This document shows, in pieces, positions 1 through 64,000 of a DNA stretch of 64,000 nucleotides. The translations under genes and the position numbers were made by a program. The stretch lies in IMG/VR virus record IMGVR_UViG_3300033405_000004, positions 93,323-157,322 of that record; one strand, written 5' to 3'. Under the pieces are notes generated by a model, which did not search any database, was not told where the DNA came from, and was given only the letters and a program-made list of their open reading frames with translations. How positions within the stretch are numbered: position 1 is the first letter of the stretch; the number at the start of each line of letters is the position of its first letter. The stretch is from a virus.

Positions 1-208
1 CCTCCTCGCCGATCAGGGCCTCCACGGCCCGGCGGCGCCGTTTCGGATCGAGGCGGCGCGGGACCCGGATGAGCGGGCGGCGCGGCATCGGCTTGGGGGC
101 GAGGCCCGGCGCCGGGCCCTCGGTGGTGCCCATGGAGGCGCACCCGGTGAACTCGCTGAGCTCCTCCCCGTCGAGCAGTCTGCGGCTTGGTGACGACGAT
201 GATGGCAT
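1..208 (-). CDS. Hypothetical late protein, runs off the window start
   Basis: Open frame MPSSSSPSRRLLDGEELSE...RRRAVEALIGEE, preceded by TAATTA-AGGC-ATG, the same spacing as the other late genes. Confidence 0.6.
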   Translation of the reverse strand, partial: MPSSSSPSRRLLDGEELSEFTGCASMGTTEGPAPGLAPKPMPRRPLIRVPRRLDPKRRRRAVEALIGEE

Positions 209-237
209 GCCTTAATTACGATTCAGTTCTAAAGAAC

Positions 238-1191
238 ATGCCCAAGGAGACCGGGACCGCGAATAATCCTGTAAACATCGCCGCGGGAACGACGGCGATC
301 GCCATCCTCACCTACCGCCGGGCGCAGGCCCTGCGGACGTTCATGACCAGCCTGCGGGAGCACTGCCCCGGCTACCCCGTCGCCGTCTTCGAGGACATGG
401 GCAACGTCGACGACACCAGGCGCTGGCTCACCCAGTCCGCCGCGTTCAAGGAGCACGACGCCGAGCTGGAGGCCGACCGCTGGGAGGCCTTCGACTACAC
501 GGCCTTCCTCGGCACCCGCAACGTCGGGGTCAGCGGCAACAGCAACCGGGCGATCCGCTGGTTCCTGCGCGACATGCCCGGGTTCGACCACCTGTGCCTC
601 TGCAACGACGACCTGGAGGCCAAGGGCGACTGGCCCGCGGTCTACGCCGACGCCCACCGGTTCTTCCCCGCCCTGGGCCTGTTCTGCTTCAGCGACTGGT
701 TCGACGACGAGAGCAAGTTCGTCCCCATCCGCGAGCGCGGCCGGGTGCTCCGCTTCCTCCCCGTCCGCAAGGGCGCCATGATGTCCATTACCCGAAAGCT
801 GCTCGACCGGATCGGCTACTTCGACGCCGAGACCTTCGGCAAGTTCGGCGACGAGCACAACGACTTCACCAACCGCGCCGCCCAGGCCGGGTTCATGACC
901 GTCCGCGGCCAGCCCCAGCACTGCCTGGACGTCCCCTGCGACCTGCTGGCCCACCAGGAGGCGCAGCCCTCGATCAGCCCCATCGAGAAGCCGGCCCTGG
1001 ACCGCGAGTCCGCGTCCGCGCTGAGCATCGCCTCGGGGCGCTACCCGTTCACCGAGCCGTGTCGCCCGTTCACGCTGGGCGGCTACAGCCGCATGGCCGG
1101 GGCCTACGCCGGAGCCGGCATCCACATGTACAGCCTCCGGCGCATGAACTACGACGCGGTCGTCCACGGCTGGGTGCCCGACCTGTTCTAG
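238..1191 (+). CDS. Glycosyltransferase family 2-like
   Basis: IAILTYRR, N-x-G-V-S-G-N-S-N, LCNDD (DxD-like), IGYFD...FGDEHNDF. ATG 238 lies 7 nt after GTTCT. Confidence 0.8.
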   Translation: MPKETGTANNPVNIAAGTTAIAILTYRRAQALRTFMTSLREHCPGYPVAVFEDMGNVDDTRRWLTQSAAFKEHDAELEADRWEAFDYTAFLGTRNVGVSGNSNRAIRWFLRDMPGFDHLCLCNDDLEAKGDWPAVYADAHRFFPALGLFCFSDWFDDESKFVPIRERGRVLRFLPVRKGAMMSITRKLLDRIGYFDAETFGKFGDEHNDFTNRAAQAGFMTVRGQPQHCLDVPCDLLAHQEAQPSISPIEKPALDRESASALSIASGRYPFTEPCRPFTLGGYSRMAGAYAGAGIHMYSLRRMNYDAVVHGWVPDLF

Positions 1192-1198
1192 TTAGGGC

Positions 1199-1429
1199 AT
1201 GAGAACCGCCGACGAGGTGAAGGCCGCCGTGCTGATCCGGTACAACGAGGAGCGCGCGGCGTACGGGGACCCGCCCGTCGCCATGCTGTCCCGCCAGATC
1301 AGCGCCCTGATCGAGGTGCTCTGCACCCCGGAGGGGCAGCCCCTGTTCAAGAGGACCGCCTCGAAGCTCCCGCGGGGCGTCCAGGCCGCGCTGTCCGAGC
1401 AGGATCGGCTCCCGTCGGACCCGCCTTAG
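1199..1429 (+). CDS. Hypothetical protein
   Basis: TAGTTA-GGGC-ATG start, high GC3 codons. Confidence 0.65.
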   Translation: MRTADEVKAAVLIRYNEERAAYGDPPVAMLSRQISALIEVLCTPEGQPLFKRTASKLPRGVQAALSEQDRLPSDPP

Positions 1430-1949
1430 GCTCCGGCGGCGCCAGCGGATGCCTGTAGCTCTCCCCCATCGCGTTCTCGTAGACCCCCTGGAGGACCCTG
1501 AGCGCCCCGGAGCCGAGGTAGGTCGCCTCCTCGATGTAGGTCAGCCCGAGCATGTTCGTCATCCAGTGGACGACGTCGTAGAGCTGGCCGAACTGCTTCG
1601 GCTTGGCCCGGCGGATCTCCCTGACCACCTCGTACGCCCTGGAGTGGGCCTCGCTCCACGGCCCCCGGGACCGGACGGTGACCTTGGCCTCCGCCGGCAC
1701 GGCCTCGTGGTGCCTGATCCAGTCGCGCAGCTGCGGCACCGTCGCCGGCGCCTTGAACTTGATCTCGACCCGTGGCGCGGCGCCCTTCGAGTCGTAGGCG
1801 GCGAAGTAGATCGAGCGGACGCTCCAGCGAGCCACGAGCGCCTCGCAGAACGCGAAGCCCCAGTCGGCGTCGAGGCCCCTCGCCGCGACGATTGCCAGCA
1901 TCCAGCGCGGCTCCCTCTTCGGGCCGAGTATCCGCCGCAGCAGGCTCAT
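1347..1949 (-). CDS. Hypothetical protein, possible Lant_dehydr_C-like fold
   Basis: YFAAYD..PRVEIKF and VHWMTNMLGLTYIEE resemble the thiopeptide/lantibiotic dehydratase C-terminal domain. Start overlaps the upstream stop. Confidence 0.55.
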   Translation of the reverse strand: MSLLRRILGPKREPRWMLAIVAARGLDADWGFAFCEALVARWSVRSIYFAAYDSKGAAPRVEIKFKAPATVPQLRDWIRHHEAVPAEAKVTVRSRGPWSEAHSRAYEVVREIRRAKPKQFGQLYDVVHWMTNMLGLTYIEEATYLGSGALRVLQGVYENAMGESYRHPLAPPEPKAGPTGADPARTARPGRPAGASRRSS

Positions 1950-2197
1950 TTGCCCAGTCTCCAGCCCCAGCTGCGCCCGTCGCAGTCCCAGCGGGCCAGC
2001 CCCTCCTTCTCCAGCCGCTTGAGGATGCGGGTGGCGGCGCCGCCCGCGCCCTGGGAGTGCATCTTATGGTCGGGCCAGATGGCGGCGGCCACCCAGTGGG
2101 CGGGGAGCAGGCCGCCTGCCGTTCGGAGGCAGGCAAGGGCCCGCTCCTTCGCGACTGCGAGGGGCACCCTGGGCTGTTTGGAGTACTTGAGCAGCAT
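1946..2197 (-). CDS. Small winged-helix-like protein
   Basis: Coupled ORF in a minus-strand operon. ILKRLEKEGLARW wing-like end. Confidence 0.6.
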   Translation of the reverse strand: MLLKYSKQPRVPLAVAKERALACLRTAGGLLPAHWVAAAIWPDHKMHSQGAGGAATRILKRLEKEGLARWDCDGRSWGWRLGK

Positions 2198-2410
2198 CTA
2201 GGTTGCGCGGAGGGCTTTCGTGAGTTCGTCTGCCACGGCGCCGGTCACTTTCACGGTGTAGCTTGTGTTGGCCGCGATCACCGAGCCTGCGTATTGCACG
2301 CGGAGCACCGCCTGGCCGGATTGGGCCAGCGGGTCTAGCTGGAGGGCCGCCACGTGGTCGAGGTTCAGCAGGAGGGCGCTGTCGTCGGTGCAGATGAAGA
2401 TGGCGGTCAT
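2198..2410 (-). CDS. Hypothetical protein (MTAIFICTDD...)
   Basis: ATG 2410 overlaps the stop of the upstream gene. The longer ORF-track version is a shadow frame. Confidence 0.6.
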   Translation of the reverse strand: MTAIFICTDDSALLLNLDHVAALQLDPLAQSGQAVLRVQYAGSVIAANTSYTVKVTGAVADELTKALRAT

Positions 2411-2655
2411 TTGTTGCTTTGGCTGACGTTGATCGCGAAGGGCGAGGCCGCGCGGACGAGGCCGCTCAGGATGCCCACGACGATGAAGATCCCGACGCAG
2501 TTCCAGAACGGTATCGCCTGGTAGCGCTCCGGGACGAAGTAGAAGTAGGTCTTGCCGACGCCGCAGGCGGTCCAGCAGATCCAGAAGGGGATCGACAGGG
2601 ACACGTTGGCGATGAAGGACAGGAGCCAGCCGATGAATGGGAGTTTGTTTATCAT
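2407..2655 (-). CDS. Small membrane protein
   Basis: Two hydrophobic segments. Confidence 0.65.
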   Translation of the reverse strand: MINKLPFIGWLLSFIANVSLSIPFWICWTACGVGKTYFYFVPERYQAIPFWNCVGIFIVVGILSGLVRAASPFAINVSQSNK

Positions 2656-2667
2656 GGGGGCGGTCGG

Positions 2668-3114
2668 TCACTTGAGGGTCTCCTCCACCATGTCGATCCA
2701 CATCGAGGTGCGGGCGCGCACGGCCGGCTGCGACACGCACAGCTTGTAGAGCGTCTCGAAGCGGTGGGCGAACTCGCCCGGCAGGCGGTTGCGCTGGAGG
2801 TACCACGACTCGAACTCCTTGCCGTGGCTGTTGACCGGCTTGAGTTCGAGCAGCGGCTTGGCGGTGGTCGGCAGGAGGTCGAGGAGGTAGGTCTTCACCA
2901 GCTCGGCCCGCTCGAAGGTCAGCGCCGTCACGTGCTCGATGATCCGGGCGATGTGGTCGGGCTTGATCGTGCGGTACTTGCCCTGGAGGTAGTTGTTGAT
3001 CCGCGAGACGGCAATGCCGGTGCTCGCGGCTATCTGGACCTGGTTGATCCGGTTGCGCTGCATCGTGGCTTCGAGGCAGCCGGGGAACAGCTTGGACGTG
3101 TTTCGTTTCATCAT
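2668..3114 (-). CDS. XRE/Cro-C1 family HTH regulator
   Basis: INQVQIAASTGIAVSRINNYLQG HTH signature. Confidence 0.85.
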   Translation of the reverse strand: MMKRNTSKLFPGCLEATMQRNRINQVQIAASTGIAVSRINNYLQGKYRTIKPDHIARIIEHVTALTFERAELVKTYLLDLLPTTAKPLLELKPVNSHGKEFESWYLQRNRLPGEFAHRFETLYKLCVSQPAVRARTSMWIDMVEETLK

Positions 3115-3130
3115 TCCAAACTATAGGAAC

Positions 3131-3153
3131 TTGTTTACAAAAAATGTAAACAA
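3131..3153. promoter_or_regulatory. Palindromic operator TTGTTTACA-N5-TGTAAACAA upstream of the XRE gene
   Basis: Perfect 9-bp inverted repeat in an AT-rich gap. Confidence 0.7.
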
Positions 3154-3164
3154 TAAAATGGGCA

Positions 3165-3851
3165 TCACTTCTTGAGGCCTTCCACCCCGAAGATCACCGC
3201 GTCGCACTCCCGGTCCGAGGAGGCCAGCACCTTCACGAAGTGGAACCGGCTGTAGAGCAGGGAGGGGAGCCTGTCCTCGAACTTGAGGCCCGCCCAGCCC
3301 AGCCACCAGGTCTTCGGGTTGGGCCGCAGCAGGGTCAGGGTGCAGCCGGGCTGCACCAGCTCGGCGGCCTGCGCCACCTGCTCGGCGGTCAGGTTGCCCT
3401 CCCACCACACGGCCACGTCGTCGGGGAAGCCCCCGCGCTCGCCCTGGAAGTTGCCCAGCCGCATCTGGTCCAGCGTGCCGCCGCGGCGCATGGCCTTCCA
3501 GTCCCCGCACACGGCCAGGTAGAAGGCGCTGCCCTCGGCGGGCTCCTCGTGGCAGGCGGGGGCGCCGACGTGGAGCCGGAACTTGGCCGGGCGCAGCTTC
3601 CGCTGCTCCGGGTGGCACAGCCAGAAGGCCTGCATCATCAGCGGGGCAGGGTCGCCGCCCCGAAGCCTGCACGCGACGGCCTGCTGCAGCAGCGCCGAGA
3701 CCTCGGCCGGGGTGTCCTCCGCCTCGGCCCGCGCGATGGCCAGCTCCGCCTCCGCCACGGACTGCGGCGCGTTGAGCCTGGCCAGTCCCCGGTGGACCCG
3801 GACGTGGTCGGCCAGTTGCACCAGCAGTCTCGTTTCGAACAGGCTGTTCAT
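3165..3851 (-). CDS. Hypothetical protein (MNSLFETRLL...)
   Basis: ATG 3851 overlaps the upstream stop, high GC3. Confidence 0.65.
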   Translation of the reverse strand: MNSLFETRLLVQLADHVRVHRGLARLNAPQSVAEAELAIARAEAEDTPAEVSALLQQAVACRLRGGDPAPLMMQAFWLCHPEQRKLRPAKFRLHVGAPACHEEPAEGSAFYLAVCGDWKAMRRGGTLDQMRLGNFQGERGGFPDDVAVWWEGNLTAEQVAQAAELVQPGCTLTLLRPNPKTWWLGWAGLKFEDRLPSLLYSRFHFVKVLASSDRECDAVIFGVEGLKK

Positions 3852-4198
3852 GGCCCCGGTGGCGCCCATGCGCCGGGCGGCGGCGCCGTCCCGGCCGGGG
3901 GCGGGCCGAGCTGGTAGGCGTGCACCAGCTGGGCCGCCCTGACCGTCATGGTGTTGATGTCGGCCCGGCACTGCAGGGTGTAGTAGGCGCAGCGGAAGAC
4001 CAGCAGGACCAGCCACGCGTTGAAGGCGACGGAGGTGAAGAGGGCCCAGCCCATCGCGGCCGTGGGGTGGCCCGTCAACGCGCACCAGACCACCGTCGAG
4101 ATCGCCGAGGCTATGGCGACGGCGAAGAGCGCGTCGATCACGCGTATGAAGCGGAGCTGGAAGAGCACCCGCGTCGATTGGTCGAAGAAGGGTTTCAT
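3848..4198 (-). CDS. Membrane protein
   Basis: Two TM segments. GTTCT-N8-ATG start. Confidence 0.7.
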   Translation of the reverse strand: MKPFFDQSTRVLFQLRFIRVIDALFAVAIASAISTVVWCALTGHPTAAMGWALFTSVAFNAWLVLLVFRCAYYTLQCRADINTMTVRAAQLVHAYQLGPPPAGTAPPPGAWAPPGP

Positions 4199-4204
4199 GT
4201 TGAC

Positions 4205-4687
4205 TTAGAACTGGTGATGAGGCCAACGCTTGCCTCTGGAGATTCTGCTGACCGCCTGTCGCGTAATGTTATACAAAAAGCCTACGCTAGCACAGGTCTG
4301 GTTGTTGGCTCGGCGTCTCTTTATGTCGCTCACATCTTCGGGGCTCAGATTTGTTTTTCCACTCTTCTCCCCGTAGGGCATCCTCTTCTTTTGCACTTTA
4401 TCAGCCACATTATCTGCCTGGGTTCCGGTAAATAAATGATCTGGGTTGAAACAAAGCGGACGGTCACACCGATGTAGCACGCACAGAGGCGAATCTAGGT
4501 CGAAATTGAAGAAGGCAAAAGCAGCTACACGGTGGATGAGTCTTGTGCGTCCCCAAAGTCTTATTCGTCCATAAGGAGGCCCGCGATCCTTCACACACCG
4601 CCCACCGGTCCAGATCCAACATCCAGTGGCAGGGTCTACCCTACGTTTTGCAAACATCCTTTTGAGGAGTAGTCCCTTGGTTGTCAT
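4205..4687 (-). CDS. HNH homing endonuclease
   Basis: GCWIWTG..YG..HRVA..VLHRCDRPLCFNPDHLFTGTQADNVAD. Lower GC than its flanks. Confidence 0.92.
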   Translation of the reverse strand: MTTKGLLLKRMFAKRRVDPATGCWIWTGGRCVKDRGPPYGRIRLWGRTRLIHRVAAFAFFNFDLDSPLCVLHRCDRPLCFNPDHLFTGTQADNVADKVQKKRMPYGEKSGKTNLSPEDVSDIKRRRANNQTCASVGFLYNITRQAVSRISRGKRWPHHQF

Positions 4688-4964
4688 TTCGCCTCGCTTT
4701 CAACCAATCAGATAGGTTTGTTTCTACTGCTCCCAGCACTACTGCTTTAGCGCGGCGTGTTGGAATCAAATCGTAGTGGGGAAAGCCGGCCTTGTTCTGG
4801 AACCAGGCCCGGCGCAACCCTAGAGCTTCAGCAAACGCGTGCAACATAGGCTCATTTCCAGGCTCAACCCAGAGATGGCACCAGCGGTGCCCGTGGCGGC
4901 TCCCGACGGCGAAGGCCTGGGCCTCCGCGCTGGGCTGGGTGAAGAGATGGTCGACCATGATCAC
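4641..4964 (-). CDS. DUF4031-like protein
   Basis: WCHL..LHAFAEALGLRRAWFQ..PHYDL..RRAKAVVLGA. Confidence 0.8.
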   Translation of the reverse strand: MIMVDHLFTQPSAEAQAFAVGSRHGHRWCHLWVEPGNEPMLHAFAEALGLRRAWFQNKAGFPHYDLIPTRRAKAVVLGAVETNLSDWLKARRNDNQGTTPQKDVCKT

Positions 4965-6502
4965 GGCATGCGGTAGGTGTAGTCGGCGTGCTCGTTGATG
5001 AGCTTGACGGCCTCCTCCGCCGGGGTCGCCGGCGGGAGGTACCAGTTGGCCCGGTGCTCGATCAGGTCGCGCTTCATGGGTTCGCTCGGCTTGCAGAAGC
5101 GCAGCGCCCAGTGGCCGCCCTCCAGCCTGTCCACCCGGCCCAGCCAGAAGCAGTGGCGCACCTTGCCGTCCGGCCTGGGCACGCGGTGCCGGAAGTAGAG
5201 GTCGCCGGAGTAGAGCACGTCGCGGAAGTGGGCGTAGAGGTAGGCCTCGATCTCGTCCTCCCGGCTGGTCTGCGGGATCGCCTTGTGGCTGATCTTGGGG
5301 GCGGGCTTGGCCGGCTCGGGCGGGACCGCCAGGACGACCTCCTGCGGCGGGGGCGGCTCCGGCGGTGGCGGCTCGGGTGGCGGCGGCTCCGGCGTGTCGG
5401 TGAAGATCGGGACGCGGGTCTGGACGCGGGCCCCCAGCAGCTTCGGGCTGAGCGCCACCTCGCCGAGGCCGTAGTTGGTGGCCTCCACGGCGCAGCTGTC
5501 CCGCACCCCGCAGGAGGCGCAGATGCGGTTCTCGCGCTGGAACAGCACGCCGAAGCAGGTCAGGTTGCCGGAGGCGTCCTTGGTCGGGACGCGCGCCCCG
5601 GCGGCCTCCAGCAGGGCGGCCACCCTCTCGTCCACCAGCTCGGCGTTGGTGCGGGCCGCCAGCGTCAGGAGCCGGCGCACCACTACCGGCTCGACCGAGC
5701 GGGGGATGTGCAGTTTGAAGGTGCGCTCCAGGGAGGTGATGGCCGCGTGCCTGGGGGAGTCGGAGGGGATCGGGTCGCTCATGTAGGCCTTGACTTTCTC
5801 CTGGAGCTGCCCCTGCACCGCGGTGAACTGCGCGGCGGTGAGGCCCAGCCCCCGGGCGAGATGCTCGGCGGTGATCCGAAGCTCGACCGCGCTGCGGCGG
5901 CGGCCGCGGTGGGAGTCGAGCGTGGCGTAGATGAGCGAGGCCTCATTGGGTTCTACCAGTTGCTTAAAGACCAAGAACTCGATGGGCGTGAGGAGGACTT
6001 TCATGTCCCCCCGGAGGGAGGGCAGCGGGGAGTGGGTGAGGGCGGGCGGCAGGTGGACGACGGCGTCCGGGTCGTCGAGGCTGATCTCCGGCTTCGGCCT
6101 CGGGTCCCAGCTCATGGCTCCCCGGGCCGGGGGCTTCTGGCCCGTGCGCTTGAAGGTGAACCTGTACTTGTGTACAAGTCCCTTGATGTGGTTGTTTACG
6201 CAGGTCTTGATCCACTTGAACAGCTCGCTCCGGCGCCCGGCGAACCGCGTCAGGATGCCCTTGTTGATGCACTCGCTCAGCTTGTGGTTGCCTTCCGAGA
6301 CGAGCTCCTCCTCGTGCAGCTCCATGCAGGAGTTGTCGGTGTATTGGCGGGCGACCGAGGCGATCATGCGGGCGCAGTCGGCCTGGATCTCCTCGTAGGT
6401 GAGGGGCGTGGGCGGGAACAGTTCGCGGCCGAAGTCGCGCTCGGCCTCGTGGATGATGACAAGCAGATGCGACTCGGGGGCGTCACTCGTCCGGTTGCTC
6501 AT
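4961..6502 (-). CDS. Phage sigma-factor-like protein with an added 4-Cys domain
   Basis: Sigma region 2-like IASVARQY..EELVSEG..FKWIKTCVNNHI, an HTH-like segment and C-x11-C-x2-C-x5-C. Confidence 0.65.
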   Translation of the reverse strand: MSNRTSDAPESHLLVIIHEAERDFGRELFPPTPLTYEEIQADCARMIASVARQYTDNSCMELHEEELVSEGNHKLSECINKGILTRFAGRRSELFKWIKTCVNNHIKGLVHKYRFTFKRTGQKPPARGAMSWDPRPKPEISLDDPDAVVHLPPALTHSPLPSLRGDMKVLLTPIEFLVFKQLVEPNEASLIYATLDSHRGRRRSAVELRITAEHLARGLGLTAAQFTAVQGQLQEKVKAYMSDPIPSDSPRHAAITSLERTFKLHIPRSVEPVVVRRLLTLAARTNAELVDERVAALLEAAGARVPTKDASGNLTCFGVLFQRENRICASCGVRDSCAVEATNYGLGEVALSPKLLGARVQTRVPIFTDTPEPPPPEPPPPEPPPPQEVVLAVPPEPAKPAPKISHKAIPQTSREDEIEAYLYAHFRDVLYSGDLYFRHRVPRPDGKVRHCFWLGRVDRLEGGHWALRFCKPSEPMKRDLIEHRANWYLPPATPAEEAVKLINEHADYTYRMP

Positions 6503-7493
6503 AAAGGTAGTGCTCGCCCGCCCGGTTCTGGTCCATCTCCCGCATGACCTCCTCGTATATCTCCTGCGCGCTCTTCGGGGACCGCCCGAACTCCTTCGCC
6601 GCCGCCTCCACCGCCGCCACGTCCGCCCCCAGCTTCTCGATGCGCCGCGCCATCAGGTGGTTCTCGTGGAGCCGCGCCAGCTGCGCCATCGTCGGGATGC
6701 GCAGCCGCTGGCCGCCCAGCGTCGCCACCAGCGTCTGGAACTGGCGCCACGAGACGATGTTCAGCAGGTCGGGCAGGTGCGTGTAGCTGTACTTGTGCCG
6801 CAGCAGATCCTCCCGCGTGAAGGGGATGTACGCCCGGTCCAGCATGGCGTCGCGCAGCGCGAACAGGCCCCAGCTGTAGAAGAAGCGGCCCAGTTCGGGC
6901 GACAGGGCGTAGGCGAAGCAGATGGTGCGCACCGCCGCCTCCCGGTCCTGCTCCCGGTCGTCCACGAGGCAGTCGATGGCCAGCCGCACGGCGGCCGCCT
7001 CCTGCGGGTCGCCCCACCGGATCGTGATCTCCTGGAGCCGCCGCTTCGCCTCGCGGGCCGCGTCGTGCTTGTTGGCGGCGTGGTCCTCCGCGCCGAAGAA
7101 CTTCTCCAGCGTCTCGCTGGTGGCGTGGAAGCGCCGCCGGTGGCTGTTGGTCTTGTTGACCTCCGACAGGAACGCGTTCTTCGCGCAGACGCTGAAGTAC
7201 GAGAAGAGGCTCCGCTTCTTGTCCCACCCGATCAGCCAGCGCACGACCTTCTCCCGCGCCGCCTGCACCAGCGTCTCCAGGTCGACCGTCTTGGTGAACC
7301 CCTCCGACTGCGCCAGCCGCTCAAACATGTTCGTGCAGCCGACGATGATCTCCTCCAGCATCTCCTGGGCCTCGGCATGGCGACCGGCCTCGGTGAGCTG
7401 CTTCCAGCGCAGGCAGGTCTCGGTCATCTGCCTCGCGTTGAAGATGTGCTGGCCCTCGGGCGCGTCTACGGCTTTGGCGTCTGGAACGAGCAT
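6483..7493 (-). CDS. T4 gp55-like late sigma factor
   Basis: ETLVQAAREKVVRWLIGWDKKRSLFSYFSVCAKNAFLSEVNK matches the gp55-type region 2 pattern. Confidence 0.7.
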   Translation of the reverse strand: MLVPDAKAVDAPEGQHIFNARQMTETCLRWKQLTEAGRHAEAQEMLEEIIVGCTNMFERLAQSEGFTKTVDLETLVQAAREKVVRWLIGWDKKRSLFSYFSVCAKNAFLSEVNKTNSHRRRFHATSETLEKFFGAEDHAANKHDAAREAKRRLQEITIRWGDPQEAAAVRLAIDCLVDDREQDREAAVRTICFAYALSPELGRFFYSWGLFALRDAMLDRAYIPFTREDLLRHKYSYTHLPDLLNIVSWRQFQTLVATLGGQRLRIPTMAQLARLHENHLMARRIEKLGADVAAVEAAAKEFGRSPKSAQEIYEEVMREMDQNRAGEHYLYEQPDE

Positions 7494-7567
7494 GGCTGCC
7501 CGGATTGGGGGAGAATCCGGCGAATGGGAGTGAGACGACGGCCCCCACCCCGTCGTTCAAAGATAGA

Positions 7568-8191
7568 CTAGGCGGCCTTGGGCGTGTTCTTTGGCGCGGG
7601 GTTGACTGCGACGCAGGGCTTGTAGGCTTCGACGGCCCGCTTGAGCGTTTGGATGCGCCCGGCCGCGCCCGCTCTCCGGTCATGCTCGCCAATCGACTTG
7701 GCGGCGAGGAGCAGGCTGTAGACCGCGAGGCACGCGTTCTCGCCGAGGATCGCCGGGTCGCTGTCCGCCGTCATCGTCACCGACGGCGGTACGGGCGGCG
7801 TGCTCTCCGGCGCGATCGCGGCCCGCTCCGCAAAGTAGGCCTTGGCCTCGGCCAGGATTTCGTCGCGCGTGCAGGTGTTGACGTCGATGTCCTGCGCCTG
7901 GAGGCGGGCTGCGATCTCGACCACAGATTCGGGGTACTGCTCGACCCCCTCGTCGCGCCGCTGGACGCCCACCGTTTTTGCGCCGAGCAGGTTGCTGAAG
8001 GCCGGCTCGCGGGTCAGGGTCACGTAGATCCGGTTGCAGCGGGCCGCTGACGGCAGCGGGGCCTTGGGCGCGGGGGCCTTGGGAGCCGGGGCCGCGGCGG
8101 CGGGAGCGGCGGGGGCGGGTTTCGCGGGCGCTTTCGGTGCGGTGGGCTTGGCCTGGGTGGCGGCGGGGGCGGCTGTTTCTGCGGTGGGCAT
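7568..8191 (-). CDS. Hypothetical protein with a Pro/Ala/Lys-rich N-terminus
   Basis: SD (AAGGAGA) before the ATG, coding codon bias. Confidence 0.7.
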   Translation of the reverse strand: MPTAETAAPAATQAKPTAPKAPAKPAPAAPAAAAPAPKAPAPKAPLPSAARCNRIYVTLTREPAFSNLLGAKTVGVQRRDEGVEQYPESVVEIAARLQAQDIDVNTCTRDEILAEAKAYFAERAAIAPESTPPVPPSVTMTADSDPAILGENACLAVYSLLLAAKSIGEHDRRAGAAGRIQTLKRAVEAYKPCVAVNPAPKNTPKAA

Positions 8192-8237
8192 GGCGTGCTC
8201 TCCTTTTCGTTGGATGGTTCTAAGTTTGTTGCAAGAT

Positions 8238-9560
8238 TTAAGGTGATTTTTCGTCCTCGTCCTCGATTGGCGTGAGGTCCTCGTCGGTGCCGCCCTCGAC
8301 GGCGTCCACCAGCCCGACCTCGCCCTCCACGGCGAACAGGATCGTGCAGGCTTTCTCCCACAGCAGATCGAGGTCGGCCTTGTGCGCCTCGTGGAACGCG
8401 GGCCACTGGGCGCGCGAGTCGAGTCGCGGGTCCGCCCGGGTCTCGTCCTCGCCGAAGGTGGTCGGCTTGATGCCGAAGTGCTGGAAGCGGAACGACACCG
8501 ACCCGGCGTCGCCTTCCTCCTTCTTGCCGCTCTTCGCGAGCTTGAGGAAGATCAGCGTCTCCAGGAGGGAGTAGAGGTTGTTGAGGCCGCGGTCATAGAG
8601 CAGCACGAAGCGTCCCGCCCGCATCGGCTTGGCCAGCCGGTTCTTCACCGTGACGAAGCCGGAGCAGAAGCCGACCGGGAACTGCTGGTCCTTGTGCAGC
8701 TTGTAGTGCGCGTTCACCTGATACATGAAGATGCGCACGCTGGCGAAGAACTTGAGGGCGCGGCCGCCGGGCGAGTCGAAGTCGTCGTCCTGCGGGAGGG
8801 CGCCCCCGCCGCGGCGGCGGTTCGCCTCGTAGCGGGCGTTGACTTGGTTCGTGAAGATGGCGAGCACGTTCCGCTGGCTCAGCTTCCGCATCATGCGGCG
8901 GAAGCCCCGGCGCAGCATCTTCGGCTGGCGCGGGAAGTCCTGATCCTCCCACTTCGCCTTCATCTCCTCGCGGGAGGAGGTGCCGCCGATGGTGTCCACG
9001 ATCACCAGGATGAAGACGGGGTGCTCCTTGGTGCTGACCCGGTCGATGGCGTTGATCGCCACGTCGATCATCTTGAACATCTGGTCCACGGTGTCCGCCC
9101 GCGCCACGGCGACGTCGATGATGTTCCCGTCGACGACCAGCTTCTCGTCCTCCTCCAGCGACTGCTCGTTGTCGATGTAGAGCGTGGTCACCTCCACGTC
9201 CTTGGGCACCGGCTCCCAGGCTACTGAGAAGTCCTTGTCGCCGGGGTGGCCCACCTGCTTGCGCTGGATGATGTGGCGCCCCTGGAGGCGCCCGGCGCAG
9301 TGGGTCACCATCGCCGTCTTGCCGCAGCTCTCCAGGCCGTACAGTTCGACGACTCGCCCGAAGGGCAGGCCGCCGCCGAGGGCCACGTCGAGCGAGTCGA
9401 TGCCGGTGGTGAGCTTGTAGTGGACCTTCGAGAGGATCTCCTTCGACGAGCGCGACACCTCCCACATCAGCTCCCCGGTCTTGGGGCGGCTGCGTTCGAG
9501 GCTCCCGACGATGGCGCCGACGAGGTCCTTCCTGCCCTTCGCGCGGAGTGTCTTGGCCAT
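8238..9560 (-). CDS. recA: RecA/UvsX recombinase
   Basis: TTGIDSLDVALGGGLPFGRVVELYGLESCGKT, IFTNQV, SPGGRALKFFASVRI. Confidence 0.95.
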   Translation of the reverse strand: MAKTLRAKGRKDLVGAIVGSLERSRPKTGELMWEVSRSSKEILSKVHYKLTTGIDSLDVALGGGLPFGRVVELYGLESCGKTAMVTHCAGRLQGRHIIQRKQVGHPGDKDFSVAWEPVPKDVEVTTLYIDNEQSLEEDEKLVVDGNIIDVAVARADTVDQMFKMIDVAINAIDRVSTKEHPVFILVIVDTIGGTSSREEMKAKWEDQDFPRQPKMLRRGFRRMMRKLSQRNVLAIFTNQVNARYEANRRRGGGALPQDDDFDSPGGRALKFFASVRIFMYQVNAHYKLHKDQQFPVGFCSGFVTVKNRLAKPMRAGRFVLLYDRGLNNLYSLLETLIFLKLAKSGKKEEGDAGSVSFRFQHFGIKPTTFGEDETRADPRLDSRAQWPAFHEAHKADLDLLWEKACTILFAVEGEVGLVDAVEGGTDEDLTPIEDEDEKSP

Positions 9561-9563
9561 GGG

Positions 9564-11015
9564 TCAGGTCTCCAGCCTGCGCCTCGGCGGGGGCAGCGCG
9601 CCCTCGCTTCCGGGCTCCGACGGCTCGTCGGCGGCGTTCGTGGCGGCGCGCACGCCCTCGCGGATGATGCTGCTCAGTTGCGGGCGGGCAGCCTTGCCCT
9701 GCTGCGGGCTGGCGGCGGTGCTGATCGGCGGCGCCGCGTCGCGCCTCTCGGGCGGCACCTCGTCGAGCGCGTCGCCCTCCTGCTGGGCGTCCCGGCGGGG
9801 CGGCGGCGACGCCGCCACCCTCGCGTCGGCGCGGCGCACCGCGGGCGGGGGCGAGGCGCGCACTGGGGGCGGGGGCTCTTCAGCTCCCCCAGCCTCTTCG
9901 CCGCTGGCAGCGGCGGCATCCTCGTCCAAAAGTGGATCGTGCGCGGGAGCGGAGCGGCGCAAGACAGCGTCGCGATCTGCTGGGTGCAGCACTTGGGTCG
10001 TGTCCGAATCGGCGCGGCGTGCCGTCCGCTCAGGCGGCGCTTCTGAGCGCCGGGGCGGAGGTGCCTCCTCACGCCTGGGCGGGGGTGCCTCCTCGCGCCT
10101 GGCCTCTGTCCGTCGGGGCGGCGGCTCTTCGCGCCTGGGTGGTTCTTCGCGCCGGGGTGGAGCCTCCTCGCGTCGGGACGGGGGCGGCGCCTCCTCCCTG
10201 GACTCGCTGCGCCGCGGCCTGTCGTCCCCCTGGCGGGGCGCGCGGTCGTCGTCGCCCTCAGCCTCCCGCTGGCGCGTCCTCGGCCCGCCGAGGATGGCCT
10301 CGTCCAGCTTGTCCAGCGCCTCGTCCAGCTGCGCCGGGGTGAGCGGCTTGAAGTCCTCGACCTTCACCTTCGCGATGATGTCCTCCACGACCTTCTCGGA
10401 GTCCTCGGCGGTGTGCACCGGCTTCGGGTCCTCGCGGTCGAACTTCACCATGCCGCGGTTGTCCTTCCTGATCCACACGTCGTAGCCCCTCACCGGGTCG
10501 AGCAGGCCGAGCGGCACCTCGCCCCGGCGGGTGGACCGCTTGAACATGGCCGACAGCTCTAGCCACTGGTTGCGGTTCAGCCAGAAGGCGTACGGCTTGT
10601 ACAGGTCGCTCTTCGGCACGGCGCGCGGCTCGTCGCCGCTCTCCTCGCGCTCCCAGGTGATGACGTAGGTCAGCCACTGCGGGAAGGCGCTGCAGAAGTT
10701 GGCGCGCTCGGCGACCCTCGTGTTCTGCGAGGCGAGGTACTTGTCGCACAGGTCGCACAGCTCGCACTGGCACGCCGGGTCGCCGCCCACGTCGGGCGAG
10801 GTGACCTTCTTGCAGACGTAGGGCCGCTTGTTGATCCAGTGGCGGCCGACGCGGAGGTACCAGGTGCCCCGCGCGCCGAGCCTGACCGGGATGAACCGGG
10901 CGAGGACGGATTCGTTTTTCTTGAGGTCGAGGCGCTCGGCGCGGTTGAACCGCGAGGACGCGAAGACGCGCTCCTCTTCGAGGAGGTTGCTGAGTTCGGG
11001 ATCGACTTGGACCAT
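9564..11015 (-). CDS. gp32-like ssDNA-binding protein with a long charged tail
   Basis: RFIP..HW..C..C-x2-C N-domain, DPVRGYD motif, position between UvsY and RecA. Confidence 0.7.
   Translation of the reverse strand: MVQVDPELSNLLEEERVFASSRFNRAERLDLKKNESVLARFIPVRLGARGTWYLRVGRHWINKRPYVCKKVTSPDVGGDPACQCELCDLCDKYLASQNTRVAERANFCSAFPQWLTYVITWEREESGDEPRAVPKSDLYKPYAFWLNRNQWLELSAMFKRSTRRGEVPLGLLDPVRGYDVWIRKDNRGMVKFDREDPKPVHTAEDSEKVVEDIIAKVKVEDFKPLTPAQLDEALDKLDEAILGGPRTRQREAEGDDDRAPRQGDDRPRRSESREEAPPPSRREEAPPRREEPPRREEPPPRRTEARREEAPPPRREEAPPPRRSEAPPERTARRADSDTTQVLHPADRDAVLRRSAPAHDPLLDEDAAAASGEEAGGAEEPPPPVRASPPPAVRRADARVAASPPPRRDAQQEGDALDEVPPERRDAAPPISTAASPQQGKAARPQLSSIIREGVRAATNAADEPSEPGSEGALPPPRRRLET
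10030..10205 (-). repeat. Coding tandem repeat RREE(A)PP(P)
   Basis: About 7 imperfect copies in the SSB tail. Confidence 0.8.
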
Positions 11016-11037
11016 GGTGGGTTGGGTTTGAAGGCTG

Positions 11038-11490
11038 TTACTTTTCTGACGATTCGAAAACTTTGCGCCGGGTCGCCTCGGTCGAGCGCACCAGCTCCAG
11101 CTTCATCTGGAGGTTCTCCTGCGTGCCGCGCAGCCGGGAGACCCAGCCGGAGAGCACGGCGATCTCCTCGTTGAGCTTGCGCACTTGCGGGTCGATCACG
11201 ACCGCGTGCTTGAGGGCGTCCTCGGTCTCCCTCCCGCCGTAGTCGTCGGCGAAGCGGCCCTTCCGCAGATCGAAGTAGGCCATGGCCTCCGCCTCGTCGA
11301 GCTCGTTCCTGCGCTTCTGGAGCGTCTCGATGAAGGCCTGGAGCTGCTCGTTGACCCACTCCGCGATGGAGGGGAGCTCGTTCGCCGCCTGGGAGACGTC
11401 CTCGTACTCGCGGGCGAGGTAGGCGTTCAGGTCGAGCGTGTAGCCGCCGAGGGTGATGGGCGCGATGGTTGGCAGCTTGTTTTTGGGCAC
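11038..11490 (-). CDS. UvsY-like recombination mediator
   Basis: Helical protein with TEDALKHAVVIDPQV. GTG 11490 lies 8 nt after GTTCT. Syntenic with SSB/RecA. Confidence 0.65.
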   Translation of the reverse strand: MPKNKLPTIAPITLGGYTLDLNAYLAREYEDVSQAANELPSIAEWVNEQLQAFIETLQKRRNELDEAEAMAYFDLRKGRFADDYGGRETEDALKHAVVIDPQVRKLNEEIAVLSGWVSRLRGTQENLQMKLELVRSTEATRRKVFESSEK

Positions 11491-11601
11491 GGCTGATAAG
11501 AACAATGTTTACAACCCGCCGGTCAAACAAATCGGGGGAAAGTTATCCACCCGTTTTTGTGGGCGGCGTGTGAGCAAGTTTTGTGGGGAAGATGTGCACA
11601 G

Positions 11602-12999
11602 TCAGTTGAGGGGCTCGGCCATGGCGCTCATCGGCGGCCGCCGGAGCCGCTCGCTCTTCTTTTTCCTCTGCTTCTCCGCCTCGGCGGGGTCGTACGCGAT
11701 CCGCTCCATGAACGTCATGGTCCACGTCCGCGGGTCGACCCGCCCGCGTAGGTGCTGGAAGGCGGGGCCGTGGCGGTTCAGGAAGTTGAAGAAGCGGATC
11801 TGGTGCTGCAGGAACTCCTCGTCGGTGGCGCACAGCCCGAAGGCCACGTCGACGATGCCCGCCTTCTCGAACGACCCCTGGAGCGCCCTGGCGTCCGGCA
11901 CCGGCTGGTCCACCGTCTCGCGGTTGACCCGGTCGGGCATGACCACGGTGGCGCCGAACTCGCCCGCGAGCGCCCGCGCCTCCACGTAGATGCTCGACTG
12001 CTGGCGGTACTCGGCGTCCCGCTTGTTGCTCGGCATGATCGTCTCGGCGAAGTCGATGACGATGAGCCGGGGGTTGATCCCCAGCTGCGCCTTGGCGGTG
12101 TGGGCGTGGGCCCGCAGGTCGCCGATGGTGGCGTTCTTCGACGGGAACGACTTGAAGAGGAGGGTCTTCTTGAGCTTGTCCCTCGCGGCCGCCTTCACGT
12201 CCAGGGTGAACTTTTGGGGGTTCTCGTAGAGGTAGTCCTCGGGGAGCTGGGCCAGGTTGCACATCGCCCGCACCATCGCCAGCTCCTGGTTGATCTCGCA
12301 GGCGTAGTAGATGACGTCCTCGCCGACGGCCGGCGAGGCCACGTTCACGGCGAGGTTGATGCAGAAGCCCGTCTTGTACCGCTTCGGCGGGGCCGCCGGC
12401 ACCACCAGCCAGCCCGGGCCCCAGCCCCGCCTCCAGATCGCGTCGAGCTCCCCGAAGCCGGTGCTGAGGCCGTAGTCCTGGTTGACGACCTTGCCGACGA
12501 CGTCGTCGATGTCCCTCGGGTCGCCCAGCACGTAGCCGAGATCCTCCAGATTCTGGCCGACCTGCATGGCCTGCATGAACAGGCTGGCGAAGCCGTCCTT
12601 CGGGACCTTGCCCTCCTGGAGCAGGCCTACCGACTCGCGGATGGCGTTCACCAGCGCCCGCTCGCGCAGCCAGGAGCCCACCCGGTCGCGGACGTACTGC
12701 CAGTCCGCCGTGTCGAGCGACTTGAGTTTGTTTACATAATCGTGGGCGAGGCCCGCCTCCGCCTCCGGGAGCTGCCTCGTCTCCTCGTCGAGCCGCTGCT
12801 CCAGCACGACCCACGTGGGGTAGCGGTTGTACTTCTCCGCGTGCTCCAGCATGCACCGGGCGGCCAGCGTCGGCTGCACCCCGGCGAAGTACTTCGGCTT
12901 GAGGGCGGCCGCCACGTAGGCGAACTCCTTCGTGTGCCTCGCCATGGTGGCGAGCAGGAGGTCCTGGAAGTCCTCCCTGAAGTCGAAGAGATCGGGCAC
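11602..12999 (-). CDS. DnaB/gp41-like replicative helicase
   Basis: STGFGELD, Walker A-like APPKRYKT, YYACE, LIVIDFAE, NRHG. Confidence 0.88.
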   Translation of the reverse strand: MPDLFDFREDFQDLLLATMARHTKEFAYVAAALKPKYFAGVQPTLAARCMLEHAEKYNRYPTWVVLEQRLDEETRQLPEAEAGLAHDYVNKLKSLDTADWQYVRDRVGSWLRERALVNAIRESVGLLQEGKVPKDGFASLFMQAMQVGQNLEDLGYVLGDPRDIDDVVGKVVNQDYGLSTGFGELDAIWRRGWGPGWLVVPAAPPKRYKTGFCINLAVNVASPAVGEDVIYYACEINQELAMVRAMCNLAQLPEDYLYENPQKFTLDVKAAARDKLKKTLLFKSFPSKNATIGDLRAHAHTAKAQLGINPRLIVIDFAETIMPSNKRDAEYRQQSSIYVEARALAGEFGATVVMPDRVNRETVDQPVPDARALQGSFEKAGIVDVAFGLCATDEEFLQHQIRFFNFLNRHGPAFQHLRGRVDPRTWTMTFMERIAYDPAEAEKQRKKKSERLRRPPMSAMAEPLN

Positions 13000-13011
13000 G
13001 GAGAGAAGAAC
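13000..13011 (-). promoter_or_regulatory. Representative GTTCT-N7-9-start promoter
   Basis: Same motif at about 11 replication/modification gene starts (listed in findings). Confidence 0.7.
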
Positions 13012-14037
13012 TCAGTTGTGTTGTGTTGTGCTGGTTGGTGCTGCGCTGTTCGGCGCTGTGCTAGCTGGTTCGTCCGGGTCCGGGTCTGGCTCGGAAAGCA
13101 GGCACTCCGCCCACAGGATGGCGTCGCCCAGGGCCGACCAGAACGCCATCGGGTGCCTCACCGGCGACCTGGCCTCGAAGTCGGCCTCGCGGTGGCCGTA
13201 GTGCGCGAGCACGCGCCGCAGCACGTCGGGGAGGATCTTCTCCCGCTCGCGGCGCCACTCGTCCCTGTCCCGCCCCGCCTGCGCGACCCGGTGCCGGTGT
13301 CGCTTCAGCTCGTCGCTGTCGCGGGTCGGCGCTTCGAGCCAGCGCCGGGTGTAGGTCGGCTCGGTCGAGAGCCAGCGCGGGTCCAGCGCCAGCTCCTGGG
13401 CGTTGTAGAGGCTGTTTACGGCCCCCTCCCCCCACTTCTGGCGGTGGCCCACCACCCACCTCGCCGCCAGCCATTCGCTGGCTGCCAGTGCGCGGGTGGC
13501 GTCCTCGGTCGGCCCGACCATCGAGAGGAGCGTCGTCATGTCGAACACGCCGTAGCGGCCAGCCGCTGCCTGCCGGTACATCTCGACGTTCTTCTTGGCG
13601 GCCGGGCCGAGCAGCATGCGCGCGTGGAACCTGCGCCCCGGGCTGCCCTCGTTCGTGTCGCGGAACGCCATCATCGCCGCGAAGATGTAGAGCCGGAGCG
13701 TGATGCCGTCCCTGCGCAGGCCCGCGCGGAGGCGGCGCCCCTGTAGCTGGGTCATGCGGGCCGGCGCCCTCTTGAAGACCTGGCGGTAGCACGAGGCGTA
13801 GGTGCCGAGCACGTCCTCCCGGTCGGGGTCGCCGCTGTCCAGCTGCGCCACCGGCCCCAGGCTGAACGCCAGGCGGCTCAGCGGCACCCTGCCCGCCCGC
13901 GAGCCCGTGGCTTTGAGGCAGCGGGCCTCGTGGGGGCAGGTCCTGCACTTCGGGTCCGCGCCGTCGTGCTCCAGCGCAAAGCACGGCAGGGGCGCCGGCG
14001 GCGCCGGGCGCCGCATGAACTGGGTTTGTTCGGGCAC
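13012..14037 (-). CDS. Hypothetical protein with an N-terminal 4-Cys motif
   Basis: CFALEHDGADPKCRTCPHEARC. GTTCT-N9-GTG start. Confidence 0.7.
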   Translation of the reverse strand: MPEQTQFMRRPAPPAPLPCFALEHDGADPKCRTCPHEARCLKATGSRAGRVPLSRLAFSLGPVAQLDSGDPDREDVLGTYASCYRQVFKRAPARMTQLQGRRLRAGLRRDGITLRLYIFAAMMAFRDTNEGSPGRRFHARMLLGPAAKKNVEMYRQAAAGRYGVFDMTTLLSMVGPTEDATRALAASEWLAARWVVGHRQKWGEGAVNSLYNAQELALDPRWLSTEPTYTRRWLEAPTRDSDELKRHRHRVAQAGRDRDEWRREREKILPDVLRRVLAHYGHREADFEARSPVRHPMAFWSALGDAILWAECLLSEPDPDPDEPASTAPNSAAPTSTTQHN

Positions 14038-14070
14038 GCGATGGGAAGAACTCGTTCTTAGACCCCGCAG

Positions 14071-17000
14071 ATGGAACCCAAGCGGTCAAAGGCCCGGAAG
14101 CCCACGGTCCCGAAGTTCGTTCGCGACCTGATGGCGGCGAGGGAGGCGGGCGGCAAGCTGCTCGCGGGCGACGCCTCGCCCATCTGCCAGAAGTGCGGCC
14201 TGAACGAGTGCGGGGCGCGGCAGCCCTACGTCAAGTTCCACGGCGCGGAGGACCCGCTGCTCACCGTCGTCTTCGACTCCATCTCCAGGCGCGAGGACGA
14301 CGCCGACGAGATCGCCGTGGAGGGCTCGGCCAACGGGTTGCTCCGTAAGGTGCTGGAGCACGAGGCCAAGGATCTCGGCGTCGACTTGGGGCGCGTGCGG
14401 TGGGTTGCCACGACGCGCTGTGCTAACCGGCGGGACGGGAAGAAGGTCAACTACAAGACGCACGGCAACTGGTGCCGCTACTTCGCCGTGCAGGACCTCC
14501 GCAGGCGCCCGCCCGCCGTCGTGATGCCCGTCGGCTCGACCGCCCTGGCTATGTTCTCGCACAAGGCCAGCGCCTACAACTGGGCGGGCAAGGTGCTTAA
14601 CTGGCGCGGCTGGCCGGACGGCTGGCTCGTCGACAAGGCCTTCGCGGAGGGCCACCCGTTCTTCGGGCCGAGGCCGGCGGAGTCCGAGCGCCGCCCCATG
14701 GTGCCGGTGCAGGCGCCGCGGGTCGTCTACATGACGCAGAACCCGCAGGAGAAGGCGCGCTGGATTCGCCACATCCGCCGGGCGCTGGAGCTCGTCGTCC
14801 ACGGGGCGCAGGCCCCGAGCTACGACCGCCCGTGGTTCCGCCTGCTGGAGACGCCGGAGGAGGTCGAGGCCGCCCTCGACGCCATCCCCGGCGGGGTCTC
14901 GCTCACCTACGACTCCGAGACCACCGGCCTGCTCGCCTTCCTGAACGGGGCCGCCATCGTCTTCATGATGTTCCGGTACAAGCTGCCGGACGGCGCGCCC
15001 GTGGCGATCGCCTTCCCCTGGGACTACGAGGGCAGCCCGCTCAGGCCGCACATCAGGCGGCTCACCCCGCGCGTCCTCTCGACCATGTACCGGACCAAGC
15101 TCAACGGTCACAACCTGGGCTTCGACGTGATCTACGCCTTCGCGACCCTGGAGGGGGCCAGCTTGTCGAAGCTGACTGCGGCGATGGACTGCGACACGCG
15201 GCACCTCATCTACACTTACCGGCAGACCAACGAGTCGCTCGGCTTGGAGCGCGTCGCCTACGACTGGTGCCCCGACATGGCCGGGTATGAGGAGGCCTTT
15301 GAGCTCCTCAAGCAGTCCGAGCCAACCCTGCTCGATCCCGCCGCGGGCGAGGGCGGCCACTACGCGAAGTGCCCGCGCGAGCTCTGGCCGACGCACTTCC
15401 TGCCGTACGTCTTCGGCGACGTCGAGGTCGCCGCCGGGACGCGCGAGTCCACGCTGGCGAAGCTCAGGGAGGCGCGCTCCTACATGTTCCCCCTCGCCGA
15501 CCCGGCGCACCTCGGTCGCTTCCGCCTCTACAAGCCGCTGCACCGGCTCCAGACCTACCGGCGCATCATGCTGCCCAGCCAGCGGGTGCTCACCCGGCTC
15601 ATGGGCCGGGGCATGTTCGTCGACGTGGACGAGCTGGAGCACCAGGAGGACACCTTCCCCAAGATGATCGTGGCGGCCCGCGCCAAGCTCCGCCTGGTCG
15701 ACGAGCGCATCGTCAAGTGGTGCCAGGCCCAGGAAGCCACCGTCCCCGACTGGAAGCTCGACTTGGAGGACCGTGACCAGCTCAAGACCATCCTCTTCGA
15801 GATCCTCAACCTCCCGGTGAAGCGGCTCACCGAGACAGGCATCCGGCTCCTTGGCGAGGACCTGGCTGAGGTGTCGAGGGAGGACCAGTTCAAGTACGCC
15901 GCCATCGACCGGTACACGCTCAACGGCCTCGCCGCTGAGTTCCCGAACCCCCTGAAGCCCGACGAGAGCTTGCTCAAGCCGCTCCAGGACTACCGCAAGC
16001 TCTACAAGGCCTACACCACCTACGTGCGCTCCATGCGCAACCTGTTCAGCAAGGGCGTCGACAAGAAGGAGCGCGAGAAGGAGCAGTACCTCATGCCCGA
16101 CTACTGCGTCCACCCGACCTTCAACCAGTGCGGCACCCGATCGGGCCGGCTCAGCTCCAGCCAGCCCAACGCCCAGCAGCTCCCCAAGGACTCCATCGTG
16201 AAGCGGTTCTACACCTCCCGCTTCGGCGAGCGCGGTTGCATCTACCAGGCCGACCTGTCGCAGATCGAGCTGCGCTTGCTCGCCGCGGCCAGCGGCGACC
16301 CCCTCATGGTCAAGACCTACCGGGAGGGCACGGACATCCACTCGACCACCATGTCGCGGATCTTCAAGCTGCCTTACGAGCAGTGCGTGAAGGAGTGGGT
16401 CTCCAAGCTCCAGGCGGAGGGTCGGGACGCCGAGGCCAAGAAGATGGAGCTGTGGCGCCGCATCGCCAAGACCACCAACTTCCTCACGTCGTACGGCGGC
16501 GGCGCTTACGGCCTCCAGACCACCCTGGCCGAGGATGCCGTCTACCTCCCCATCGAGGAGTGTGAGCGCATCGTCGAGGCCCTCTTCGACACCTACCCCA
16601 AGCTGCGCGAGCATATCGGCGTCTACAAGCAGTTCATCCTCGACCACGGCCTGGCCGTCTCCATGTCGGGTCGCATCCGGGTCTTTGAGGACGTCTACTC
16701 CGACGACCGCGGCGTCCTCAGCAAGGCCCTTCGCTCCGGCTACAACCACCTGATCCAGTCCACCGCCTCCGACATGATGCTTACCTGCATGGCCGCCATC
16801 GAGGCCGCCATGCGCCAAGCCGGGCTGGAGTCCATTCTCGTTTCTACCGTCCACGACTCCATCGTCACCGACGCCGTCCGGGCCGAGCTGCCGCAGGTTC
16901 ACGCCATCACCATGGAGGTCATCAACAACATCCCCGACGTGCTGGAGCTCATGTGGGGGCCGGGCTTCAACTCCGACTGGACCCGCATCCTTCCGTTCGG

Positions 17001-17094
17001 GGGCGATGCCGACGTGGGCCTCAACTACCTGGATGTGAAGCGGGTGGAGGGCGACGACCCGGACTGGGACGCCCTCCTTAGCAAAAAGTCATAG
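14071..17094 (+). CDS. Family A DNA polymerase with N-terminal family-4 UDG-like and 3'-5' exonuclease domains
   Basis: YDSETTGL, GHNLGFD, TRSGRLSSSQPNAQQLP, ADLSQIELR, AKTTNF..YG, TVHDSI. Confidence 0.95.
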   Translation: MEPKRSKARKPTVPKFVRDLMAAREAGGKLLAGDASPICQKCGLNECGARQPYVKFHGAEDPLLTVVFDSISRREDDADEIAVEGSANGLLRKVLEHEAKDLGVDLGRVRWVATTRCANRRDGKKVNYKTHGNWCRYFAVQDLRRRPPAVVMPVGSTALAMFSHKASAYNWAGKVLNWRGWPDGWLVDKAFAEGHPFFGPRPAESERRPMVPVQAPRVVYMTQNPQEKARWIRHIRRALELVVHGAQAPSYDRPWFRLLETPEEVEAALDAIPGGVSLTYDSETTGLLAFLNGAAIVFMMFRYKLPDGAPVAIAFPWDYEGSPLRPHIRRLTPRVLSTMYRTKLNGHNLGFDVIYAFATLEGASLSKLTAAMDCDTRHLIYTYRQTNESLGLERVAYDWCPDMAGYEEAFELLKQSEPTLLDPAAGEGGHYAKCPRELWPTHFLPYVFGDVEVAAGTRESTLAKLREARSYMFPLADPAHLGRFRLYKPLHRLQTYRRIMLPSQRVLTRLMGRGMFVDVDELEHQEDTFPKMIVAARAKLRLVDERIVKWCQAQEATVPDWKLDLEDRDQLKTILFEILNLPVKRLTETGIRLLGEDLAEVSREDQFKYAAIDRYTLNGLAAEFPNPLKPDESLLKPLQDYRKLYKAYTTYVRSMRNLFSKGVDKKEREKEQYLMPDYCVHPTFNQCGTRSGRLSSSQPNAQQLPKDSIVKRFYTSRFGERGCIYQADLSQIELRLLAAASGDPLMVKTYREGTDIHSTTMSRIFKLPYEQCVKEWVSKLQAEGRDAEAKKMELWRRIAKTTNFLTSYGGGAYGLQTTLAEDAVYLPIEECERIVEALFDTYPKLREHIGVYKQFILDHGLAVSMSGRIRVFEDVYSDDRGVLSKALRSGYNHLIQSTASDMMLTCMAAIEAAMRQAGLESILVSTVHDSIVTDAVRAELPQVHAITMEVINNIPDVLELMWGPGFNSDWTRILPFGGDADVGLNYLDVKRVEGDDPDWDALLSKKS

Positions 17095-17142
17095 ACATTT
17101 TGTTGTTTACAACTGCCCTCCTCACTCCCCATTATTCCGGGC

Positions 17143-17778
17143 ATGGCACAGGAAATCCGCGACTTCAAGGCCCACCCTAATTTGCTTTGGGACGTCATCA
17201 CCCGCCAGGCGGGTACGCTCGGCAAGGCCATGCTGGAGGGCGTCTGCAACTCCTGCGACGCCGGGGCAACGCGGATTGACGTCTCGCTCGGTGCGGACAG
17301 CTTCTCCATCGTGGACAACGGGCGCGGCTTCCGCGACAAGGCGGAGATCACGCAGGTCTTCGAGATCTTCGGCCAGCCGCACGCCGAGGGCGACGCCCTG
17401 TACGGGTGGTTCCGCATGGGGCGCGGCCAAATCATGGCCTTCGCCAAGACGGTGTGGCGGTCCAACGGCTCGGTCATGCGGGTCGACATCAAGAAGGACG
17501 GCCTGCGCTACGAGTACGCCGAGCTCAGCCCGCCCGAACCCGGCTGCCGCATCGACGGCATGCTCTACGAGCCGCTCAGCCTCGGTCAGGTTCGGATGGT
17601 CGCCGACGAGGTCGTTCGCGACTGCCGCTACATTGCGGCCCAGCTTTTCATCAACGGCGCGCAGGTGAACGACGACCCCGCCAAGAAGAAGTGGCCCCTT
17701 GAAGGCCCCGACTTTTGGGGGCGGGTTAGCCCCGGCGGCGGGCGGATAACTTTTTTTGTAAACAGTCTTAGTTACGGT
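17143..17778 (+). CDS. GHKL (HSP90-like) ATPase domain, no stop before the downstream gene
   Basis: EGVCNSCDA, DNGRGF, GWFRMG. The frame continues into 17779..18360. Confidence 0.65.
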
Positions 17779-18360
17779 ATGAAATTAGTTAGTGGAAACA
17801 TAGACATAAGCGTGCCTGATGGGGTGTCCGGCGGATGGCGCGTGGAGACGTTCACGGTCTCCCAGCAGGAGTCCGACTTCACGCGTCTGCGTGCCGTCTG
17901 TGGCCATCCGGCCGAGTTCGTGTCGCCCGGCAGCTACAAGCGCCTCATGCACGGGGGCACTGTGGTGATGTCGAACACGCCGCATGAAATCCTGACCCAC
18001 CGGCCCGTGATCAGGATGGCGCGGGGGCGCGTGCTCCTTAACGGCCTTGGCCTGGGCGTGTGCCTCAAGGTCATCCTTGCGGACGCGGAGGTTGAGCACG
18101 TCACTGTGGTCGAGAAGGAGGCTGACGTGCTCAGGCTGGTCGGCCCGACCTACGAGTGCCCTCGCCTCACGCTGATCCACGGCGACGCCTATACCCGCGA
18201 GCTTCGTCGGGGCGAGCGGTACGATGTCGCCTGGCACGACATCTGGAACGAGATTTGTAGCGACAACGCCGACGATATGCGGCGGTTGATGCGCAAGTAC
18301 GCCCGGCGGGCGGCCTGGCAGGGCTGCTGGTGCTACTACGAGACGCTCCGGGATCGGTAA
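17779..18360 (+). CDS. SAM-dependent methyltransferase (spermidine-synthase-like fold)
   Basis: VLLNGLGLG, VTVVEK, IHGDAY, YDVAWHDIW. Has its own TAGTTA-N4-ATG start. Confidence 0.8.
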   Translation: MKLVSGNIDISVPDGVSGGWRVETFTVSQQESDFTRLRAVCGHPAEFVSPGSYKRLMHGGTVVMSNTPHEILTHRPVIRMARGRVLLNGLGLGVCLKVILADAEVEHVTVVEKEADVLRLVGPTYECPRLTLIHGDAYTRELRRGERYDVAWHDIWNEICSDNADDMRRLMRKYARRAAWQGCWCYYETLRDR

Positions 18361-18361
18361 C

Positions 18362-18832
18362 ATGAAGCGGTTGCTGGAGAACCTCACCGGCCCGTGGGCC
18401 TGCGCCAAACGGAACGAGATCCGAAGGCTCCTCCTGCTGGAGCGCGAGCGCCGTGCGCTCGGCGACCTGGAGGGGGCCAAGGCGGCCGGGGAGAAGGCCC
18501 GCCGCATGCGCTCCTTTTATGAGGCCGTCAAGCCCCCCAGGAAGCGCCGCAAAGCCGAGCCGAGGCCGGAGGACCCGGCGCTCGCCCCGGAGAGGGAGGA
18601 GCTGATGGCCCTGCTCACGGCTAGGGAGCGGGAGGGCCGCGGGGCCGTCCGCTACTGGCAGCTGATCGACGGCGCCGCCAAGCGGGCCGGCGCCCGCGGC
18701 AAGGCCGAGATGAAGCGGGTGCGCCTCCGCTACATGTCCGCGTTGGGGGAGCTCCTCAGGGCGGGCCGCGCCGTGCGCGTCTGCAGGCGGTTCGTCCTTT
18801 CCGTGGGCGCGATCAGCGCAACCGGAAGATGA
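18362..18832 (+). CDS. Hypothetical basic protein
   Basis: Coupled to the upstream stop, coding bias. Confidence 0.6.
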   Translation: MKRLLENLTGPWACAKRNEIRRLLLLERERRALGDLEGAKAAGEKARRMRSFYEAVKPPRKRRKAEPRPEDPALAPEREELMALLTAREREGRGAVRYWQLIDGAAKRAGARGKAEMKRVRLRYMSALGELLRAGRAVRVCRRFVLSVGAISATGR

Positions 18833-19421
18833 GGTTGTCGGGCGCCCGGTGGACCATGTCGTAGCCCTTGAACAGCTGCCTGAACTGCTCTTCGAACGAG
18901 GCCGGCCCCACCCTGAACTCCACGCACCACGCGGCCGGGGTGAACCGCTCGGCCAGCGCGGTCGCGACCTCTAGGCTGGTGCCCTCCGTGTCGACGTTGA
19001 TGAAGTCGGGCTGCCCGCCCCCGAAGGAGGAGTGGTACAGCCTCTCGATTTCGGCCACGCCCACCGGCGAGACGTACACCGGGATGTAGTTGCCGACGTG
19101 CGCCCAGATCCGGCGGAACGCCTCGGAGGTCGTCGAGACGGCGTCGTCGGTCATCTCCAGCTTAATCAGGCCCCCGCCATCGCCCGGGACGACGGCCGCG
19201 TTCACCAGCCGGAGCCTAGGGTTGTGGCCGTGCAGGGCGGCGAGGTCGTGGAACGGCTGCGCGGACGGCTCGACGAGTATGCCGCCCCACCCGTCCTCGA
19301 TCAGCTTCAGGGTGTTGGAGAAAGTGCGGCCGTTGAAGGCCCCCACGTCGATGAGCGTCCCCTCGGCCTTCCCCTCGAAAATCCCGAGGATGTGCTTTTC
19401 TTCGTCGTATTGGCTGTACAT
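18813..19421 (-). CDS. FkbM family methyltransferase
   Basis: IDVGAFNG..SNT..WGGILVEP..INVDTEG. Confidence 0.9.
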   Translation of the reverse strand: MYSQYDEEKHILGIFEGKAEGTLIDVGAFNGRTFSNTLKLIEDGWGGILVEPSAQPFHDLAALHGHNPRLRLVNAAVVPGDGGGLIKLEMTDDAVSTTSEAFRRIWAHVGNYIPVYVSPVGVAEIERLYHSSFGGGQPDFINVDTEGTSLEVATALAERFTPAAWCVEFRVGPASFEEQFRQLFKGYDMVHRAPDNLIFRLR

Positions 19422-19642
19422 CTTGGGTTAAGAACAGGGTGCGCCGGCGGCTTGTCGATCCAGACCTGCCAGCGCGGCCCGAAGGCGGCTTTGAAGCTGG
19501 AGAGGGCCGTGGTTATCGAGTTGAAGTGGTAGCTGTAGCCGTGGCCGGGGCGGCTGCGGGCCCGCATCAGCTCCACGGGGTCGGGGTCGCCGTCGAGCTG
19601 GGCCATTATCTTGCAGAAGGAGGTGGGAGTTGGTGGGTTCAT
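19307..19642 (-). CDS. Hypothetical protein
   Basis: Fills the gap between FkbM and GT9. Its 3' end overlaps FkbM, so it is uncertain. Confidence 0.4.
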   Translation of the reverse strand: MNPPTPTSFCKIMAQLDGDPDPVELMRARSRPGHGYSYHFNSITTALSSFKAAFGPRWQVWIDKPPAHPVLNPRCTANTTKKSTSSGFSRGRPRGRSSTWGPSTAALSPTP

Positions 19643-19659
19643 TTCAGTTCTAAGAACGC

Positions 19660-20895
19660 ATGCCAGAAACTGTTTCGATTTCGGACGGCACGGGTAAGCG
19701 GGCGCCGAGCGCCAGCTGGAAGATCGTGAGCTTCAGCAAGCCGGTCCTCTGGACGAGGACCGAGGAGGAGGTCTGGATGCTGCACCCCCTGCGGCGGTAC
19801 ATCCTCAACGCGGACCAGCTCGAAAGGCTCATGCCCTACATAGAGACCATGTCGGAGCTCAAGGGGTCGCGCCACTACCGGCCCCTGGTGGCCGGGGCGG
19901 CCCTCGCGGGCACCCGCATCCTCGTCTACCGGTACGCCGACCGCGGCGTCGGCGACCACCTCTTCATGACCGGGCCGCTGAACTACCTCCGCCACGTCTC
20001 CGGCAACAGCGCCGACATCACCATGTACGGCCTGACCGACCGCCACCAGATCCTCGCCTTCCACCCCGCCCTCAAGCACGAGGCCGTCCTGGCCGGGCCG
20101 GTGCACTACGACGACCTCCAGTACTACCACTGGCACTGGTTCGTCGAGACCGCCACCGAGTACGACGAGGAGTTCGACCAGCTCAACGTCTACGACTCGC
20201 TCTACCGGCAGATGGGGGTGGACCCGACCACCGTCGACGTCACCTTCAAGCGGCCCTCGATGAAGCTCAACGATAAGGACTACAGGGACCTCGACCAGCT
20301 GTACTACTTCGTCTACTGCAACCGCAAGCTCGACCTGCGCCTCACGCCCTACTACGTGGTCGCCCCGACCTCCTATGCCAGCCTGCGCTCCGCCCCCTAC
20401 GGGCTGTGGCTGGCCGTCATCGCCGAGCTGGCCAAGGTCAGGCCCGTGGTCGCCGTCGGGCGCCCGGGCAAGGGCCGCATGCCCGACACCGACCTGTCGT
20501 TCGGCCAGTTCGTGGGCGACCTGAACAAGATCCCCAACACGGTGAACCTGATGAGCGACATCCCCATCCGCACCGTCGCCGCCCTGGTCTCACGCGCCAT
20601 CTGCGCCGTCACCCTCGACGCCGGCATCCTCTACGTCGCCCAGGCCCTCGGCGTGCCCGCCGTCTCGCTCTGGGGCACCCACGCCCCCGCCGTCCGCCTG
20701 CTGTACGACAAGAAGTACATGGACCTGGCCGTCTGGAACCGCGAGGCCTGCCACAACTCGCCCTGCTTCTCCTACGCCGTCTTCCCGAAGGCGAAGTGCC
20801 CCCGCGGCGAGCTCCAGAAGGTCTGCGAGCCGTTGGCCGCCGTGAAGCCGTCCGACGTCATCGCCAAGGTCACCGAGGCCGAAAAAGCCCGCTAG
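19660..20895 (+). CDS. GT9 (heptosyltransferase-like) glycosyltransferase
   Basis: RGVGDHLF, AVTLDAGILYVAQALGVPAVSLWG, C-x2-PC Cys cluster. Confidence 0.88.
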   Translation: MPETVSISDGTGKRAPSASWKIVSFSKPVLWTRTEEEVWMLHPLRRYILNADQLERLMPYIETMSELKGSRHYRPLVAGAALAGTRILVYRYADRGVGDHLFMTGPLNYLRHVSGNSADITMYGLTDRHQILAFHPALKHEAVLAGPVHYDDLQYYHWHWFVETATEYDEEFDQLNVYDSLYRQMGVDPTTVDVTFKRPSMKLNDKDYRDLDQLYYFVYCNRKLDLRLTPYYVVAPTSYASLRSAPYGLWLAVIAELAKVRPVVAVGRPGKGRMPDTDLSFGQFVGDLNKIPNTVNLMSDIPIRTVAALVSRAICAVTLDAGILYVAQALGVPAVSLWGTHAPAVRLLYDKKYMDLAVWNREACHNSPCFSYAVFPKAKCPRGELQKVCEPLAAVKPSDVIAKVTEAEKAR

Positions 20896-20902
20896 TTAGC
20901 CG

Positions 20903-22069
20903 ATGAGCTACTGCGACATCATCTGCGGCGAGGCGCTCGCCGAGCTGCGCAAGCTGCCCCCTGATTCGGCGCACGCCTGCGTGACGGACCCGCCGTACGG
21001 CCTGAAGTTCATGGGCAAGGACTGGGACCGCGGCGTGCCTGGGTCGGCTTACTGGGCCGAGGCCCTGCGCGTCTGTAGGCCCGGCGCCCACCTCCTCGCG
21101 TTCGGCGGCACGCGCACCTTCCACCGGCTCGCCTGCGCCATCGAGGACGCCGGGTGGGAGATCCGCGACACCCTGATGTGGGTCTACGGCTCCGGCTTCC
21201 CGAAGTCGCTCGACGTGGGCAAGGCCTTCGACAAGGCGGCGGGGGCGAAGGGTGAGGTCGTGGGCGTGCAGAAGGTCGACGTGGGGATGCAGTCGGGCCA
21301 CATGCACAGCGGCAGGCGGTCGGAGGTGGTCGAGCGCGAGGTGCGGGCGCCCGCGACCGACGAGGCCAGGGAGTGGCGCGGCTGGGGCACGGCCCTCAAG
21401 CCCGCCTGGGAGCCGATCTTGCTCGCCCGGAGGCCCCTCGACGGGACCGTGGTGGAGAACGTGCGGAAGTGGGGCTGTGGGGCGCTGAACGTCGACGGGT
21501 GTAGGGTGGGCGAGGAGAGCACCGTTCGCACGAGGAGGGACAGCCTGAGCGCGTCTGGCTGGGCGAGCGTGAACCGCTCGCCAGTGGGCGGGTCGGAGGC
21601 GGGCCGCTGGCCCGCGAACGTGGTGCACGATGGCAGCGAGGAGGTTCTGGCGGGCTTCCCCCGCACTAGGAGCGGCAGCGATACCGTCAAGCGGGAGAGC
21701 GGGGCCGACCGCGACGGCAACCGGGGCGCGGCCTACGGGGCCGAGAGCCGGCCCGCCGGGTCGCCGATGGTCTTCTACGGCGACGAGGGCTCCGCCGCCC
21801 GCTTCTTCTACTGCGCTAAGCCGAGCCCCTCCGAGCGGGAGGGCAACCCCCACCCGACCGTCAAGCCGCTGGCCCTGATGGAGTGGCTGCTGCGACTCGT
21901 CTCCAGGGAGGGCGACACCGTGGTCGACCCGTTCGCCGGGAGCGGCACCACGGGCGTCGCGGCCTACCGGCTGGGGCGGAACGCCGTTCTCATAGACAAG
22001 AGCCGCGCCGACTACGAGACCATGAAGGCCCGCATGGCCAAGGCCGGGGCGGCCCTCGAACCCATTTGA
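20903..22069 (+). CDS. DNA N6-adenine/N4-cytosine methyltransferase (beta class)
   Basis: TDPPYG ... HPTVKP ... DPFAGSGTTG. Confidence 0.93.
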   Translation: MSYCDIICGEALAELRKLPPDSAHACVTDPPYGLKFMGKDWDRGVPGSAYWAEALRVCRPGAHLLAFGGTRTFHRLACAIEDAGWEIRDTLMWVYGSGFPKSLDVGKAFDKAAGAKGEVVGVQKVDVGMQSGHMHSGRRSEVVEREVRAPATDEAREWRGWGTALKPAWEPILLARRPLDGTVVENVRKWGCGALNVDGCRVGEESTVRTRRDSLSASGWASVNRSPVGGSEAGRWPANVVHDGSEEVLAGFPRTRSGSDTVKRESGADRDGNRGAAYGAESRPAGSPMVFYGDEGSAARFFYCAKPSPSEREGNPHPTVKPLALMEWLLRLVSREGDTVVDPFAGSGTTGVAAYRLGRNAVLIDKSRADYETMKARMAKAGAALEPI

Positions 22070-22071
22070 AG

Positions 22072-23373
22072 ATGTGGATACTCCCGCGCCACTTACACAC
22101 CTCAGCCTTTGTTCGGGATACGAGGGCATTGGTCTCGGACTTGAGCGAGCTGTCCCAGGCCTGCGCACAGTCGCTCTTTGTGAGATCGAAGCCTTTGCCT
22201 GCGCGAACCTGGTCGCAAAAATGGAGGCGGGACTCCTGGACCCGGTTCCTCTCTGGACGGATCTGCGCACCTTCCCATTCACAGAGTTTCACGGACTCGT
22301 GGGCGTCCTGTCAGGCGGCTTCCCTTGCCAGCCCTTCAGCGCCTGCGGCAGGCAGGCCGCCGACCACGACCCCCGGCACCTCTTCCCCGCCATCCTCGAA
22401 GGGGTCGAGCGGTGCCAGCCCGCCCTCGTCTTCCTTGAGAACGTGCCCGGGATTGTCTCCGCCAAGCTCAAGGGGGATGGCTGGTCGGACCCCGCCGGGA
22501 CCCCCGTTCTGCTCCATGTCCTCCGAGAGCTGGAGCGCGTGGGTTACCGCGTCGCGTGCGGACTATTCAGCTCGGCTGAAACGGGCGGCAGCCACCGGCG
22601 CGAGCGCATCTATATCCTGGCCCACCGCCTCGGCGCGGGACTGGAAGGATTCGCCCGGCATGTCGACGGAGCGGCGGAGGGGCGTGGACCAGCTGGCGAG
22701 GGTCGTCTACCACCAAGTCCCGCCGGGCCCGGGGGGCGGCAGCTCTGGTGGGAGCCCCCCAGGACTCTGGCAAACGCCAAGCACGGACAGCTTTCGAAGC
22801 CGGGGCCGGGACCGGAAGGACGAGATGGGCCTGGACCAGCAGGTGAGGTACGGCCCGGCGAGGTGGGCGACGCCCAGGGCGGAGGACGCGGAGAGCGCGG
22901 GCCGCAGGGTCGAGCGGGGGACGGCGGACACGCTGACGGCCCAGGTGAGGGAAATGTGGCCGACGCCGAAGGTCATGGACGCGGAGCGGTCGTCGCTCCA
23001 GACGCAGGCGAAGTACGTGGCCCGGACCGGGCGGCAGACGAACCTGAGGGCGGCGGTGGGCATGAGCCTGTGGCCGACGCCGAGGACGCCGACGGGCGGG
23101 GCGGAGTCGGCGGGGAGGAAGCAGGAGCTGGGGCGGGACGCGTCGGGCGGGGGCGACCTGACGAGCGAGGTGAGGAGGTGGCCGACGCCGATCCACGGCT
23201 GCGCGGAGGCGAGCCACGGCCAGATCAGCGGCCAGTATCGCGACGCGATGACGGCGGCGGGGGTCCCCGCGGGGAGGCTGAACCCGCGGTGGGTGGAGGT
23301 CTTGATGAGGGTGCCGGTGGGCTGGTGCCTGCCGAGCTGTTCGTATCCGTGGACTCCCGGACCGACGAGCTGA
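22072..23373 (+). CDS. Overlapping-frame beta chain of the C5 methyltransferase (WPTP repeats plus motif IX), true start uncertain
   Basis: Six W(P/Q/A)T(P/A) repeats and GRLNPRWVEVLMRVPVGW, in a second frame open for 1.3 kb. Confidence 0.75.
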   Translation: MWILPRHLHTSAFVRDTRALVSDLSELSQACAQSLFVRSKPLPARTWSQKWRRDSWTRFLSGRICAPSHSQSFTDSWASCQAASLASPSAPAAGRPPTTTPGTSSPPSSKGSSGASPPSSSLRTCPGLSPPSSRGMAGRTPPGPPFCSMSSESWSAWVTASRADYSARLKRAAATGASASISWPTASARDWKDSPGMSTERRRGVDQLARVVYHQVPPGPGGGSSGGSPPGLWQTPSTDSFRSRGRDRKDEMGLDQQVRYGPARWATPRAEDAESAGRRVERGTADTLTAQVREMWPTPKVMDAERSSLQTQAKYVARTGRQTNLRAAVGMSLWPTPRTPTGGAESAGRKQELGRDASGGGDLTSEVRRWPTPIHGCAEASHGQISGQYRDAMTAAGVPAGRLNPRWVEVLMRVPVGWCLPSCSYPWTPGPTS

Positions 23374-23456
23374 GGCTCCTGGGCAACGGAGTCGACCCGG
23401 TCGTGGCTGAGCACGCGTTCAGGACGCTGCTGGCCCGGCTGCTGGAGGGGCCGTGA
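22074..23456 (+). CDS. DNA C5-cytosine methyltransferase, alpha chain (motifs I-VIII and X)
   Basis: LSLCSGYEG, GGFPCQPFS, FLENVPG, HRRERIY, LRLLGNGV. Motif IX is missing from this frame. Confidence 0.88.
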   Translation: MDTPAPLTHLSLCSGYEGIGLGLERAVPGLRTVALCEIEAFACANLVAKMEAGLLDPVPLWTDLRTFPFTEFHGLVGVLSGGFPCQPFSACGRQAADHDPRHLFPAILEGVERCQPALVFLENVPGIVSAKLKGDGWSDPAGTPVLLHVLRELERVGYRVACGLFSSAETGGSHRRERIYILAHRLGAGLEGFARHVDGAAEGRGPAGEGRLPPSPAGPGGRQLWWEPPRTLANAKHGQLSKPGPGPEGRDGPGPAGEVRPGEVGDAQGGGRGERGPQGRAGDGGHADGPGEGNVADAEGHGRGAVVAPDAGEVRGPDRAADEPEGGGGHEPVADAEDADGRGGVGGEEAGAGAGRVGRGRPDERGEEVADADPRLRGGEPRPDQRPVSRRDDGGGGPRGEAEPAVGGGLDEGAGGLVPAELFVSVDSRTDELRLLGNGVDPVVAEHAFRTLLARLLEGP

Positions 23457-24658
23457 TCGCCGAGGTCTGCGTGGACACGGCGTACGTGCAGGACACTGGG
23501 GTCTACTACCGGGTGGTCTCCATGGCGCCGGGCGCGATCGTGGTCTCCGAGCGGTGCGGCGACGGCGCCGGCCTGGAGATGCCGCTGGAGGAGTTCAAGC
23601 GGCGGTTCGCCGCCCTGGACCTGCAGGAGGAGGCCAAGCTGCGGTGGGCGGAGAAGGCCCTCAGGAGGAGGGGCCTCCCGGCCGACCGGGAGACGGTGAG
23701 GGGCATCTGGCGGCGCCCGCTGGAGGACCCCCCGGCGCCCGAAGTCGACAAGGCTAGCCAGCCGCCCGACGGCCCGCCGCGGCGGGAGAGGGAGGAGTCC
23801 GACCAGTCCGCGGGCGGCCGTGGCGGCGCTAGGTCGCCGGACATTGGCGTGCTGGTGACGCCCTCCAAGTCGGACGACCTGGCCGGCCTCGTGCTGAGCG
23901 AGTCCACCCGCCAGGAGCTGGACGACGCCCTGCGCCTCATCCTCCGGCGCGAGGACTTCGAGGCCGTCTGGAGGCTCGGCGAGATCTTCCCGTTCAAGAA
24001 CCGCTGCGCCCTGAACTTCTACGGCGAGCCTGGCACCGGCAAGACCACGGCGGCGCGCGGCCTGGCGCTGCGCCTGGGGCGCCAGCTCTACCAGGTCGAC
24101 TACGCCAAGCTCACCAGCAAGTGGGTCGGCGAGACCGACAAGTACATCAAGTTCGCCTTCGAATACGCGCACCGGGCCATGGCGGTCCTCTTCTTCGACG
24201 AGGCCGACAGCGTCCTCAGCCGGCGCATGACCGACCCCGACCAGTCGTGGGCCGTCGCCCTCAACCAGCAGCGGAACGTCCTGATGCAGGAGCTTGACAG
24301 GTTCGACGGCATCGTGGTCTTCTCCACCAACCTCTTCTCCGCCTACGACTCGGCTGTCGTGCGCCGGATCTCCCACCACGTGGAGTTCCCCATGCCCGAC
24401 CAAGGCATGAGACTTCGCCTGTTCCGGCGTCACCTGCCTAACCCGGACCGGGCCGTGCTCAGCCAGGCGCAGTGGGACCGCCTGGCCCTCGACAGCCGCG
24501 GCCTCTCCGGGGGCGACATCCTGAACGCCTGCGTCAACGCCATGGTGCGGGCGAGCGCCCCGGCCGACGTCGCCGACTGGAAGCTCACCTTCAAGCTGCT
24601 CGACGACGAGGCCAGGAGGGTGCTGCGCACCAAGCTCGCCGCGGCGGGCCATAGTTAG
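23453..24658 (+). CDS. AAA+ ATPase
   Basis: YGEPGTGKT, SKWVGETDK, LFFDEAD, STN..D.AVVRRI. Confidence 0.92.
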   Translation: MIAEVCVDTAYVQDTGVYYRVVSMAPGAIVVSERCGDGAGLEMPLEEFKRRFAALDLQEEAKLRWAEKALRRRGLPADRETVRGIWRRPLEDPPAPEVDKASQPPDGPPRREREESDQSAGGRGGARSPDIGVLVTPSKSDDLAGLVLSESTRQELDDALRLILRREDFEAVWRLGEIFPFKNRCALNFYGEPGTGKTTAARGLALRLGRQLYQVDYAKLTSKWVGETDKYIKFAFEYAHRAMAVLFFDEADSVLSRRMTDPDQSWAVALNQQRNVLMQELDRFDGIVVFSTNLFSAYDSAVVRRISHHVEFPMPDQGMRLRLFRRHLPNPDRAVLSQAQWDRLALDSRGLSGGDILNACVNAMVRASAPADVADWKLTFKLLDDEARRVLRTKLAAAGHS

Positions 24659-24661
24659 TTC

Positions 24662-24970
24662 GTGGCACAGCAGAAGGTACAGCTCCCGGCCAACTCGGCC
24701 TACGTCACGACGCCCATCTACCAGCAGCCCGACGGCACCGTCGTCTTCGGGCTCCTGCAGCTCGCCACCCCGCCGGACCCGAGCGACCGCCTCTACACCG
24801 TCCCGGCCCAGTTCGAGGACAGGCTGGACCTGATCAGCAACGGCATGTACGGCCTGCCCGACTTCTGGTGGGCGATCGCGGAGGCCAACGGCCTGGTGGA
24901 CCCGCTCATGGAGGCCTCCGAGGGCGTCCAGATCCGCATCCCGCTCAAGTCGAGGCTGCCGAGCACCTGA
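24662..24970 (+). CDS. Baseplate gp53/LysM-like protein
   Basis: DRLDLISNGMYGLPDFWWAIAEANG. TAGTTA-N4-GTG start. Confidence 0.78.
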   Translation: MAQQKVQLPANSAYVTTPIYQQPDGTVVFGLLQLATPPDPSDRLYTVPAQFEDRLDLISNGMYGLPDFWWAIAEANGLVDPLMEASEGVQIRIPLKSRLPST

Positions 24971-25370
24971 GCGCGCGGCGCACCCGCCCCACGGCCCTCC
25001 TGCCCGTGCCGCCGAGCTGGCACTCCCAGATCGTGACCACCCGGTAGCCGAGCCTGCGAAGCTCGGCGGCCACCCGGCGGTCGCGGCGCCGGTTGTTCGC
25101 GATCTTGTCCTGCCAGAAGCCGGTGTGCGTCTTCGGGGTCTTGGAGTGTCGCGGGCAGCCGTGCTAGAAGCAGCCGTGCACGAAGACGCAGACGCGCTGC
25201 TCGCGGAACGTGAAGTCGGGCGTGCCCGGCAGGGGCGACTGGGGCGACCACTTCGGCAGCCCGGCCTCCTGCATGAGCGTGGCCAGCCTGACCTCCGTCG
25301 TCTTGTTCCCGCTGCTGCGGATGCGGGACATTATCTCGGAGCGCTTCTGCGGGCTGACGGTGTCGGCCAT
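24945..25370 (-). pseudogene. vsr: Very-short-patch repair endonuclease interrupted by an in-frame TAG
   Basis: MADTVSPQKRSEIMSRIR..LPGTPDF..FVHGCF*HGCP..FWQDKIANNRRRD..LGYRVVTIWEC. TAG at 25164-25166 replaces the conserved Trp. Confidence 0.88.
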
Positions 25371-25387
25371 GGTGGAAGTTGTAAACA

Positions 25388-26188
25388 TTAAACGTCCGGG
25401 ACGGCAAGCTCACACCGTCGGCAGATTGGGTCCCCACTGGCGTCGTCCCGCTGCGCCTCGCGGACGCGCCGGTAGGCCTCACCCCTGAACAGTTCGGGGT
25501 AGCCCGTCGCGGTCAGGTTGCCGAGGATGTGCTCCATCCCGTAGTCCATGCAGCACAGGACCACGTCCCCGTTCGGGAGCAGGACGTTGTGGTCCAGCTC
25601 CGGGCCGCATGCCGAGCACTTGATCCTGCCAGCCCGCCAGGGAACCGCCTTCCCCTTCAGGTTGCCGGCCCGGCCTACGATGCCGCCCAGGTCGCTCGGC
25701 ACATCCCGGCCCAGCGCCTCCCGCACCCTGGGGTGGAGCCTGCCGATCACCGTGACGTGGCTCCCGGCGGGGTGGGCCAGCGCGAGCCGCAGCACCGCCA
25801 GGTAGTCGTCCGTGACCTCCAGCTTCATCATGCCGTCCGCGTCGGGCAGGTGCACGCAGAGGCACAGGAGCGGCACGTGCCAAATGCGGGCCAGGTCCGC
25901 CGGCTTCATGCCGAAGGTCGTGGTGTAGACGCCGACCCGGTAGCCCGAGTCGTGGGCGTGCAGCAGCATGTCCGTGGCCCGCGGGTTCAGCCATGGCTCG
26001 GCCATCCCGGCGAACAGGATCTCCACCCCCTTGGGGACGCCGGCCAGGCATCGCGCGAAGGTGTCGAAGGACATCTCTCGGGGGCCGCCCACCCTCGCGT
26101 AGGCGCGCACGTGGGTCGCCTGCGGGCAGTAGTCGCAGGCCATCCTGCAGCCCACCGTCGTGGACACTTCGAGGTTGGGTTTCGGCAC
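25388..26188 (-). CDS. Radical SAM protein with a SPASM/twitch domain
   Basis: CRMACDYC, GMAEP, NGDVVLCC, ICRRC. Confidence 0.9.
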   Translation of the reverse strand: MPKPNLEVSTTVGCRMACDYCPQATHVRAYARVGGPREMSFDTFARCLAGVPKGVEILFAGMAEPWLNPRATDMLLHAHDSGYRVGVYTTTFGMKPADLARIWHVPLLCLCVHLPDADGMMKLEVTDDYLAVLRLALAHPAGSHVTVIGRLHPRVREALGRDVPSDLGGIVGRAGNLKGKAVPWRAGRIKCSACGPELDHNVLLPNGDVVLCCMDYGMEHILGNLTATGYPELFRGEAYRRVREAQRDDASGDPICRRCELAVPDV

Positions 26189-26205
26189 GCCATAAGTAGT
26201 TCTAT

Positions 26206-26871
26206 GTGGAGAGCGAAATGAACATCCCGTTGTCCGTCTTGATCCCCGCCGTGCTGGAGCGCGACGCCCGCCGGCTCTACGAGAAGCTCATGGCCCAGGC
26301 CGAGCCGTTCGGGGCCGAGGTGCTCGTCTTCCTCGACAACCGCAAGCGGTCCACCGGCCTCAAGGACCAGGCGCTGCTGAACGCCGCCCTGGGCAGGTAC
26401 GTCATGCTCGTCGACGACGACGACGACGTGGCGGACGACTGCGTGGCCGCCATCGCCGGCGTGATCGACGCCCAGGCCCGCGGGTCGACCGGCCCCAGCC
26501 CGGTGTTCACGGGGGAGGTCGACGTCATCTCGTTCGACTCCCAGGCGACGCTCAACCTGCACGACGACTCCCCCAAGAACCCCTTCGTCGTCCACACCAG
26601 CCTCGCCTTCGAGAACGAGCAGCTGCGAGCCGTGAGCGGGCAGTGGGTGGACATCGGGCGCAAGCCCTGGCAGTGGTGCGCCTGGCGGCGCGAGCTCGCC
26701 CAGTCGGCCTCGTTCCCCGACGGGTACATCGACCCCGACGCCTATTGGCTCAGGCAGCTGTGGGCCAAGGCCAAGACCGAGTATCACATCGACCGGGTGC
26801 TCCACTTTTACCATTACGATAACCAAAAATCGCTTTCGAACCGGGGGAAGCCGGCCGTCTCACCTTCATGA
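26206..26871 (+). CDS. Glycosyltransferase family 2
   Basis: LSVLIP, GRYVMLVDDDD, D..W..Q, LHFY. The start could be ATG 26218. Confidence 0.88.
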   Translation: MESEMNIPLSVLIPAVLERDARRLYEKLMAQAEPFGAEVLVFLDNRKRSTGLKDQALLNAALGRYVMLVDDDDDVADDCVAAIAGVIDAQARGSTGPSPVFTGEVDVISFDSQATLNLHDDSPKNPFVVHTSLAFENEQLRAVSGQWVDIGRKPWQWCAWRRELAQSASFPDGYIDPDAYWLRQLWAKAKTEYHIDRVLHFYHYDNQKSLSNRGKPAVSPS

Positions 26872-27041
26872 GCCTGTCCAAGTTCGTCAACGTCCTGTGC
26901 TTCGTGGCCGTGGTCTCATTCACGGCCGTCGTTCTGGCGGCGACCATCGTCGACCGCCACTCCACCTGGCGGGAGTACCTGTTCACCGCCTTCCTGATGG
27001 CCGTTTCGACCTTCGTCGGCCGCGCCGTCTTCAAAAGCTAA
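26868..27041 (+). CDS. Small 2-TM membrane protein
   Basis: ATGA coupling, MSLSKFVNVLCFVAVVSF... Confidence 0.55.
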   Translation: MSLSKFVNVLCFVAVVSFTAVVLAATIVDRHSTWREYLFTAFLMAVSTFVGRAVFKS

Positions 27042-27045
27042 TCGC

Positions 27046-27219
27046 ATGAAAGTAAAAGTTGGCAGCAAAATCTACGACGGCAACGACCAGCCAGTGATGG
27101 TCATTCTGTCCAAGAAGGATAAGTTCAACATCGCGCACATGCCTCCGCGCGTTAGGTGTTACTGTAGCTTTCCTGACGGTATGGACGCCAAGAAAGTCCT
27201 GCAATGGATGAAGAGATGA
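27046..27219 (+). CDS. Hypothetical protein (MKVKVGSKIYDGNDQPVMVIL...)
   Basis: 57-aa ORF, coupled by ATGA to the next gene. Confidence 0.6.
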   Translation: MKVKVGSKIYDGNDQPVMVILSKKDKFNIAHMPPRVRCYCSFPDGMDAKKVLQWMKR

Positions 27220-27599
27220 AGGTCACCCTGATCCGCGCCGACGTCACCAGCCTGAACGGGCGATGCTACCCGAAGGGCGTGCTGGAGCAGGCGCTCCTGA
27301 AGATGCCGCGCGAGATGTTCGGCACCGTCGGGTTCCTCGAATATGGCGAGCCGGTCACCCTGGAGAACGCCGCCTTCAGGGCCAGCGGCTTCGCCACCAA
27401 CGAGCGGGGCGACGTCGTCGCGGAGATCGCCGTCCTGGACACCGCCCCCGGGCGCAAGCTCTGCGAGCTGATCGAGAACAAGATCGACGTCGTGTTCCGC
27501 GCCGCCGGCACCGGCAGGCTGGAGGGGGCGGAGGTCAGGGAGTTCGAGATCACCGGCATCGCCATGCTGCCGAAGGAGAGGGACGCTTTCAACTTGTAA
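27216..27599 (+). CDS. T4 gp21-like prohead protease paralogue, catalytic residues absent
   Basis: ADVTSLNGRCYPKGVL, VLDTAPGRKLCELIE, VFRAAGTG. Confidence 0.7.
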   Translation: MKVTLIRADVTSLNGRCYPKGVLEQALLKMPREMFGTVGFLEYGEPVTLENAAFRASGFATNERGDVVAEIAVLDTAPGRKLCELIENKIDVVFRAAGTGRLEGAEVREFEITGIAMLPKERDAFNL

Positions 27600-27644
27600 G
27601 TCTAAAACTTTTCAGCCACAGTGTGGCTCGTTCTTTCCAACCCC

Positions 27645-28257
27645 GGGGGTGTACCGGATTCGATCCGGTCGTGACCGGGGCCCCTGCACGCCGGGCGATC
27701 CGACCTCACCCCGTAAAACTGCGGCCGGAACCATAGACGGCAACGACTATGACCAAAAGGTGATCAAGGTGGACTTCTCGAAGTCCGCCGAGGTCGCCCT
27801 GGCGGCCGCCTAAGCGGCCGCCCGCCGAGCCCCGACGCCTGCTGAGGGCCACGGCGACGCAGCAGGCGAAAACGGCGGCGGACTCAGCGTCGGAGAAGGG
27901 TGACTGGGTCCAAACCGACTTCGGCCGGGGTTGCCCAACCCACTCGTTGACAAACGGCGGCCGGCCCTTTGGTTGGGGACCGCTCCGCACTGGCTTGTCA
28001 GCGCAAGCCGAAAGGCGCGGACAAAACCGCGGGCACTTGCGAGGTCGCCAACCCATGCCAATGGGGACTCCTGGTAGGGCGACGCGTCCGGGGCTCACAC
28101 CCCGGGTTTTGCCGACAAGGCCGGGTCACGCGATGTCACGCAATGAAATGGAAGCGCCGGAAGTGCACGGGGGCGCGCCCCCGAACGATGCACGCAAGCC
28201 GGTTCTAACCCGGATCGAGGATAGCCCTGGGGGCCGGCGACCCCTGCGCTGACGCCA
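27645..28257 (+). ncRNA. ssrA: tmRNA-like RNA, tag (A)GNDYDQKVIKVDFSKSAEVALAAA*, with a non-canonical 3' domain
   Basis: 5' GGGGGTG..GGATTCGA, pk1-like CCCCGTAAAA, ATAGAC then resume codon 27739, stop 27811-13 in hairpin GGCGGCCGC/GCGGCCGCC, three pseudoknots to ~27980. The 3' boundary is inferred. Confidence 0.85.
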
Positions 28258-28264
28258 TTTTCCC

Positions 28265-28354
28265 ATGATGATTGCCTGCTCCATCCTGGCGGCCTGGCTC
28301 CTCTGGAAACTGCTCCATCGGTGGAGCGAGGACGCTCCCCGCGACTATGAGTGA
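28265..28354 (+). CDS. Possible 29-aa membrane peptide
   Basis: MMIACSILAAWLLWKLLHRWSEDAPRDYE fills the gap. Confidence 0.35.
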   Translation: MMIACSILAAWLLWKLLHRWSEDAPRDYE

Positions 28355-28364
28355 TAGTTAGGGC
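28355..28364 (+). promoter_or_regulatory. Representative late promoter TAGTTA-N4-start
   Basis: Same motif and spacing at about 13 gene starts (listed in findings). Confidence 0.8.
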
Positions 28365-28652
28365 ATGCCGAACGCGCGCCAGATTCTCGAAAGCCTCGTC
28401 GAAGACGAGGCCGTCCGCATCGGCCCGCCGCCGCGGGTGAAGTCCCTTACCGACCGGGAGTGGCTGGCCTGGAAGGACAGGCTCACCCCGCAGCAGTGGG
28501 AGGCCCTGGGGAGGGTGCGGGAGCGCTGGGACTGGGTGGCCGACCCGGGGTTCCTGCCGCTGGAGAAGTGCCTGATGGTCCACGTCGGCTCGAACGAGAC
28601 CGGGGCGGAGATGTGGCTCGGCATCGAGACCGATGGCCACACCCACTCCTGA
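28365..28652 (+). CDS. Small putative virion-internal protein
   Basis: TAGTTA-N4-ATG, N-terminal ARQILESLVE tag. Confidence 0.7.
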   Translation: MPNARQILESLVEDEAVRIGPPPRVKSLTDREWLAWKDRLTPQQWEALGRVRERWDWVADPGFLPLEKCLMVHVGSNETGAEMWLGIETDGHTHS

Positions 28653-29859
28653 CCTGCACGTCCCGCCCTACGACGGGTTCTGGCTCCGCCCCGACGGGCG
28701 GCTGTACCTCGTCGGGATCAAGGAGGAGCACGACGCGTGGGCGGAGGACTACTTGAGGCTTCCCAGCAACGTCTACGGCGACGCCAGGGAAAAGCTCCTG
28801 GCCATGGGCTGGTGGCGCGGCGTCAGGGAGACCGACGCCCGCGAGGAGGTCATCGGCGTCAACGGCGAGAGGCCGCTGACCAGCCGCCAGCGCGCGACCC
28901 TGGAGGAGGTGGGGATGGAGAACGGCATCCCCGTGGTGGCCTACTGGCCCGACCCGGAGGAGACGATCTATTCGCCGCCGGAGATGGCGGTGGCCGAGGC
29001 CCGGCTCCCGTACGTGCCCCGCGGCTTCTGGCTCACCCAGGCGGGGAAGGTGTACGACGTGGGCCTGGACGACCACGACCTCTGGGCGGCCGACTTCCTC
29101 GACTTCAAGCGGCCCGCGGACAGCGACGACCCCACTTATGGTGACAGCTCGCAGATCCTTCTGCGGCGCGGCTGGTGGCGGGCCGTGCTCATCGACGAGC
29201 AGTACATCGCCAACGGCGACATCGCGCTCACCCGCGCCCAGCGCGGGGTCCTGGAGGAGATGGGCCTGGAGGCCGGCGTCCCGGTGCTGGCCTACCTGGG
29301 GGCGCCGAGCTGGGAGGGCGGCGGGGAGCCGGAGGTGGTCTTCTCGCCGCCGACGGAAGTCGCGGAGGCCTTCGGGCGCGGCAAGCCGCTCGAACCGGCC
29401 ACGGTGGAAAGGCTCAGGGCGAGGCTGACGCGGGGCATGGAGGTCTGGCGGGGGTTCAGGCGGCCGGGCCAGAAGCCGGCCGACCCCGGCGACCTCGGCC
29501 AGGGCGCCTACCACAGCACCTCGCGCTCGCGGGCGTCCGGCTACGGCGAGCCCCGGCGGGTCGTCCTGCGTCTGCGCAACCCCCTCATCCTCTCGGCCGG
29601 CGAGGCCTACGACCAGGTCGCCGACCGGTTCGGCACGATCAGCGGGGTGGCCGGCGAGCCGCAGCACGGCGCCGGAGACATGGGGGCGCGGGCCCTGCGC
29701 TCGGCCGAGGCGACGGCGGCCCTCGTGCGGGCGGGGTACGACGGGCTGGTGGCCGTCAACCCGCACCGTTACGGCGGCCTGGGCGGCGAGATCGAAATCG
29801 TCCAGTTCCCGGCCGTCTCCGAGGAGGCCTGCCGGCTCGTCGACGCGTTGCTGGCGTGA
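28633..29859 (+). CDS. Tandem-domain protein with a C-terminal ADP-ribosyltransferase-like domain
   Basis: Two GFWL..G..Y..HD.WA..GWWR repeats, then VWRG / YHSTS / LRNPL / GYDG / EIE. Confidence 0.7.
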   Translation: MATPTPDLHVPPYDGFWLRPDGRLYLVGIKEEHDAWAEDYLRLPSNVYGDAREKLLAMGWWRGVRETDAREEVIGVNGERPLTSRQRATLEEVGMENGIPVVAYWPDPEETIYSPPEMAVAEARLPYVPRGFWLTQAGKVYDVGLDDHDLWAADFLDFKRPADSDDPTYGDSSQILLRRGWWRAVLIDEQYIANGDIALTRAQRGVLEEMGLEAGVPVLAYLGAPSWEGGGEPEVVFSPPTEVAEAFGRGKPLEPATVERLRARLTRGMEVWRGFRRPGQKPADPGDLGQGAYHSTSRSRASGYGEPRRVVLRLRNPLILSAGEAYDQVADRFGTISGVAGEPQHGAGDMGARALRSAEATAALVRAGYDGLVAVNPHRYGGLGGEIEIVQFPAVSEEACRLVDALLA

Positions 29860-29878
29860 TCCAGTTCTTCCTTACCCG

Positions 29879-30715
29879 ATGAGGAAGATCTACGCCACGT
29901 TCAGCGGGGACAAGTACCACGACACCACCCGCGAGATAGTCAGGCGCGCCCCCCTGTTCGGGGTCGACGAAGTTTGGGTCTACGACGACCACTGGCTCAG
30001 GACCAAGCGCGCGGAGTACTGCGCCCAGAACAAGTGGCTCTTCGAGCACCGCTGCCACACCGGCCCGCCGAGGGAGCCGTCGTTCCACGACGAGCCAGGC
30101 CCCCGCGGGGTGAACTGGTTCGCGTTCAAGCCGTTCGTCGTCCTGGACGCGCTCGAACGCGCCGTGCCGGGCGACCTCGTCCTCTTCACCGACGCCGACA
30201 CCTACCCCATCGCGCCCCTGCAGGTCCTGTACGACATCTGCCAGCGCGATGGTCTCATGCTCTTCTCGGCCGTCGGCAACTGGCACAGCCGCTGGTGCAA
30301 GCGGGAGTGCTTCGCCGTCATGGGCCAGGACGAGCCCCGCTGGCGCGACGTGCAGCACGCCGTCGCCCGCTTCATGCTCTTCAGGAGGCCGGAGCGCATG
30401 AGCGCCTCCCGGCCGGTCCAGATGCTCTGGGAATGGTTCACCTACACCCTGAACCCGCTCGCCACCACCTTCACCCAGACCGGCAGGCTGGGCCTCCCGG
30501 AGTACCCGGAGTTCTACGAGCACCGCTGCGAGCAGGCCATCCTCACCAACCTGGCCCACAAGTACGGCTTCCGGCTGTACCGCGAGGCCTGCGCGTACGG
30601 GAACTCGGTCAAGGACGACCTGGACCTCTACCCGCAGCTGTTCGAGCAGATCGGCGGCCACAGCTACGGCCCCGTGCGCGGGCAGGGCAGCATGTTCAGG
30701 AACATCGAGGACTGA
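29879..30715 (+). CDS. Glycosyltransferase-like protein
   Basis: WFAFKPFVVLDAL..GDLVLFTDAD..EHRCEQAILTNL. Confidence 0.7.
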   Translation: MRKIYATFSGDKYHDTTREIVRRAPLFGVDEVWVYDDHWLRTKRAEYCAQNKWLFEHRCHTGPPREPSFHDEPGPRGVNWFAFKPFVVLDALERAVPGDLVLFTDADTYPIAPLQVLYDICQRDGLMLFSAVGNWHSRWCKRECFAVMGQDEPRWRDVQHAVARFMLFRRPERMSASRPVQMLWEWFTYTLNPLATTFTQTGRLGLPEYPEFYEHRCEQAILTNLAHKYGFRLYREACAYGNSVKDDLDLYPQLFEQIGGHSYGPVRGQGSMFRNIED

Positions 30716-30764
30716 TTTTCTGTTCTTACACCGTTGCTGGTTCAATCCCCAACTCCCTGAAAAC

Positions 30765-30986
30765 ATGATCTACGTCTATATCGCGCTCGTTGTCCTGTTC
30801 GTCATCGTGATCCTCGTGCACTTCTTCGGCAGGAAGGCCCTCGCCAAGGCGAAGGCTGAGCTCGCCGTCCTGAAAGCTGACGCTGAAGCCGACCTCGCCG
30901 CCGCGAAGGCGGATCTCCAGAAGGCCGACGCCGCCCTTGAGGCGAGGGTTAAGGTCGTCGAAGCCTGGATCAAGAGCAAGACCTGA
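30765..30986 (+). CDS. Membrane-anchored coiled-coil protein
   Basis: N-terminal TM followed by an Ala/Lys heptad tail. Confidence 0.7.
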   Translation: MIYVYIALVVLFVIVILVHFFGRKALAKAKAELAVLKADAEADLAAAKADLQKADAALEARVKVVEAWIKSKT

Positions 30987-30991
30987 GCCGT

Positions 30992-32359
30992 TTACGGCCA
31001 GACGGCGCCCTGGAGCTGGTCGAGGGCGTTGGCTATGCTCGTGGGTGGCGACGGCCACTTGTTCGAGTGTGCGGGGGTGTACATCCCGGAGATGACCACC
31101 GCGTTGTGCGACCCGTCGCTGGTGACGGCGATGGTGGTGCCGTCGCCGGCGATGCTCTTGAAGGGGAGGTTGACGCCTGACTTCGGCAGCACCAGCCCGA
31201 CGCCGATCATGCCGGCGTTCGAGGCCGTGTTGGCCTCGCCGCCCGTGCCGGTGCCGACGGTAGTTGCCAGGCCGAACTTTCCGGCCTCCCGGAAGTAGGC
31301 CACGTTGGGGTTCGAGAGGTCCGTCGCGCCCTTCTGGACGATCAGCCAGCCCCTGAAGCAGGCCCGGCTGGCTATCGGGTTGATCGCTACTGAGTTCTGG
31401 ATGTCGGCCTTCGCATCGTTCAGCGTGTCGTAGATCCGCTGCCCGATGCCTAGGCCGGTCAGGTTGATGATTGGGAAATGGAACAGCAGCTGGATCGTCC
31501 AATAGGTGTCCGGCACGGTGGCCAGGTGCCCGGAGCCGTCGTCCCAGTGGTTCGGGTCGATGTTGGGCGTGGGTGGGAGCTCGATCCAGCCCCCCTGGCC
31601 GTCTTGGTAGGCGGAGATGAAGTAGAGGTAGCCGGCACCCTGGCTCGGACATGTCGTGATGTTGGGCGATTTCGGGTCGATCCCGAAGTTGCCGCCCGGG
31701 ACGAACGAGTGCCCGGCGGTTTTTGTGAGGTAGGGGCCGCTCGCCCCGCTGGCCCCGGCGTAGACGTTCCCGTCGACGTTGAAGACGCCGAACTGGGCGA
31801 GGAAGTCCTCCACCGTCTTGGCGTGGTCCGGGATCAGCCAGGGCGTGCCCTCCGCGTAGGCGATGACGCCGCCCGAGTGCCCCAGGGCGCCGAGTTCGAT
31901 GGCGTCGCGCGTGTCGTCCGGCGTGAAGTCCGTGTCCGAGATCTGGAACGACCCGTTTGAGTCGATGGCGACGAAGGAGGCGTCGGTGGTGGCCGCGTAG
32001 GGGTCCGTGAGGCCCGGCAGGGTGCCCCAGCTGACCAGCGTCCGCACGGGGTTGGTCGGGTCGGTGTAGTTGTTGACAATGACCCCGGTGCCCGCGGCGA
32101 TGCCGAACGTCGTCGTGCCGGGCGTGAACGAGAGCCCCCCGCCGCTGATCAGGCCCGTGCCCATGATGTTGTTGAGGAGGTCGAAGTCCTGCGACCCGCC
32201 GCCGGAGCCGGTGGCCCCCTGGTAGCCCTGCGGGCCTGTGGCGCCCTGGAACCCCTGGTAGCCCTGCGGGCCGAGGTAGGGGTTCGGGAGGTAGAACGCC
32301 TCCAGGTACTGCGCGCCCTGTGGGCCGGTGTACCCGTAGTAATACCCGTAATAAGGCAT
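30992..32359 (-). CDS. Virion fibre/decoration protein with a short collagen-like segment
   Basis: GPQGYQGFQGATGPQG, G/T/S-rich beta body. Confidence 0.75.
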   Translation of the reverse strand: MPYYGYYYGYTGPQGAQYLEAFYLPNPYLGPQGYQGFQGATGPQGYQGATGSGGGSQDFDLLNNIMGTGLISGGGLSFTPGTTTFGIAAGTGVIVNNYTDPTNPVRTLVSWGTLPGLTDPYAATTDASFVAIDSNGSFQISDTDFTPDDTRDAIELGALGHSGGVIAYAEGTPWLIPDHAKTVEDFLAQFGVFNVDGNVYAGASGASGPYLTKTAGHSFVPGGNFGIDPKSPNITTCPSQGAGYLYFISAYQDGQGGWIELPPTPNIDPNHWDDGSGHLATVPDTYWTIQLLFHFPIINLTGLGIGQRIYDTLNDAKADIQNSVAINPIASRACFRGWLIVQKGATDLSNPNVAYFREAGKFGLATTVGTGTGGEANTASNAGMIGVGLVLPKSGVNLPFKSIAGDGTTIAVTSDGSHNAVVISGMYTPAHSNKWPSPPTSIANALDQLQGAVWP

Positions 32360-32363
32360 GGTG

Positions 32364-33527
32364 CTAGCCGATGAGCTGGGTGACCAGCGTCCGGGCGTAG
32401 AGCTTGTCGCCGACCACGCGCTGCACGTCGGCGGCGATCTCGCTGATGAGCCTCCCGGTGTTCAGGCGGTGGTAGGCCCCCTTCAGCAGCGGCGGGAGGA
32501 TGCGCCGGTAGGCGGCGTCCATGAGTTCGAGGTAGCGCCGGCAGCTCTCGTCCATGTCCTCGCTCAGCTTGAGGTCCATGCCGGCGGCGTAGTAGTTGAG
32601 GCTGCCCTGGCGCTCCGTGAGCCGGGCGTAGGCGACCTCCGGGGGCACCACGCAGTGGAAGACGACGTCGGGGACCCGCAGGCCCCTGTAGAGGGCGAGC
32701 AGCGCCGACTCGTCGACGCCGCGGAGGGAGTCGCGCACGAGGCTCGTGTAGAGGTAGCGGTCGCAGAGGACCGTCCTGCCCTCCTGCAGCGCCGGGGCGA
32801 TGACGGTCTCGTACCGCTCGACCAGGTCGGCGGCGTGGAGGAGGGAGAAGAGGAGCGGCGACAGCGACTGCTCCTCCTTCGCCTGCCGGATGAGCGGGGC
32901 GAAGCGGGCGCTGCTGTTCCACTTGGTGGCGACCGCCGGCTGGCGGTTGGATTCCAGCCACTCCTGGAGCTTCCGGTGCTGCGTGGACTTGCCGGACCCG
33001 TCCGGCCCCTCGAAGGCGATGAGCAGGCCCCGCCTGGACTCGACGATCGGGTGCGCCGCCGCGAGGGCCGCGAGGGACTCGTGGACCGCCAGGGCCGCCG
33101 CGACCAGGGAGCCGGTCTGGGTCAGCCTGCCCGCCTCCCTGGCGGGGACCCACTCCAGGGCCTTCTCGTCGCTCGACGCCTTGGCCTCGGTGCCCGGGGG
33201 CACCCTGGTGGTGTAGAAGTGGAGGCCGCCCAGCTTGCCCACGTAGGTGAGCCTGTCGGCGGGCGCGTCGATGCCGGTCTCCTCGCGCAGCTCCCGGCTG
33301 GCGGCCTGCGCGGGGTCCTCGCCCGGCCGCAGGTGGCCGCCGGGGAAGTCGTGCGCCGCGCCCTTCTTGACCCCGACCAGCACCTCCGGCCAGGGGGCGC
33401 CTACGTAGCCGGGCGGGATGGCCGTCCCCGCGGCGCCGGGGTCGCGCCCCGGGCGCACCACGATGACGTGCGCGCCCTCCTTCAGGTCGCCGGGGTCCTT
33501 CTCGATCAGGGCGTGGATGCGGTTCAC
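32364..33527 (-). CDS. tmk: Nudix hydrolase - thymidylate kinase fusion
   Basis: Nudix box GGHLRPGEDPAQAASRELREETG, then FEGPDGSGKST and LCDRY. Confidence 0.9.
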   Translation of the reverse strand: MNRIHALIEKDPGDLKEGAHVIVVRPGRDPGAAGTAIPPGYVGAPWPEVLVGVKKGAAHDFPGGHLRPGEDPAQAASRELREETGIDAPADRLTYVGKLGGLHFYTTRVPPGTEAKASSDEKALEWVPAREAGRLTQTGSLVAAALAVHESLAALAAAHPIVESRRGLLIAFEGPDGSGKSTQHRKLQEWLESNRQPAVATKWNSSARFAPLIRQAKEEQSLSPLLFSLLHAADLVERYETVIAPALQEGRTVLCDRYLYTSLVRDSLRGVDESALLALYRGLRVPDVVFHCVVPPEVAYARLTERQGSLNYYAAGMDLKLSEDMDESCRRYLELMDAAYRRILPPLLKGAYHRLNTGRLISEIAADVQRVVGDKLYARTLVTQLIG

Positions 33528-33541
33528 GCCCTAACTACGGT

Positions 33542-34384
33542 TCACTTCGGGGGCGGGTCCTTCGGGTCGTGCTTGTCCCTGTACCGCTGGTCGTCCCGGC
33601 CGGTGTAGCCGTACGGCTTGCCGTCGACCGCGTCGTAGAACCAGGAGTGCTGCTTCCGGCCGAACTGGGCGTGGGTGACGTCCAGGCCGAGAACCACGTT
33701 CTTGAGGCCGGCGTCGACGCACCGCTGCCCGTAGTCCTCCCACACGCACCAGGCGGTGAAGCCCTCGTCTAGGTAGCCCACCCTTCCGACGACGTGCCGG
33801 GGGTAGCTGATGGGGCCGGAGTTCATGTGGTCCCGCTCGACGAACTCGCCGTGCTTCAGCCACGTCCTCCGGTCGGGGAGCGGCGCCTCCGACCGGGACC
33901 AGAACGAGCTGGCGAGGTTCGGCTCGCCGCGGACGCTGTACCCGTCGCGGCTGCCGATGATGCCCAGGCTGGGGCCGTAGGCTTCGAGCACCCTCTGCAC
34001 CTCGGCGTGGATGGGCCGGTTGAACCGCTCGTCGTCCTGCGGGGCCACCAGGACGTCGCAGTCGGTGCGCTCCACGAAGTGCCTGAGCAGGATGTTGTGG
34101 CCCCCGACTTCGCGCACCTCCTTGTCGGGCTTGAAGACCGTGTACTTGAAGGGCTTCCTCGGCGCGGTCTCGTAGCCGAGGTCGTACGGGTAGAACTTGA
34201 ACCCCCGGTGCTCCAGCCAGAAGCTCTCCATGTGCTCGAAGGCCTGGTCCGTGCCGTCCTTCGGGGCGTCGAGCACGAAGGCCAGCTCGGTGTTGCCCGG
34301 GTCGAAGTTCTCGACGATCCCGTCGAGCAGGTAGGCCAGCATGTCGGCCCGGCACCAGATGTGGTAGCCCAGGAGGATCTTCAT
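33542..34384 (-). CDS. Glycosyltransferase family 2-like
   Basis: GGHNIL, PQDD, VGYLDEGF..WEDY. Confidence 0.75.
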   Translation of the reverse strand: MKILLGYHIWCRADMLAYLLDGIVENFDPGNTELAFVLDAPKDGTDQAFEHMESFWLEHRGFKFYPYDLGYETAPRKPFKYTVFKPDKEVREVGGHNILLRHFVERTDCDVLVAPQDDERFNRPIHAEVQRVLEAYGPSLGIIGSRDGYSVRGEPNLASSFWSRSEAPLPDRRTWLKHGEFVERDHMNSGPISYPRHVVGRVGYLDEGFTAWCVWEDYGQRCVDAGLKNVVLGLDVTHAQFGRKQHSWFYDAVDGKPYGYTGRDDQRYRDKHDPKDPPPK

Positions 34385-34842
34385 CAGGGGTTAGAACTAG
34401 GCCCAGACCAGCCGGTGGGCGTGGATCTGCCGTCGTTTGAGGCTTTCCCGCACCTGCCGTATGAAGGTGGGGAGTGGGCTCTTGCGGGCGGCGCGGAGGC
34501 AGGGCTGGCGCCGGACGGGGGCGTCGTCCAGATGGCCAGCCTCCGGCAGGCCCGCAGGGGGCGCCAACTCTCCCGGGGTTCCGTCATCAGCTCGTGGATG
34601 AACCGCTGCCAGCGCAGGCGCGCGGCCTTCAGCCTGGCCTGCTCCTCGCTGTAGTCCCCATAGGAGCTGCTGGCGATGTTCGTGTAGTAGCCCTGCTGGT
34701 ATCGGGGGTACGTGTTGGTCGAGGGGCCGATGGTCGAGTTGTCCCCGCAAAAGGGCCAGAGCGTCATCGTGTTGCCGATGATGCTGATCCGGTAGGCTGT
34801 GCCCGCGGTGACGATTCCGATTCCGTCGTTGGGGGCCATCAA
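34384..34842 (-). CDS. Hypothetical protein, possibly frameshifted near 34535
   Basis: Codon bias moves to another frame that ends at TAG 34397. Confidence 0.45.
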   Translation of the reverse strand: MMAPNDGIGIVTAGTAYRISIIGNTMTLWPFCGDNSTIGPSTNTYPRYQQGYYTNIASSSYGDYSEEQARLKAARLRWQRFIHELMTEPRESWRPLRACRRLAIWTTPPSGASPASAPPARAHSPPSYGRCGKASNDGRSTPTGWSGPSSNP

Positions 34843-34964
34843 GCTTTCCTCTTGGCTAGTGAACTGATGATTAGCCGGTCGACGGCCTTGCGCTCCCTCC
34901 TGGTCATGTTGTGCCTTCGGCCATTGGCGATTTTCAAAAGGCCGTGCTTGGCGTCACTGTTCAT
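34839..34964 (-). CDS. 41-aa hypothetical protein
   Basis: MNSDAKHGLLKIANGRRHNMTREERKAVDRLII..., overlaps neighbours at both ends. Confidence 0.45.
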   Translation of the reverse strand: MNSDAKHGLLKIANGRRHNMTRRERKAVDRLIISSLAKRKA

Positions 34965-35169
34965 CTGGCCGGGTGTTGAGAACCTCTTCGGGGATCAGGC
35001 AGCAAGCCGTGTCGACGTGCCTCCACTCAAGGTGGAGGTGCTGGGCGCAGGCCTTCACCCCCAGGGACGCCGCGTCCGCCGGCGTGTCCGCCCACTGCCA
35101 TCCGGCGCTCAGGGCGAGGGTGCCGTCCGGCCTCAGGAAGGCCAGGGCGACGCTGTAGAGGTTCTTCAA
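34954..35169 (-). CDS. Hypothetical protein
   Basis: Operon position, coding bias. Confidence 0.55.
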   Translation of the reverse strand: MKNLYSVALAFLRPDGTLALSAGWQWADTPADAASLGVKACAQHLHLEWRHVDTACCLIPEEVLNTRPDEQ

Positions 35170-35175
35170 GGTTCA

Positions 35176-35577
35176 CTAATTATCGGGCTGGGTGGGCCGG
35201 TACACGTAGTGGTAGAACTCGTTCCTCTTGGTCGGGCTGTAGCGGCGCTTCCGCATCAGGTGCTGCCCAAGCCGCTCATCCCATACGTGCATCACGTAGA
35301 GGGCGGTGCGAAACTTGCGCGCGGCGCGCTCCAAGGCGTCCATCGCCTCCGCGAACGCCCCGTTGTGCGGCTCCTCGTTGGCCCCGTCGACCAGGTAGGC
35401 TGCGGAGGCGTCCCGGAGCATGGCCAGCCGCCCGGCGAAGGTGCCCCGGCGGAACCGGTGGACGATCAGGCCGGGGTCGGCGGAGCAGGGCGTGAGTGTG
35501 AAGCCGCGCGCCCGGAGCTCGGCGAGGTAGGCGCCTTCGGCGGGTTCGGCGGGGAGAGGGGGGCGTTGGTCTGGCAT
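35176..35577 (-). CDS. Hypothetical protein
   Basis: Operon position, coding bias. Confidence 0.6.
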   Translation of the reverse strand: MPDQRPPLPAEPAEGAYLAELRARGFTLTPCSADPGLIVHRFRRGTFAGRLAMLRDASAAYLVDGANEEPHNGAFAEAMDALERAARKFRTALYVMHVWDERLGQHLMRKRRYSPTKRNEFYHYVYRPTQPDN

Positions 35578-35578
35578 G

Positions 35579-35773
35579 TTAGAAGGAGCTGAAGTAGGGG
35601 GGAGGGTGGTGGTTCCAGGTGGATGCCATGTAGGCTGCGAAGGCGAGGATGAGGAAGACCATGCTCACGACCACGCAGGTCCCGCGCCGCCGCACGAGGC
35701 AAAAGAGTCCGATGAGGGCGATGATCACCTGAAGGGCGAAAAAAGTTAGGCTAATGGCGTGCAGGGGTTCCAT
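35579..35773 (-). CDS. Small 2-TM membrane protein
   Basis: Hydrophobic, abuts the ligase stop. Confidence 0.6.
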   Translation of the reverse strand: MEPLHAISLTFFALQVIIALIGLFCLVRRRGTCVVVSMVFLILAFAAYMASTWNHHPPPYFSSF

Positions 35774-37738
35774 TTAATACTCCTTTTCCTCGGTGTCGAT
35801 GGCCGCGGGGGTCAGCGTCTCGCCCATCAGCCTGTAGAGTTCGGTCTCGTCGATGATCTTCACGCCGTGCTTCTCGGCGGCCAGCTTCTTGTTCTGGCCG
35901 GGGGCCTCGCCTACGACTAGGTACGAGGTCGTCTTCGTCACGCTGTTCTTCACGAGGCCGCCCTTGGCCTCGATCTTGGCGGCGACCTGGTCGCGCCCGC
36001 CGCTCACAAGCGTGCCGGTGATCACGAAGCTCAAGCCGGCCAGCGTCTTGTCGGTCCCGGCCTCGTCCTCCAATGTGAAGCCGAGGGTTTCAAGCTCCGT
36101 GAGGTCGTCGGCCATGTCCGCCATGCCCACCATTAGCCCCCGAGTGCGGACGGGGCCGTACAGGAACGTGATCTCCTTGAAATGTGACGCGATGTTCCGC
36201 ATGGAGCCGTATCGCTGGGCCAGCTCCTTGCTGATCGTGGAGCCGACGCCGTCGAAACCGCAGGCGTGCAGCTTGCGCCAGAGGGGGGCCTTCTTGACCC
36301 GTTCCCGCTCTGCGAGGAACTTCGCCGCGGCGGCGCCCTTGAGGCAGGAGAGCACTGCGGCGTTGGGGAGCCTGAAAAGGTCGACCAGGCGCGCGACCCC
36401 GGCCCCCTCGAAGAGGGCGCGGATGGTGGCCTCGCCGCAGCCGTCCCAGTCGAGGCAGGTCTTGCCGGTCGCGTGGATGAGGTTCCCTTCGATCTGCGCC
36501 GGGCAGTGCTCGCGGTTGATGCAGAACCAGTGGACGCCGTTGCGCTGGAGCGGGGCGCCGCAGCTCGGGCAGTCCGCCGGGAAGGTCCACGGTAGCCGAT
36601 CGGGCATCGCCTTCTTGGCGATGCCGACCACCCGCGGGATGACCTCGCCCGAGCGCTCGACCCACACGTCGTCGCCGACGGCCGGGGAGCCGATGCGCTC
36701 CATCTCGTCCTGGTTCATCAGGCTGGCCGCGGTGACCGTGGCCCCGCCTAGGACGACGGGGGCGAGGACGGCGTTCGGGCAGACCTGGCCCGTCTTGCCG
36801 ACGGTCGCGACGATACCGCGGAGCAGGGTGGCCTTGCGCTCCGGCGGGAACTTGAAGGCGACCGCCCACTTCGGGGCGTGCGTGCCCTCGCCCAGTTCGC
36901 CGCGCAGTTTGAGGTCATCCACTTTGAGGACGACCCCGTCGGTGTCGTAGTCGAGCCGGTCACGGGCCTTGTCGAAGGTCTGAATGTGCTGGAACGCCTT
37001 GGCGGCGGGCACCGTAATCCAGCTGGGGACGTCGAAGCCGAGGGCCTGTAGCCGGGCCACCGCGCCGCTGTCGGAGGTCAGCCCGTTGGTGCTGCTGGCC
37101 CAGTAGGCAAGGAAGTCCAGCCTGCGCTTGGCGGTCTCGGCAGGGTCCTTCTGCTTGAGGGAGCCGCTGGCGGCGTTGCGCGCGGTCTTGAGGAGGTCGT
37201 CGCCCGCCGCCGCCCGCTCCTCGTTGAGCCGGGCGAAGACGCTGCGGCGCATGTAGCACTCGCCCCGGACGTGGAAGGTTAGGGGGAGGGTCAGCGTCTG
37301 CGGAATGGACTCGATGGTGCGCGCCTGCTCGGTCACGTCGTCGCCCTCGCGGCCGTTGCCGCGGGTGACGGCTTGCGCGAACTGGCCGTTGACGTAGCTG
37401 AGGTCGAGGGAGAGGCCGTCGATCTTGGGCTCCTCGATGACGAGCAGGTCGGGGTCCTTGAAGAACTGGAGGATCTCGGCCTCGGTGAAGATGTTGTCGA
37501 GGCTCAGCATCGGCGTGGCGTGCCTCACCTTCTGGAAGCCGGGGGCGAGGTCGCTGCCCACGTCCCGCGTCGGCGAAGTCGGGTCGTCGATGCCGAGCTC
37601 TGCCTCCATCGCGGCGAGGCGGCGCGCGAGGGCGTCGTACTCGAAGTCGGTGATGGTGGATGCGCTGTGGACGTAGTAGGCCTTGCGGGCGTCCTCGACT
37701 TGCTTGCGCAGCTTTTCATATTCGGGCGTCGTTGGCAT
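35774..37738 (-). CDS. ligA: NAD-dependent DNA ligase
   Basis: YY..ITDFEYD, MLSLDN, EPKIDGLS, TRGNG, DGVVLK, Zn finger, BRCT. Confidence 0.96.
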   Translation of the reverse strand: MPTTPEYEKLRKQVEDARKAYYVHSASTITDFEYDALARRLAAMEAELGIDDPTSPTRDVGSDLAPGFQKVRHATPMLSLDNIFTEAEILQFFKDPDLLVIEEPKIDGLSLDLSYVNGQFAQAVTRGNGREGDDVTEQARTIESIPQTLTLPLTFHVRGECYMRRSVFARLNEERAAAGDDLLKTARNAASGSLKQKDPAETAKRRLDFLAYWASSTNGLTSDSGAVARLQALGFDVPSWITVPAAKAFQHIQTFDKARDRLDYDTDGVVLKVDDLKLRGELGEGTHAPKWAVAFKFPPERKATLLRGIVATVGKTGQVCPNAVLAPVVLGGATVTAASLMNQDEMERIGSPAVGDDVWVERSGEVIPRVVGIAKKAMPDRLPWTFPADCPSCGAPLQRNGVHWFCINREHCPAQIEGNLIHATGKTCLDWDGCGEATIRALFEGAGVARLVDLFRLPNAAVLSCLKGAAAAKFLAERERVKKAPLWRKLHACGFDGVGSTISKELAQRYGSMRNIASHFKEITFLYGPVRTRGLMVGMADMADDLTELETLGFTLEDEAGTDKTLAGLSFVITGTLVSGGRDQVAAKIEAKGGLVKNSVTKTTSYLVVGEAPGQNKKLAAEKHGVKIIDETELYRLMGETLTPAAIDTEEKEY

Positions 37739-38165
37739 AAGGGGTTGGAATCGCTGGGGTGGTTGCGTTGTCGTCGCTGCACCGCGCCGCATGGTCGCGG
37801 GCGTACTGGTTCGGATACTGCCTTTTCAAATCCCAAGGTTCTAGTGCATCGGGACCTTCTTTGTCGCGACGATAGCCCTCCTCATCTAGCGCATCCATTC
37901 GTGCGTTGTTGCGGGCGATTTCTGCGTTTATTTCTGCATGTCTTAGGGCAGCTGGATCGGGTGGGCACGGTCCGGTTCCGTGCATCTGGTGATAAATCAC
38001 TAAGCTTACGAAGAGGAACGTGACAATGATGGTGGCGGTAGGGTAGCCTGTTACACTTCCGATCACTAGGACGAGGAGAAGGCCTACGGACCCGAAGACT
38101 ATTAACGCGATCATCTCCTGCCAGAGGAGGCAGCCGACGATGAAGAAGAGGAGGAACTCCAGCAT
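37716..38165 (-). CDS. Low-GC membrane protein
   Basis: Hydrophobic N-terminus, has its own sigma70-like promoter. Confidence 0.6.
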   Translation of the reverse strand: MLEFLLFFIVGCLLWQEMIALIVFGSVGLLLVLVIGSVTGYPTATIIVTFLFVSLVIYHQMHGTGPCPPDPAALRHAEINAEIARNNARMDALDEEGYRRDKEGPDALEPWDLKRQYPNQYARDHAARCSDDNATTPAIPTPYANDARI

Positions 38166-38172
38166 GGCGGGG

Positions 38173-38200
38173 ATTATCGACTATTCTGCTCAAATGTAAA
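38173..38200 (-). promoter_or_regulatory. Host sigma70-like promoter TTTACA-N16-GATAAT, 7 nt before the ATG
   Basis: Direct sequence match. Confidence 0.55.
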
Positions 38201-38274
38201 CAAAAAATGTCGTAAACTTTTTAAGGGGCCGGACGCCGAGATAGGTCTTTCGTCCCGGGGTTAGTTAGTGTGGC

Positions 38275-40788
38275 ATGCCACAGCAGGACCTCAAATCTGT
38301 GAATCAGGACATCGAGTCACAGGCTCGCCTTTGGGGCCTCGTCGGCGGCTCGCTGAGCATTATCGGGGTCAGGTTGGCCCAGAACGTCACGCTGCAGAGC
38401 ATTTTCAGCAAGAACGTCACCGCCGAGCAGAAGCTTACCGAGGAGCTGGCTAAGATCGATAGCCAGCGTAAGCGGACGAGTGACGCACTGATCGATGCGG
38501 AAGAGAAGCGACTGCAGTACAAGAAACTGGAGCGGAGACTCAACAAGCAAATCCGTGAAGAAACTGACCCGGATAAATTGCTTCTAAGGGAGTCCCAGAG
38601 AATCGCCAATACAAGGCTGCTTGAGGATGCTATAAATAAACAACTAGAGCTCAAGCAAAAGGCAGCCGACTTGGACATCGAGTACGCTGAGAAAGCGGCT
38701 GGCACGCGGCAGGCGCAGCTTGAGGATCAAATGAGGATGGTCGCCAAGCAGATGGCCCTCCCGCTGCTCGCCATCCGCACGGTCACGCTTTCGAGCTGGG
38801 ACTTCAACAGGAGCCTGATGCAGGCCAACAGCGCCCTGGAGGCGCGCAACGACCTGTACGGCTCGGCGCTCCAGGTCCAGGCCAAGCTCGGCGTCGACGC
38901 GAAGGACATGGCCGACGTGTACGCCGCCATGCGCAACCAGGGGCAGCTCTACTTCACCAGCCTGGGGGCGGCCGCCCGCACCTCGCAGTCCTTCCGCGAC
39001 GTGCTCGGTGACCCGCGGGTCCACGCCGAGCTGGCGAGGAACGCCACGGTGCTCGCCCGGATGCACGAGGCCCTGGGCGTTTCGGTCGAGAGTGGCGCCG
39101 AGCTCCTCGGCATCAGCCACGCGCTCGGCATCTCCTTCCAGCAGCTCGGTGACACCATCGCCACCGTCGCCGACAACACCTCGGTCACGGCCCAGCAGGT
39201 TGCCGACATCGCCAGGGCCATCGGGCGCGTCGCCTACGGCTACGGCATGCGCGGCGCTGACGTGGCGGGCACGACCCAGCTCATTGCCGCCTTGCAGGAC
39301 CAGCTCCAGATTCTCGGCGTCGACGCCCGCGACGTGGCCGTCAACCTGGTGACCAGCCTGAGCGATGTCAGCAAGCTCGGCGGCCTGGGCGTGATGTTCG
39401 GTGGCGGCCCGGGCCTCGCCGGCGAGGGGCCGGAGCGCGTGAAAGCGGTGCTGGGTAACATCGGCGGGTTCCTGACGCAGTTCCAGAACAACCGCTGGGT
39501 CTTCCCGCAGATGGCTCAGATGTTCGGCCTGACTGCCGACCAGGCGAAGGCCCTCATCGAGTCGATGCCCAAGCTCAATCAGGCCGAGGACGCCCTTCAG
39601 CAGAATCGGATCAGGCTGGAGCAGCGGTACAAGAACCAGTCCGAGGCCACCAACAAGGCGTTCCTCCAGTTCTACAATAGCCTCAAGGCGCTGCTCGTCG
39701 AGGCGCTCACGCCGCTTATCCCGCTCGTTCAGTGGCTCGCGCGCCAGTTCGACGCGCTAAGGGAGGACGTCGTTTCGTTCAAGGGCTGGCTGTCGCCGAC
39801 GGCCAAGAGCCTTTTGGCACTCGGCATCCAGGGCGGTTTTCTGCTTCTCACTGTTACGAAGCTTGTCCAGGCCTTCAAAATCCTGGCCGAGGGCGGCGTG
39901 CTCATGAAGCTGGTGCACTTCGTCGCCACTCTCATCGGTTTCGGCGGGGTCGCCGGGGTTGGGAAGACCGTTGCCACTGCCGCCACGGGCGCCGCAGGCG
40001 CCGGAGCGGAGCAGGCGCTTTCCGGGCCGGCTCTGGCCAAGACAGGGTTAAGCCTGATGAGACTGCTCAGGCTCCCCTCGCTCGGTGCGACTTTGGTCGA
40101 GCTGGCGGGCGGCATAATCCCCGCGATTTTGCTCGGCGCAGTCGTCGCCGCCGCCCTGGCTGTGATCGCCGGCGTGATTTACAAGGTCCTGCAGCAAAAG
40201 CATAAGCTGGAGGAGCAGGCGGAAGCCCAGCATAGGGAGCGGTTGCAATGGGGCCCTGAGTGGATGGCGAGGACCACCCAAAGGCTCAACGACGCCCTCT
40301 TCGCGCAGGGGCGGCACGGGCCGGGCGCGTTCACAGGGTTTCGGGAGCAGATGGAGCGGCTGTTCGGTGGCGGGGAGGCCGGTGCCGTTGCGAAGCAGAT
40401 CAAACTCGGCTACCTCGACCCGAAGCAGGGTCTTTTGATGGAGCAGCAGGCGGAGAACTTCCTCCTGATTAGGCAGAGCACCAACGAGGCCAACCTCCGC
40501 AACAGGCGCATGTCCCACCAGGAGCAGGAGGCGCTCCGCGAGGAGAACGCGCAGATCATCGCCCTGTTGGCCGAGCTCCGCGGGTTCGCTGGGCAGAACA
40601 CCGAGGTCTACGCCAAGATGCTTCGCACGATCGTGAACCAGGAAAAGACCCTCAAGGACGCCGCGGACGAACAGGCCGCGAGCCACTTCGGCGAGTTCAT
40701 GAACGAATGGCTAAACCCCCGGAACGTCGCGATGCGTACGGGCTCAGTGCCCCTCGTGATGGCTGGCATGCGTACTGAATGGTGGTGA
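38275..40788 (+). CDS. Tape measure protein
   Basis: 837-aa helical A/L/Q-rich protein with hydrophobic segments, followed by a baseplate gene. Confidence 0.8.
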   Translation: MPQQDLKSVNQDIESQARLWGLVGGSLSIIGVRLAQNVTLQSIFSKNVTAEQKLTEELAKIDSQRKRTSDALIDAEEKRLQYKKLERRLNKQIREETDPDKLLLRESQRIANTRLLEDAINKQLELKQKAADLDIEYAEKAAGTRQAQLEDQMRMVAKQMALPLLAIRTVTLSSWDFNRSLMQANSALEARNDLYGSALQVQAKLGVDAKDMADVYAAMRNQGQLYFTSLGAAARTSQSFRDVLGDPRVHAELARNATVLARMHEALGVSVESGAELLGISHALGISFQQLGDTIATVADNTSVTAQQVADIARAIGRVAYGYGMRGADVAGTTQLIAALQDQLQILGVDARDVAVNLVTSLSDVSKLGGLGVMFGGGPGLAGEGPERVKAVLGNIGGFLTQFQNNRWVFPQMAQMFGLTADQAKALIESMPKLNQAEDALQQNRIRLEQRYKNQSEATNKAFLQFYNSLKALLVEALTPLIPLVQWLARQFDALREDVVSFKGWLSPTAKSLLALGIQGGFLLLTVTKLVQAFKILAEGGVLMKLVHFVATLIGFGGVAGVGKTVATAATGAAGAGAEQALSGPALAKTGLSLMRLLRLPSLGATLVELAGGIIPAILLGAVVAAALAVIAGVIYKVLQQKHKLEEQAEAQHRERLQWGPEWMARTTQRLNDALFAQGRHGPGAFTGFREQMERLFGGGEAGAVAKQIKLGYLDPKQGLLMEQQAENFLLIRQSTNEANLRNRRMSHQEQEALREENAQIIALLAELRGFAGQNTEVYAKMLRTIVNQEKTLKDAADEQAASHFGEFMNEWLNPRNVAMRTGSVPLVMAGMRTEWW

Positions 40789-40790
40789 AG

Positions 40791-41837
40791 ATGGCTGCCC
40801 CCTACACACAGCCTTGGCCCCTGGCCACCCCGCATCGCAAGCGGGTCTTCGCCCAGTTGAGGAGCTGGGTGATGTCCGGTTCATCGTCGGGCGACTCGGT
40901 GAACGAACCCGCGAACGGCATCGTCATCAACTTCCCGGCCATGCCGGACGTCATCGAGCTCGCCCGCAAGGCCAACTACTCCAACGTGGCGTCAAACTCC
41001 CCGGCCAGCCCCGACGGGTTCCACATCTACAAGAACACGGAGCCGCTAAAGATCCCGATCAAGTTCTCGGCCCACTCCTTCGACTCGGACTTCACCGGGG
41101 ACGACGGCCCGGTCGCGCTGCTGCAGATGGCCGCCCGGCTGCACACCCTTACCGTGCCCGTCCTTTCGAGCACGGCCACGCGTGGCGGGGCTACCGGCCT
41201 CGTGTCGACGCCGTCGTCGCCGCCCACCGCGCCCTCCGCCCCGCCGGTGAGTACTGAGATCCCGGCGAAGACCCAGCCCGCCACCAACGTCCAAAGCGAG
41301 GACGTGACCGCCCAGAACGCGACGGACCAGTACGTCTACTTCCCCGTCCCGTGCATCCTGAACATCATGTTCGCCAAGTGGCGGGGCGTCGAGTACGGAA
41401 TCTACTGCTCCGGGTTCGTCGAGGACGTCGCCGTGACCCTGCGCGGCCCCTGGCTGCAGGGGCAGGCGGCAGGCAGGGATCTCGACGATCTGAGGAACAT
41501 GCCGTCGATCGTGGACTACGCGTTCACCTTCGTGTACCAGCCCGGTTACACGAACAACTTCCTCGGCGGGCAGGTCAACGCCAACGTGGCGAACCAGCTC
41601 ATGCTCCAGACCATGGCGAAGGACATCTACCAGCGTCTCTTCAACCAGATCCAGTTGGACAAGATTAGCACCGCCTTCGGCGGGATCACGCCGATCACCG
41701 CCGTGGACATCACCGGCGTCCAGCTCCAAGGGCAAATCACGGGCAAGCCGCCGGCCGACTCCTACACGCCCGGTGGAGCCATCATCACACCGGGGGGCCT
41801 AACGATAAACATGGCCCCCTCGGCGCCAACCGGATAA
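40791..41837 (+). CDS. Baseplate/tail-tube initiator-like protein
   Basis: Follows the TMP. FPVPCIL..GFVEDVAVT..PW pattern. Confidence 0.65.
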   Translation: MAAPYTQPWPLATPHRKRVFAQLRSWVMSGSSSGDSVNEPANGIVINFPAMPDVIELARKANYSNVASNSPASPDGFHIYKNTEPLKIPIKFSAHSFDSDFTGDDGPVALLQMAARLHTLTVPVLSSTATRGGATGLVSTPSSPPTAPSAPPVSTEIPAKTQPATNVQSEDVTAQNATDQYVYFPVPCILNIMFAKWRGVEYGIYCSGFVEDVAVTLRGPWLQGQAAGRDLDDLRNMPSIVDYAFTFVYQPGYTNNFLGGQVNANVANQLMLQTMAKDIYQRLFNQIQLDKISTAFGGITPITAVDITGVQLQGQITGKPPADSYTPGGAIITPGGLTINMAPSAPTG

Positions 41838-41844
41838 AATCGCG

Positions 41845-43782
41845 TCAGTCCCAGTGGTAGCTGGTGTCGCCCGCCGCCGACTTCTCGGCCACGAGCACGT
41901 GGTGGGCGTAGTTGGCCGCCTCCGGGTGGTGGTCCACCACGAAGGTCAGCAGCCCCTCCGTCTCGGCCTGCGCCCGGAGGTACTGGTACACGTTCCGGCG
42001 CACTTGCGGGTCCTGCGTGTTGATCACCTCGTCGAACCAGCGCCACGCCACGCGCCGGCTCAGCCGCCCCACGGTCGTCTGGGTCTCGGCCAGGATGAGG
42101 TTGGCCAGCCCCGACTCGCCCTTGCTGTTCCCCTGGAAGCGGGACGCCCCGAAGCGGTTCTCCACCCGCGTGACCAGCTGCGGCTTCTCCACGCCGCTCG
42201 CCAGCTCGGTCGTGGCGCTGAACTGCACGTCGAGTGCCCCGCCCGTCATCGTCAGCGAGGTCAGCTTCGCCGCCTCGTTCAGCGGCCGGATGGCCTGCCG
42301 CAGCACCATGTTGGGGATGCCCGTCGGGCTGAAGGCCTTCGCCCAGTAGCCGACGTGCGCGGCTTCCAGATCGGCGGCCGTTGCGTCTCGGGCTCGCGCC
42401 TCCGCGCTCTCATGGGCGCGGGCCTTGGCCTGTCCCCGCTCCTGGAGGACGGCGCGGGCCGCGGGCGCCCGCTTCTCCTCTGGTTCGGCTAGCGCCCGGT
42501 CGAGGTCTCTGCGCGCCTCGGCCGCCACGGCCTCCAAGTCGTCGTGCTCGCGCTCCAGCGCCTCGTATTGGCGGCTCAGGTGGCCCGTGTCGCTGGCGCC
42601 GTTCCGCCTCGCCTTCTGGCGGGCTTCGTCCTGGGCCTGCTCCAGCTTCCTGACGTCGGCCCTCGCCGTGTCGAGCTGGCCCCGGGCGGCGGCGAGGTCG
42701 GCGTGGAGCTTGGCCGCGTCGGCCTTGGCGCGGGAGACCTCCGCGAGCTTCGGGCGGTTCGGCAGCGGCTGGCCGCACTTGGGGCACACGCCGTTGTACT
42801 CGGATTCGATGTCCTTGAGCTGCTGTTGGGCGTCGCGGCTGAGCGGGTCGAGGCGCGAGACTTCCTCCTGCCAGCCGTCTCGGTACGTCCTGGCCGTGGT
42901 GAGCTGCGAAAGTGTTTGTGAGACGAGGTGCTCGGCCTCGCGGTACGCGACGTCGGCCTGGGCCACGGCGAGGTCGATCTGCTTGCGCAGCTTGCGCATC
43001 TCCCCCGCCGCCGCCTCCGACTTCCTGGTGGCCGCCGCATGCGCCTGCTCGATCGCCGCCAGCCGCTCCGCCCTCCGCTTCGCGGCGGAGGCGTCGGTGG
43101 CCTCGGCCTCGGCCAGGTTCTCTTTCGCCGCCTCGATGAGCGCGTCCGCGTGGGCGCACTCCTCGCGCGCCACGGCCAGCATCTCCCTGGCCCGCGCCGC
43201 GACCTCCTTCAGCCGCTTGGCCTCCTGGTCGGCCCGCGCCCGGCAGGCGTCCCAGTTCGGCTGCGCCAGGGCCTGCATCAGCAGCTCCACCGACTGTGCC
43301 TGCGAGAGCTTGTTGAACTTGAGCCGCTCCCCGTCGAGGAACACGGACCAGCTCGCCAGCTCGGCCGACACGCCCGTGAGGGCGTCGAGCTCGGCCCGCG
43401 TCTCCTCCAGCCGGGGCCGCTCCGTCGTCGCCCCGTCGAAGTGGAAGCGCAGCCCCTCCCCGGTCGGGCTGAGCTCGGCGCACTTCCAGCCCTGCTCCAC
43501 GACCAGCTCGCGGCCGCGCAGCGAGGCCTCGACCCGGACGTAGGTGTCGCCCTCCTCGTCCGTCGAGTACCAGCCGAGGTTCGTGTACTTGCCGTCGATC
43601 CCGAAGAGGCTCCTCGCCAGCGCCTCGCCGAGCGAGGTCTTCCCCGCCCCGATGGATTCGAACTTGCCGACGTTGGTCAGGTTGCGCCCGCGCACGAGCA
43701 CGAATCCGCTTTCGGGGAACTGGACGGTCGCCTGGCGCACGCGCTGCCAGTGCCTGATGGTCACGCTCTTCAGTCTTAGCAC
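41845..43782 (-). CDS. SbcC/Rad50/gp46 recombination ATPase
   Basis: GAGKTS, CPKCGQ hook, SKGE, WFDE, VVDH. Confidence 0.92.
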   Translation of the reverse strand: MLRLKSVTIRHWQRVRQATVQFPESGFVLVRGRNLTNVGKFESIGAGKTSLGEALARSLFGIDGKYTNLGWYSTDEEGDTYVRVEASLRGRELVVEQGWKCAELSPTGEGLRFHFDGATTERPRLEETRAELDALTGVSAELASWSVFLDGERLKFNKLSQAQSVELLMQALAQPNWDACRARADQEAKRLKEVAARAREMLAVAREECAHADALIEAAKENLAEAEATDASAAKRRAERLAAIEQAHAAATRKSEAAAGEMRKLRKQIDLAVAQADVAYREAEHLVSQTLSQLTTARTYRDGWQEEVSRLDPLSRDAQQQLKDIESEYNGVCPKCGQPLPNRPKLAEVSRAKADAAKLHADLAAARGQLDTARADVRKLEQAQDEARQKARRNGASDTGHLSRQYEALEREHDDLEAVAAEARRDLDRALAEPEEKRAPAARAVLQERGQAKARAHESAEARARDATAADLEAAHVGYWAKAFSPTGIPNMVLRQAIRPLNEAAKLTSLTMTGGALDVQFSATTELASGVEKPQLVTRVENRFGASRFQGNSKGESGLANLILAETQTTVGRLSRRVAWRWFDEVINTQDPQVRRNVYQYLRAQAETEGLLTFVVDHHPEAANYAHHVLVAEKSAAGDTSYHWD

Positions 43783-43846
43783 GCCCTGTAGAACCGTTGC
43801 GATGGCGTAAACATTTATTGTGGCGGCCCGGCCCCGTAATTAGGGC

Positions 43847-44275
43847 ATGCCAAGCCTTGTCGTACGCCGCCTGATGGAGGATGACGCCGTCCCGCTTCCC
43901 GCCGCCGTGGTGCCCGCATGGCGCCGCAGCCGGAGGCGCGGTCGCAGGCGCCCCGTCGCCGAGGCCTACGGGCGGCAGCAGGACATGCGGTTCGACTGCG
44001 ACGCCCGCGTCGAGGTCTGGGTCACCCAGGATGACCTGGAGGATGACCAGCGCATCGCCGCGATCAAGGCGGAGAACATCCCGCTGGAGCAGAAGATCCC
44101 CAAGGCGAAGGCCGTCGCCGCGCAGATCGCCGGGGAGCACCTTTCCGAGTTCGAGGGTGCGGGCAACCGCGCCGGCTACGCTGTCGAGGTTACTGCGGAC
44201 ACGTCCCCGACCAACGTCAACGTCGACAGGATCGACTGGGTCGGGCTTCTGGAGCCCCGGTCGGAGGAGGAGTGA
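43847..44275 (+). CDS. Putative virion-internal protein
   Basis: TAATTA-N4-ATG, VVRRLME tag, VAEA site. Confidence 0.7.
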   Translation: MPSLVVRRLMEDDAVPLPAAVVPAWRRSRRRGRRRPVAEAYGRQQDMRFDCDARVEVWVTQDDLEDDQRIAAIKAENIPLEQKIPKAKAVAAQIAGEHLSEFEGAGNRAGYAVEVTADTSPTNVNVDRIDWVGLLEPRSEEE

Positions 44276-44278
44276 CGT

Positions 44279-45283
44279 GTGGCCTACCTCTGCGAGCGCC
44301 TTAGTTTCGACACGCTGTTCCGCCTGAGCGAGCCCAAGCGGGTGGCCCGCTCGGCCACCGTCCGCTCCAAGCAGACGCCTGTCCTCGGCCAGGTCTCGGC
44401 CAACCAGGATGAGGCGGCCTACACTTTCCGGTTTCGTTCCTACCCGTCCACCACCGGCCGCACCCACCGGGGCTTCATCCGCTTCTTCCGCCCGCGCAAC
44501 CCGCGCACCCCGCTGGAGAAGCTCGACTGCGAAATCGACTGCGCCTGCCCCGACTACCGCTACCGCTGGGCGTGGGCCAACAAGCAGCGCGGCTCCAGCC
44601 GCGTCGGCCCCCGCTCGCTCAACCAGGCGTGGAACCGCGCCCCTCGGATCACCAACCCGACCGCCCGGCCTGGCCTCTGCAAGCACCTCCTGGCCCTGCG
44701 CGATCATCTCTATGGCCAGATGGTGAGGTTCGCGGCCGCGCGCCCGCGGGCTGAGGAGGAGGCCCCGGTGAGTGGTGAGGAGCACATGCAGAACTTGGTC
44801 AAGGAACTGAATCGGCAGGCCCAGTGGCGGCTGGCTCAGCGGCGCCACCGCGAGCGCGAGGCGGCGGCGACGCACGCCGCGGCCCTCGCCGCGGCCCCGG
44901 TCGTCCCCGTCGGCCCCGCCATGCAGCGCACGGTGGCTACCCGCTTCATTCGACCTGAGTCTCTGGACTCGGTAGTTAGGGGCATGAAAAGCTTGCTCGA
45001 AGAGCGCAAATTGGTTCAGGGTCTGCTCCGCGAAGCCGAGGGCGCCGTCGAAGTCGACGACGATGATGCCGGCCCCGGCTTCGGCCTTGAGGCCGCCGAG
45101 CCCGAGGTCTCCGACGAGTCTGAGATCGTGGCCCTGCTGCGCGACATCCTTGCGGCCATCGTCCGCCTGGGCGGGGATGAGGAGGGGCCCGGCGAGGAGG
45201 GCGAGGAAGTTGAGGAACCCATCATCCCGGACGACGCCGAGGAGGTCGAGGCCGGCGAAATGCCCGATCAAACCGAAGCCTGA
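44279..45283 (+). CDS. SWIM zinc-finger protein with an in-frame nested acidic C-terminal gene (from 44984)
   Basis: CACPDYRY...CKHL. Internal TAGTTA-GGGGC-ATG. Confidence 0.75.
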   Translation: MAYLCERLSFDTLFRLSEPKRVARSATVRSKQTPVLGQVSANQDEAAYTFRFRSYPSTTGRTHRGFIRFFRPRNPRTPLEKLDCEIDCACPDYRYRWAWANKQRGSSRVGPRSLNQAWNRAPRITNPTARPGLCKHLLALRDHLYGQMVRFAAARPRAEEEAPVSGEEHMQNLVKELNRQAQWRLAQRRHREREAAATHAAALAAAPVVPVGPAMQRTVATRFIRPESLDSVVRGMKSLLEERKLVQGLLREAEGAVEVDDDDAGPGFGLEAAEPEVSDESEIVALLRDILAAIVRLGGDEEGPGEEGEEVEEPIIPDDAEEVEAGEMPDQTEA

Positions 45284-45295
45284 ACCATTCCCACC

Positions 45296-45793
45296 ATGCC
45301 CTTGGACTATTCTGGTGTCTACCCTGCGCCGCTGCTGCGGCCGACCTATGTCCAGTGCCCGCTCGTCGCGGGCTACACGACCGCCCGGCTGTACTCGCCC
45401 TACGATTTCGGCGGCTCGTCCCCCATCCCGCCGACCCCCGACCACACGGTCTTCGCCGTCCTGGAGAACACCGACCCGAACAACGCCGCGGCGGTGGCCA
45501 TCAACCAGACCGGCACCGAGTGGTCGCTCGGCACGCGCACCCTGTCGGCCTTCGGCACGATCGTCCCCGGCGGCAGGATTTCCGTGAACTGGGTGCAGAC
45601 GCAGCCCTACCTTGAGATCGCGTGCACCTGGGGCGGGCCCGCCGAGATCCGGGCGCAGATCACGTCCCAGATGCAGTGGAGCGTCCTCGGCTTCCGCAAG
45701 ACCGACCCGATGTACCCGCCGCAGCTGTGGGAGGCGAACTATTCGGCCTACCCGGCCGTGCCGCCCGTGAACGTCTACACCGTGATCCCCTGA
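45296..45793 (+). CDS. Putative structural protein
   Basis: Pro/Thr/Tyr-rich, coding bias. Confidence 0.7.
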   Translation: MPLDYSGVYPAPLLRPTYVQCPLVAGYTTARLYSPYDFGGSSPIPPTPDHTVFAVLENTDPNNAAAVAINQTGTEWSLGTRTLSAFGTIVPGGRISVNWVQTQPYLEIACTWGGPAEIRAQITSQMQWSVLGFRKTDPMYPPQLWEANYSAYPAVPPVNVYTVIP

Positions 45794-45829
45794 GTTGACA
45801 CCGGCCAAACTTTGTAAACAAATCCAGCC

Positions 45830-46402
45830 ATGGCCAAGCGAATGGTAGAGGTCGAGGACAACCTGGACGACATCGTCCAGGGGGCCATCGACTCGGTGAA
45901 GGAGGAGCTGCTGAGCTTCCTCAACGATAACCCGGACACCGACACGTGCCCGGACATCAGCAACGACCTCGACTACTCCGGGGCCATCCACGAGATCATC
46001 GACGGGGCCGTCCCCATCTACACGAGCGAGATCAACGACCTCTTCTACCTGTACGGCGATGAGCTGGAGCAGGCCTTCGATGACGCCGGCATCGGCGAGA
46101 AGGACGACAAGGGCTGGCCGATGGGCTGGAAGGCCGCCGCCATCTACTGCTACATCGAGCAAAAGGTCCACGAGTGGTACCACGAGAACGCCGAGGAGGT
46201 TTTCGACGAGTGGAAGGAAGGCAGGCCCAAGGAGGAAGAGGACGAGGAGGCCGAGGAGGCCGAAGAGAAGCCCGAAGCTGAACCGCCGCCCGAAGGAGCC
46301 GCCCCGGCCCCGAAGGCCCCGAAGGCCGAGGAGGCTCCGCCCCCCAGCGAATCCGTCCAGGCCGAGGCCAAGCGCATGGTTGATAAGCTGCTGGAGGGCT
46401 GA
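45830..46402 (+). CDS. ocr: Ocr (T7 gp0.3)-like DNA-mimic anti-restriction protein with a C-terminal tag
   Basis: AIHEIIDGAVPIYTSEI..FDDAGI..AAIY, compared with recalled T7 AIHMAADNAVPHYYADI..FEDSGL..ARIY. Highly acidic. Confidence 0.8.
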   Translation: MAKRMVEVEDNLDDIVQGAIDSVKEELLSFLNDNPDTDTCPDISNDLDYSGAIHEIIDGAVPIYTSEINDLFYLYGDELEQAFDDAGIGEKDDKGWPMGWKAAAIYCYIEQKVHEWYHENAEEVFDEWKEGRPKEEEDEEAEEAEEKPEAEPPPEGAAPAPKAPKAEEAPPPSESVQAEAKRMVDKLLEG

Positions 46403-46404
46403 GC

Positions 46405-46863
46405 ATGGCCGACGCTGGCACCAGAAAAGCGGCCAAGCTCCTGGTCGACCGGCTGCTAGCCGAGGACGAGCACCGCGGCATCGCCTGGGAGGAGCTGCCG
46501 AATGGCGACCTCAGGATCACCGTCGACGACGACGTGCGGGAGGAGATCAAGGAGAAGATGCACGCCGGACTGTCGGACGAGGAGGTCCAGATGGGTGTGA
46601 GTGCCGTGCCGACCGAGCCGATGTTGTGGGACGTGCTGGAGCCGATGACCGCCAACAGCGAAATCCAGTCGGTGAGGCCGGAGGAGATCGCCGCCCTTAC
46701 TGACGCCCCGATCCTCTCGGACGCGGGCAGGGATGACCACGGGGAGCTCCAGATGACCCCGGAGAGCAAGGTTTGGTGGTACCCCGGCTACGCGACAAGG
46801 GACCCGCTCGACGACCTGATCGAGAAGGGTGAAACCGTCTTTACGAGGGTGCACAATGAGTAG
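46405..46863 (+). CDS. Acidic tagged protein
   Basis: N-terminal AAKLLVDRLLAE. Confidence 0.75.
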   Translation: MADAGTRKAAKLLVDRLLAEDEHRGIAWEELPNGDLRITVDDDVREEIKEKMHAGLSDEEVQMGVSAVPTEPMLWDVLEPMTANSEIQSVRPEEIAALTDAPILSDAGRDDHGELQMTPESKVWWYPGYATRDPLDDLIEKGETVFTRVHNE

Positions 46864-47401
46864 GGTTTTCGAGCGGGACGACCTCAAAAAGTTGAACATC
46901 CCTGCTAGCGGCAAGGCTTACGCCCGCCAGACTCGGGCTTCCCTGCGGCCGGGCAGGCGGCCGGACATGTACTTCCGCATGGTGCGCGACCTCACCAAGG
47001 GCCCCGAAAAAGGCTTCCCGACTCCCGACGTGGGCAAGGACACCGCTGGCAAGGCCGGCGCGGGCGCCCTGCACGGCGGGGCCAAGGGCCCGACGCTCGG
47101 CCACTCCAAGACCGTGGCGCAGCGCGCGGGCCGCGCGATGGTCGATTCGCTGGCCCGGCGGCTCGTCGGGGAGCTGCTTGAGGACTTCCCGCGGCACTTC
47201 GAGGTCGTCGTGGGCAACATCGGTACGGTCTACTCTGGCCGCGATGAGGCGGAGGCGCAGAAGCACTACGACGAGTACGTGGACCAGTCGAAGACTGGCT
47301 ATGGCCGCGCCGCCGGCGAGAGCGTGACGATGTTCAGGAACGGTGAGATTTTCAAGGAGCACATCGGAACGCAGGAGGACGCCCATGCCGAAGGAGGCTG
47401 A
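46856..47401 (+). CDS. Two-module tagged protein
   Basis: Internal SLARRLVGELLE separates a basic N-module from a compact C-domain. Confidence 0.75.
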   Translation: MSRVFERDDLKKLNIPASGKAYARQTRASLRPGRRPDMYFRMVRDLTKGPEKGFPTPDVGKDTAGKAGAGALHGGAKGPTLGHSKTVAQRAGRAMVDSLARRLVGELLEDFPRHFEVVVGNIGTVYSGRDEAEAQKHYDEYVDQSKTGYGRAAGESVTMFRNGEIFKEHIGTQEDAHAEGG

Positions 47402-48371
47402 GCGAAAGGTAAAGCGCCAGGGGGGCACGGCCCGCTACCGGACGATTAAGAGCGGCGACAAGCTCTTCACCTGCGCCGTGACCCGCAAGGAGGGCCCGAG
47501 GGGCGGCAGGACCGTCTGCTGGCCCCGGGAGGGTCTGCTGGCGTCGGCGTTGGTCGACAGGCTGCTGGAGATTCGGATGCGGGACGGGGAGCCGCGCAAA
47601 GAAAGCCCCGAGGGGCAGGCGCGGGCCATCATGGCCGCGCACGACATCCACGGCGTGGCCGAGGCCTTCGAGTATGCGTTCGACGACCGGAGCCACGGCG
47701 ACGACTACTTTGCCGAGGCGGCCCGGCAGGTCGCCGAGGAGGCGTTCGGGATGATCGACAAGATTCACGGCGGCGAGGAGGAGGCGGTGGGCTACCTTGT
47801 GAAGGTCATCGCCCGGTCCAACGAGTTGCGCCGGGCTGAGGGCAACGAGTCTTTGCACGAGGGCCTCCAATGGGTGCGGGTCCCGGCCGTCATGACGGGC
47901 GGGAAGCCCTATTTCTGGGTCGCGGACGACCCGGGCAAGTCCCGTCGCTACTCATGGGCCGTGGTGTGGAACCGGATTGCTAAGTCCTGGGTCGTCAAAT
48001 ACGAGGATGAGGAGCTGGGGCGCGCTTCGGACCCCGAGGAGGGGAAGAGGATGGCCGAGCAGGAGTTCGCCAGGCGGCCGCCCGACCGCGTCACCCGGGT
48101 CATCGGCTTCCCCGCCGAGTGCGCCGCCCGCCGCATGGTGGACGCTTTGTTAGAGGGCGACGAGTGGGTGCGGTTCACCAAGCGCACGAACGACCCGAAG
48201 CTCAAGTGGTTGGAGGGTGAGCTGGCGAAGCGCGGCATCAAATCCCGTCGCGCCGGCGAATCTTGGCATGCTCCGATTCTCCAGGTGATGCGCAAGGATC
48301 TGGACGCGGCATGGAAGATCCTGACACCCGTGGACGACGTCCCGGACGACGATCCGAGGTTTGGTGTTTAG
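47385..48371 (+). CDS. Multi-module tagged protein (putative polyprotein)
   Basis: ASALVDRLLE, SLHE and AARRMVDALLE separate four modules. Confidence 0.75.
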   Translation: MPKEAERKVKRQGGTARYRTIKSGDKLFTCAVTRKEGPRGGRTVCWPREGLLASALVDRLLEIRMRDGEPRKESPEGQARAIMAAHDIHGVAEAFEYAFDDRSHGDDYFAEAARQVAEEAFGMIDKIHGGEEEAVGYLVKVIARSNELRRAEGNESLHEGLQWVRVPAVMTGGKPYFWVADDPGKSRRYSWAVVWNRIAKSWVVKYEDEELGRASDPEEGKRMAEQEFARRPPDRVTRVIGFPAECAARRMVDALLEGDEWVRFTKRTNDPKLKWLEGELAKRGIKSRRAGESWHAPILQVMRKDLDAAWKILTPVDDVPDDDPRFGV

Positions 48372-49681
48372 CCGCCTGGGTCGTCGTCGACTTCCACCAC
48401 CGGGCCGCCTTGCTCGGACAGGGTGTCGCCTTCGCCTCGTGTGAGGCTCGTCGTCGGCGACTCCGACACGTTGTAGGGCACGCCGTCGGCGGTGTTCGGC
48501 GCCGTCGCGACCGCCGTGGTTGGGTCCACGGCGCTCAGCGCCGAGAAGTTCGCTTGCACGTCGTTCAGCTCCCCGCGTTCCAGTGCGTAGGTGCCCCGCA
48601 GGCGCCCGGCGGCGAACGTCGATTGCACTTTGACGAGGTAGTAGAGGCCTGACCACGACTCGCTCGGCACCATCAGCTGCACCATGTCGCCGGGCCGCAG
48701 GAAGGGCTGGTTCGCCATCGTGAACGTCATCCCGAACGTGCTCAGCCGGCCCGATTCGTAGCGGTTCTGCGCCTCGGCCAGGGCCAGCGAGAGCTGGTTC
48801 TGGCCCACGTGCCTGAGGTGGGTGCGCACATGGCCCAGCGATGGGATCACCTTCGCCAGCTTCAGTGCGACTGTGGGGGTGGTGAGGCTGGTTGGGGACT
48901 CGCCGGTCAGCGGCGCGTAGGCCACGGTGCGGACGCCCCCTGCGCCGCTCTGGAGGGCCGGGCCGCCGCGGTCGAGGAACACCAGGCCTGTCGCGGCCAC
49001 CCCGGGTACGCTGTAGGGGAGCTGCTTCAGGCCGGCGTTTTGCCAGCCGGGCGTGTGGAAGTGGAGCTGGTCGTTCTGCGCATACAGCTGGTAGTTGCCC
49101 ATGCCCTTCGTGTTCACGGCGGCCGGGAGCAGGCGCTCGGCGAGGAACATCCAGTCGGTCTCGTAGGATTGGATGAAGCTGAACTTGTCGCGGGTTGGCT
49201 CGACGACCGAGCCGGCGAACCCGAAGTCCGTGGCGAGCTGCTCTACGAGCTGGCTGACGATGCCCTGCTGGGCCCGGAGCCGCTGCTCCAGGTTGAGCGT
49301 GTAGAGGCGGTCGACCGTCGTCATGCGGAAGGTGTACCCTGCCGCGGAGGCGTTGATCTGCCCGGCCTGGAACGGCGCTTCAAGGATGTAGTGCGTCTCC
49401 CAAGCCCGCCACTGCGTCACGTCGCCTTGGTTGACCCCGATGCGGAAGCGAACGAGCCGGTCGTTTAGCAGCTTTGGGCGCAGCCGATCGATGAAGAGGC
49501 TGCGGTTGGCCGCCTGGATCTGGTGCACGCAGGTCTTCCACATGCTCGCCGGTTCGTCGTAGGCGCCCTTGAGGTAGGTGAACTGGCCTGGCACCAGCAG
49601 CGGGTCGGGCGCCTGCGCGGTGCCCAGGTCGAGTTCGACGATCGGGCGCCCGTTGAGCGGCTGCAGGGTGGTGGTGGCCAT
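48368..49681 (-). CDS. Baseplate hub (gp27/late control D-like)
   Basis: VSQLVEQLA, QSYETDWMFL, PFLRPGDMVQL, SGLYYL. TAGTTA-N4-ATG. Confidence 0.8.
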   Translation of the reverse strand: MATTTLQPLNGRPIVELDLGTAQAPDPLLVPGQFTYLKGAYDEPASMWKTCVHQIQAANRSLFIDRLRPKLLNDRLVRFRIGVNQGDVTQWRAWETHYILEAPFQAGQINASAAGYTFRMTTVDRLYTLNLEQRLRAQQGIVSQLVEQLATDFGFAGSVVEPTRDKFSFIQSYETDWMFLAERLLPAAVNTKGMGNYQLYAQNDQLHFHTPGWQNAGLKQLPYSVPGVAATGLVFLDRGGPALQSGAGGVRTVAYAPLTGESPTSLTTPTVALKLAKVIPSLGHVRTHLRHVGQNQLSLALAEAQNRYESGRLSTFGMTFTMANQPFLRPGDMVQLMVPSESWSGLYYLVKVQSTFAAGRLRGTYALERGELNDVQANFSALSAVDPTTAVATAPNTADGVPYNVSESPTTSLTRGEGDTLSEQGGPVVEVDDDPGG

Positions 49682-49684
49682 GCC

Positions 49685-50155
49685 CTAACTAGAGCCGCGC
49701 GCGAGCCTGCTCGCCTCGGCCTCCACCTCCTCCGCCCTGGCGTCGAAGGCCGCCCTGAGCCTGCCCTCCAGGTCCTCCGTGGTCAGCCGCACCAGCGCCC
49801 AGCCGTTGCGCTTCGCCACCGCCTCCTTCGCCCGGTCCCTCGCCTTCCGGCTGGGGTGGCGGTGCCATCTGCGCCCGTCGACCTCGACGAGCAGGCTCAG
49901 TCCCGGCACGGCGAAGTCGAAGGCGAACCCCTCCATCGGCTTGTCCTGATCGAAGGGGAGGCCGTAGTCGAGCAGTACCTGCAGGGCCCTCCGCTCCAAG
50001 GGGCTCCTCCTTGGCCGGCGATGCCTCGTTATTTTCACCTTGTCCCCGCAGGAGTTGCAGACGAAGATCGGCTTCCGCGCCCACTTGTGGGGCCAGACGA
50101 ACTTCCCGAGGGTGCTTTCCTTGACCTTGTGGCATCTATGGCAAAGCTCCAGCAT
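49685..50155 (-). CDS. DUF559/Vsr-like endonuclease with a Zn ribbon
   Basis: SPLE, FDF, LVEVDGRRWH, RD..K..GW.LVR. Confidence 0.85.
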   Translation of the reverse strand: MLELCHRCHKVKESTLGKFVWPHKWARKPIFVCNSCGDKVKITRHRRPRRSPLERRALQVLLDYGLPFDQDKPMEGFAFDFAVPGLSLLVEVDGRRWHRHPSRKARDRAKEAVAKRNGWALVRLTTEDLEGRLRAAFDARAEEVEAEASRLARGSS

Positions 50156-50190
50156 GGTTGTGGAGAACCCGTGAACCCCTTGTTTACAAC

Positions 50191-50409
50191 ATGAAAGACG
50201 TGGCTGCAGTCGTCGAGTTCAAGCGGCTCCATCGCGGTGCCCGCGGCGCCCACAGCAAGCGGAAGCTCTGCTGCTGCGGGGGCCACAGCGCCCACGACGC
50301 CAAGAGCAACCCGCACCACCACTCGACGCGGGCCCGCCTCCGGTACCGCCAGAGCCGGATTTTGTGCCTGACGCCAATCATGGAGGCGGGCGCGCTAGTT
50401 AGTGCATGA
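50191..50409 (+). CDS. Possible basic Cys/His-rich protein
   Basis: ATG directly after the TGTTTACA box. Confidence 0.4.
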   Translation: MKDVAAVVEFKRLHRGARGAHSKRKLCCCGGHSAHDAKSNPHHHSTRARLRYRQSRILCLTPIMEAGALVSA

Positions 50410-50651
50410 TCACGCCAGTTCAAAGGCTGTTGGAGGACGCGGACCGCACCGCGCTCGGCGTCGAGGCCGACGCCGTGCTCGCCTCCGCCAGGCGGGTGGC
50501 CGGGCTGGTGCCGCGGCGTGATGTTGAGTTCGAAATCGGCAGACAGGTCTTCCGCGACCCGCGGCCCGCGGGCGAGGAGGAGCTGCTGAAGAAGCTCGTG
50601 GAGATTCACGGCAAATTGGACGAGATCGTCGCCTACTTCGAGAGCGCCTGA
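50406..50651 (+). CDS. Small tagged late protein
   Basis: TAGTTA-N4-ATG, VQRLLE. Confidence 0.7.
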   Translation: MITPVQRLLEDADRTALGVEADAVLASARRVAGLVPRRDVEFEIGRQVFRDPRPAGEEELLKKLVEIHGKLDEIVAYFESA

Positions 50652-50665
50652 TGGCTAGTTAGTGC

Positions 50666-51316
50666 GTGAAGTTCACTGATCGGCCCAATTTCATCTACGA
50701 CCCGGCCGTGGCCGGGCTGGCCGACACCGTCGTCGCGCTGAGGATGCACGACGAGTATGTCAGGCAGTACTCGGCCCGCCCCGCTCCCATGTTCCTTGAG
50801 GTCGACCGGTCCGTCGAGAACGTGGACCTGCTCTGGCACACGCCGCGCGGCGCCCGCACCCAGTTCACCCGCCAGATCCGCATCCCGGCCATCAACAAGT
50901 TCGAGCGCCCGCAGTGGAACCTCACCCCGGTCGGCATCGTCCCCCAGAGGCGCGACCGGTTCTGGCTCTCCAACCTCGGCCTGGCCAGGGTCGACTGGTT
51001 CCCCAACCGCGGCGACCTGGTCATCTGGAACGGGTACCGGTACGGGCTGGTGGACGTGGTCATCCCGCCGGAATCCTACTGGGGCCAGACGGGCGTGTGG
51101 CTCGGGCTCTACGTGGTGGCCATCATCATCCCGGAGGGGGACGCCGCGCCCCTCGAAAACGTAAACATCGTCTACGACCCGGAGATGAGCCCCGACCTGA
51201 TGCCCTCGCCGCCTCCGCCGGTCTACAACGGCCCCGCCCTGGGCGAGCAGCTCCCCCAGCCGATCCTGCCCGTCCCGCCGCCCCCGCCCACCAACTTCGC
51301 GCCGCCCGCTTCCTGA
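50666..51316 (+). CDS. Neck/head-closure (gp14-like) protein
   Basis: WFPNRGDLVIW..Y motif, upstream of the tail genes. Confidence 0.6.
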   Translation: MKFTDRPNFIYDPAVAGLADTVVALRMHDEYVRQYSARPAPMFLEVDRSVENVDLLWHTPRGARTQFTRQIRIPAINKFERPQWNLTPVGIVPQRRDRFWLSNLGLARVDWFPNRGDLVIWNGYRYGLVDVVIPPESYWGQTGVWLGLYVVAIIIPEGDAAPLENVNIVYDPEMSPDLMPSPPPPVYNGPALGEQLPQPILPVPPPPPTNFAPPAS

Positions 51317-51319
51317 GCC

Positions 51320-51652
51320 ATGGAGGACGTCGTCGAGACCATGCGCCGGGCCTCCCTGGAGGCCGTGAACGCCAGCCTGCCGGCCTACCCGCCGGAGCGG
51401 TGGCTGGCGGCGCTCAAGCTGCTCGTCGCCAACCGCGCCGCCCCGAACACGGCGCCCCAGCAGGCTGCGGTGCTGCCGGACTTGGGGAGGCTCTCCCGCT
51501 CCGCAAGGTTCGGGTTCGACGACGGGGGCCTCCGAGTCGTGGCCGCTGGGGCCGAGGATGTGCTGACGCGCATCCGCCGCGGGTCGCTCTGGTTCAGGGG
51601 CGGCGACCCCGAGGCCGAGCTCCTCACACTTTTGGGTGAGGTCGGTAGTTAG
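51320..51652 (+). CDS. Hypothetical protein
   Basis: Operon position. Confidence 0.6.
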   Translation: MEDVVETMRRASLEAVNASLPAYPPERWLAALKLLVANRAAPNTAPQQAAVLPDLGRLSRSARFGFDDGGLRVVAAGAEDVLTRIRRGSLWFRGGDPEAELLTLLGEVGS

Positions 51653-51685
51653 GCCAGCAACCCATACCATCAAGGAGCGATTTTT

Positions 51686-51958
51686 ATGAAGAGAGATGTC
51701 CAAAAGACCATCAACGAGGCCCTCGTCAAGGTCTACGCCGGCGGCAAGATCGAGGAGGCGGTCAGTGAAATCCTCGGCGATCCTGGCATCGCGCCAGGCG
51801 TTGAGGTCGCCATCCTCTCCGACCCGGTGTGGGGCATGGAGGGAATCAAAGGCCGCGTCAAGGGGCCGTCGGGCACCAAGGGCTCCGGCTTCGTCGACGT
51901 CGAGCTCGCGAACGGCGTGATCATGCCGATGGAGTCCAACCTCCTCGCCCCCCTCTGA
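51686..51958 (+). CDS. Small SH3/KOW-like late protein
   Basis: Strong SD AAGGAG, PGVEV..GRV..VDVEL. Confidence 0.7.
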   Translation: MKRDVQKTINEALVKVYAGGKIEEAVSEILGDPGIAPGVEVAILSDPVWGMEGIKGRVKGPSGTKGSGFVDVELANGVIMPMESNLLAPL

Positions 51959-51962
51959 GTCC

Positions 51963-52430
51963 ATGTCGCTGGCCCGGCAGCTGCTGGAGCGCCTCCTCGG
52001 CGAGGCCGAGCCTGACGTCGACCAGGAAGTCCCCTGGGTGATCGAGGAACTCAAGGGCATCGGCATGGAGGTCGTCCCGCCTGAGGGGTTGTTTCAAATC
52101 GGCTTCGAGGACGACCCTGGCGGCCCGGCAACCGAGCTGATGACGGGGAAGCCGGTCAAGCCTGTACTTGAGCCCGCCGATGACGAGCGGACTGCGACTT
52201 ATCTCGTCAACCCAATGGCGGGCTGGAAGGAGTACGTCAAGCGGACCAACAAGAGTGGGAAGTGGGTGCAGTTTTCCGAGGAGCGCGCCGAGGAGTTCGA
52301 GCGGGTCGTGGCGAGGTACGGTTACGGGCTAGGCTCGGTGGGTGGCCACCCGGCCAACTTCGACTACCAGAAGGTCTACGGCGGCCTCACAGTCAGCTTT
52401 TTCTTCCTGGGGAACCCGTACCACATGTGA
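51963..52430 (+). CDS. Tagged putative virion-internal protein
   Basis: MSLARQLLERLLGE. Confidence 0.72.
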   Translation: MSLARQLLERLLGEAEPDVDQEVPWVIEELKGIGMEVVPPEGLFQIGFEDDPGGPATELMTGKPVKPVLEPADDERTATYLVNPMAGWKEYVKRTNKSGKWVQFSEERAEEFERVVARYGYGLGSVGGHPANFDYQKVYGGLTVSFFFLGNPYHM

Positions 52431-52444
52431 TCTCTAGTTAGTTC

Positions 52445-53356
52445 GTGGCCGACAAACCAATCATCCCGCAGGAGACGACCCCCGATGGGTACGCGGTCGC
52501 GCACGCCGACCAGTTCGACGTCGACCTGACTTCGGTGCGGGTGCACGAGCTGGCGCTCAACCACTGGCTCTACCACAGCTTCTTCGTGGACGCCGGCTAC
52601 CCGATCCCGGTGGTGTTCGCCACCCCGATGGACGCTTTCAGCGAGTTCGACCGGCTCTTCGCCATCAAGGAAGGCCCGTTCGAATACCTGCGCAAGCTCC
52701 CCAACGAGCCCTACCCCAGCAACGTGCGCTACCCGCTCATCAGCGTGAACCGCAGGGGCTGGGCCTTCCGGCCGTCGCAGAACTACTCCAGCCGGGTGGA
52801 GCGGCGCTTCGACTGGCTCAACGAGCCGCTGTCGTCGGGCATCACGGTCAACGACCTCTCCAGCGTGCGCCAGGAGCGCATGGCCATGGCGTGGGACTTC
52901 CGCTTCGAGGTGAACCACTACGCCATGCGGATGGACACCCAGGCCTTCTTCGTCCAGCGGCTCATGCGCCTCATGCAGTACACCGCCGGGCAGCCCCAGG
53001 TCTACCTCTGGACGCTCTATCCCGGCCACAACCCGCAGTTCATCCGCACCTTCCTGGAGGGCAACATCGACGACGTCACGGAGAAGAGCCCGGGCGACAA
53101 CAGTTTCATGGTCTACCGCACTTCCTGCACCCTGGTCATGGAGGGCTACAGCTACGACAACGACAAGGTCACCGTGCCCACGGTCTGGAGGATGATGTCC
53201 AGCGCCCCGGCCGTCTCCCCGACCACGCTCGACCAGGCCTACAGCTTCGCCTTCGGCGTCGAGCTCCGCACCGACCCCCCGCGGAACCCCGTCCTGCTCG
53301 CCCGCTCGCCCCTGCCCCCGTTCTCCGCCGAGCTGCCGGGCGGCGGCACGGTCTGA
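52445..53356 (+). CDS. Tail terminator/sheath stabiliser (gp15-like)
   Basis: IPVVFATP, YPLISVNR. Immediately upstream of the sheath gene. Confidence 0.65.
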   Translation: MADKPIIPQETTPDGYAVAHADQFDVDLTSVRVHELALNHWLYHSFFVDAGYPIPVVFATPMDAFSEFDRLFAIKEGPFEYLRKLPNEPYPSNVRYPLISVNRRGWAFRPSQNYSSRVERRFDWLNEPLSSGITVNDLSSVRQERMAMAWDFRFEVNHYAMRMDTQAFFVQRLMRLMQYTAGQPQVYLWTLYPGHNPQFIRTFLEGNIDDVTEKSPGDNSFMVYRTSCTLVMEGYSYDNDKVTVPTVWRMMSSAPAVSPTTLDQAYSFAFGVELRTDPPRNPVLLARSPLPPFSAELPGGGTV

Positions 53357-53416
53357 GCGGTCGGGCCTAGTAGTTAGGCCATGAAGTCCAACCGTAACCG
53401 TTGAGGGGCTCACACC

Positions 53417-55555
53417 ATGGCATCGCAAAACTTCCCAGGCGTTTACACCCAGATCATCGACCAGTCGTTCAACAGCGGGCTCACCAGCCGGTTCACCTGC
53501 GGCATGGTGGGGATCGCCTCCCAGGGGCCGTTCAACCAAGCGGTCAGCTGCCCGTCGATCGGGGATTTCGTCAGGCAGTTCGGCACCGGGCTGTCAGGCT
53601 CCTTCCTCGCTGAGGCCGTGGCGTCCATCGCCGCGACCTCCGACGGCTCCTACGTCGTGCGCGTCGGCACCCAGTATGAGAGCGCTGCGGATGGCGCCAA
53701 GGGCGCCGCGGGCTCCTTCACTCTCCTCACCCCCAACTGGCAGCGGTTCAACCCGGGCGACTACATCGACGTCACCCAGGTCGGCTCGGCCAGCACGGTC
53801 AACGCGGTCGTCGCCAGCGTCGGGTCGGCCACCGTGGTCGCCGGCGTCGGCACCCTCACCCTGGTCAGTGCCGGGGCGCAGGCCGTTCCGCTCGCCGCGA
53901 ACTACACGGGCGCCCAGGTTGGCATCTCCGAATACGTCGACGGCGAAAGCGTGGTGGACTCGGCCTTCCAGGCGGAGGCCTTCCTTGACGCGCCGTCCTA
54001 CGGGACCGTCATCGGCGGGGTCACCGTCATCAGCGGCTACAAGAGCACCTACAGCTTCACCGTCGTCGGCTCGGGCTCGATCTCGCCCGGCGACGTGCTC
54101 AAGATCACCCAGACGGGGCGGGTCGCCACCCGCGAGATCGTGGTCACCGACGTCGACCCGGTCACGAATGTCGTCAGCATCGAGACGAACACCAACACCC
54201 AGACGGGCCAGCAGGCCCTCCCGCTGCAGGACAACTACACCAGCGGCTCCGTCCAGAAGATGGTCTCCCCGACCGGCGGCGGCGTGGCCCTCCACCTGGT
54301 CGCGGCCACGGCGGGCACGTGGGCCAACACCGTCGGCAACGCCGGCCTCACCGTGCAGGTAGCGCCCGGCTCCTCGCCCGACACCAAGAAGCTCATCGTC
54401 TACCAGAACGCGACCGTCCAGGAGGTCGTGGACAACCTGTCCATGGACCCGACGAGCGACAACTACTACGCCACGGTGCTCGCGCAGGGCAACGACGCTT
54501 ACATCACCTGCCTCGCTGTCCTCACCGCCGAGCCGCCCAGCAACACCCTCGCCCCGTGGGACCTCGCCGACTACACGGCGTCCAACACGGCGTCGTTCGC
54601 CAACGGCTTCAACGGTGAGAACGTGGGCGACGCCGACTACGTCGGCACCATCGACGAGGACGACAACCGCACCGGCCTCAAGGTCTACGATGACCCGGAC
54701 AACGCCCTCGCCGCGGTCCTCGCCGTCCCCGGCGTCTCCAGCCAGGCGGTGATCCAGGAGCTGAACCGCATCGCCCGCGACATCAACGCGGTGGCGATCG
54801 TGGACATCCCCGACAACCTCAACGGGCGCGAGGCCATCGACTGGTCCAGCGCAGCCGGCCCCTACTCCGACACCGCCCTCGTCGACAGCTACACCGTCGC
54901 CTTCTTCTGGAACTGGTTCCAGGCCGTCAACCCGTTCACGGGCGCCGTGGAGTTCATGCCGCCCACGGTCGGCGTGCTCGGCGCGATGGCCGTCGTCTTC
55001 GACCAGTACGGCCCGTGGTTCGCCACGGCTGGCATGGTGCGCGGCCTCCTGCCGCAGGCCAGCGCCGTCCGCTACCCGCGCGTCTCCGAGGACGTCAAGC
55101 AGGCCATGCAGGCCCCCGGGAACTGCGTCAACCCGATCCTCCTGTACCGGGGCGCCACGATCCTCATCTGGGGCGACCGCACGACCCAGCGCGAGGACTC
55201 CAAGCTCCAGGCCCTCCACACGATCAACCTGGTCAACTACATCCTGGCGCAGATGTCCAACATCGCCCGCCGGTTCGTGTTCGACCCGAACGACACCGTC
55301 CTGCTGCAGCAGCTCACGCTGGAGTTCACGACGCTCCTCAACGCGGTCCAGACGGGCCGCGGGCTGGAGCAGTACCTCCTCACCTGCGACAGCACCAACA
55401 ACACGGCCGCGACGCGCAACCAGCGCGAGGTCATCGTGGACCTGCAGATCATCCCGACGGACGTGGCGGAGCGCATCTTCATCAATGTCACGGTCAACCA
55501 GTCCGGCGCGCAGCTCAACGCCATCTCCGGCACGCCGCCGCCCGCCGCCGGCTGA
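53417..55555 (+). CDS. Tail sheath protein
   Basis: FPGVYTQIID, PWFATAGMVRG, VNPI, IWGDRT, FVFDPND, CDSTNNT. Confidence 0.95.
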   Translation: MASQNFPGVYTQIIDQSFNSGLTSRFTCGMVGIASQGPFNQAVSCPSIGDFVRQFGTGLSGSFLAEAVASIAATSDGSYVVRVGTQYESAADGAKGAAGSFTLLTPNWQRFNPGDYIDVTQVGSASTVNAVVASVGSATVVAGVGTLTLVSAGAQAVPLAANYTGAQVGISEYVDGESVVDSAFQAEAFLDAPSYGTVIGGVTVISGYKSTYSFTVVGSGSISPGDVLKITQTGRVATREIVVTDVDPVTNVVSIETNTNTQTGQQALPLQDNYTSGSVQKMVSPTGGGVALHLVAATAGTWANTVGNAGLTVQVAPGSSPDTKKLIVYQNATVQEVVDNLSMDPTSDNYYATVLAQGNDAYITCLAVLTAEPPSNTLAPWDLADYTASNTASFANGFNGENVGDADYVGTIDEDDNRTGLKVYDDPDNALAAVLAVPGVSSQAVIQELNRIARDINAVAIVDIPDNLNGREAIDWSSAAGPYSDTALVDSYTVAFFWNWFQAVNPFTGAVEFMPPTVGVLGAMAVVFDQYGPWFATAGMVRGLLPQASAVRYPRVSEDVKQAMQAPGNCVNPILLYRGATILIWGDRTTQREDSKLQALHTINLVNYILAQMSNIARRFVFDPNDTVLLQQLTLEFTTLLNAVQTGRGLEQYLLTCDSTNNTAATRNQREVIVDLQIIPTDVAERIFINVTVNQSGAQLNAISGTPPPAAG

Positions 55556-55583
55556 ACGTAGTTAGCCCAGAGGGGTTCCACCG

Positions 55584-56222
55584 ATGCCACAAATCACCAT
55601 TCCGAGCAAGAACAGATGGGGTGCCGCGTACTCCAATCAGGACCAGCAGCGCAGCGACCTCTTCTACGTCAGCCTCAACTACCCGGCGGCGCTGGGCCAG
55701 GGCTCCAGCAACGTGTGGGAGAGCGACATCGCGTTCGCGGTCGAGCAGTTCCCGTTCCCGGCCCGCGACCGGGAGATGATCGGGATCAAGTACCTTCAGC
55801 AGACGAACTTCCAGATCGGCCGCGACGAACCCACCCCTGCCCTCGACATGCAGGTCCGCTACGCCTTCAACCGGCGCACGGCCGAGCTGCTGGAGCAGTG
55901 GCACTGGCTCATCTCGAACCCCCTGACCGGCGGCGTCGCCATCACCAGTGCCGTCAAGGCGGACGGCTACTTCTTCTGGGTCGTGCCCAGCATGGCCGCC
56001 GTGTTCGACGTGACCAACCCCGCCAACGTCACGGCGGCGCTCGCCGCGGGCCCGAAGATCTTCCTCGAAGGCTGCCTGCCCAAGAACCTCAAGCCGACGG
56101 ACGCCAACATGACCACCTCCGGGCTGGTCAACCTCACCTTCACCCTCCAGATCGACCGTTACTACCCGCTCCGGCCGTCCGACCTGACCTACACGGCGAA
56201 CAACGTCTCCAGCGTCGCCTGA
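55584..56222 (+). CDS. Tail tube protein
   Basis: Follows the sheath. LEQW..LEGCLP..TFTLQID. Confidence 0.85.
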   Translation: MPQITIPSKNRWGAAYSNQDQQRSDLFYVSLNYPAALGQGSSNVWESDIAFAVEQFPFPARDREMIGIKYLQQTNFQIGRDEPTPALDMQVRYAFNRRTAELLEQWHWLISNPLTGGVAITSAVKADGYFFWVVPSMAAVFDVTNPANVTAALAAGPKIFLEGCLPKNLKPTDANMTTSGLVNLTFTLQIDRYYPLRPSDLTYTANNVSSVA

Positions 56223-56268
56223 GCGATGTTTACGTTTCCAAGGGTGCCTGGAAGTAGTTCTTCTAGGC

Positions 56269-57051
56269 ATGCCCATCAAAACGAATCTGAAGAGCCTCGA
56301 TCCCTCCCGCGAGCGGTTCAAGAGGTCCGTCCCGTTGCTTTCTCGGGGCTACTCCGCCCCTGATCTGTTCCCCGGCGGCAGCGTCACCGTCTACCCTTGG
56401 GACACCGAGGTGTCCGCCTGGCTGGCCGCCAACCGGGGCCTCCAGGCGGGGCGCATCCTCTACACGCTGGCCGGGAGGCTGACCGGCTTCACCGACAAGC
56501 AGGTTGAGAAGATCGTCTCCGGCGAGGTCATCCTCATCCTCCTCGTGGCCCGCGCGGCGGTGACCAACCAGACCATACAGTACACGGCCCGGTGCCCGTT
56601 CTGCGGGACCACGGAAAGGTGCACCGTCACCGTCCCCGACGACATGGAAAAGCTCGGCGAGAAGGCCGAGGGCTACCCGGGCTGGGACGAGATCACGCTG
56701 CCGGCGACCAAGGATGTCCTCAGGATCAGGCCGCTCCTCGTCGGCGACGAAATCGCCGTGTCCGAGCGGTTGCCGGAGAAGGGGCTGGACCTCTCGGAGA
56801 CCGGCGCCCGGCTCCTCACCGGCCTCCTCAGCGTGAACGGCGGCGTCCCCGAAAGCATCGAGGAGCGCGTCACGTACTACCGCGCGCTGCCCCCGGAGGA
56901 CCTCCAGTTCTACGTCGACCAGGCCGACAAGCTCACGCCGCACCTGAACACGCAGTTGAAGCACGCGTGCCCGAACCCGGCCTGCAAGCGCGTCTTCACG
57001 CACGAGCTGGCCCTCGACGAAGAGTTTTTTCGTCCGAGCCGCCTCGGATGA
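56269..57051 (+). CDS. Tail/baseplate assembly chaperone (gp26-like, two Cys pairs)
   Basis: CPFCG, LRIRPL, CPNPAC, EEFFRP end. Confidence 0.8.
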   Translation: MPIKTNLKSLDPSRERFKRSVPLLSRGYSAPDLFPGGSVTVYPWDTEVSAWLAANRGLQAGRILYTLAGRLTGFTDKQVEKIVSGEVILILLVARAAVTNQTIQYTARCPFCGTTERCTVTVPDDMEKLGEKAEGYPGWDEITLPATKDVLRIRPLLVGDEIAVSERLPEKGLDLSETGARLLTGLLSVNGGVPESIEERVTYYRALPPEDLQFYVDQADKLTPHLNTQLKHACPNPACKRVFTHELALDEEFFRPSRLG

Positions 57052-57205
57052 CGAGGAGTCCCGCTGGCGGCAGCTCCACGCCCTCGCCTACCGGGGCCAG
57101 GGCTTCACCATCGCCTTGAACGACCTTCCCGACCGGGTGATAAAATGGCTGCTCGACTGGACCAGGGAGACGGACGAGAAGGTGGAGGCGCGGGCGCGCC
57201 GCTAG
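57025..57205 (+). CDS. Frameshift-accessed C-terminal extension of the tail chaperone
   Basis: +1 frame FVRAASDDEESRWRQLHALAY...ARR* has strong codon bias, no start codon, and begins at GAG TTT TTT C. Confidence 0.65.
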
Positions 57206-58041
57206 GGGCCGCCGCCATCTTCGACAGCCAGTCGCTGTACACCCGCGCCTGGTTCGCGGCCCGCGGCAGCGAGGAGCTGGAGGATCTCTCCTCCTGCGAC
57301 GCCGCCGCCTGCGCCTCCCTCAAAATCCTCTGCTCGCTGCTCGGCCGGGGAGGCAGGCTCCCCCTGGAGCCGCGGCGCCTCCTGTTCTGCTGGGACGGGG
57401 AGAAGCGCAAGACCGAGAAGCCCCGCGAGTCGAAGCCGGACGAGTTCGACGGCGACAAGCGGTACTTCCGCAAGCTGATCGGGTACCTCTTCCGGGGCGC
57501 CGCGCAGGTCGTGGCCGAGGCCGAGGCCGACGACGCCGTGGCCACCGCGGCCTACCGCGAGGCGGCCGCCGGGGGGCGGGCCGTGGTCGTGTCGGGCGAC
57601 AAGGACCTCCAGCAGCTCCAGCGCTCCTCCATCCGCTATTACTGCCTCAACGCGAAGGCGGAGCTCGATTTCTTGGCGATATGCGATCGGTGGCATGTCG
57701 GACACCCCCGGGAGGTTTCCGTGGCCCTGGCGGTCATCGGAGACCCCAAGGACGGCATCCTGGGGGTGAATGGGCTCGGCCCGAAAAAGTTCAGCGCCCT
57801 GCGTGACCGGTTCCCCCGCCAGATCCCGCTGGGCGACCTGGTGGAGGGCATCATGGCCGCGCTCCCCGCCGCCCAGGCGGGGGAGTTCGCCGGGAGCCTT
57901 GAGGCCACGCTCCTCCGGGCCGACATCCCGTCCGTGCCCAGGCCGGCGCCGTGGAGGCCGGCCCCGCTGGAGGTCTTCGACCGGGTCGGCGGCCTCGGGC
58001 GCATGCGGAGCGACTGGGCCCGCCTCATCGGCCGGTGCTAG
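57145..58041 (+). CDS. 5'-3' exonuclease (FEN/T4 RNase H-like)
   Basis: EADDAVAT, VSGDKDLQQL, GDPKDGILGVNGLGPK. Confidence 0.9.
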   Translation: MAARLDQGDGREGGGAGAPLGAAAIFDSQSLYTRAWFAARGSEELEDLSSCDAAACASLKILCSLLGRGGRLPLEPRRLLFCWDGEKRKTEKPRESKPDEFDGDKRYFRKLIGYLFRGAAQVVAEAEADDAVATAAYREAAAGGRAVVVSGDKDLQQLQRSSIRYYCLNAKAELDFLAICDRWHVGHPREVSVALAVIGDPKDGILGVNGLGPKKFSALRDRFPRQIPLGDLVEGIMAALPAAQAGEFAGSLEATLLRADIPSVPRPAPWRPAPLEVFDRVGGLGRMRSDWARLIGRC

Positions 58042-60953
58042 GCCAGGGTCACCTGGATGCCCACCATCGGGGCGACGTTGGTGATCGCGGCGCCCGTCGG
58101 GAAGCTGGTGGGGAGGGCCCCCGCCCCCACGCCTGTCAGCTTCCAGCCGATGTAGCTGGCAACCCCGCCGCCCGACGCCCAGCCCGGCATGTACGGGTTG
58201 GGGCCGACGATGGTGCGGAGCTGCGAGGGCGTGGTGCCGAGGGAATCCACCTTGAGAACGATCCAGTAGAGGCCGGGGCGCAGCCAGTTGGTGAGGTTTG
58301 CGACCGTCTTAACGCCGGCCGTGGTTCCGAGGGCGAACGCGCCGCCCGCGGTCATCTCCGTCCGCAGGTTCTGCGGGTAGCCGTTGTACATGACGTCGTC
58401 GTAGAAGCCAAGCCGCACGTTGGCGCCCGACGTCGTCGGCGCGTTCATCTGCTCGACGATGAAGTTCTGCCACTCCTCGTTGGCCTCCGTCACCATGAAG
58501 GGCGTGGCGAACGTGTCGCCGGCGACGGACACGTAGTTCGAACCGGTGCCGCAGCCTTCCACCGTGTAGTATTGGCCCGAACTGATGATGTTGCGCTTGT
58601 TGTAGGGGAGCAGGGCGAGTGGGGTCTGGAGCTCCACCTGGCCGAGCGGGACGTAGTCCGTGGCTGGCGGCGCCAGCTTTTGGATGCCCTGCACCACCGC
58701 CTGCACGATGCGGCTGGAGCCCAGTTCGTTCGGGTGGAACCCGTCGTAAGCGGTGTAGGAGTAGACGCCCGGCGGGAGCGCGCTGCCGCCGTAGCCGAAC
58801 GCGGGATCGAGGTCCACGTACTGCACCATCGAGTCGAATAGGGCCACCGTGGACACCATGGTCTGGTTGAGTGCCGTCACGTCGGCGTCCGCCGCCGCGT
58901 GGTTGGATGGGATGGCGCCGGAGAAGTCGGTGTTGGTGGCGTAGTTGGCGTAGCCATTCTGTATCCGCCCGAGCGAGAACTGGATGCCGGTGGCGGCCTT
59001 GAGCGCGTTGGCCGACATCGTCACCGAGCCGGCGGTGTTGACGATGGCGACCGTCTCGCCGGGGGGTAGCGCGCCCTGGGCGTCCAGCTCTATGATGGAG
59101 GCGCCCGTGTCCTTGGGGTTGGCGGTGGAGAAGTTCGCCGAGGGCGACCAGAAGCTGAGGTTCGCGCCGGTCGTCGTGCCGTCGCCCAGCACCATGGGCA
59201 TGTAGCGGCAGTCGCAGTGGGGGACGTTGCAGACGATCACCGGGTCGGGCTTGGCGGACTCGATCCAGGCGGAGTCGATCTGGACGGTGCCCGAGATGGC
59301 CGTGACGGTGATGGTGATGTTCTGCCCGGCGTTGAGGGGCGAGAGGCCGTTCGCCGCCGCCGTGAACCGGATGGGGATCGGGCCGTGGGCGTCGAGCGTG
59401 GTCGAGTTCAGGTTCGTCGTCAGCCCGACGATGCCCGTCGTCCCGGCGACGGTGCCGCCCCAGGTCACGGTGCCGGCGGTCGCCCCGCTGGTGCCGACGA
59501 GCAGGAAGCAGATGGGCTCGCCCTTGTAGCCGAGGGGGATGGTGAACGTGGCGTTCGCGAGGTTCGTGGTGGTCGCCACCATGCCGTTCACCGAGCTCCA
59601 GTCGGCGTTGGCCGACCCGGCGCTCCACCCGGTGTTGAACGCCCACTGCGCCAGGCCGGCGCCCGCCGGGTAGATCGCGGAGGCTCGGATGCGGCTGATC
59701 GCCATCGTCAGGCAGTTTTGGAAGGTCGCCTGCATCAGGGGCTGCTGGGCGACGGTGAAGTTGCCTAGGTCGTTGATCCCGTAGATGATGACGGACAGGC
59801 CTCCGTAGCGGGCGAAGGGCCAGGCTTTCTTGTACCGGTTGATCTCGGTCAGGAACCGGACGAAGCCGCCCATCTGGCGCCCCTGCGAGCACAGGTTAGC
59901 CCCGGACCTGGCGTGGTTGCGCACGAGGTTGGGCTGCAGGTTCAGGGCGAGCGGCAGCTGCTGGCTCGGCATGGTGGCGAAGTTGGTGATCTGGTCGGGG
60001 CCCGTGAGGTAGTAGATGTCGTCGAACCAGGAGTGGCCCCACAGGTCCAGCTGCGTGGCGGGGCCGAGCGGGTAGCCCCAGGTCATGTTGCCGTAGCCGT
60101 CGTTGAGCGGCGCCCCGACCTTGTTGACCGGGTAGTTCTGGGCGGTGTTGGTCGGCAGATTGACGCCGGAGTAGTCGACCTCCCAGCTGCCGGCCGCGGT
60201 GGTGGTGCCGGTGCAGGCGAGGATGACCTGGGGGCCCATGCCGGTGCCCACGCTGCCCCCGCCGGTGCCGGTGCCGTTGACCCACACCGTCGCCCCGAGG
60301 TTGTTCACGATCGGGTTCGTCCCGTTCGAGTCGTTGTCGATTTCATATCGCTTCCCGACGTAGAGGGTGGTGGCGTTGGGCAGCGCGACCACCTGCGGCA
60401 GGGTCCCGTATATGATCGTGTTGTAGGGGCTCGCGGCGGTCAGCACCGTGGTGCCGCCGGCCGCCAGCACGGTCTGGAGGGTCTGGTCGGTGGCGCCTTG
60501 CGCCCCGGTTGCACCCTGGAAGCCCTGGGAGCCTTGGGAACCCGGGGAGCCTGGCGTGCCCGGCGTTCCCTGCGCGCCTGTGCTGCCCTGCAGCCCCTGG
60601 TAGCCTTGCGTGCCGGTGTTGCCCTGGAGGCCCTGGTACCCCTGCGGGCCGGTGTTCCCGACGAGACCCTGGTAGCCCTGGGTTCCGGTGCTCCCCTGGA
60701 GGCCTTGGAAGCCCTGTGCGCCAGTGCTGCCCTGGAGGCCCTGGTACCCCTGCGGGCCGGTGGCCCCCTGGTAGCCTTGGTAGCCCTGCGGCCCGGTGCT
60801 GCCCTGGAGGCCCTGGAAACCCTGGGTCAGGAGGTAGCCGGTGGCGCTGTAGACCTGCCACGCGCCGTCCACGTAGTTGGCCGAGCCGCTGCCGGGGATC
60901 GTGAGGCCGCCGAGCAGCTGGTTGGCCGCGTTGGTCCCGTTCGAGTAGAGCAT
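58038..60953 (-). CDS. Collagen-repeat fibre with an SGNH esterase domain
   Basis: GxQ/GxT repeats, WGHSW, YGIND, DGFHPN. Confidence 0.85.
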   Translation of the reverse strand: MLYSNGTNAANQLLGGLTIPGSGSANYVDGAWQVYSATGYLLTQGFQGLQGSTGPQGYQGYQGATGPQGYQGLQGSTGAQGFQGLQGSTGTQGYQGLVGNTGPQGYQGLQGNTGTQGYQGLQGSTGAQGTPGTPGSPGSQGSQGFQGATGAQGATDQTLQTVLAAGGTTVLTAASPYNTIIYGTLPQVVALPNATTLYVGKRYEIDNDSNGTNPIVNNLGATVWVNGTGTGGGSVGTGMGPQVILACTGTTTAAGSWEVDYSGVNLPTNTAQNYPVNKVGAPLNDGYGNMTWGYPLGPATQLDLWGHSWFDDIYYLTGPDQITNFATMPSQQLPLALNLQPNLVRNHARSGANLCSQGRQMGGFVRFLTEINRYKKAWPFARYGGLSVIIYGINDLGNFTVAQQPLMQATFQNCLTMAISRIRASAIYPAGAGLAQWAFNTGWSAGSANADWSSVNGMVATTTNLANATFTIPLGYKGEPICFLLVGTSGATAGTVTWGGTVAGTTGIVGLTTNLNSTTLDAHGPIPIRFTAAANGLSPLNAGQNITITVTAISGTVQIDSAWIESAKPDPVIVCNVPHCDCRYMPMVLGDGTTTGANLSFWSPSANFSTANPKDTGASIIELDAQGALPPGETVAIVNTAGSVTMSANALKAATGIQFSLGRIQNGYANYATNTDFSGAIPSNHAAADADVTALNQTMVSTVALFDSMVQYVDLDPAFGYGGSALPPGVYSYTAYDGFHPNELGSSRIVQAVVQGIQKLAPPATDYVPLGQVELQTPLALLPYNKRNIISSGQYYTVEGCGTGSNYVSVAGDTFATPFMVTEANEEWQNFIVEQMNAPTTSGANVRLGFYDDVMYNGYPQNLRTEMTAGGAFALGTTAGVKTVANLTNWLRPGLYWIVLKVDSLGTTPSQLRTIVGPNPYMPGWASGGGVASYIGWKLTGVGAGALPTSFPTGAAITNVAPMVGIQVTLA
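60494..60823 (-). repeat. Collagen-like coding repeat, mostly a 12-aa period (GxQ)3GxT
   Basis: Direct translation. The same unit recurs at 32210-32272 and 63875-64000. Confidence 0.9.
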
Positions 60954-60995
60954 GATGCACGATGACTGCGGCGCTGCCGCGCTGTGAATAGGGGC

Positions 60996-61385
60996 TCATT
61001 TTGCGGCGGTGGTGAGCTTGATCGCGTCCTGAATGGCCTTGGTCCACTTCGAGGGGCGCAACCGCTCGGTTTCGGCCAGCTTCTTGAAACACTCTCGGCA
61101 AAGCTCGGCGTCCTCGTCGGAAAGCTCGAACTCCGGGCCGTCCTGGTTGTTCCACGCCTGCTGGTTATTAACGTCGGTCTCGGTGGGGTTCGTCGGGCTG
61201 ATCCACGGCGCGGTGAGTTCCGGCAGGACTTCGCTCAGGAACTTCCCGGCGCGGTACATAAGCTGGTAGCCCTTGGCCCAGCCGTCGAGGTTGATGAGTT
61301 GCGAGAGGGTGATGATCGCCCCGTTCTTCAAGATGACTTTGCTCATGGCGGATAAGCCGATAGGCTTTTTGGCGCGGCTTGGCAA
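60996..61385 (-). CDS. Hypothetical protein (fibre-associated)
   Basis: Lies between fibre genes. The start may be ATG 61346. Confidence 0.6.
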   Translation of the reverse strand: MPSRAKKPIGLSAMSKVILKNGAIITLSQLINLDGWAKGYQLMYRAGKFLSEVLPELTAPWISPTNPTETDVNNQQAWNNQDGPEFELSDEDAELCRECFKKLAETERLRPSKWTKAIQDAIKLTTAAK

Positions 61386-61395
61386 TGCCTAAAAT

Positions 61396-62075
61396 TCACC
61401 TCTCATCGCCGCCGAGGTTGATGAAGCCGAGGAAATTGGCGGGGCCGGGGGTGCCGAGCGGGGTGCCGCAGCACAGGCGGGCGAACCGCTTGAACCACCA
61501 GTAGCCTTTCATGCACAGGCTGCGCCACAGGAGCACGGTCTGGTTCGCGTTCGTTTTGGGCCACGGCGAATGTCCCACCACTACGCGCACCCTCTGGCCG
61601 TCGGCGCGGGTGACCTGCGTGAGGTCGAGCCGGTCGGGCGCGCCATAGCTTTCGTCGAGCCAGTCGCCAAGGGCGATCTCCTCCTCGGTGCCGGCTTGCG
61701 CGAGCACGGTCGCGCCAAAGGCGAGGTTGCGGTTCGGCCCCTTGGAGGTCACGACGCGGACGCCGGGAACGGCGCCGACGCCCAGCGTGCCTGAGACCGT
61801 CACGTCATGCGCACCGTTGGCAAAATTGAGCGAATCTTGGGCGCCCTGCGCGACGGTAATGCTGGCGAGCGAGAACCCGCCCGCCCCGTCGCAAACCTTC
61901 AAGATCGCGTCATAAGCGGAAGACGCTGACGGGTTGCCGACGAGCGGAACGGGCGGCGCGGCGGGCGAGACAACTGGCGGGATCGGCCCCGCGTATTGCT
62001 GCGCGTTCGCGCCGCCATCGCCAATCGCCATGCCGTTCTCCGCGCCCAAGACCGAGAGAAAGTTGAATTGGCTCA
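61396..62075 (-). CDS. Hypothetical protein (MSQFNFLSV...)
   Basis: Open frame between fibre genes. Confidence 0.6.
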
Positions 62076-62104
62076 TCTTCGCGAAACGAGGTTGAGGTCG
62101 GTGC

Positions 62105-64000
62105 TCATATGATGTTAAGCACGCCGCCGTTATTCCACACGTCGCCGGTCGCCAAGCCTGCGCTGCTGGTGGGCAAACCCGAAACATGCAGCCTGCTTGT
62201 CGTGGTAGGCGCCGCGCCTACGCCAAGATAACTATTGATCATAGTCCCGGCGTTAGTAATGCCAATCTGCCGACTACCCCCCGCCGAGGTGAACCCGTAA
62301 CCGAGATTACTGGAAAACTGAATGTCGCTGCTGGTGGTCAGCCCCGCAAAGGTTGGCGTGCTGGCGGTCGTGAGCGCCTGAATCGTGTTGAGCGTGCCGC
62401 CGGACAAAGACAGCGATGCGCCGATGGTGGCCGCGCTGATATTGCCGCTGGCGTCCGTGACGAGCGCCCCCAGCCCCAGCGAATTGAGCTGTACCACGCC
62501 GCCCTGATTGATGGTCAGGCGGGCGCTGGTCGCATCCCAGAATTGCAGGGCAACGGCGGTGCCCGAGCCTTGAGCGGTGCTCTGGAAAAACACATAATTT
62601 CCAGCCAACATGCCCATCGCCAGGATAATGCCGTTCGTATCCGCCGTCTTGATGACAAATTTGCCGATGCCCGTGGTAGCGACAAAGGTGAACGGGTAGT
62701 CGGGTGCGCTCGTGCCAAACCCGTATTTCAGAGCCGCGCCCGTCGCGCCCGGCGTGGCCAGAAGACACAGCGCGGCATCGGCTTGGGTGATGGTGCCAAC
62801 CGCGCCCGAACCCGCCGATCCGGTGCTTTGCCATGTGGCAGAACGGACGCTCAGTTGCCCGTTGTTGCTGCCGTCGATCTGCGCCGCCAGCGCCGAGACA
62901 TTCGTGTTGCCGATGTTGAAACCGATGTCGGCCGCCGTGCTGTTGACCTGAAGACGGATATTGGGGGCTCCGGTGGCAAGCGCCTGAAAATAGATGTCGT
63001 TGTTGGTCGCACCCCCACCCGGATCAACGCTAGAAATTGTCAGCGATTGTGTGTTGCTTCCGGCGGCGTTGGCACCCGAAACCATGATGGTGTTGTGTCC
63101 ACCCACGGTGAGCCCGTTGGAATAAATCGCCCCCGCCACGCCGATGCCCCCCGCGAACACCGCGCACCCCGTGCCCGTCGTGGTCGAGGCGGTCGTGCTC
63201 ATCACGCTTAGGCCGCCTGCGCCCGTGAGGCCCGTATCGGCCGGCGATGTGCCGACGATGAGGTTTCCCTGCGCCGAAAATTGCGCGACGATCTGGCCGG
63301 TGTTGCCGGTCGTCGGCGTCGTCAGCACGTTGATATAGGCACCCTCATAGGAGGTTGTCCAAGCGTTCGCGGCGTAGGCCAATATCGCCGCCGAATACAA
63401 ATTGAACGCGCTGCCGTTGTAACCACCCCAAGTGATGCCGCCGATGTTGTCGGCGGAGGCGAGGGCGCTCAGCGAACCCGGACTGCCATCGGCGCGGTAG
63501 AGGGCGATGCGCGTCGAGGTGGCGAAGGAGTTGAACTGGAAATAGACCGGATTCGACGCCTGCGCGGTCACGAATTGCGCGATAGCCCCGGTGTTGGGCG
63601 TGGGGACGTTGCCGGAGGCGACGCCATTCTGGTTGACCTGAAAAATCCCGGTTCCAACGGTTGCCGCCACAACGTTGGTATTTCCCGCGGCGCCAGCCTG
63701 CAGGGTTAGCGCAGTGGCGCTCGGCGCGGTCAGCGATGCCGCGGTTACTCCCGCAAATGTGGGCGAGCTTGAAGTGCTGATCGACTGTGGGAGCGTGAGT
63801 GTAACGGCACCCGTTTGGGCGCTGCCGCTCGTGCCATTGGCGAGAACCTGATTTGCGGTGCCGGTGATGGAAGCCTGCGCCCCGGTGCTGCCCTGCAGCC
63901 CCTGCGACCCCTGCGCCCCGGTGCTGCCCTGCAGACCCTGATAGCCCTGCGGGCCGGTGCTGCCCTGGAGGCCTTGATAACCTTGGGCCCCGGTGCCGCC
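62105..64000 (-). CDS. Tail fibre with collagen repeats, 5' end outside the window
   Basis: Frame is open to the window end. G/T/S/A-rich, ends GLPTSSAGLATGDVWNNGGVLNI. Confidence 0.85.
   Translation of the reverse strand, partial: GGTGAQGYQGLQGSTGPQGYQGLQGSTGAQGSQGLQGSTGAQASITGTANQVLANGTSGSAQTGAVTLTLPQSISTSSSPTFAGVTAASLTAPSATALTLQAGAAGNTNVVAATVGTGIFQVNQNGVASGNVPTPNTGAIAQFVTAQASNPVYFQFNSFATSTRIALYRADGSPGSLSALASADNIGGITWGGYNGSAFNLYSAAILAYAANAWTTSYEGAYINVLTTPTTGNTGQIVAQFSAQGNLIVGTSPADTGLTGAGGLSVMSTTASTTTGTGCAVFAGGIGVAGAIYSNGLTVGGHNTIMVSGANAAGSNTQSLTISSVDPGGGATNNDIYFQALATGAPNIRLQVNSTAADIGFNIGNTNVSALAAQIDGSNNGQLSVRSATWQSTGSAGSGAVGTITQADAALCLLATPGATGAALKYGFGTSAPDYPFTFVATTGIGKFVIKTADTNGIILAMGMLAGNYVFFQSTAQGSGTAVALQFWDATSARLTINQGGVVQLNSLGLGALVTDASGNISAATIGASLSLSGGTLNTIQALTTASTPTFAGLTTSSDIQFSSNLGYGFTSAGGSRQIGITNAGTMINSYLGVGAAPTTTSRLHVSGLPTSSAGLATGDVWNNGGVLNII

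Follow-up and report, generated by a model that had tools for sequence, protein, structure and literature searches.

Two almost co-extensive reading frames at one viral locus probably encode the two chains of a DNA (cytosine-5) methyltransferase

The locus at positions 22,072–23,456 of the DNA analysed here (the window, 64,000 nucleotides spanning positions 93,323 to 157,322 of the IMG/VR virus record IMGVR_UViG_3300033405_000004) was found to carry two long reading frames that lie almost entirely over one another and that probably encode the two chains of a single DNA (cytosine-5) methyltransferase. Frame A extends from a GTG at 22074 to a TGA ending at 23456 and predicts an α chain of 460 aa, and frame B extends from an ATG at 22072 to a TGA ending at 23373 and predicts a β chain of 433 aa. 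Both are on the plus strand, as are all features described below, and both are listed as stop-free, in agreement with the original prediction of two frames of about 1.3 kb each opened by these two codons. They overlap by 1,300 nt, which is 1,300 of the 1,383 nt of frame A. All ten motifs of the C5-methyltransferases were found at the locus, divided between the two frames, while in M.HhaI and M.HaeIII, which belong to the same family (PF00145), the motifs are in a single chain.

The α chain begins with a catalytic domain (22074–22640) that includes motifs I–VIII and matches PF00145. In the frame A translation, motif I (LCSGYEGIG) was located at 22101–22133, the PCQ of motif IV (GGFPCQPFS) at 22314–22340, the ENV of motif VI (FLENV) at 22431–22445 and motif VIII (HRRERIYILA) at 22593–22622, all four in the one chain. 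The PF00145 match (E = 1.6e-26) is restricted to frame A residues 9–186 and profile positions 3–163 of 324, the TIGR00675 score for frame A (76.3) is below the cut-off of 100.65, and phrog_363 spans residues 3–452. The catalytic domain shares 60–73% identity with the N-terminal ends of 120 metagenomic proteins. AF2 modelling of α gave pLDDT values of about 90 at residues 1–200 and 430–460 and below 50 at residues 205–428. A Foldseek search with the model returned DNMT1, M.HaeIII and M.HhaI as the top matches, and the α model superposes on the large domain of M.HhaI and M.HaeIII (Foldseek E of about 1e-11); the predicted structure shows α to fold like the large domain of a C5-methyltransferase.

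The middle of α is rich in G, A, P, E and R, with 61 Gly in 229 aa, and forms an insert of about 225 aa that is modelled as disordered. Frame A had been described as motifs I–VIII, filler and then motif X; this order was borne out, and the middle proved not to be filler throughout, since the otherwise unconstrained insert includes one conserved island of 16 residues (22704–22763), with the family consensus WPSRPG.PQ..WEPPR and the form RLPPSP...WWEPPR in the window. The frame A columns P216, G220, Q223, W226, E227, P229 and R230 are nearly invariant in the island, and the only conserved frame B columns there, G216 and G227, are conserved because of the frame A W-P and W-E codons. Motif X (DELRLLGNGV; LLGNGV at 23364–23393) and the C-terminal helices of α occupy 23364–23456, and D431, R434, G437, N438 and G439 of motif X are invariant.

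In frame B, six W.TP modules of 31–50 aa each occupy 22615–23274, with W.TP or W.TA words at 22618, 22768, 22864, 22957, 23071 and 23179, and are followed by motif IX (RLNPRWVEVLMRVPVGW, 23275–23325) and the β tail, which together make up 23275–23373. The translation confirmed both the six repeats beginning at 22618 and the motif IX-like segment expected in this frame, and L403, P405, E409, L411, M412, G417 and W418 of motif IX are invariant. The variable region and motifs IX and X do not fall in one polypeptide in the window, motif IX being in frame B and motif X in frame A. Third-position GC follows frame A, then frame B (0.90–1.00 from about 22610 to 23340) and then frame A again, and with the motif positions it upholds the proposal that the meaningful sequence runs from A to B and back to A. 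Module types m2, m3, m4, m6 and m7 are found again in other frame B proteins, where they follow one another in many orders. At E ≤ 0.001 frame B is matched by more than 3,000 representative clusters (50% identity), and phrog_1008 matches β residues 231–419; no match to β was obtained in Pfam, NCBIfam or the PDB sequences, and a profile search with β returned no solved structure at E ≤ 1. The mean pLDDT of the AF2 model of β alone was 51, and the W.TP modules remained below 50 both alone and in the complex model.

The N-terminal part of frame B, over the catalytic domain, had been regarded as Ser-rich filler, a description that suits a linker rich in Ser and Pro and fails for the two constrained blocks on either side of it. 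Block 1 (β residues 1–78, 22072–22305) lies over α motifs I–III and has a same-codon ratio at frame A synonymous sites, calculated on the presupposition that codon usage is independent of position, of 1.6–2.1 against about 1.1 in the linker. A second set of 23 other loci gave a similar result (1.57, with 1.16 in the linker), and AF2 places helices at β 18–85 with pLDDT 52–63. The linker (residues 79–138, 22306–22485) has 17 Ser and 12 Pro among its 60 residues, shows a ratio of 1.06–1.24 over most of its length and is apparently unconstrained in frame B; in the clade L001–L008 it carries a single TAA with an ATG two codons later. Block 2 (residues 139–175, 22486–22596, with the helix WSAWVTASRADYSARLK) lies over α motifs VII–VIII and has a ratio of 1.8–2.1 (1.59 in the second locus set) and an AF2 helix at 151–175 with pLDDT 88–93; alignment A1 shows no variation at W154, W157, V158, R162 and R168. 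Conservation of the frame A synonymous sites coincides exactly with the helices predicted for frame B, and frame B identity was 0.40 against a null of 0.26.

The two-frame layout is kept in almost every related phage or prophage copy examined. In about 70 of 80 IMG/VR relatives (GC 47–61%) frames A and B both stay open for 300–550 codons, and the third frame for 4–93. Three cultured phages share the layout, namely Rhodobacter phage RcIroh, C75C1 and Synechococcus phage Yong-M2-251 (on PCC 7002), as do bacterial contigs from Verrucomicrobiota, Planctomycetota, Proteobacteria, Bacteroidales and other groups; Geminisphaera colitermitum TAV2 is another cultured carrier. The DNA is 70% GC, and a high GC content lowers the frequency of stops; when off-frame stops were estimated by resampling of synonymous codons, only 2.7 were expected for frame B in the catalytic segment and 2.9 for frame A in the module segment of the window, where none was observed in either. 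These low expectations would leave room for an artefact or a decayed gene, that is, one reading frame broken by two compensating indels or mutations with off-frames open through base composition. Against this, the third frame of the window has 4 and 11 stops in the same two segments, 15 in all, and the layout is conserved in dozens of loci at 47–55% GC; in relatives of about 50% GC 5.7 stops were expected in frame B and 8.5 in frame A, and 0.57 and 0 were observed. No frame B stop was present in the catalytic segment of 41 of 65 loci, and the stops that remain are attributed to the 185-codon counting segment, which probably extends upstream of the frame B start. Over 5,549 nt the sequence is matched without a difference by an independent JGI metagenome contig, and the frame B product is found unchanged in 11 contigs; the source samples of this phage include JGI 3300033402 and ENA ERZ27256913. 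Both frames are shown by these comparisons to be kept open and constrained across relatives, with stops far below expectation as a test of the proposal in homologues called for, and the conservation together with the identical contig excludes two compensating indel errors; an artefactual origin has next to no likelihood.

None of 150 representative frame B-type proteins has PCQ and ENV in the same chain. Frame chimeras were noted among the database proteins (P0093, P0157 and P0233), which could be assembly errors or a hint of other products. The divergent proteins P0128 and P0233 were considered as examples of the frame B N-terminus as an independent family lacking an overlapping methyltransferase, and this was rejected, as the catalytic domain is encoded in the −1 frame at their loci too. 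Among cultured phages, a tblastn search with the frame B module region gave nothing at 1e-5 and one with P0130 a single record, the low-complexity filter being a suspected contributor in both cases, and blastn against phages gave only a 58-nt match in phage RcIroh.

The two starts are paired within ATGTGGATA (22072–22080), the ATG of frame B and the GTG of frame A being 2 nt apart. Nearly all of the 80 IMG/VR loci have ATGTGGAT(A/C) at their start, and the GTG is the sole candidate start of frame A in most of them; most also have a purine-rich, Shine-Dalgarno-like stretch 6–10 nt upstream of the starts. No clear Shine-Dalgarno sequence was found ahead of the two starts in the window, where the TGA of an upstream N4/N6-methyltransferase gene ends 2 nt before the ATG. 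A gene for a Vsr mismatch endonuclease is located 1.7 kb downstream of the locus; C5-methyltransferases are often accompanied by Vsr genes.

With motifs I–VIII in frame A, the variable region and motif IX in frame B and motif X in frame A, the motifs follow one another as they do in a canonical single chain; the spacing of 19 codons between motifs IX and X is also canonical, and the third-position GC tracks A, B and A. These features would be expected if one polypeptide was produced by two programmed frameshifts, the first of +1 into frame B once motif VIII has been read and the second of −1 back into frame A between motifs IX and X. Such a product would require neither an open, constrained frame B along the first 180 codons nor an open frame A along the 225-codon insert, and it does not account for the conservation of the paired start codons. 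There is no X_XXY_YYZ heptamer between motif IX and the frame B stop in the window, and one occurs in just 6 of 51 distinct relatives, none of them conserved. Moreover, α motif VIII and the first W.TP module share 8 nt and the β helix of block 2 lies over motifs VII–VIII, so that one chain cannot hold all of the constrained parts.

Further evidence on this point came from a rarer, second type of relative. In two of these, L103 and L088, frame B holds motif X as well as motif IX, which is also the case in L093 and L111 and not in the window. The α chain of L103 and L088 stops directly after the island, and frame A then contains 14 and 7 stops, respectively. Since frame A fills with stops once motif X is in frame B, the frame A insert is kept open only where motif X ends it, and this decay also speaks against frameshifting, which is judged to be very unlikely.

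The assembly of two separate chains was examined by complex modelling. The A–B model has an ipSAE of 0.81, the best of three controls being 0.00, and passes a calibration mark that 58 of 80 solved complexes reach, as do 2 of 110 mismatched pairs; resemblance to solved methyltransferases of a single chain may lie behind the pass. At least 25% of contacts are common to the runs, and the partner pLDDT is 36–38. The interface, predicted with confidence, brings β 403–426 together with α 16–54, 167–176 and 428–443, so that frame B motif IX faces frame A motifs I, VIII and X.

The β chain might also be translated as an independent overprinted protein, for instance a DNA-binding or anti-restriction factor, and not as a methyltransferase subunit. 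This would suit its conserved N-terminal region, which has no assigned function, and its modules, which match no known domain and are modelled as disordered. However, β ends in a good motif IX that α lacks, α has no target-recognition region of its own and its insert is unconstrained bar the one island, the predicted interface is that of motif IX with motifs I and VIII as well as X, and the β chain of the second type of relative also has motif X; an independent β is considered unlikely. The heterodimer of the original prediction gives the best fit to the conserved double openness, the paired starts, the presence of motif IX on frame B and the predicted interface, and we infer that both chains are made, bind each other and are both needed.

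For the two-chain enzyme the following course may be envisaged. Ribosomes arriving at one initiation region would start either at ATG 22072, giving β, or at GTG 22074, giving α, and in this phage their arrival may be coupled to the upstream N4/N6-methyltransferase gene. The α chain would comprise the catalytic domain and then the unstructured insert of about 225 aa, read through to reach motif X, whose helices would pack back onto the catalytic domain. The β chain would consist of the conserved N-terminal helical region, the S/P-rich linker, the conserved helix, the modules and motif IX, with the six W.TP modules standing in for the target-recognition region. Docking of β through motif IX on motifs I, VIII and X of α would rebuild the canonical cleft between large and small domains. 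The recurrence of module types in shuffled orders only suggests the multi-specificity that had been put forward for the array, and to regard the W.TP modules as interchangeable specificity cassettes is speculative.

To our knowledge, a two-frame layout is proven for one E. coli C5-methyltransferase only, and no description of a phage-wide one was found in the literature searched. This nearest published case is M.EcoHK31I, with which the window is compared by description. According to PMC2836561 and PMC3404938, M.EcoHK31I (E. coli HK31, YGGCCR; Lee, Kam and Shaw 1995) is a two-polypeptide C5-methyltransferase whose β is encoded in another frame inside the α gene, as the original prediction had described, and both chains are needed for activity; its predicted target-recognition domain is on α, and its β is a short nested reading frame. 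The second chain of the window is likewise encoded in the other frame within the gene of the first, with motifs I–VIII and X on α and motif IX on β. It differs in that the candidate recognition modules are on β, that β is co-extensive with α and starts 2 nt before it, and that β has a constrained N-terminal region over the catalytic domain.

M.AquI (CYCGRG; Karreman and de Waard 1990; Pinarbasi et al. 2002) is described in PMC3404938 as a two-subunit C5-methyltransferase split in the variable region, with motifs I–VIII on α and the distal variable region and motifs IX–X on β. L103 and L088 have exactly this division, whereas in the window motif X is on α. The multispecific methyltransferases of Bacillus phages SPR, phi3T, rho11 and H2 reportedly have several short target-recognising domains in tandem in the variable region (attributed to Gunthert and Reiners 1987, Wilke et al. 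1988 and Lange et al. 1991, all in the reference list of PMC8936443). In the window six modules of 31–50 aa, of types shuffled among relatives, stand in tandem and may be a counterpart of these domains; the Bacillus phage enzymes are single chains, and the window has two frames.

The public gene calls for this phage comprise 182 aa of frame B and a frame A tail of 43 aa and miss the catalytic domain, and the annotation of the three cultured phages is confined to frame A. The expectation that standard annotation would miss frame B was consequently wrong for this phage, where 182 aa of it are called, and right for the three cultured ones. As gene callers record one frame or fragments, inventories of methyltransferases, REBASE-style predictions of specificity and studies of phage anti-restriction would be affected.

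If both chains are made, the overlap (about 1.3 kb) would rank among the longest that are known in phages for a conserved gene pair on one strand, a stretch of it would have both frames under selection, and an oddity so far familiar from a single E. coli enzyme would become a common phage design. A wider reading can be offered tentatively, and may well not hold in full: the same nucleotides would code in two frames for two functional folded regions, the catalytic domain of α and the N-terminal helical region of β with its helix 151–175, the W.TP modules would be cassettes and β a plug-in multi-target recognition subunit, competition between ATG and GTG would set the dosage of the chains, and the arrangement would be common to thousands of phages, spread over host phyla, and be systematically mis-annotated. 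Should the shuffled modules set specificity, they would provide a natural toolkit for retargeting cytosine methylation.

The source IMG/VR virus record has 157,322 bases and about 70% GC. The sequence at 22072 of the window, ATGTGGATAC, opens two reading frames on the + strand: frame B has an ATG start and runs from 22072 to 23373 (433 aa), and frame A has a GTG start two bases 3' of this ATG and runs from 22074 to 23456 (460 aa). Residues 1–183 of frame A carry the C5-methyltransferase motifs I, IV (PCQ), VI (ENV) and VIII, and are followed by a stretch of 229 residues in which glycine makes up 27% and A, P, E and R are abundant; motif X (DELRLLGNGV) lies 3' of it. The match to PF00145 (Pfam) is limited to residues 9–186 of frame A, namely profile positions 3–163 of 324. 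The N-terminal part of frame B is Trp- and Ser-rich, six W.TP or W.TA words follow (22618, 22768, 22864, 22957, 23071 and 23179), and 3' of these is motif IX, RLNPRWVEVLMRVPVGW, which aligns with the canonical pattern of M.HhaI and M.HaeIII, L-x-P-R-E-x-A-R-x-(M/Q)-G-(F/Y)-P-D-x-(F/Y). The GW of the frame-B motif IX is 19 codons from the frame-A motif X, which is the canonical spacing. All elements of the original prediction, the overlapping open frames, the motifs and the repeats, were found in place, and its reading of the meaningful sequence as A, then B, then A agrees with third-position GC, which moves the coding signal from A to B (0.90–1.00, about 22610 to 23340) and back to A and is equivocal for the gene's first 200 nt. 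At 22070–22340, the first 270 nt or so, GC is 63–64%, below that of the flanks, and in the ambiguous third-position signal frame B equals or exceeds frame A; both features fit a double constraint there.

In order to assess chance, synonymous codons were resampled with the protein kept, and off-frame stops were counted. The catalytic segment of the window was expected to contain 2.7 frame-B stops (P(none) 0.01) and the module segment 2.9 frame-A stops (P(none) 0.07); none was observed in either, and the third frame has 4 and 11 stops in the same two segments. For relatives, 5.7 (frame B) and 8.5 (frame A) stops were expected versus 0.57 and 0 observed. Frame-B stops were absent from 41 of 65 relative loci, and the leftover ones were tentatively attributed to the 185-codon span counted, which would extend upstream of the frame-B start. 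Eleven contigs carry the database protein P0121, the 182 aa encoded by the 3' part of frame B, and 5,549 nt of the window (20325–25873) recur without a difference in an independently assembled JGI contig, L116 (sample 3300033402). Neither chance, sequencing error nor decay is the cause of the double openness.

Conservation and stop avoidance of both frames in homologues, which the prediction had proposed as a check, were found in an IMG/VR scan with the frame-A N-terminus as query, which gave 80 loci of 47–61% GC: about 70 of these keep frames A and B open over 300–550 codons, and the third frame over only 4–93. These loci have 1–7 W.TP words and an LNP..W/F motif in frame B, and LRLLGNGVVP at the end of frame A. 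Seven apparent exceptions (L001–L006 and L008) have one frame-B TAA and an ATG two codons later, after which frame B resumes through the modules and motif IX; here beta, the proposed recognition chain encoded by frame B, may be made as two pieces (an N-terminal one of 107–130 aa, and the modules with motif IX) or be reinitiated. This TAA lies about 320 nt into the gene, in an S/P-rich linker. Three cultured phages (RcIroh, C75C1 and Synechococcus phage Yong-M2-251) and two divergent loci (L081, L082) share the layout, as do 27 bacterial genome contigs, which include Geminisphaera colitermitum TAV2 and MAGs labelled Verrucomicrobiota, Planctomycetota, Alpha- and Gammaproteobacteria, Bacteroidales and Lentisphaeraceae. 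A motif scan assigned 84 loci to the window's type, with motif IX in frame B and X in frame A. A description of a phage-wide two-frame layout was not found in the literature searched. L082 (2001–3368, protein P0233) has permuted frames, with the W.TP modules in frame with a motif X-type C-terminus, a motif IX-like LSPAF..WLMG in the third frame and an early stop in frame A, which makes it another variant or else the result of an indel in the assembly. Frame-A-type and frame-B-type sequence alternate within the single ORFs of the proteins P0093 (A then B) and P0157 (A, B, A, B), which are natural frameshift variants or assembly errors.

An exhaustive HMMER search (E ≤ 0.001) matched residues 183–433 of frame B to 3,105 representative clusters; among the best 150 of these, none had PCQ and ENV in one chain, and 34 started at the frame-B start, M-W-(I/L). 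Frame B is a large family, unfused to the catalytic domain. It matched phrog_1008 ('DNA methyltransferase') and had no sequence match in Pfam, NCBIfam or PDB; frame A matched phrog_363 across its N- and C-termini. Conservation also speaks for translation of both frames from the 5' end of the gene. The paired start ATGTGGAT(A/C) is kept in nearly all loci, and in most of them frame A could start at no codon but the GTG at +2, and 6–10 nt 5' of the start is a purine-rich Shine-Dalgarno-like stretch. Frame A of some relatives begins further upstream, at an ATG, and the codons for H/D-V-D-T then contain the frame-B ATG.

The prediction had regarded the N-terminal part of frame B as Ser-rich filler. 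In 13 non-redundant loci, the use of identical codons at identical frame-A residues, relative to the codon-usage expectation, was 1.6–2.1 at residues 1–78, 1.06–1.24 over most of residues 79–138, an internal control for saturation, and 1.8–2.1 at residues 139–172; the corresponding values for 23 further, independent loci (mean pairwise identity 0.52) were 1.57, 1.16 and 1.59. Both high-ratio blocks coincide with helices of beta predicted by AF2, at 18–85 (pLDDT 52–63) and 151–175 (pLDDT 88–93), and the low block is rich in S and P (17 Ser and 12 Pro among 60 aa) and also contains the stop and restart of the L001-type clade. Only this middle stretch suits the term filler, and the N-terminal part consists of two constrained regions that it joins. 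Frame-B identity between the window and relatives of 50% GC was about 0.40 versus 0.26 for a null in which the frame-A protein was kept and frame-B stops were forbidden.

AF2 modelled alpha, the proposed catalytic chain encoded by frame A, with pLDDT of about 90 at 1–200 and 430–460 and below 50 at 205–428; the best Foldseek matches were DNMT1, M.HaeIII and M.HhaI (E ~1e-11). The frame-A insert includes a conserved island (22704–22763, + strand; consensus WPSRPG.PQ..WEPPR), at which the only conserved frame-B columns are those dictated mechanically by the W-P and W-E codons of frame A. In type-2 relatives, the frame of the W.TP modules also holds both motif IX and motif X (L103, 1474–3363; L088, 1459–3273; likewise L093 and L111), a 1-nt shift between IX and X relating them to the window's type. 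In L103 and L088 alpha terminates directly after the island, and frame A beyond it has 14 and 7 stops, respectively. These two loci serve as a natural control: as frame A fills with stops where X is in B, the insert is kept open only where the ribosome must cross to motif X. L111 (553–2097) has an island-like W..Q.PWEPPR between IX and X, all in one frame. This arrangement hints that IX and X normally flank the island, which would have become separated from both in the window's type.

A single A-B-A chain produced by two frameshifts would also unite the motifs, and is unlikely. It leaves unexplained the open, constrained 5' part of frame B and the open frame-A insert; no slippery heptamer is conserved between motifs IX and X (6 of 51 relatives have one, the window none), and in type-2 relatives the same two frames share out the motifs in another way. 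Moreover, motif VIII (22593–22622) overlaps the first W.TP module (22615–22629), and beta helix 151–175 is coded over alpha motifs VII–VIII, so that one chain cannot hold all constrained parts. As for two chains, a complex of alpha 1–195, alpha 400–460 and beta 178–433, each with its own alignment, gave an ipSAE of 0.81 versus 0.00 for the best of three controls, passing a mark that 58 of 80 solved complexes and 2 of 110 mismatched pairs also pass, a calibration that is only rough for three chains with own alignments. The runs agreed in at least 25% of contacts, with a partner pLDDT of only 36–38, and the predicted interface joins beta 403–426 (motif IX and tail) to alpha 16–54, 167–176 and 428–443. 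The pass may stem from a fold learnt by the predictor, that of the solved single-chain C5 methyltransferases; the model shows that the chains could rebuild a C5 methyltransferase fold, and falls short of showing that they bind. Translation, binding and activity of alpha and beta are what we infer from sequence conservation and models.

Directly upstream on the + strand is an N4/N6 methyltransferase gene (20903–22069, PF01555), whose TGA (22067–22069) finishes 2 nt 5' of the frame-B ATG; no clear Shine-Dalgarno was seen between them in the window, which suggests translational coupling into the two-frame gene. Downstream, the GTG of an AAA ATPase gene (23453–24658, + strand, PF00004) overlaps the stop of alpha (GTGA), and this gene is probably in one operon with both methyltransferases. 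A Vsr-type mismatch endonuclease (25164–25388, − strand, PF03852, 74 aa) adjoins a radical SAM/SPASM protein (25388–26143, − strand). Vsr genes are typically found with C5 methyltransferases, and the presence of one fits a phage making 5-methylcytosine. Public gene calls for this phage at the locus consist of 182 aa of frame B and the last 43 aa of frame A, the catalytic domain being uncalled; in one assembly an antisense ORF of 68 aa is called as well. That standard annotation misses frame B is right for the three cultured phages, annotated with frame A only, and needs correction for this phage, in which part of frame B is called.

The six modules of frame B have 31–50 aa each and include m2 (WPTASARDWKD...), m3 (WQTP.TDSFRSRG.DRKDEMGLDQQ), m4 (W.TPRAEDAES...) and m6 (WPTPRTPTGGAES...). 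These four types and m7 were found again in 161 of 200 frame-B proteins, which had been chosen for their likeness to the window and hold the types in a variety of orders (m6-m3, m3-m6, m6-m4, m4-m6, m4-m3-m6, m6-m4-m3 and others). The modules of the window were modelled at low confidence both in beta alone and in the complex. Multispecific Bacillus phage enzymes (references listed in PMC8936443) have tandem target-recognising domains, which the shuffled tandem modules resemble, and by this analogy multi-specificity of the array is put forward as a hypothesis.

As the prediction had stated, motif IX of M.EcoHK31I is supplied by a beta chain coded in another frame inside the alpha gene. Its alpha chain holds I–VIII and X as well as the recognition domain, and the enzyme needs both chains (PMC2836561, PMC3404938). 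In M.AquI, alpha has I–VIII and beta IX–X (PMC3404938), a division like that of the type-2 relatives L103, L088, L093 and L111. Compared by description, the window gene shares the motif division of M.EcoHK31I and differs from that enzyme in that the candidate recognition modules are on beta, that beta is co-extensive with alpha from a common initiation site, and that part of beta is constrained over the catalytic domain.

What the first reader, a model, noticed from the sequence alone, without database searches (positions are those of the whole stretch)
27645..28257. Phage tmRNA with an intact tag domain but its tRNA-like 3' end replaced by an unknown ~265-nt domain
Seen: canonical 5' end, pk1, resume context ATAGAC-GGC, a 24-codon tag ending ALAAA, helix 5 around the stop, and pk2-4 (CGCCG/CGGCG with CGCCTGCTG/CAGCAGGCG, GGACTCAG/CTGGGTCC with GTCGG/CCGAC, GGCCGG/CCGGCC with CCCAACC/GGTTGGG). 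No GTTCRA T-arm followed by CACCYCC-ACCA appears downstream or immediately upstream, so it is neither a standard nor a locally permuted tmRNA. Instead, 27991-28257 is closed by its own helix (TGGC-tt-GTCAGCGCA / TGCGCTGAC-GCCA). It ends in G-CCA after a 4-bp stem with a 7-nt loop (a 9/4 acceptor/T-like geometry). It also holds strands complementary to the tmRNA 5' part (CCGGATCGA at 28210 versus TCGATCCGG at 27660), so alternative folds are possible. Inference: a ~610-nt remodelled tmRNA that could be charged differently, completed in trans by a separate acceptor piece, or act as a decoy of trans-translation.
Basis: partly seen in the sequence, partly recalled or inferred. Interest (0 to 1): 0.85.

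Follow-up and report, generated by a model that had tools for sequence, protein, structure and literature searches.

The report
Rewired phage tmRNA, mismatched acceptor
A large soil phage carries a 613-base relative of tmRNA, the RNA that rescues stalled ribosomes; its tag-coding part is intact, but about 200 extra bases sit in its tRNA-like end and the charged 3' tip pairs with an internal strand, so it is either a new split form or a recently broken gene.

Summary
Window 27645-28257 (+) holds a tmRNA 5' half, pk1, a 24-codon tag, helix 5 and pk2-4. ARAGORN and Rfam find no canonical T-arm or acceptor; Rfam gives only a partial hit (19.5 bits against a cut-off of 47).

Three related jumbo phages carry complete one-piece tmRNAs of 355, 420 and 431 nt. 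This RNA is therefore a derived member of a clade that has tmRNA.

The 3' tRNA-like half is not simply replaced. The last 48 nt keep the family order: helix-2a 3' strand (9 perfect pairs with 27660-68), a linker, a hairpin of 5 pairs with a 7-nt loop, an 8-nt strand, then G-CCA. About 200 nt are inserted after pk4. The 3' strand pairs perfectly with 27997-28005, not with the 5' end, and there is no G3:U70 pair.

My best reading (0.33) is a rewired tmRNA, probably cut by RNase P at 27996/27997 into two pieces held together by helix 2a. A recently disabled gene is almost as likely (0.30).

Every copy I could fetch is identical, no homologue of the 3' domain was found, and no expression data could be obtained. 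Conservation is therefore untested.

The parts
27614..27628 (+). Hairpin followed by a T-rich run, just after the upstream ORF (27204-27599). Likely terminator of the preceding gene; it marks the start of the non-coding locus.
   Evidence: the only terminator-like site in 27300-28700
27645..27651 (+). tmRNA-type 5' acceptor strand (G-rich 7-mer with G at position 3).
   Evidence: aligns with the 5' ends of the G001, G003 and G016 tmRNAs. No matching 3' strand with N-CCA and a T-arm anywhere in 175 kb examined.
27656..27668 (+). D-loop analogue (27656-63) running into the helix-2a 5' strand (27660-68).
   Evidence: 9 perfect pairs with 28210-18
27699..27729 (+). pk1 (stem 27699-705 with 27723-29, with the conserved loop motif).
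   Evidence: Rfam RF00023 alignment
27739..27813 (+). Tag reading frame: resume codon GGC, 24 codons (begins Gly-Asn-Asp, ends Ala-Leu-Ala-Ala-Ala), stop TAA.
   Evidence: G+C at codon positions 3, 1 and 2 is 0.88, 0.58 and 0.29, like real genes of this phage.
27801..27822 (+). Helix 5: 9 perfect pairs enclosing the stop codon.
   Evidence: pair probability 0.95-1.0
27823..27977 (+). pk2 (27823-27868), pk3 (27880-27919) and pk4 (27923-27977).
   Evidence: helices of 9 and 7 pairs; for the shorter stems. pk2 aligns with pk2 of the G003 tmRNA.
27991..28005 (+). Internal strand that pairs with the 3' end. 27997-28005 gives 9 perfect pairs with 28245-53; 27991-94 pairs with G-CCA. Proposed RNase P site between 27996 (U) and 27997 (G).
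   Evidence: pair probability 0.98
28006..28209 (+). Inserted body of about 200 nt. It is non-coding, has no known family and has no homologue.
   Evidence: No frame shows a third-position G+C bias. No Rfam family at E up to 10. No match in phage records, in five related genomes or elsewhere in its own genome. MFE z-score only -1.7.
28199..28213 (+). Hairpin of 4 pairs with a 7-nt loop that reads like an anticodon loop (U33, CUA, A37). It is mutually exclusive with helix 2a.
   Evidence: pair probability 0.02; forcing it costs 4.3 kcal/mol
28210..28218 (+). Helix-2a 3' strand.
   Evidence: forcing the helix costs 4.9 of 303 kcal/mol
28229..28245 (+). T-arm-sized hairpin: 5 pairs including one G-U, with a 7-nt loop of non-canonical sequence.
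   Evidence: Forcing it costs 1.9 kcal/mol, but its ensemble probability is only 0.007.
28246..28257 (+). Acceptor-length 3' strand (8 nt), discriminator G, then encoded CCA. Followed by U4 (28258-61).
   Evidence: The trailer resembles the one after the G003 tmRNA.

Best explanation
This is a real RNA gene that descends from the one-piece tmRNA of its phage clade and has had its tRNA-like domain rewired.

Shown:
- The 5' tRNA-like half, pk1, the tag frame, helix 5 and pk2-4 are intact.
- The extreme 3' end keeps the family order: helix-2a 3' strand, linker, T-arm-sized hairpin, acceptor-length strand, G-CCA.
- About 200 nt are inserted after pk4.
- The 3' strand pairs perfectly with the first nucleotides of that insertion (27997-28005). 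With the RNA's own 5' end it makes only 5 of 7 pairs, with two adjacent mismatches.

Inferred mechanism:
1. The internal strand and the 3' strand form an acceptor-like helix of 8-9 pairs stacked on the terminal hairpin, 13 pairs in all.
2. RNase P cuts between U27996 and G27997. This fits U at -1, G at +1 and R-CCA at the 3' end.
3. That yields a coding piece (27645-27996) and an acceptor piece (27997-28257).
4. The two pieces stay joined by helix 2a (27660-68 with 28210-18). In the uncut RNA this helix crosses the acceptor helix as a pseudoknot.
5. The complex would then enter stalled ribosomes and add the 24-residue tag.

Because there is no G3:U70 pair, charging by alanyl-tRNA synthetase is not expected. 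Charging by another enzyme is pure inference.
For: - Partial RF00023 hit over pk1, the tag and helix 5.
- The 5' end, pk1 and pk2 align with complete tmRNAs of related phages: G001 at 95 bits, G016 at 70.6 bits and G003 at 55.2 bits.
- The tag frame has coding-type composition (third-position G+C 0.88), unlike its flanks.
- 9 perfect pairs at 27660-68 with 28210-18, and 9 plus 4 pairs at 27991-28005 with 28245-57.
- A minihelix plus N-CCA with a perfect upstream partner is rare: 3 in 314 kb, 0.7-0.9 in shuffles.
- The closing helix has pair probability 0.98, the same level as the true acceptor stems of the three relatives.
- Forcing the terminal hairpin costs only 1.9 kcal/mol, and forcing helix 2a 4.9.
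- Relatives G003 and G016 also have non-canonical T-loops.
- The locus is identical in independent assemblies, so it is not an assembly artefact.
Against: - No covariation can be shown. All retrievable copies are 100% identical, and no homologue of 27991-28257 exists in any collection searched.
- There is no expression evidence.
- The terminal hairpin has ensemble probability 0.007, against about 0.97 for the T-arms of G001 and G016.
- The 3' domain is not unusually stable (z -1.7, and -2.4 on the opposite strand).
- There is no G3:U70 pair, so the normal charging rule fails.
- The G-CCA end is itself paired with 27991-94.
- The canonical 5' strand is left without a partner, and this model does not explain why.
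- About two perfect 9-pair helices are expected by chance in an RNA of this size and G+C content.
Confidence: 0.33

Rival explanations
1. Recently disabled tmRNA gene. A rearrangement, such as an insertion with inverted ends or an inverted duplication of the 3' strand, broke the acceptor stem. The RNA may still be made, but it can no longer be charged and is on its way to decay. The tRNA-like look of the 3' end is what remains of the ancestral domain.
For: - Relatives have normal one-piece tmRNAs, and this one fails the defining acceptor test.
- No conservation of the 3' domain can be shown.
- The 3' domain folds no better than shuffles at the usual threshold.
- The ends of the extra segment are inverted repeats, as insertion events leave.
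- The closest relative appears to have no RNA-sized gap at this exact position (gene table).
Against: - The tag frame, its resume context, helix 5 and all four pseudoknots are undamaged, and the tag keeps coding-type composition.
- The internal partner of the 3' strand is perfect over 9 pairs (chance of the order of 1e-3 to 1e-2).
- A phage with tightly packed genes keeps 765 nt of non-coding DNA here.
- No second copy of the supposed inserted element exists in the genome.
Confidence: 0.3
2. Uncharged tmRNA mimic. The RNA is made and folds, but works without aminoacylation. For example, it could bind SmpB or ribosomes as a decoy that damps host trans-translation during infection, or act as a structured regulatory RNA.
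For: - An SmpB-binding type 5' half and helix 2a are present, while the alanine identity pair is absent.
- The CCA end is sequestered in the closing helix (pair probability 0.9).
Against: - A decoy has no need of an intact, codon-biased tag frame with a stop in helix 5.
- No binding or expression data exist.
Confidence: 0.12
3. Two separate RNAs made from one transcript: a 3'-truncated tmRNA remnant, and downstream an independent tRNA-like RNA of about 260 nt (27997-28257). The second has its own acceptor helix, a small D-like hairpin, an anticodon-like hairpin (loop with CUA) and a T-arm-like hairpin. RNase P would release it, as it releases tRNA-like 3' modules from other long RNAs.
For: - The acceptor helix, terminal hairpin and G-CCA lie wholly inside 27997-28257.
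- The hairpin at 28199-213 has U33, CUA and A37.
- The phage also carries a true CUA suppressor tRNA.
- In other relatives, tRNA genes sit directly upstream of the homologue of the downstream 408-aa gene.
Against: - ARAGORN and the Rfam tRNA model do not see it.
- U8, the D-loop G18-G19 and the T-loop consensus are absent (read).
- About 180 nt lie between the D-like and anticodon-like hairpins.
- The anticodon-like hairpin has probability 0.02.
- The 9-pair match to the tmRNA 5' half (helix 2a) would then be coincidence.
Confidence: 0.1
4. Completed in trans. The orphan 5' strand (27645-51) pairs with a separate acceptor piece (T-arm plus a 3' strand with U70 and ACCA) encoded elsewhere in the phage genome of about 204.7 kb, as in two-piece tmRNAs but with unlinked genes.
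For: - The 5' strand is conserved and keeps G3.
- About 29 kb of the genome could not be read.
Against: - There is no T-arm plus matching strand in the 157-kb record or in 18 kb of recovered upstream sequence.
- A helix-2a 3' strand and a tRNA-like end are already present in cis.
- Known two-piece genes keep both pieces adjacent (established knowledge of permuted tmRNA genes).
Confidence: 0.07

Closest known systems
One-piece tmRNA (SsrA, Rfam RF00023) of related uncultured jumbo myophages: G001 (355 nt), G016 (420 nt), G003 (431 nt)
   Same: - Same 5' strand and D-loop analogue, pk1 motif, resume context and long tag beginning Gly-Asn or Ala and ending in Ala.
- Stop codon in helix 5.
- pk2 alignable with that of G003.
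- Same order of elements at the 3' end and a similar trailer.
- T-loops in this clade are already non-canonical in G003 and G016.
   Different: - 613 nt instead of 355-431 nt.
- About 200 nt inserted between pk4 and helix 2a.
- A linker of 10 nt instead of 2-4 nt before the terminal hairpin.
- The 3' strand is not complementary to the 5' end.
- No G3:U70 pair, and G instead of A before the CCA.
- It lies away from tRNA clusters.
Two-piece (circularly permuted) tmRNAs of Alphaproteobacteria, cyanobacteria, one betaproteobacterial lineage and aquatic phages
   Same: If RNase P cuts at 27996/27997, the mature form would also be a coding piece plus an acceptor piece held together by base pairing.
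   Different: - The gene order is not permuted: the acceptor part lies downstream of the coding part.
- The acceptor stem would form inside one piece, not between the two pieces.
- ARAGORN's permuted search finds nothing.
- The upstream DNA is an ORF and a hairpin, not an acceptor piece.
tRNA-like 3' modules that are cut off or charged while attached to a long RNA (plant-virus 3' tRNA-like structures; RNase P-processed tRNA-like ends of long non-coding RNAs)
   Same: A minihelix with N-CCA at the 3' end of a much longer RNA, with its 5' strand internal to the transcript.
   Different: These are not related in sequence and do not carry a tag template. The comparison is by working principle only and rests on recalled knowledge.
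tmRNA genes interrupted by a group I intron in the T-loop (Clostridium botulinum type)
   Same: A tmRNA gene with a long extra segment in the tRNA-like 3' part.
   Different: - There is no group I intron match at E up to 10.
- No downstream exon could restore a T-arm and an acceptor strand matching the 5' end.

Membership tests
One-piece tmRNA (RF00023) | 5' acceptor strand followed by the D-loop analogue | tested here: met
   27645-63 aligns with the Rfam consensus and with three clade tmRNAs.
One-piece tmRNA (RF00023) | pk1 directly upstream of the resume codon | tested here: met
   Rfam alignment, model positions 56-88.
One-piece tmRNA (RF00023) | Short tag frame without a start codon, ending in a hydrophobic/Ala-Ala tail, with the stop in helix 5 | tested here: met
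   27739-27813: 24 codons ending Ala-Leu-Ala-Ala-Ala. The stop is in the loop of a 9-pair helix. Third-position G+C is 0.88.
One-piece tmRNA (RF00023) | Pseudoknots pk2-pk4 downstream of the tag | tested here: met
   Complementary strands are in H-type order. pk2 is alignable with G003. No covariation is available.
One-piece tmRNA (RF00023) | T-arm (5 pairs, 7-nt T-loop) directly before the acceptor 3' strand | tested here: inconclusive
   A hairpin of the right size is at 28229-45. Its loop is non-canonical and its ensemble probability is 0.007. Forcing it costs 1.9 kcal/mol.
One-piece tmRNA (RF00023) | Acceptor stem formed by the RNA's 5' and 3' ends, with G3:U70 and a 3' ACCA | tested here: not met
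   The 5' end and 3' strand give 5 of 7 pairs with two adjacent mismatches. The 3' strand pairs with 27997-28005 instead. The end is G-CCA. The three relatives all meet this feature.
One-piece tmRNA (RF00023) | Reaches the Rfam gathering score, or is detected by ARAGORN | tested here: not met
   19.5 bits against 47. ARAGORN finds none.
Two-piece (permuted) tmRNA | Acceptor piece (T-arm, 3' strand, CCA) encoded upstream of the coding piece | tested here: not met
   Upstream lie an ORF end and a hairpin. ARAGORN, which reports permuted tmRNA genes, finds none. Rfam permuted families give no hit.
Two-piece (permuted) tmRNA | Mature RNA in two pieces | not testable with these tools
   This needs RNA end mapping.
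Group I intron-interrupted tmRNA | Group I intron core, and exons that restore the tRNA-like domain | tested here: not met
   No RF00028 match at E up to 10. No downstream exon exists.
Miniature inverted-repeat mobile element inserted in the gene | Terminal inverted repeats plus further copies or a target-site duplication | tested here: not met
   Inverted ends are present. There is no flanking direct repeat, no other copy in the genome, and none in phage records or relatives.

The most novel reading that the evidence does not exclude
This would be a third architecture of tmRNA. The gene is unpermuted, but the acceptor stem has moved onto an internal strand. RNase P then splits the transcript into a coding piece and a self-contained acceptor piece, re-joined by helix 2a. 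Lacking G3:U70, the RNA would start its tag with an amino acid other than alanine, or be charged by a phage-directed route.
Probability: 0.18. Interest if true: 0.85.

Novelty: new variant of a known kind. Interest (0 to 1): 0.55.

Why it matters
tmRNA is known in two gene architectures, one-piece and circularly permuted two-piece. In both, alanine charging through G3:U70 is treated as universal.

An RNA that keeps a perfect tag template while its acceptor stem is re-paired to an internal strand would be one of two things. It could be a snapshot of how a split tmRNA arises. Or it could be a functioning exception to the alanine rule. Either would bear on how phages tamper with ribosome rescue.

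If it is only a fresh pseudogene, it is still a useful warning. In this phage clade the T-loops are so odd that ARAGORN misses even the intact genes.

Tried and rejected
**Searches for homologues of the locus. None gave a relative of this RNA.**
- blastn against 50,697 phage records.
- Neighbouring proteins in IMG/VR.
- A word-based search with the 131-aa neighbour, which found only itself.
- A 5'-end pattern in IMG/VR: 47 hits, all unrelated tmRNAs.
- A pattern built from the clade's 5' end and pk1, run in IMG/VR and in the metagenome collection. It found only G001, a variant of it, G003 and three bacterial tmRNAs.
- The tail-sheath profile in species genomes: nothing.
- The 3' domain against five related complete genomes: nothing.
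- A HMMER search with the 408-aa neighbour. Its cluster representative is this phage's own protein, and the next hit led to a different phage with tRNA genes at that spot.

**Closer relatives.**
- The closest relative (65% ligase identity, 84-kb ENA contig) has no DNA on file.
- The NCBI MAG contig of a 56% relative shows no tmRNA within 10 kb either side of the ligase gene. It could not be searched whole.

**Trans acceptor piece.** I walked 18 kb beyond the contig start and found none. About 29 kb remain unseen.

**Readings rejected.**
- Protein-coding reading of the 54-codon ORF 27649-27813, which JGI calls as a gene: only the tag part has coding composition.
- TAG recoding as a link to the suppressor tRNA. 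TAG ends 37 of 151 ORFs, and in-frame continuations are no more frequent than chance.
- Group I intron, RNase P RNA, Y RNA and riboswitch families: no match.
- Enrichment of helices between the first 56 nt and the 3' domain: 4 seen against about 2 expected, which is not significant (and my estimate).

**Steps that could not be run.**
I redid that step from coordinates.

Full report
**Where it lies.** The window is the last 64 kb of a 157,322-base IMG/VR virus record, which CheckV rates 69% complete. Longer contigs of the same phage, up to 204,715 bases, exist. The phage is a large myovirus with 68% G+C. It encodes a tail sheath, DnaB, a UvsX-like recombinase, a family A polymerase and an NAD-dependent ligase. 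It has no cultured relative above 30% sheath identity.

The locus fills a 765-nt gap between an ORF ending at 27599 and one starting at 28365. No frame of 27991-28257 shows the third-position G+C bias of this phage's genes: 0.64-0.73 against 0.94-0.96.

**Checking the observation.** ARAGORN finds no tmRNA in the window or in the whole record. Rfam finds nothing at gathering thresholds. With permissive thresholds its best hit is RF00023 at 27699-27856, covering model positions 56-185 of 374, at 19.5 bits against a cut-off of 47 and E 1.6e-5. That stretch is pk1, the tag and helix 5.

The tag frame starts at a GGC resume codon in the usual context. It has 24 codons, ends Ala-Leu-Ala-Ala-Ala and stops in the loop of a 9-pair helix. 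G+C at codon positions 3, 1 and 2 is 0.88, 0.58 and 0.29, which mirrors real genes here (0.95, 0.63, 0.40). The 90 nt upstream in the same frame, which a gene caller joined to it as a 54-codon ORF, has 0.67.

The whole record holds only two canonical T-arms. One belongs to a suppressor tRNA and the other lies inside an ORF.

**It belongs to a clade that has tmRNA.**
- The tail sheath has metagenomic relatives at 37-67% identity on contigs of 150-250 kb.
- A profile of those relatives retrieved 78 IMG/VR loci.
- I searched 37 of those records whole; most are small fragments. Three carry complete one-piece tmRNAs: G001 (355 nt, 95 bits), G016 (420 nt, 70.6 bits) and G003 (431 nt, 55.2 bits).
- All three have 5' and 3' strands that are complementary, with G3:U70 and ACCA. 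The thermodynamic model predicts their acceptor stems at 0.98 or above.
- Their tags are long and start with Gly-Asn or Ala, like this one.
- The 5' 20 nt, the pk1 loop and pk2 of our RNA align with them.
- Two of the three (G003, G016) have T-loops that do not begin U-U-C, and ARAGORN misses both.

The RNA here is therefore a derived form of an ancestral phage tmRNA, and odd T-loops are a trait of the clade.

**What the 3' part looks like against that background.** In the relatives the 3' end reads: helix-2a 3' strand, 2-4 nt, T-arm, 7-nt acceptor strand, ACCA, then a U-rich trailer. In our RNA the last 48 nt read:
- a 9-nt strand (28210-18) perfectly complementary to 27660-68, the strand that follows the D-loop analogue;
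- 10 nt of linker;
- a hairpin of 5 pairs with a 7-nt loop (28229-45);
- 8 nt (28246-53);
- G, then CCA, then U4.

The tRNA-like 3' half is therefore recognisable and in the family order. Two things differ:
1. About 200 nt (28006-28209) lie between pk4 and helix 2a, where the relatives have 25-40 nt.
2. The 8-9 nt before G-CCA pair perfectly with 27997-28005, just after pk4. With the RNA's 5' end they make only 5 of 7 pairs, with mismatches at positions 2 and 3, so there is no G3:U70.

**Is this chance?**
- An RNA of this size and G+C content should contain about two perfect 9-pair helices by chance. It has five, of which two are helix 5 and pk2.
- Position makes the other two notable. A minihelix of 8+5 or 9+4 pairs followed by N-CCA, with a perfect partner within 400 nt upstream, occurs 3 times in 314 kb of both strands, against 0.7-0.9 in shuffles. 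Finding one at the end of this locus has a chance of about 1e-3.
- A perfect partner for the helix-2a strand within the last 50 nt or so has a similar chance (my estimate from base composition).

Cautions:
- The 3' domain folds only marginally better than shuffles (z -1.7; 12 of 200 shuffles fold as well). The opposite strand does slightly better, at z -2.4.
- In the ensemble the closing helix has probability 0.98, but the terminal hairpin has 0.007 and helix 2a about 0. The T-arms of G001 and G016 are predicted at 0.97-0.99.
- Forcing the hairpin costs 1.9 kcal/mol and forcing helix 2a costs 4.9, out of 303. Both are inside the error of the model.
- Helix 2a and the internal acceptor helix cross each other. 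In an uncut RNA they form a pseudoknot.

**No comparative test was possible.** The locus is 100% identical in the JGI, ENA and Logan assemblies I could fetch. No homologue of 27991-28257 was found in phage records, IMG/VR, the metagenome collection, five related complete genomes or the phage's own genome.

The nearest relative (65% ligase identity) is on record without DNA. Its gene table shows the same four neighbouring genes. There are only 60 nt where our RNA sits, and a 1,012-nt gene-free gap two genes further on.

I recovered 18 kb upstream of the contig start. It holds no tRNA, no tmRNA and no acceptor piece. About 29 kb of the genome remain unseen. The 157 kb hold no SmpB, Ro60-type or CCA-adding enzyme gene.

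**Interpretation.** The intact, codon-biased tag template argues that the RNA was under selection for trans-translation until recently. So do the preserved order of the 3' elements, the perfect internal partner of the 3' strand, and the retention of 765 non-coding nucleotides in a compact genome.

The simplest working model is this:
1. The internal strand and the 3' strand form the acceptor helix.
2. RNase P cuts between U27996 and G27997.
3. The two pieces stay joined through helix 2a.

That would be an unpermuted route to a two-piece tmRNA. Against it stand the missing alanine identity pair, the unexplained orphan 5' strand, the pairing of G-CCA with 27991-94, and the total lack of covariation or expression evidence.

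A recent disabling rearrangement explains the same facts almost as well. I give the rewired or split model 0.33, the fresh pseudogene 0.30, an uncharged mimic 0.12, two separate RNAs 0.10 and completion in trans 0.07.

**Novelty.** Phage tmRNAs, one-piece and two-piece, are well known. I know of no description of a tmRNA whose acceptor 3' strand is matched to an internal strand. Two library searches for phage tmRNA variants turned up none. It is best filed as a new variant of a known kind, with function unproven.

Noticed in passing
L002:1479-1555 (genome 57898-57974, outside the window): The phage carries a tRNA with a CUA anticodon, an amber suppressor that ARAGORN labels Pyl. TAG ends 37 of 151 predicted ORFs, and in-frame continuations after TAG are no more frequent than chance, so I saw no sign of TAG recoding.
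   Followed up: partly
window 28199-28213: A hairpin inside the 3' domain has a 7-nt loop that reads like an anticodon loop (U33, CUA, A37). This is the same anticodon as the phage's suppressor tRNA. The hairpin is mutually exclusive with helix 2a and is not favoured by the folding model.
   Followed up: partly
L141:8667-10130 and L141:11964-12023: The closest relative with DNA (67% sheath identity) has a TROVE/Ro60-type gene inside a cluster of at least ten tRNA genes, with a partial YrlA (Y RNA-like) match beside it (44.3 bits, cut-off 69). This looks like a phage Ro60/Y RNA module.
   Followed up: no
L131:1501-1931 and L169:1501-1920 (minus strand): Complete tmRNAs of two related jumbo phages have T-loops that do not start U-U-C. 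ARAGORN misses both; Rfam finds them at 55 and 71 bits. tmRNA counts in this phage group based on ARAGORN will be too low.
   Followed up: partly
L155:3837-3988 (also L156, L157): In another phage lineage, tRNA-Thr and tRNA-Pro genes sit directly upstream of the homologue of the 408-aa gene that follows our RNA. This spot seems to be a recurrent slot for RNA genes.
   Followed up: no
window 27649-27813: A public gene call of 54 codons covers the tmRNA 5' part and the tag in one frame. Only the last 25 codons have coding-type composition, so the call is an artefact of the tag frame.
   Followed up: yes
window 27629-27645; L002:1434-1450; genome 612 (minus strand); L174 around 3480-3500: A T-rich stretch followed by a short box containing C-A-A-C recurs upstream of the suppressor tRNA, of this RNA (a weaker copy) and of several genes. 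It is often followed by a conserved start-site motif. It is a candidate phage promoter; the core 8-mer alone is not rarer than chance.
   Followed up: partly
window 28258-28364: The 107 nt between the CCA end and the next gene hold two overlapping hairpins and a 29-codon ORF. The ORF would encode a hydrophobic peptide but lacks coding-type composition (third-position G+C 0.57). Its role is unknown; it may be a terminator or processing region.
   Followed up: partly
L175 (JGI sample 3300033982, contig of 78,038 bases): A strain variant of this phage exists with several differing small genes near the contig start. Its copy of the RNA locus, if recovered, could give the first sequence variation.
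   Followed up: no

What the first reader, a model, noticed from the sequence alone, without database searches (positions are those of the whole stretch)
43847..52430. Shared 'ARxLVDxLLE' tag on ~12 unrelated proteins: candidate modular capsid-packaging and processing system for injected cargo
Seen: the same short amphipathic helix occurs at N-termini (28365 ARQILESLVE, 43847 VVRRLME, 44984 RKLVQGLLRE, 46405 AAKLLVDRLLAE, 50406 VQRLLE, 51963 ARQLLERLLGE). It also occurs at C-termini (45830 AKRMVDKLLEG*, 28633 ACRLVDALLA*, 32364 ARTLVTQLIG*) and internally between domains (46856 ARRLVGELLE, 47385 ASALVDRLLE and ARRMVDALLE, <1..208 RRAVEALIGE). Many of these genes have TAGTTA late promoters. I did not see the tag in the replication or tail proteins. 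Known: T4 internal proteins carry an N-terminal capsid-targeting peptide that gp21 removes after (L/I)-x-E. Inference: this phage uses a portable, position-independent tag to load unrelated cargo (Ocr, an ADP-ribosyltransferase, Nudix-Tmk, unknown small domains) into the head, some as protease-processed polyproteins. The tagged unknown domains would then be candidate new anti-defence or host-takeover effectors.
Basis: partly seen in the sequence, partly recalled or inferred. Interest (0 to 1): 0.9.

Follow-up and report, generated by a model that had tools for sequence, protein, structure and literature searches.

The report
Portable capsid-address tag on phage proteins
A large uncultured T4-like soil phage and its relatives put the same 10-15-residue helical peptide at the start, at the end or at the joints of about twenty unrelated proteins (including an Ocr anti-restriction protein and an ADP-ribosyltransferase), most likely as an address label that loads them into the virus head as phage T4 does with its internal proteins, although packaging and cutting have not been measured.

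Summary
A short amphipathic peptide (consensus A-R-x-L-V-D/E-x-L-L-E/G-E-acidic) recurs on about 22 of about 212 proteins of this 157-kb, 68% GC phage record. Nine copies lie in 43847-52430. A scoring matrix built only from two relatives finds 13 copies here, against 0.35 in shuffles and 1 in 200,000 off-frame residues. Codons differ between copies and the carriers are otherwise unrelated, so selection acts on the peptide.

The tag recurs in five whole related genomes of 52-57% GC: about 17, 20, 11, 6 and 2 copies. Most cargo I could compare is not shared between genomes.

Tags sit at module borders:
- The Ocr domain has 512 homologues, but of the 120 listed only this protein and one relative carry a linker plus tag.
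- The ART-fold domain's homologues stop just before the tag.
- The 328-residue protein is made of modules that are separate small genes elsewhere, and the tags lie at the joints.

The phage has a T4-type prohead protease, a gp23-type capsid protein and a gp55/gp33-like late factor. Tagged genes are enriched for the start signal that also precedes sheath, baseplate and fibre genes.

Best reading (about 0.6): a T4-CTS-like capsid-targeting signal ending in a hydrophobic-x-Glu protease site. This is a new variant of a known kind. Packaging, cleavage and injection are inferred. This scan has noted similar tag systems in at least 63 other genomes and in two other windows of this genome.

The parts
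43847..44275 (+). 142-aa protein with a weak N-terminal tag (43853-43885). The start is marked by TAATTA at 43837-43842.
44279..45283 (+). Conserved 334-aa protein (phrog_18980, C-x-C...C-x-H SWIM-like motif). TAGTTA at 44973-44978 marks an in-frame internal start at 44984, which would give a 99-aa acidic product with a tag-like helix at 45002-45034. This helix is kept in the orthologues of G001, G002 and G005.
45830..46402 (+). Ocr-like DNA mimic: Ocr domain at residues 12-130, Pro/Ala/Glu linker at 131-173, C-terminal tag helix at 174-188 (nt 46367-46399).
   Evidence: PHROG ocr-like 3e-5. 512 homologues, some with precomputed PF08684, nearly all untagged. AF2 model. Foldseek top hits are T7 Ocr.
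46405..46863 (+). 152-aa orphan protein with an N-terminal tag (46432-46467).
46856..47401 (+). 181-aa two-module protein with an internal tag (47153-47185). The G005 orthologue of module 1 ends at the tag. In another phage (P0385) module 2 follows a different module plus tag.
47385..48371 (+). 328-aa three-module protein: module 1 (residues 1-49), tag (47541-47573), module 2, tag (48126-48158), module 3 (residues 260-327).
   Evidence: Modules 1 and 3 are stand-alone small proteins in metagenomes. Module 3 homologues start right after the tag, and module 1 homologues often end in a tag.
50406..50651 (+). 81-aa protein with a short N-terminal half-tag (50415-50438). The start is marked by TAGTTA at 50396-50401.
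51963..52430 (+). 155-aa orphan protein with an N-terminal tag (51972-52004).
28365..28652 (+). 95-aa protein with an N-terminal tag (28374-28403). TAGTTA lies 10 nt before the start.
28633..29859 (+). 408-aa protein: two N-terminal repeats, an ART-fold domain (residues ~253-394, with R / S-T-S / E-x-E) and a C-terminal tag (29827-29856).
32364..33527 (-). Nudix-thymidylate kinase fusion with a possible C-terminal tag (32367-32396, doubtful). TAGTTA lies 10 nt before the start.
1..133 (-). N-terminal part of a 210-aa Pro-rich protein that lies two genes upstream of the prohead protease. Its tag is at window 2-37.
6483..7493 (-). Late sigma (gp55-like) joined to a late activator (gp33-like). 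This is the likely reader of the TA-N-TTA start signals.
   Evidence: phrog_234 4e-5, phrog_836 7e-5
53371..55555 (+). Tail sheath gene with TAGTTA at 53371. The true start is probably 53381. It serves as a reference late gene carrying the same start signal.

Best explanation
The peptide is a capsid-targeting signal of the T4 CTS type.

Shown: it is a portable amphipathic helix of 10-15 residues, under selection as a peptide. Basic residues lead it, a hydrophobic face is formed by positions 1, 4, 5, 8 and 9, and an acidic tail follows. It is attached by flexible linkers to unrelated proteins and sits at module borders. It is conserved across a clade of T4-like jumbo phages.

Inferred: late in infection the helix docks cargo onto the scaffolding core or the inner shell of the prohead. 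The Peptidase_S77 prohead protease then cuts after the Glu of the hydrophobic-x-Glu site that closes the tag. This removes N-terminal tags and splits multi-module proteins at internal tags. C-terminal tags need no cut. The freed cargo (Ocr, an ART-fold enzyme, a 2H phosphoesterase and many small orphan modules) stays in the head and enters the next cell with the DNA.
For: - Enrichment and peptide-level selection.
- Carriers are unrelated once the tag is masked.
- The tag is present in G001, G002, G003 and G004 and in 16 of 69 sheath-flank loci at 44-59% GC. Most copies are N-terminal, with lineage flavours.
- Only 5 of 19 tagged proteins have any homologue in three related genomes, as in the T-even IP loci (PMC3012670).
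- A T4-type protease and gp23-type capsid protein are present in G000, and the protease in all five relatives tested.
- The T4 CTS is M-K-T-Y-Q-E-F-I-A-E, with residues 4 and 7 used for targeting and 8 and 10 for processing (PMC8442874; PMC9026906). That is hydrophobic-x-x-hydrophobic-hydrophobic-x-Glu, the same spacing as V-D-x-L-L-G/A-E here.
- All 17 N-terminal or internal copies I tabulated by eye keep hydrophobic-x-Glu (one with Phe at P3); three of five C-terminal copies end just before it.
- Positional head-operon proteins just upstream of the protease carry the tag or a tag-like helix in G000-G004. Genes just after the capsid gene are tagged in G000, G002 and G003.
- The protease itself starts M-x-K-x-L-L-E-D, as T4 gp21 has an L-I-E site near its N-terminus (PMC9026906).
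- The TA-N-TTA-N4-start signal precedes 11 of 22 tagged genes against 23 of 190 others (p = 8e-5). The same association holds in G001 and G002. The signal also precedes sheath, baseplate wedge, fibre and adaptor genes.
- An Ocr with no start signal of its own, lying in a same-strand run behind such signals, makes most sense if it is pre-loaded.
- An ART is the classic packaged T4 cargo (Alt), and a cyanophage pre-ejectosome chain is among the fold hits.
- Module borders coincide with tags.
Against: - There is no virion proteome, no cleavage data and no cultured relative.
- Carriers are mostly acidic (median pI 5.0), whereas T4 IPs are highly basic.
- C-terminal and internal targeting peptides are not documented for T4.
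- In G002 several copies lack the Glu.
- A Nudix-Tmk enzyme would be odd cargo, though its tag is doubtful.
- The capsid and protease genes themselves lack the TA-N-TTA signal.
- The receptor is unknown. The scaffold's conserved C-terminal peptide (E-S...A-R-R-L-S) shares only the first half of the tag.
Confidence: 0.6

Rival explanations
1. The helix is a docking motif for a hub that is not the capsid. Candidates are a phage or host protein such as RNA polymerase, a clamp, a chaperone or an unfoldase. The tag would gather accessory proteins into a cytoplasmic complex, or hand them to a common processor.
For: Short linear motifs that work at either end or inside a protein are typical of hub binding. 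A nucleotide-metabolism enzyme may carry the tag. Carriers are acidic.
Against: The tag or a tag-like helix sits on head-operon proteins next to the protease in five genomes. It is linked to the start signal of structural genes. It ends in the T4 protease rule. Ocr and ART are classic pre-loaded or immediate-early weapons. No candidate hub was found.
Confidence: 0.2
2. The helix is a self-associating element. Tagged proteins bundle with each other, for example around the tagged Pro-rich head protein. Alternatively it is merely a favoured linker or junction that eases domain shuffling, with no address function.
For: Tags lie at joints of shuffled modules. The one genome with almost no tags (G005) also lacks the Pro-rich tagged head gene.
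Against: A linker would not be kept at free N- and C-termini, nor keep a fixed hydrophobic face and a closing Glu over sheath identities of 33-48%. Ten residues are too few for a stable coiled coil. The phyletic link rests on six genomes.
Confidence: 0.1
3. It is a chance or compositional product of a high-GC proteome rich in Ala, Arg, Leu and Glu, or a translated DNA repeat.
For: Leu/Ala/Arg/Glu helices are common at 68% GC. Borderline 12-13-bit hits occur in coiled coils.
Against: Shuffles and off-frame ORFs of the same DNA give almost none. Relatives of 44-59% GC have the tag. Codons differ between copies.
Confidence: 0.02

Closest known systems
Capsid targeting sequence (CTS) of phage T4 internal proteins IPI-III and Alt, removed by prohead protease gp21 (Mullaney and Black 1996, as reviewed in PMC9026906, PMC3012670 and PMC8442874)
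   Same: The host virus is T4-type, with an S77 protease and a gp23-type capsid protein. A short helical peptide is shared by otherwise unrelated, fast-changing proteins. The spacing hydrophobic-x-x-hydrophobic-hydrophobic-x-Glu is the same. Cargo includes an ART and an anti-restriction protein.
   Different: The consensus is longer and different. The tag is also used at C-termini and at internal module joints. There are about 20 carriers per genome, mostly acidic rather than basic. The cargo includes Ocr and multi-module proteins. Nothing has been measured.
Propeptide processing of head and ejection proteins in giant phages phiKZ, 201phi2-1 and SPN3US by gp21-like proteases (PMC10052503, PMC9026906)
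   Same: Many head proteins are cut after Glu in a three-residue motif by a T4-like protease. Those proteins include ejected ones.
   Different: Their motif is Ala/Ser/Gly-x-Glu. Propeptides are long (20-254 residues) and not a shared portable tag. About 80% of SPN3US head proteins are uncut.
Polyvalent proteins of phages and conjugative elements (Iyer et al. 2017, PMC5512222)
   Same: Multi-domain effectors are predicted to travel with the DNA. The ART domain here belongs to a family whose members hit Pfam ART-PolyVal. Domains are shuffled between elements.
   Different: Polyvalent proteins are giant single chains, often with MuF or Zn-peptidase domains, and have no shared address peptide. 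Here the proteins are small and the joints carry a common tag.
Encapsulin cargo-loading peptides and scaffold C-terminal coat-binding helices (my own knowledge)
   Same: A short terminal peptide on a flexible linker docks cargo to the inside of an HK97-fold shell. The logic works at either terminus.
   Different: The sequences and shell families differ. There is no protease step in encapsulins. No similarity was tested here.

Membership tests
T4-type CTS / internal-protein system | Genome encodes a gp21-type (Peptidase_S77) prohead protease and a gp23-type capsid protein | tested here: met
   PF03420 1.7e-22 at G000 91856-92293. PF07068 1.8e-32 at G000 89364-90488.
T4-type CTS / internal-protein system | One short N-terminal peptide shared by otherwise unrelated proteins | tested here: met
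   In addition there are C-terminal and internal copies, which T4 lacks.
T4-type CTS / internal-protein system | Tag ends in the protease site (Leu/Ile)-x-Glu | tested here: met
   17 of 17 N-terminal or internal G000 copies I tabulated by eye keep hydrophobic-x-Glu, one with Phe at P3. It is less strict in G002.
T4-type CTS / internal-protein system | Tagged proteins are in the prohead or virion and are cut by the protease | not testable with these tools
   No cultured relative and no proteome.
T4-type CTS / internal-protein system | Late expression together with head genes | tested here: inconclusive
   The TA-N-TTA start signal is enriched on tagged genes and present on sheath, baseplate and fibre genes. 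A gp55/gp33-like factor is present. There are no transcript data, and the capsid and protease genes lack the signal.
T4-type CTS / internal-protein system | Cargo are small, highly basic DNA-associated proteins | tested here: not met
   Median pI is 5.0, and 16 of 22 carriers are acidic.
Ocr (PF08684) DNA-mimic anti-restriction proteins | Sequence and fold match to T7 Ocr | tested here: met
   phrog_2568 3.3e-5. Close homologues carry PF08684. The AF2 model's top PDB hits are T7 Ocr chains, probability 0.96-1.0. The protein itself gave no Pfam hit at E<0.01.
ADP-ribosyltransferase (R-S-E type, ART-PolyVal-like) | ART fold with conserved Arg, Ser-Thr-Ser and Glu-x-Glu | tested here: met
   Arg is invariant and the S-T-S and E-x-E positions are kept in the 50-sequence consensus. 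Homologue P0230 hits PF18760 at 2.4e-8. AF2 pLDDT is 91.8. Fold hits are 6kyf, diphtheria toxin and PARPs, at weak E-values of 1e-3 and above. The protein itself has no direct Pfam hit.
Polyvalent proteins (Iyer 2017) | Single giant chain of 2-15 effector domains, often with MuF or a Zn-peptidase | tested here: not met
   The proteins here have 81-408 residues and 1-3 modules, and no MuF or peptidase domain was found. Only the ART domain family is shared.

The most novel reading that the evidence does not exclude
A whole clade of uncultured T4-like jumbo phages uses one position-independent address-and-cut code. The same helix, placed before, behind or between modules, loads a changing, combinatorially shuffled library of effectors into the head, and the head protease cuts them apart there. 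The library includes an Ocr, an ART with an anti-CRISPR protein as best fold match, a 2H phosphoesterase and dozens of orphan modules. If so, the injected arsenal of any member could be read from its sequence by finding the tag.
Probability: 0.4. Interest if true: 0.8.

Novelty: new variant of a known kind. Interest (0 to 1): 0.6.

Why it matters
If the tag is a capsid address, it marks which proteins of these phages are delivered with the DNA. These are the first weapons against restriction, CRISPR and signalling defences. About 20 proteins per genome would be marked, most of them of unknown function, which gives a sequence-only shortlist of candidate anti-defence proteins.

It would also show two things about the T4 CTS principle. 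First, it is old and widespread in T4-like phages. Second, it can work from either end of a protein or between modules. That would be useful for loading foreign proteins into phage heads.

The module shuffling around the tag shows how such cargo libraries might evolve.

Tried and rejected
- DNA repeat or recombination linker: rejected, because codons differ between copies.
- Paralogous family: rejected, because there is no similarity once the tag is masked.
- Composition artefact: rejected (and relatives of lower GC).
- N-terminus of the Ocr-like protein as a second tag: rejected. It is the conserved start of the Ocr family.
- Cultured relatives: none found. Megablast gave nothing. Sheath and capsid proteins are at most 32% identical to annotated phages.
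- Single-protein locus searches found few or no relatives. An alignment of sheath homologues was needed.
- Pfam and PHROGs found nothing for most carriers.
- PDB sequence searches for the ART protein were weak.
- The alignment of the 328-aa protein with its short homologues (A3) put module 1 homologues under module 3. I therefore did not fold that protein.
- Lead from earlier notes that the tag copies the tail of the scaffold or protease: tested, and only partly true here. The scaffold ends in a different conserved peptide that shares only A-R-R-L.
- Phyletic search for a receptor: the ~100-aa protein upstream of the protease is present in all six genomes, so it is not informative. Only the Pro-rich tagged protein is missing from tag-poor G005.


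Full report
**What the window is.** The window is bases 93323-157322 of a single 157,322-bp IMG/VR virus record (68% GC, CheckV completeness 69%). It is a T4-like myovirus. Its identified genes are:
- a Peptidase_S77 prohead protease fused to a scaffold-like tail (G000 90830-92392);
- a gp23-type capsid protein;
- a sheath (window 53417-55555);
- a baseplate wedge, collagen-like fibres, a family-B DNA polymerase, helicases, a UvsX-like recombinase and an NAD ligase;
- a gp55-like late sigma joined to a gp33-like activator (window 6483-7493).

No cultured phage is close.

More lie outside the window.
- Five proteins end exactly with the motif.
- At least ten start with it.
- Several carry it internally.
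- A strict pattern occurs 12 times against 0.06 in shuffles.

Because that pattern was designed after the fact, I built a matrix from 35 copies found only in two relatives (G001, G002). It finds 13 copies in G000, against 0.35 in shuffles and a single hit in 199,785 residues of off-frame ORFs of the same DNA. Copies use different synonymous codons. With the tag masked, no two carriers are alike. So this is a peptide under selection on unrelated proteins. It is not a DNA repeat, a paralogue family or a composition effect.

**Shape of the tag.** The consensus over three genomes is M/S-K-A/P-R-Q-L-V-E-x-L-L-E/G-E-D-E.
- On a helix of 100 degrees per residue, positions 1, 4, 5, 8 and 9 fall within one 140-degree face (arithmetic).
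- Basic residues lead the tag and acidic residues trail it.
- In the AF2 model of the Ocr-like protein the tag is a separate helix (residues 174-188, pLDDT 84-88). It sits on a low-confidence Pro/Ala/Glu tether (131-173) behind a confident Ocr domain.

**Relatives.** An alignment of sheath homologues brought 69 loci from IMG/VR.
- With a matrix built from the G000, G001 and G002 copies, the tag appears in 16 of them (GC 44-59%), with 33 hits against 0.8 expected. Most are N-terminal. None is in the most distant loci.
- All five relatives whose whole records I later fetched have the S77 protease.
- Tag counts in those whole records are: G001 about 17, G002 about 20, G003 11, G004 6, G005 about 2. 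Shuffles give at most 0.75.
- N-terminal, internal and C-terminal placements recur in G001, G002 and G003; in G004 the six copies are N-terminal or internal.
- Each lineage has its own flavour (K-P-x-x-L-V-E in G001, N-E-S-K-A-x-Q-L-V-E in G002) around a constant L-V-E/D-x-L-L core.
- Only 5 of 19 tagged G000 proteins have any homologue in G001, G002 or G005, although 48-64 of 211 genes are shared overall.

A conserved tag on changing cargo is the pattern described for the T-even internal-protein loci (PMC3012670, PMC9026906).

**Tags mark module borders.**
- *Ocr.* 512 homologues were found. Those with precomputed Pfam hits carry PF08684. Of the 120 listed, most are 134-146 residues long and none of those carries a tag. 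Only this protein and P0107 (70% identical) carry a Pro-rich linker plus the tag. The fold matches T7 Ocr.
- *28633-29859.* The C-terminal domain belongs to a family with an invariant Arg and conserved S-T-S and E-x-E. Its members hit Pfam ART-PolyVal. The model (pLDDT 91.8) best matches an anti-CRISPR structure (6kyf, which I recall, unverified, to be the ADP-ribosylating AcrIF11), then diphtheria toxin, PARPs and a cyanophage pre-ejectosome chain. Homologues end at residues 393-399, just before the tag.
- *47385-48371.* Module 3 (residues 260-327) is a stand-alone 64-100-residue protein in about 40 metagenome proteins, which begin right after the position of the second tag. Module 1 (residues 1-49) also stands alone. 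In several phages it is followed by a tag, either terminal or before other domains.
- *P0385.* One such protein joins module 1, a tag and the domain that follows the tag in 46856-47401.
- *G005.* The orthologue of 46856-47401 ends at the tag.

So modules are shuffled, and the joints carry the tag.

**Link to the head.**
- The T4 CTS is M-K-T-Y-Q-E-F-I-A-E (PMC8442874). Residues 4 and 7 serve targeting and residues 8 and 10 serve processing (PMC9026906). The spacing hydrophobic-x-x-hydrophobic-hydrophobic-x-Glu is that of V-D-x-L-L-G/A-E here.
- All 17 N-terminal or internal copies that I tabulated by eye in G000 keep hydrophobic-x-Glu (one with Phe at P3); three of five C-terminal copies stop just before the Glu. 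This fits a Glu needed only for release of what follows.
- The protein two genes upstream of the protease, in the place of the T4 core genes, carries the tag (window 2-37). Its positional counterparts in G001-G004 begin with tag-like helices. G005, with almost no tags, lacks that gene.
- Genes just after the capsid gene are tagged in G000, G002 and G003.
- The protease starts M-x-K-x-L-L-E-D, recalling the L-I-E site near the N-terminus of T4 gp21 (PMC9026906).
- The capsid protein has a conserved I/V-L/Y-E before W-G at about residue 26. This is a candidate maturation site.

**Timing.**
- TA-N-TTA (mostly TAGTTA) occurs about 70 times. Nearly all copies are intergenic. In about 35 cases the hexamer starts exactly 10 nt before the start codon.
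- It precedes the sheath, baseplate wedge, fibre and adaptor genes, and a methylase. The DNA polymerase has TTCTTA instead.
- It precedes 11 of 22 tagged genes against 23 of 190 others (odds ratio 7.3, p = 8e-5). Three of the tagged starts were chosen with its help.
- The same link holds in G001 (p = 5e-6) and G002 (p = 0.001).
- The other tagged genes of 45830-48371 follow in the same tight same-strand run behind the signals at 43837 and 44973.
- Together with the gp55/gp33-like factor, this fits late expression, but no transcripts were seen.

**What speaks against the reading.**
- Carriers are mostly acidic, unlike the T4 internal proteins.
- T4 has no C-terminal or internal CTS.
- Some G002 copies lack the Glu.
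- The Nudix-Tmk tag is weak.
- The receptor is unknown. The scaffold's conserved end (E-S...A-R/Q-R-L-S after a Pro/Ala linker) shares only the first half of the tag.
- Nothing has been measured.

**Verdict.**
- A portable docking peptide under selection is, in my judgement, near certain.
- That it addresses cargo to the prohead is the best reading (about 0.6).
- Cleavage at the closing Glu is less sure (about 0.45).
- Injection as anti-defence cargo is less sure again (about 0.4).

This is a new variant of the T4 CTS principle, not a new kind. This scan has already noted similar systems in at least 63 other genomes and in two other windows of this genome. Those are unchecked AI notes, and I used them only as leads.

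Noticed in passing
whole window, e.g. 28355, 33537(-), 43837, 44973, 49691(-), 50396, 50656, 52435, 53371: TA-N-TTA (mostly TAGTTA) lies exactly 4 nt before ATG or GTG in about 35 genes. This leaves no room for a Shine-Dalgarno leader. It looks like a gp55-type -10 element driving leaderless or near-leaderless mRNAs, or a phage-specific start signal. The same word is 40-fold enriched before starts in G002 and G005.
   Followed up: partly
44279-45283, internal start at 44984: A TAGTTA signal inside the ORF marks an in-frame internal start. One gene may therefore give a 334-aa protein and a nested 99-aa acidic product, as T4 gp21 and the lambda C/Nu3 genes do.
   Followed up: partly
27204-27599: A 131-aa protein is 29% identical to residues 45-143 of the prohead protease (BLAST 3e-4; PF03420 E = 0.014). 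It is a second, truncated protease-like gene next to the tmRNA-like RNA and a tagged gene.
   Followed up: no
6483-7493 (-): The late sigma (gp55-like) and the late activator (gp33-like) appear fused in one 336-aa protein.
   Followed up: no
G000 90830-92392 (outside the window) and orthologues in G001-G005: The protease-scaffold proteins end in a conserved peptide, E-S-x3-5-A-R/Q-R-L-S, after a long Pro/Ala linker. This is probably their own capsid-docking element. Their N-termini are M-x-K-x-L-L-E-D.
   Followed up: partly
G000 92823-93455 (window <1..133) and G001-G005 head operons: A Pro-rich 160-255-aa protein with an N-terminal tag-like helix sits between a glycosyltransferase and the protease operon in the five tag-bearing genomes. 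It is missing from tag-poor G005. It could be a hub or core protein. The sample is only six genomes.
   Followed up: partly
G000 79817-84039 (outside the window): Four proteins of the AAA-ATPase operon end in a second shared peptide, P-I-R-K-F-D-L (seen).
   Followed up: no
48126-48158 and 46432-46467: Tag copies use TTA, CTA and TTG Leu codons, which I would expect to be rare in a 68% GC genome; I did not tabulate codon usage.
   Followed up: no
58038-60953 (-), 30992-32359 (-) and G000 20864-23299: Collagen-like repeat blocks are shared by three fibre-like proteins.
   Followed up: no
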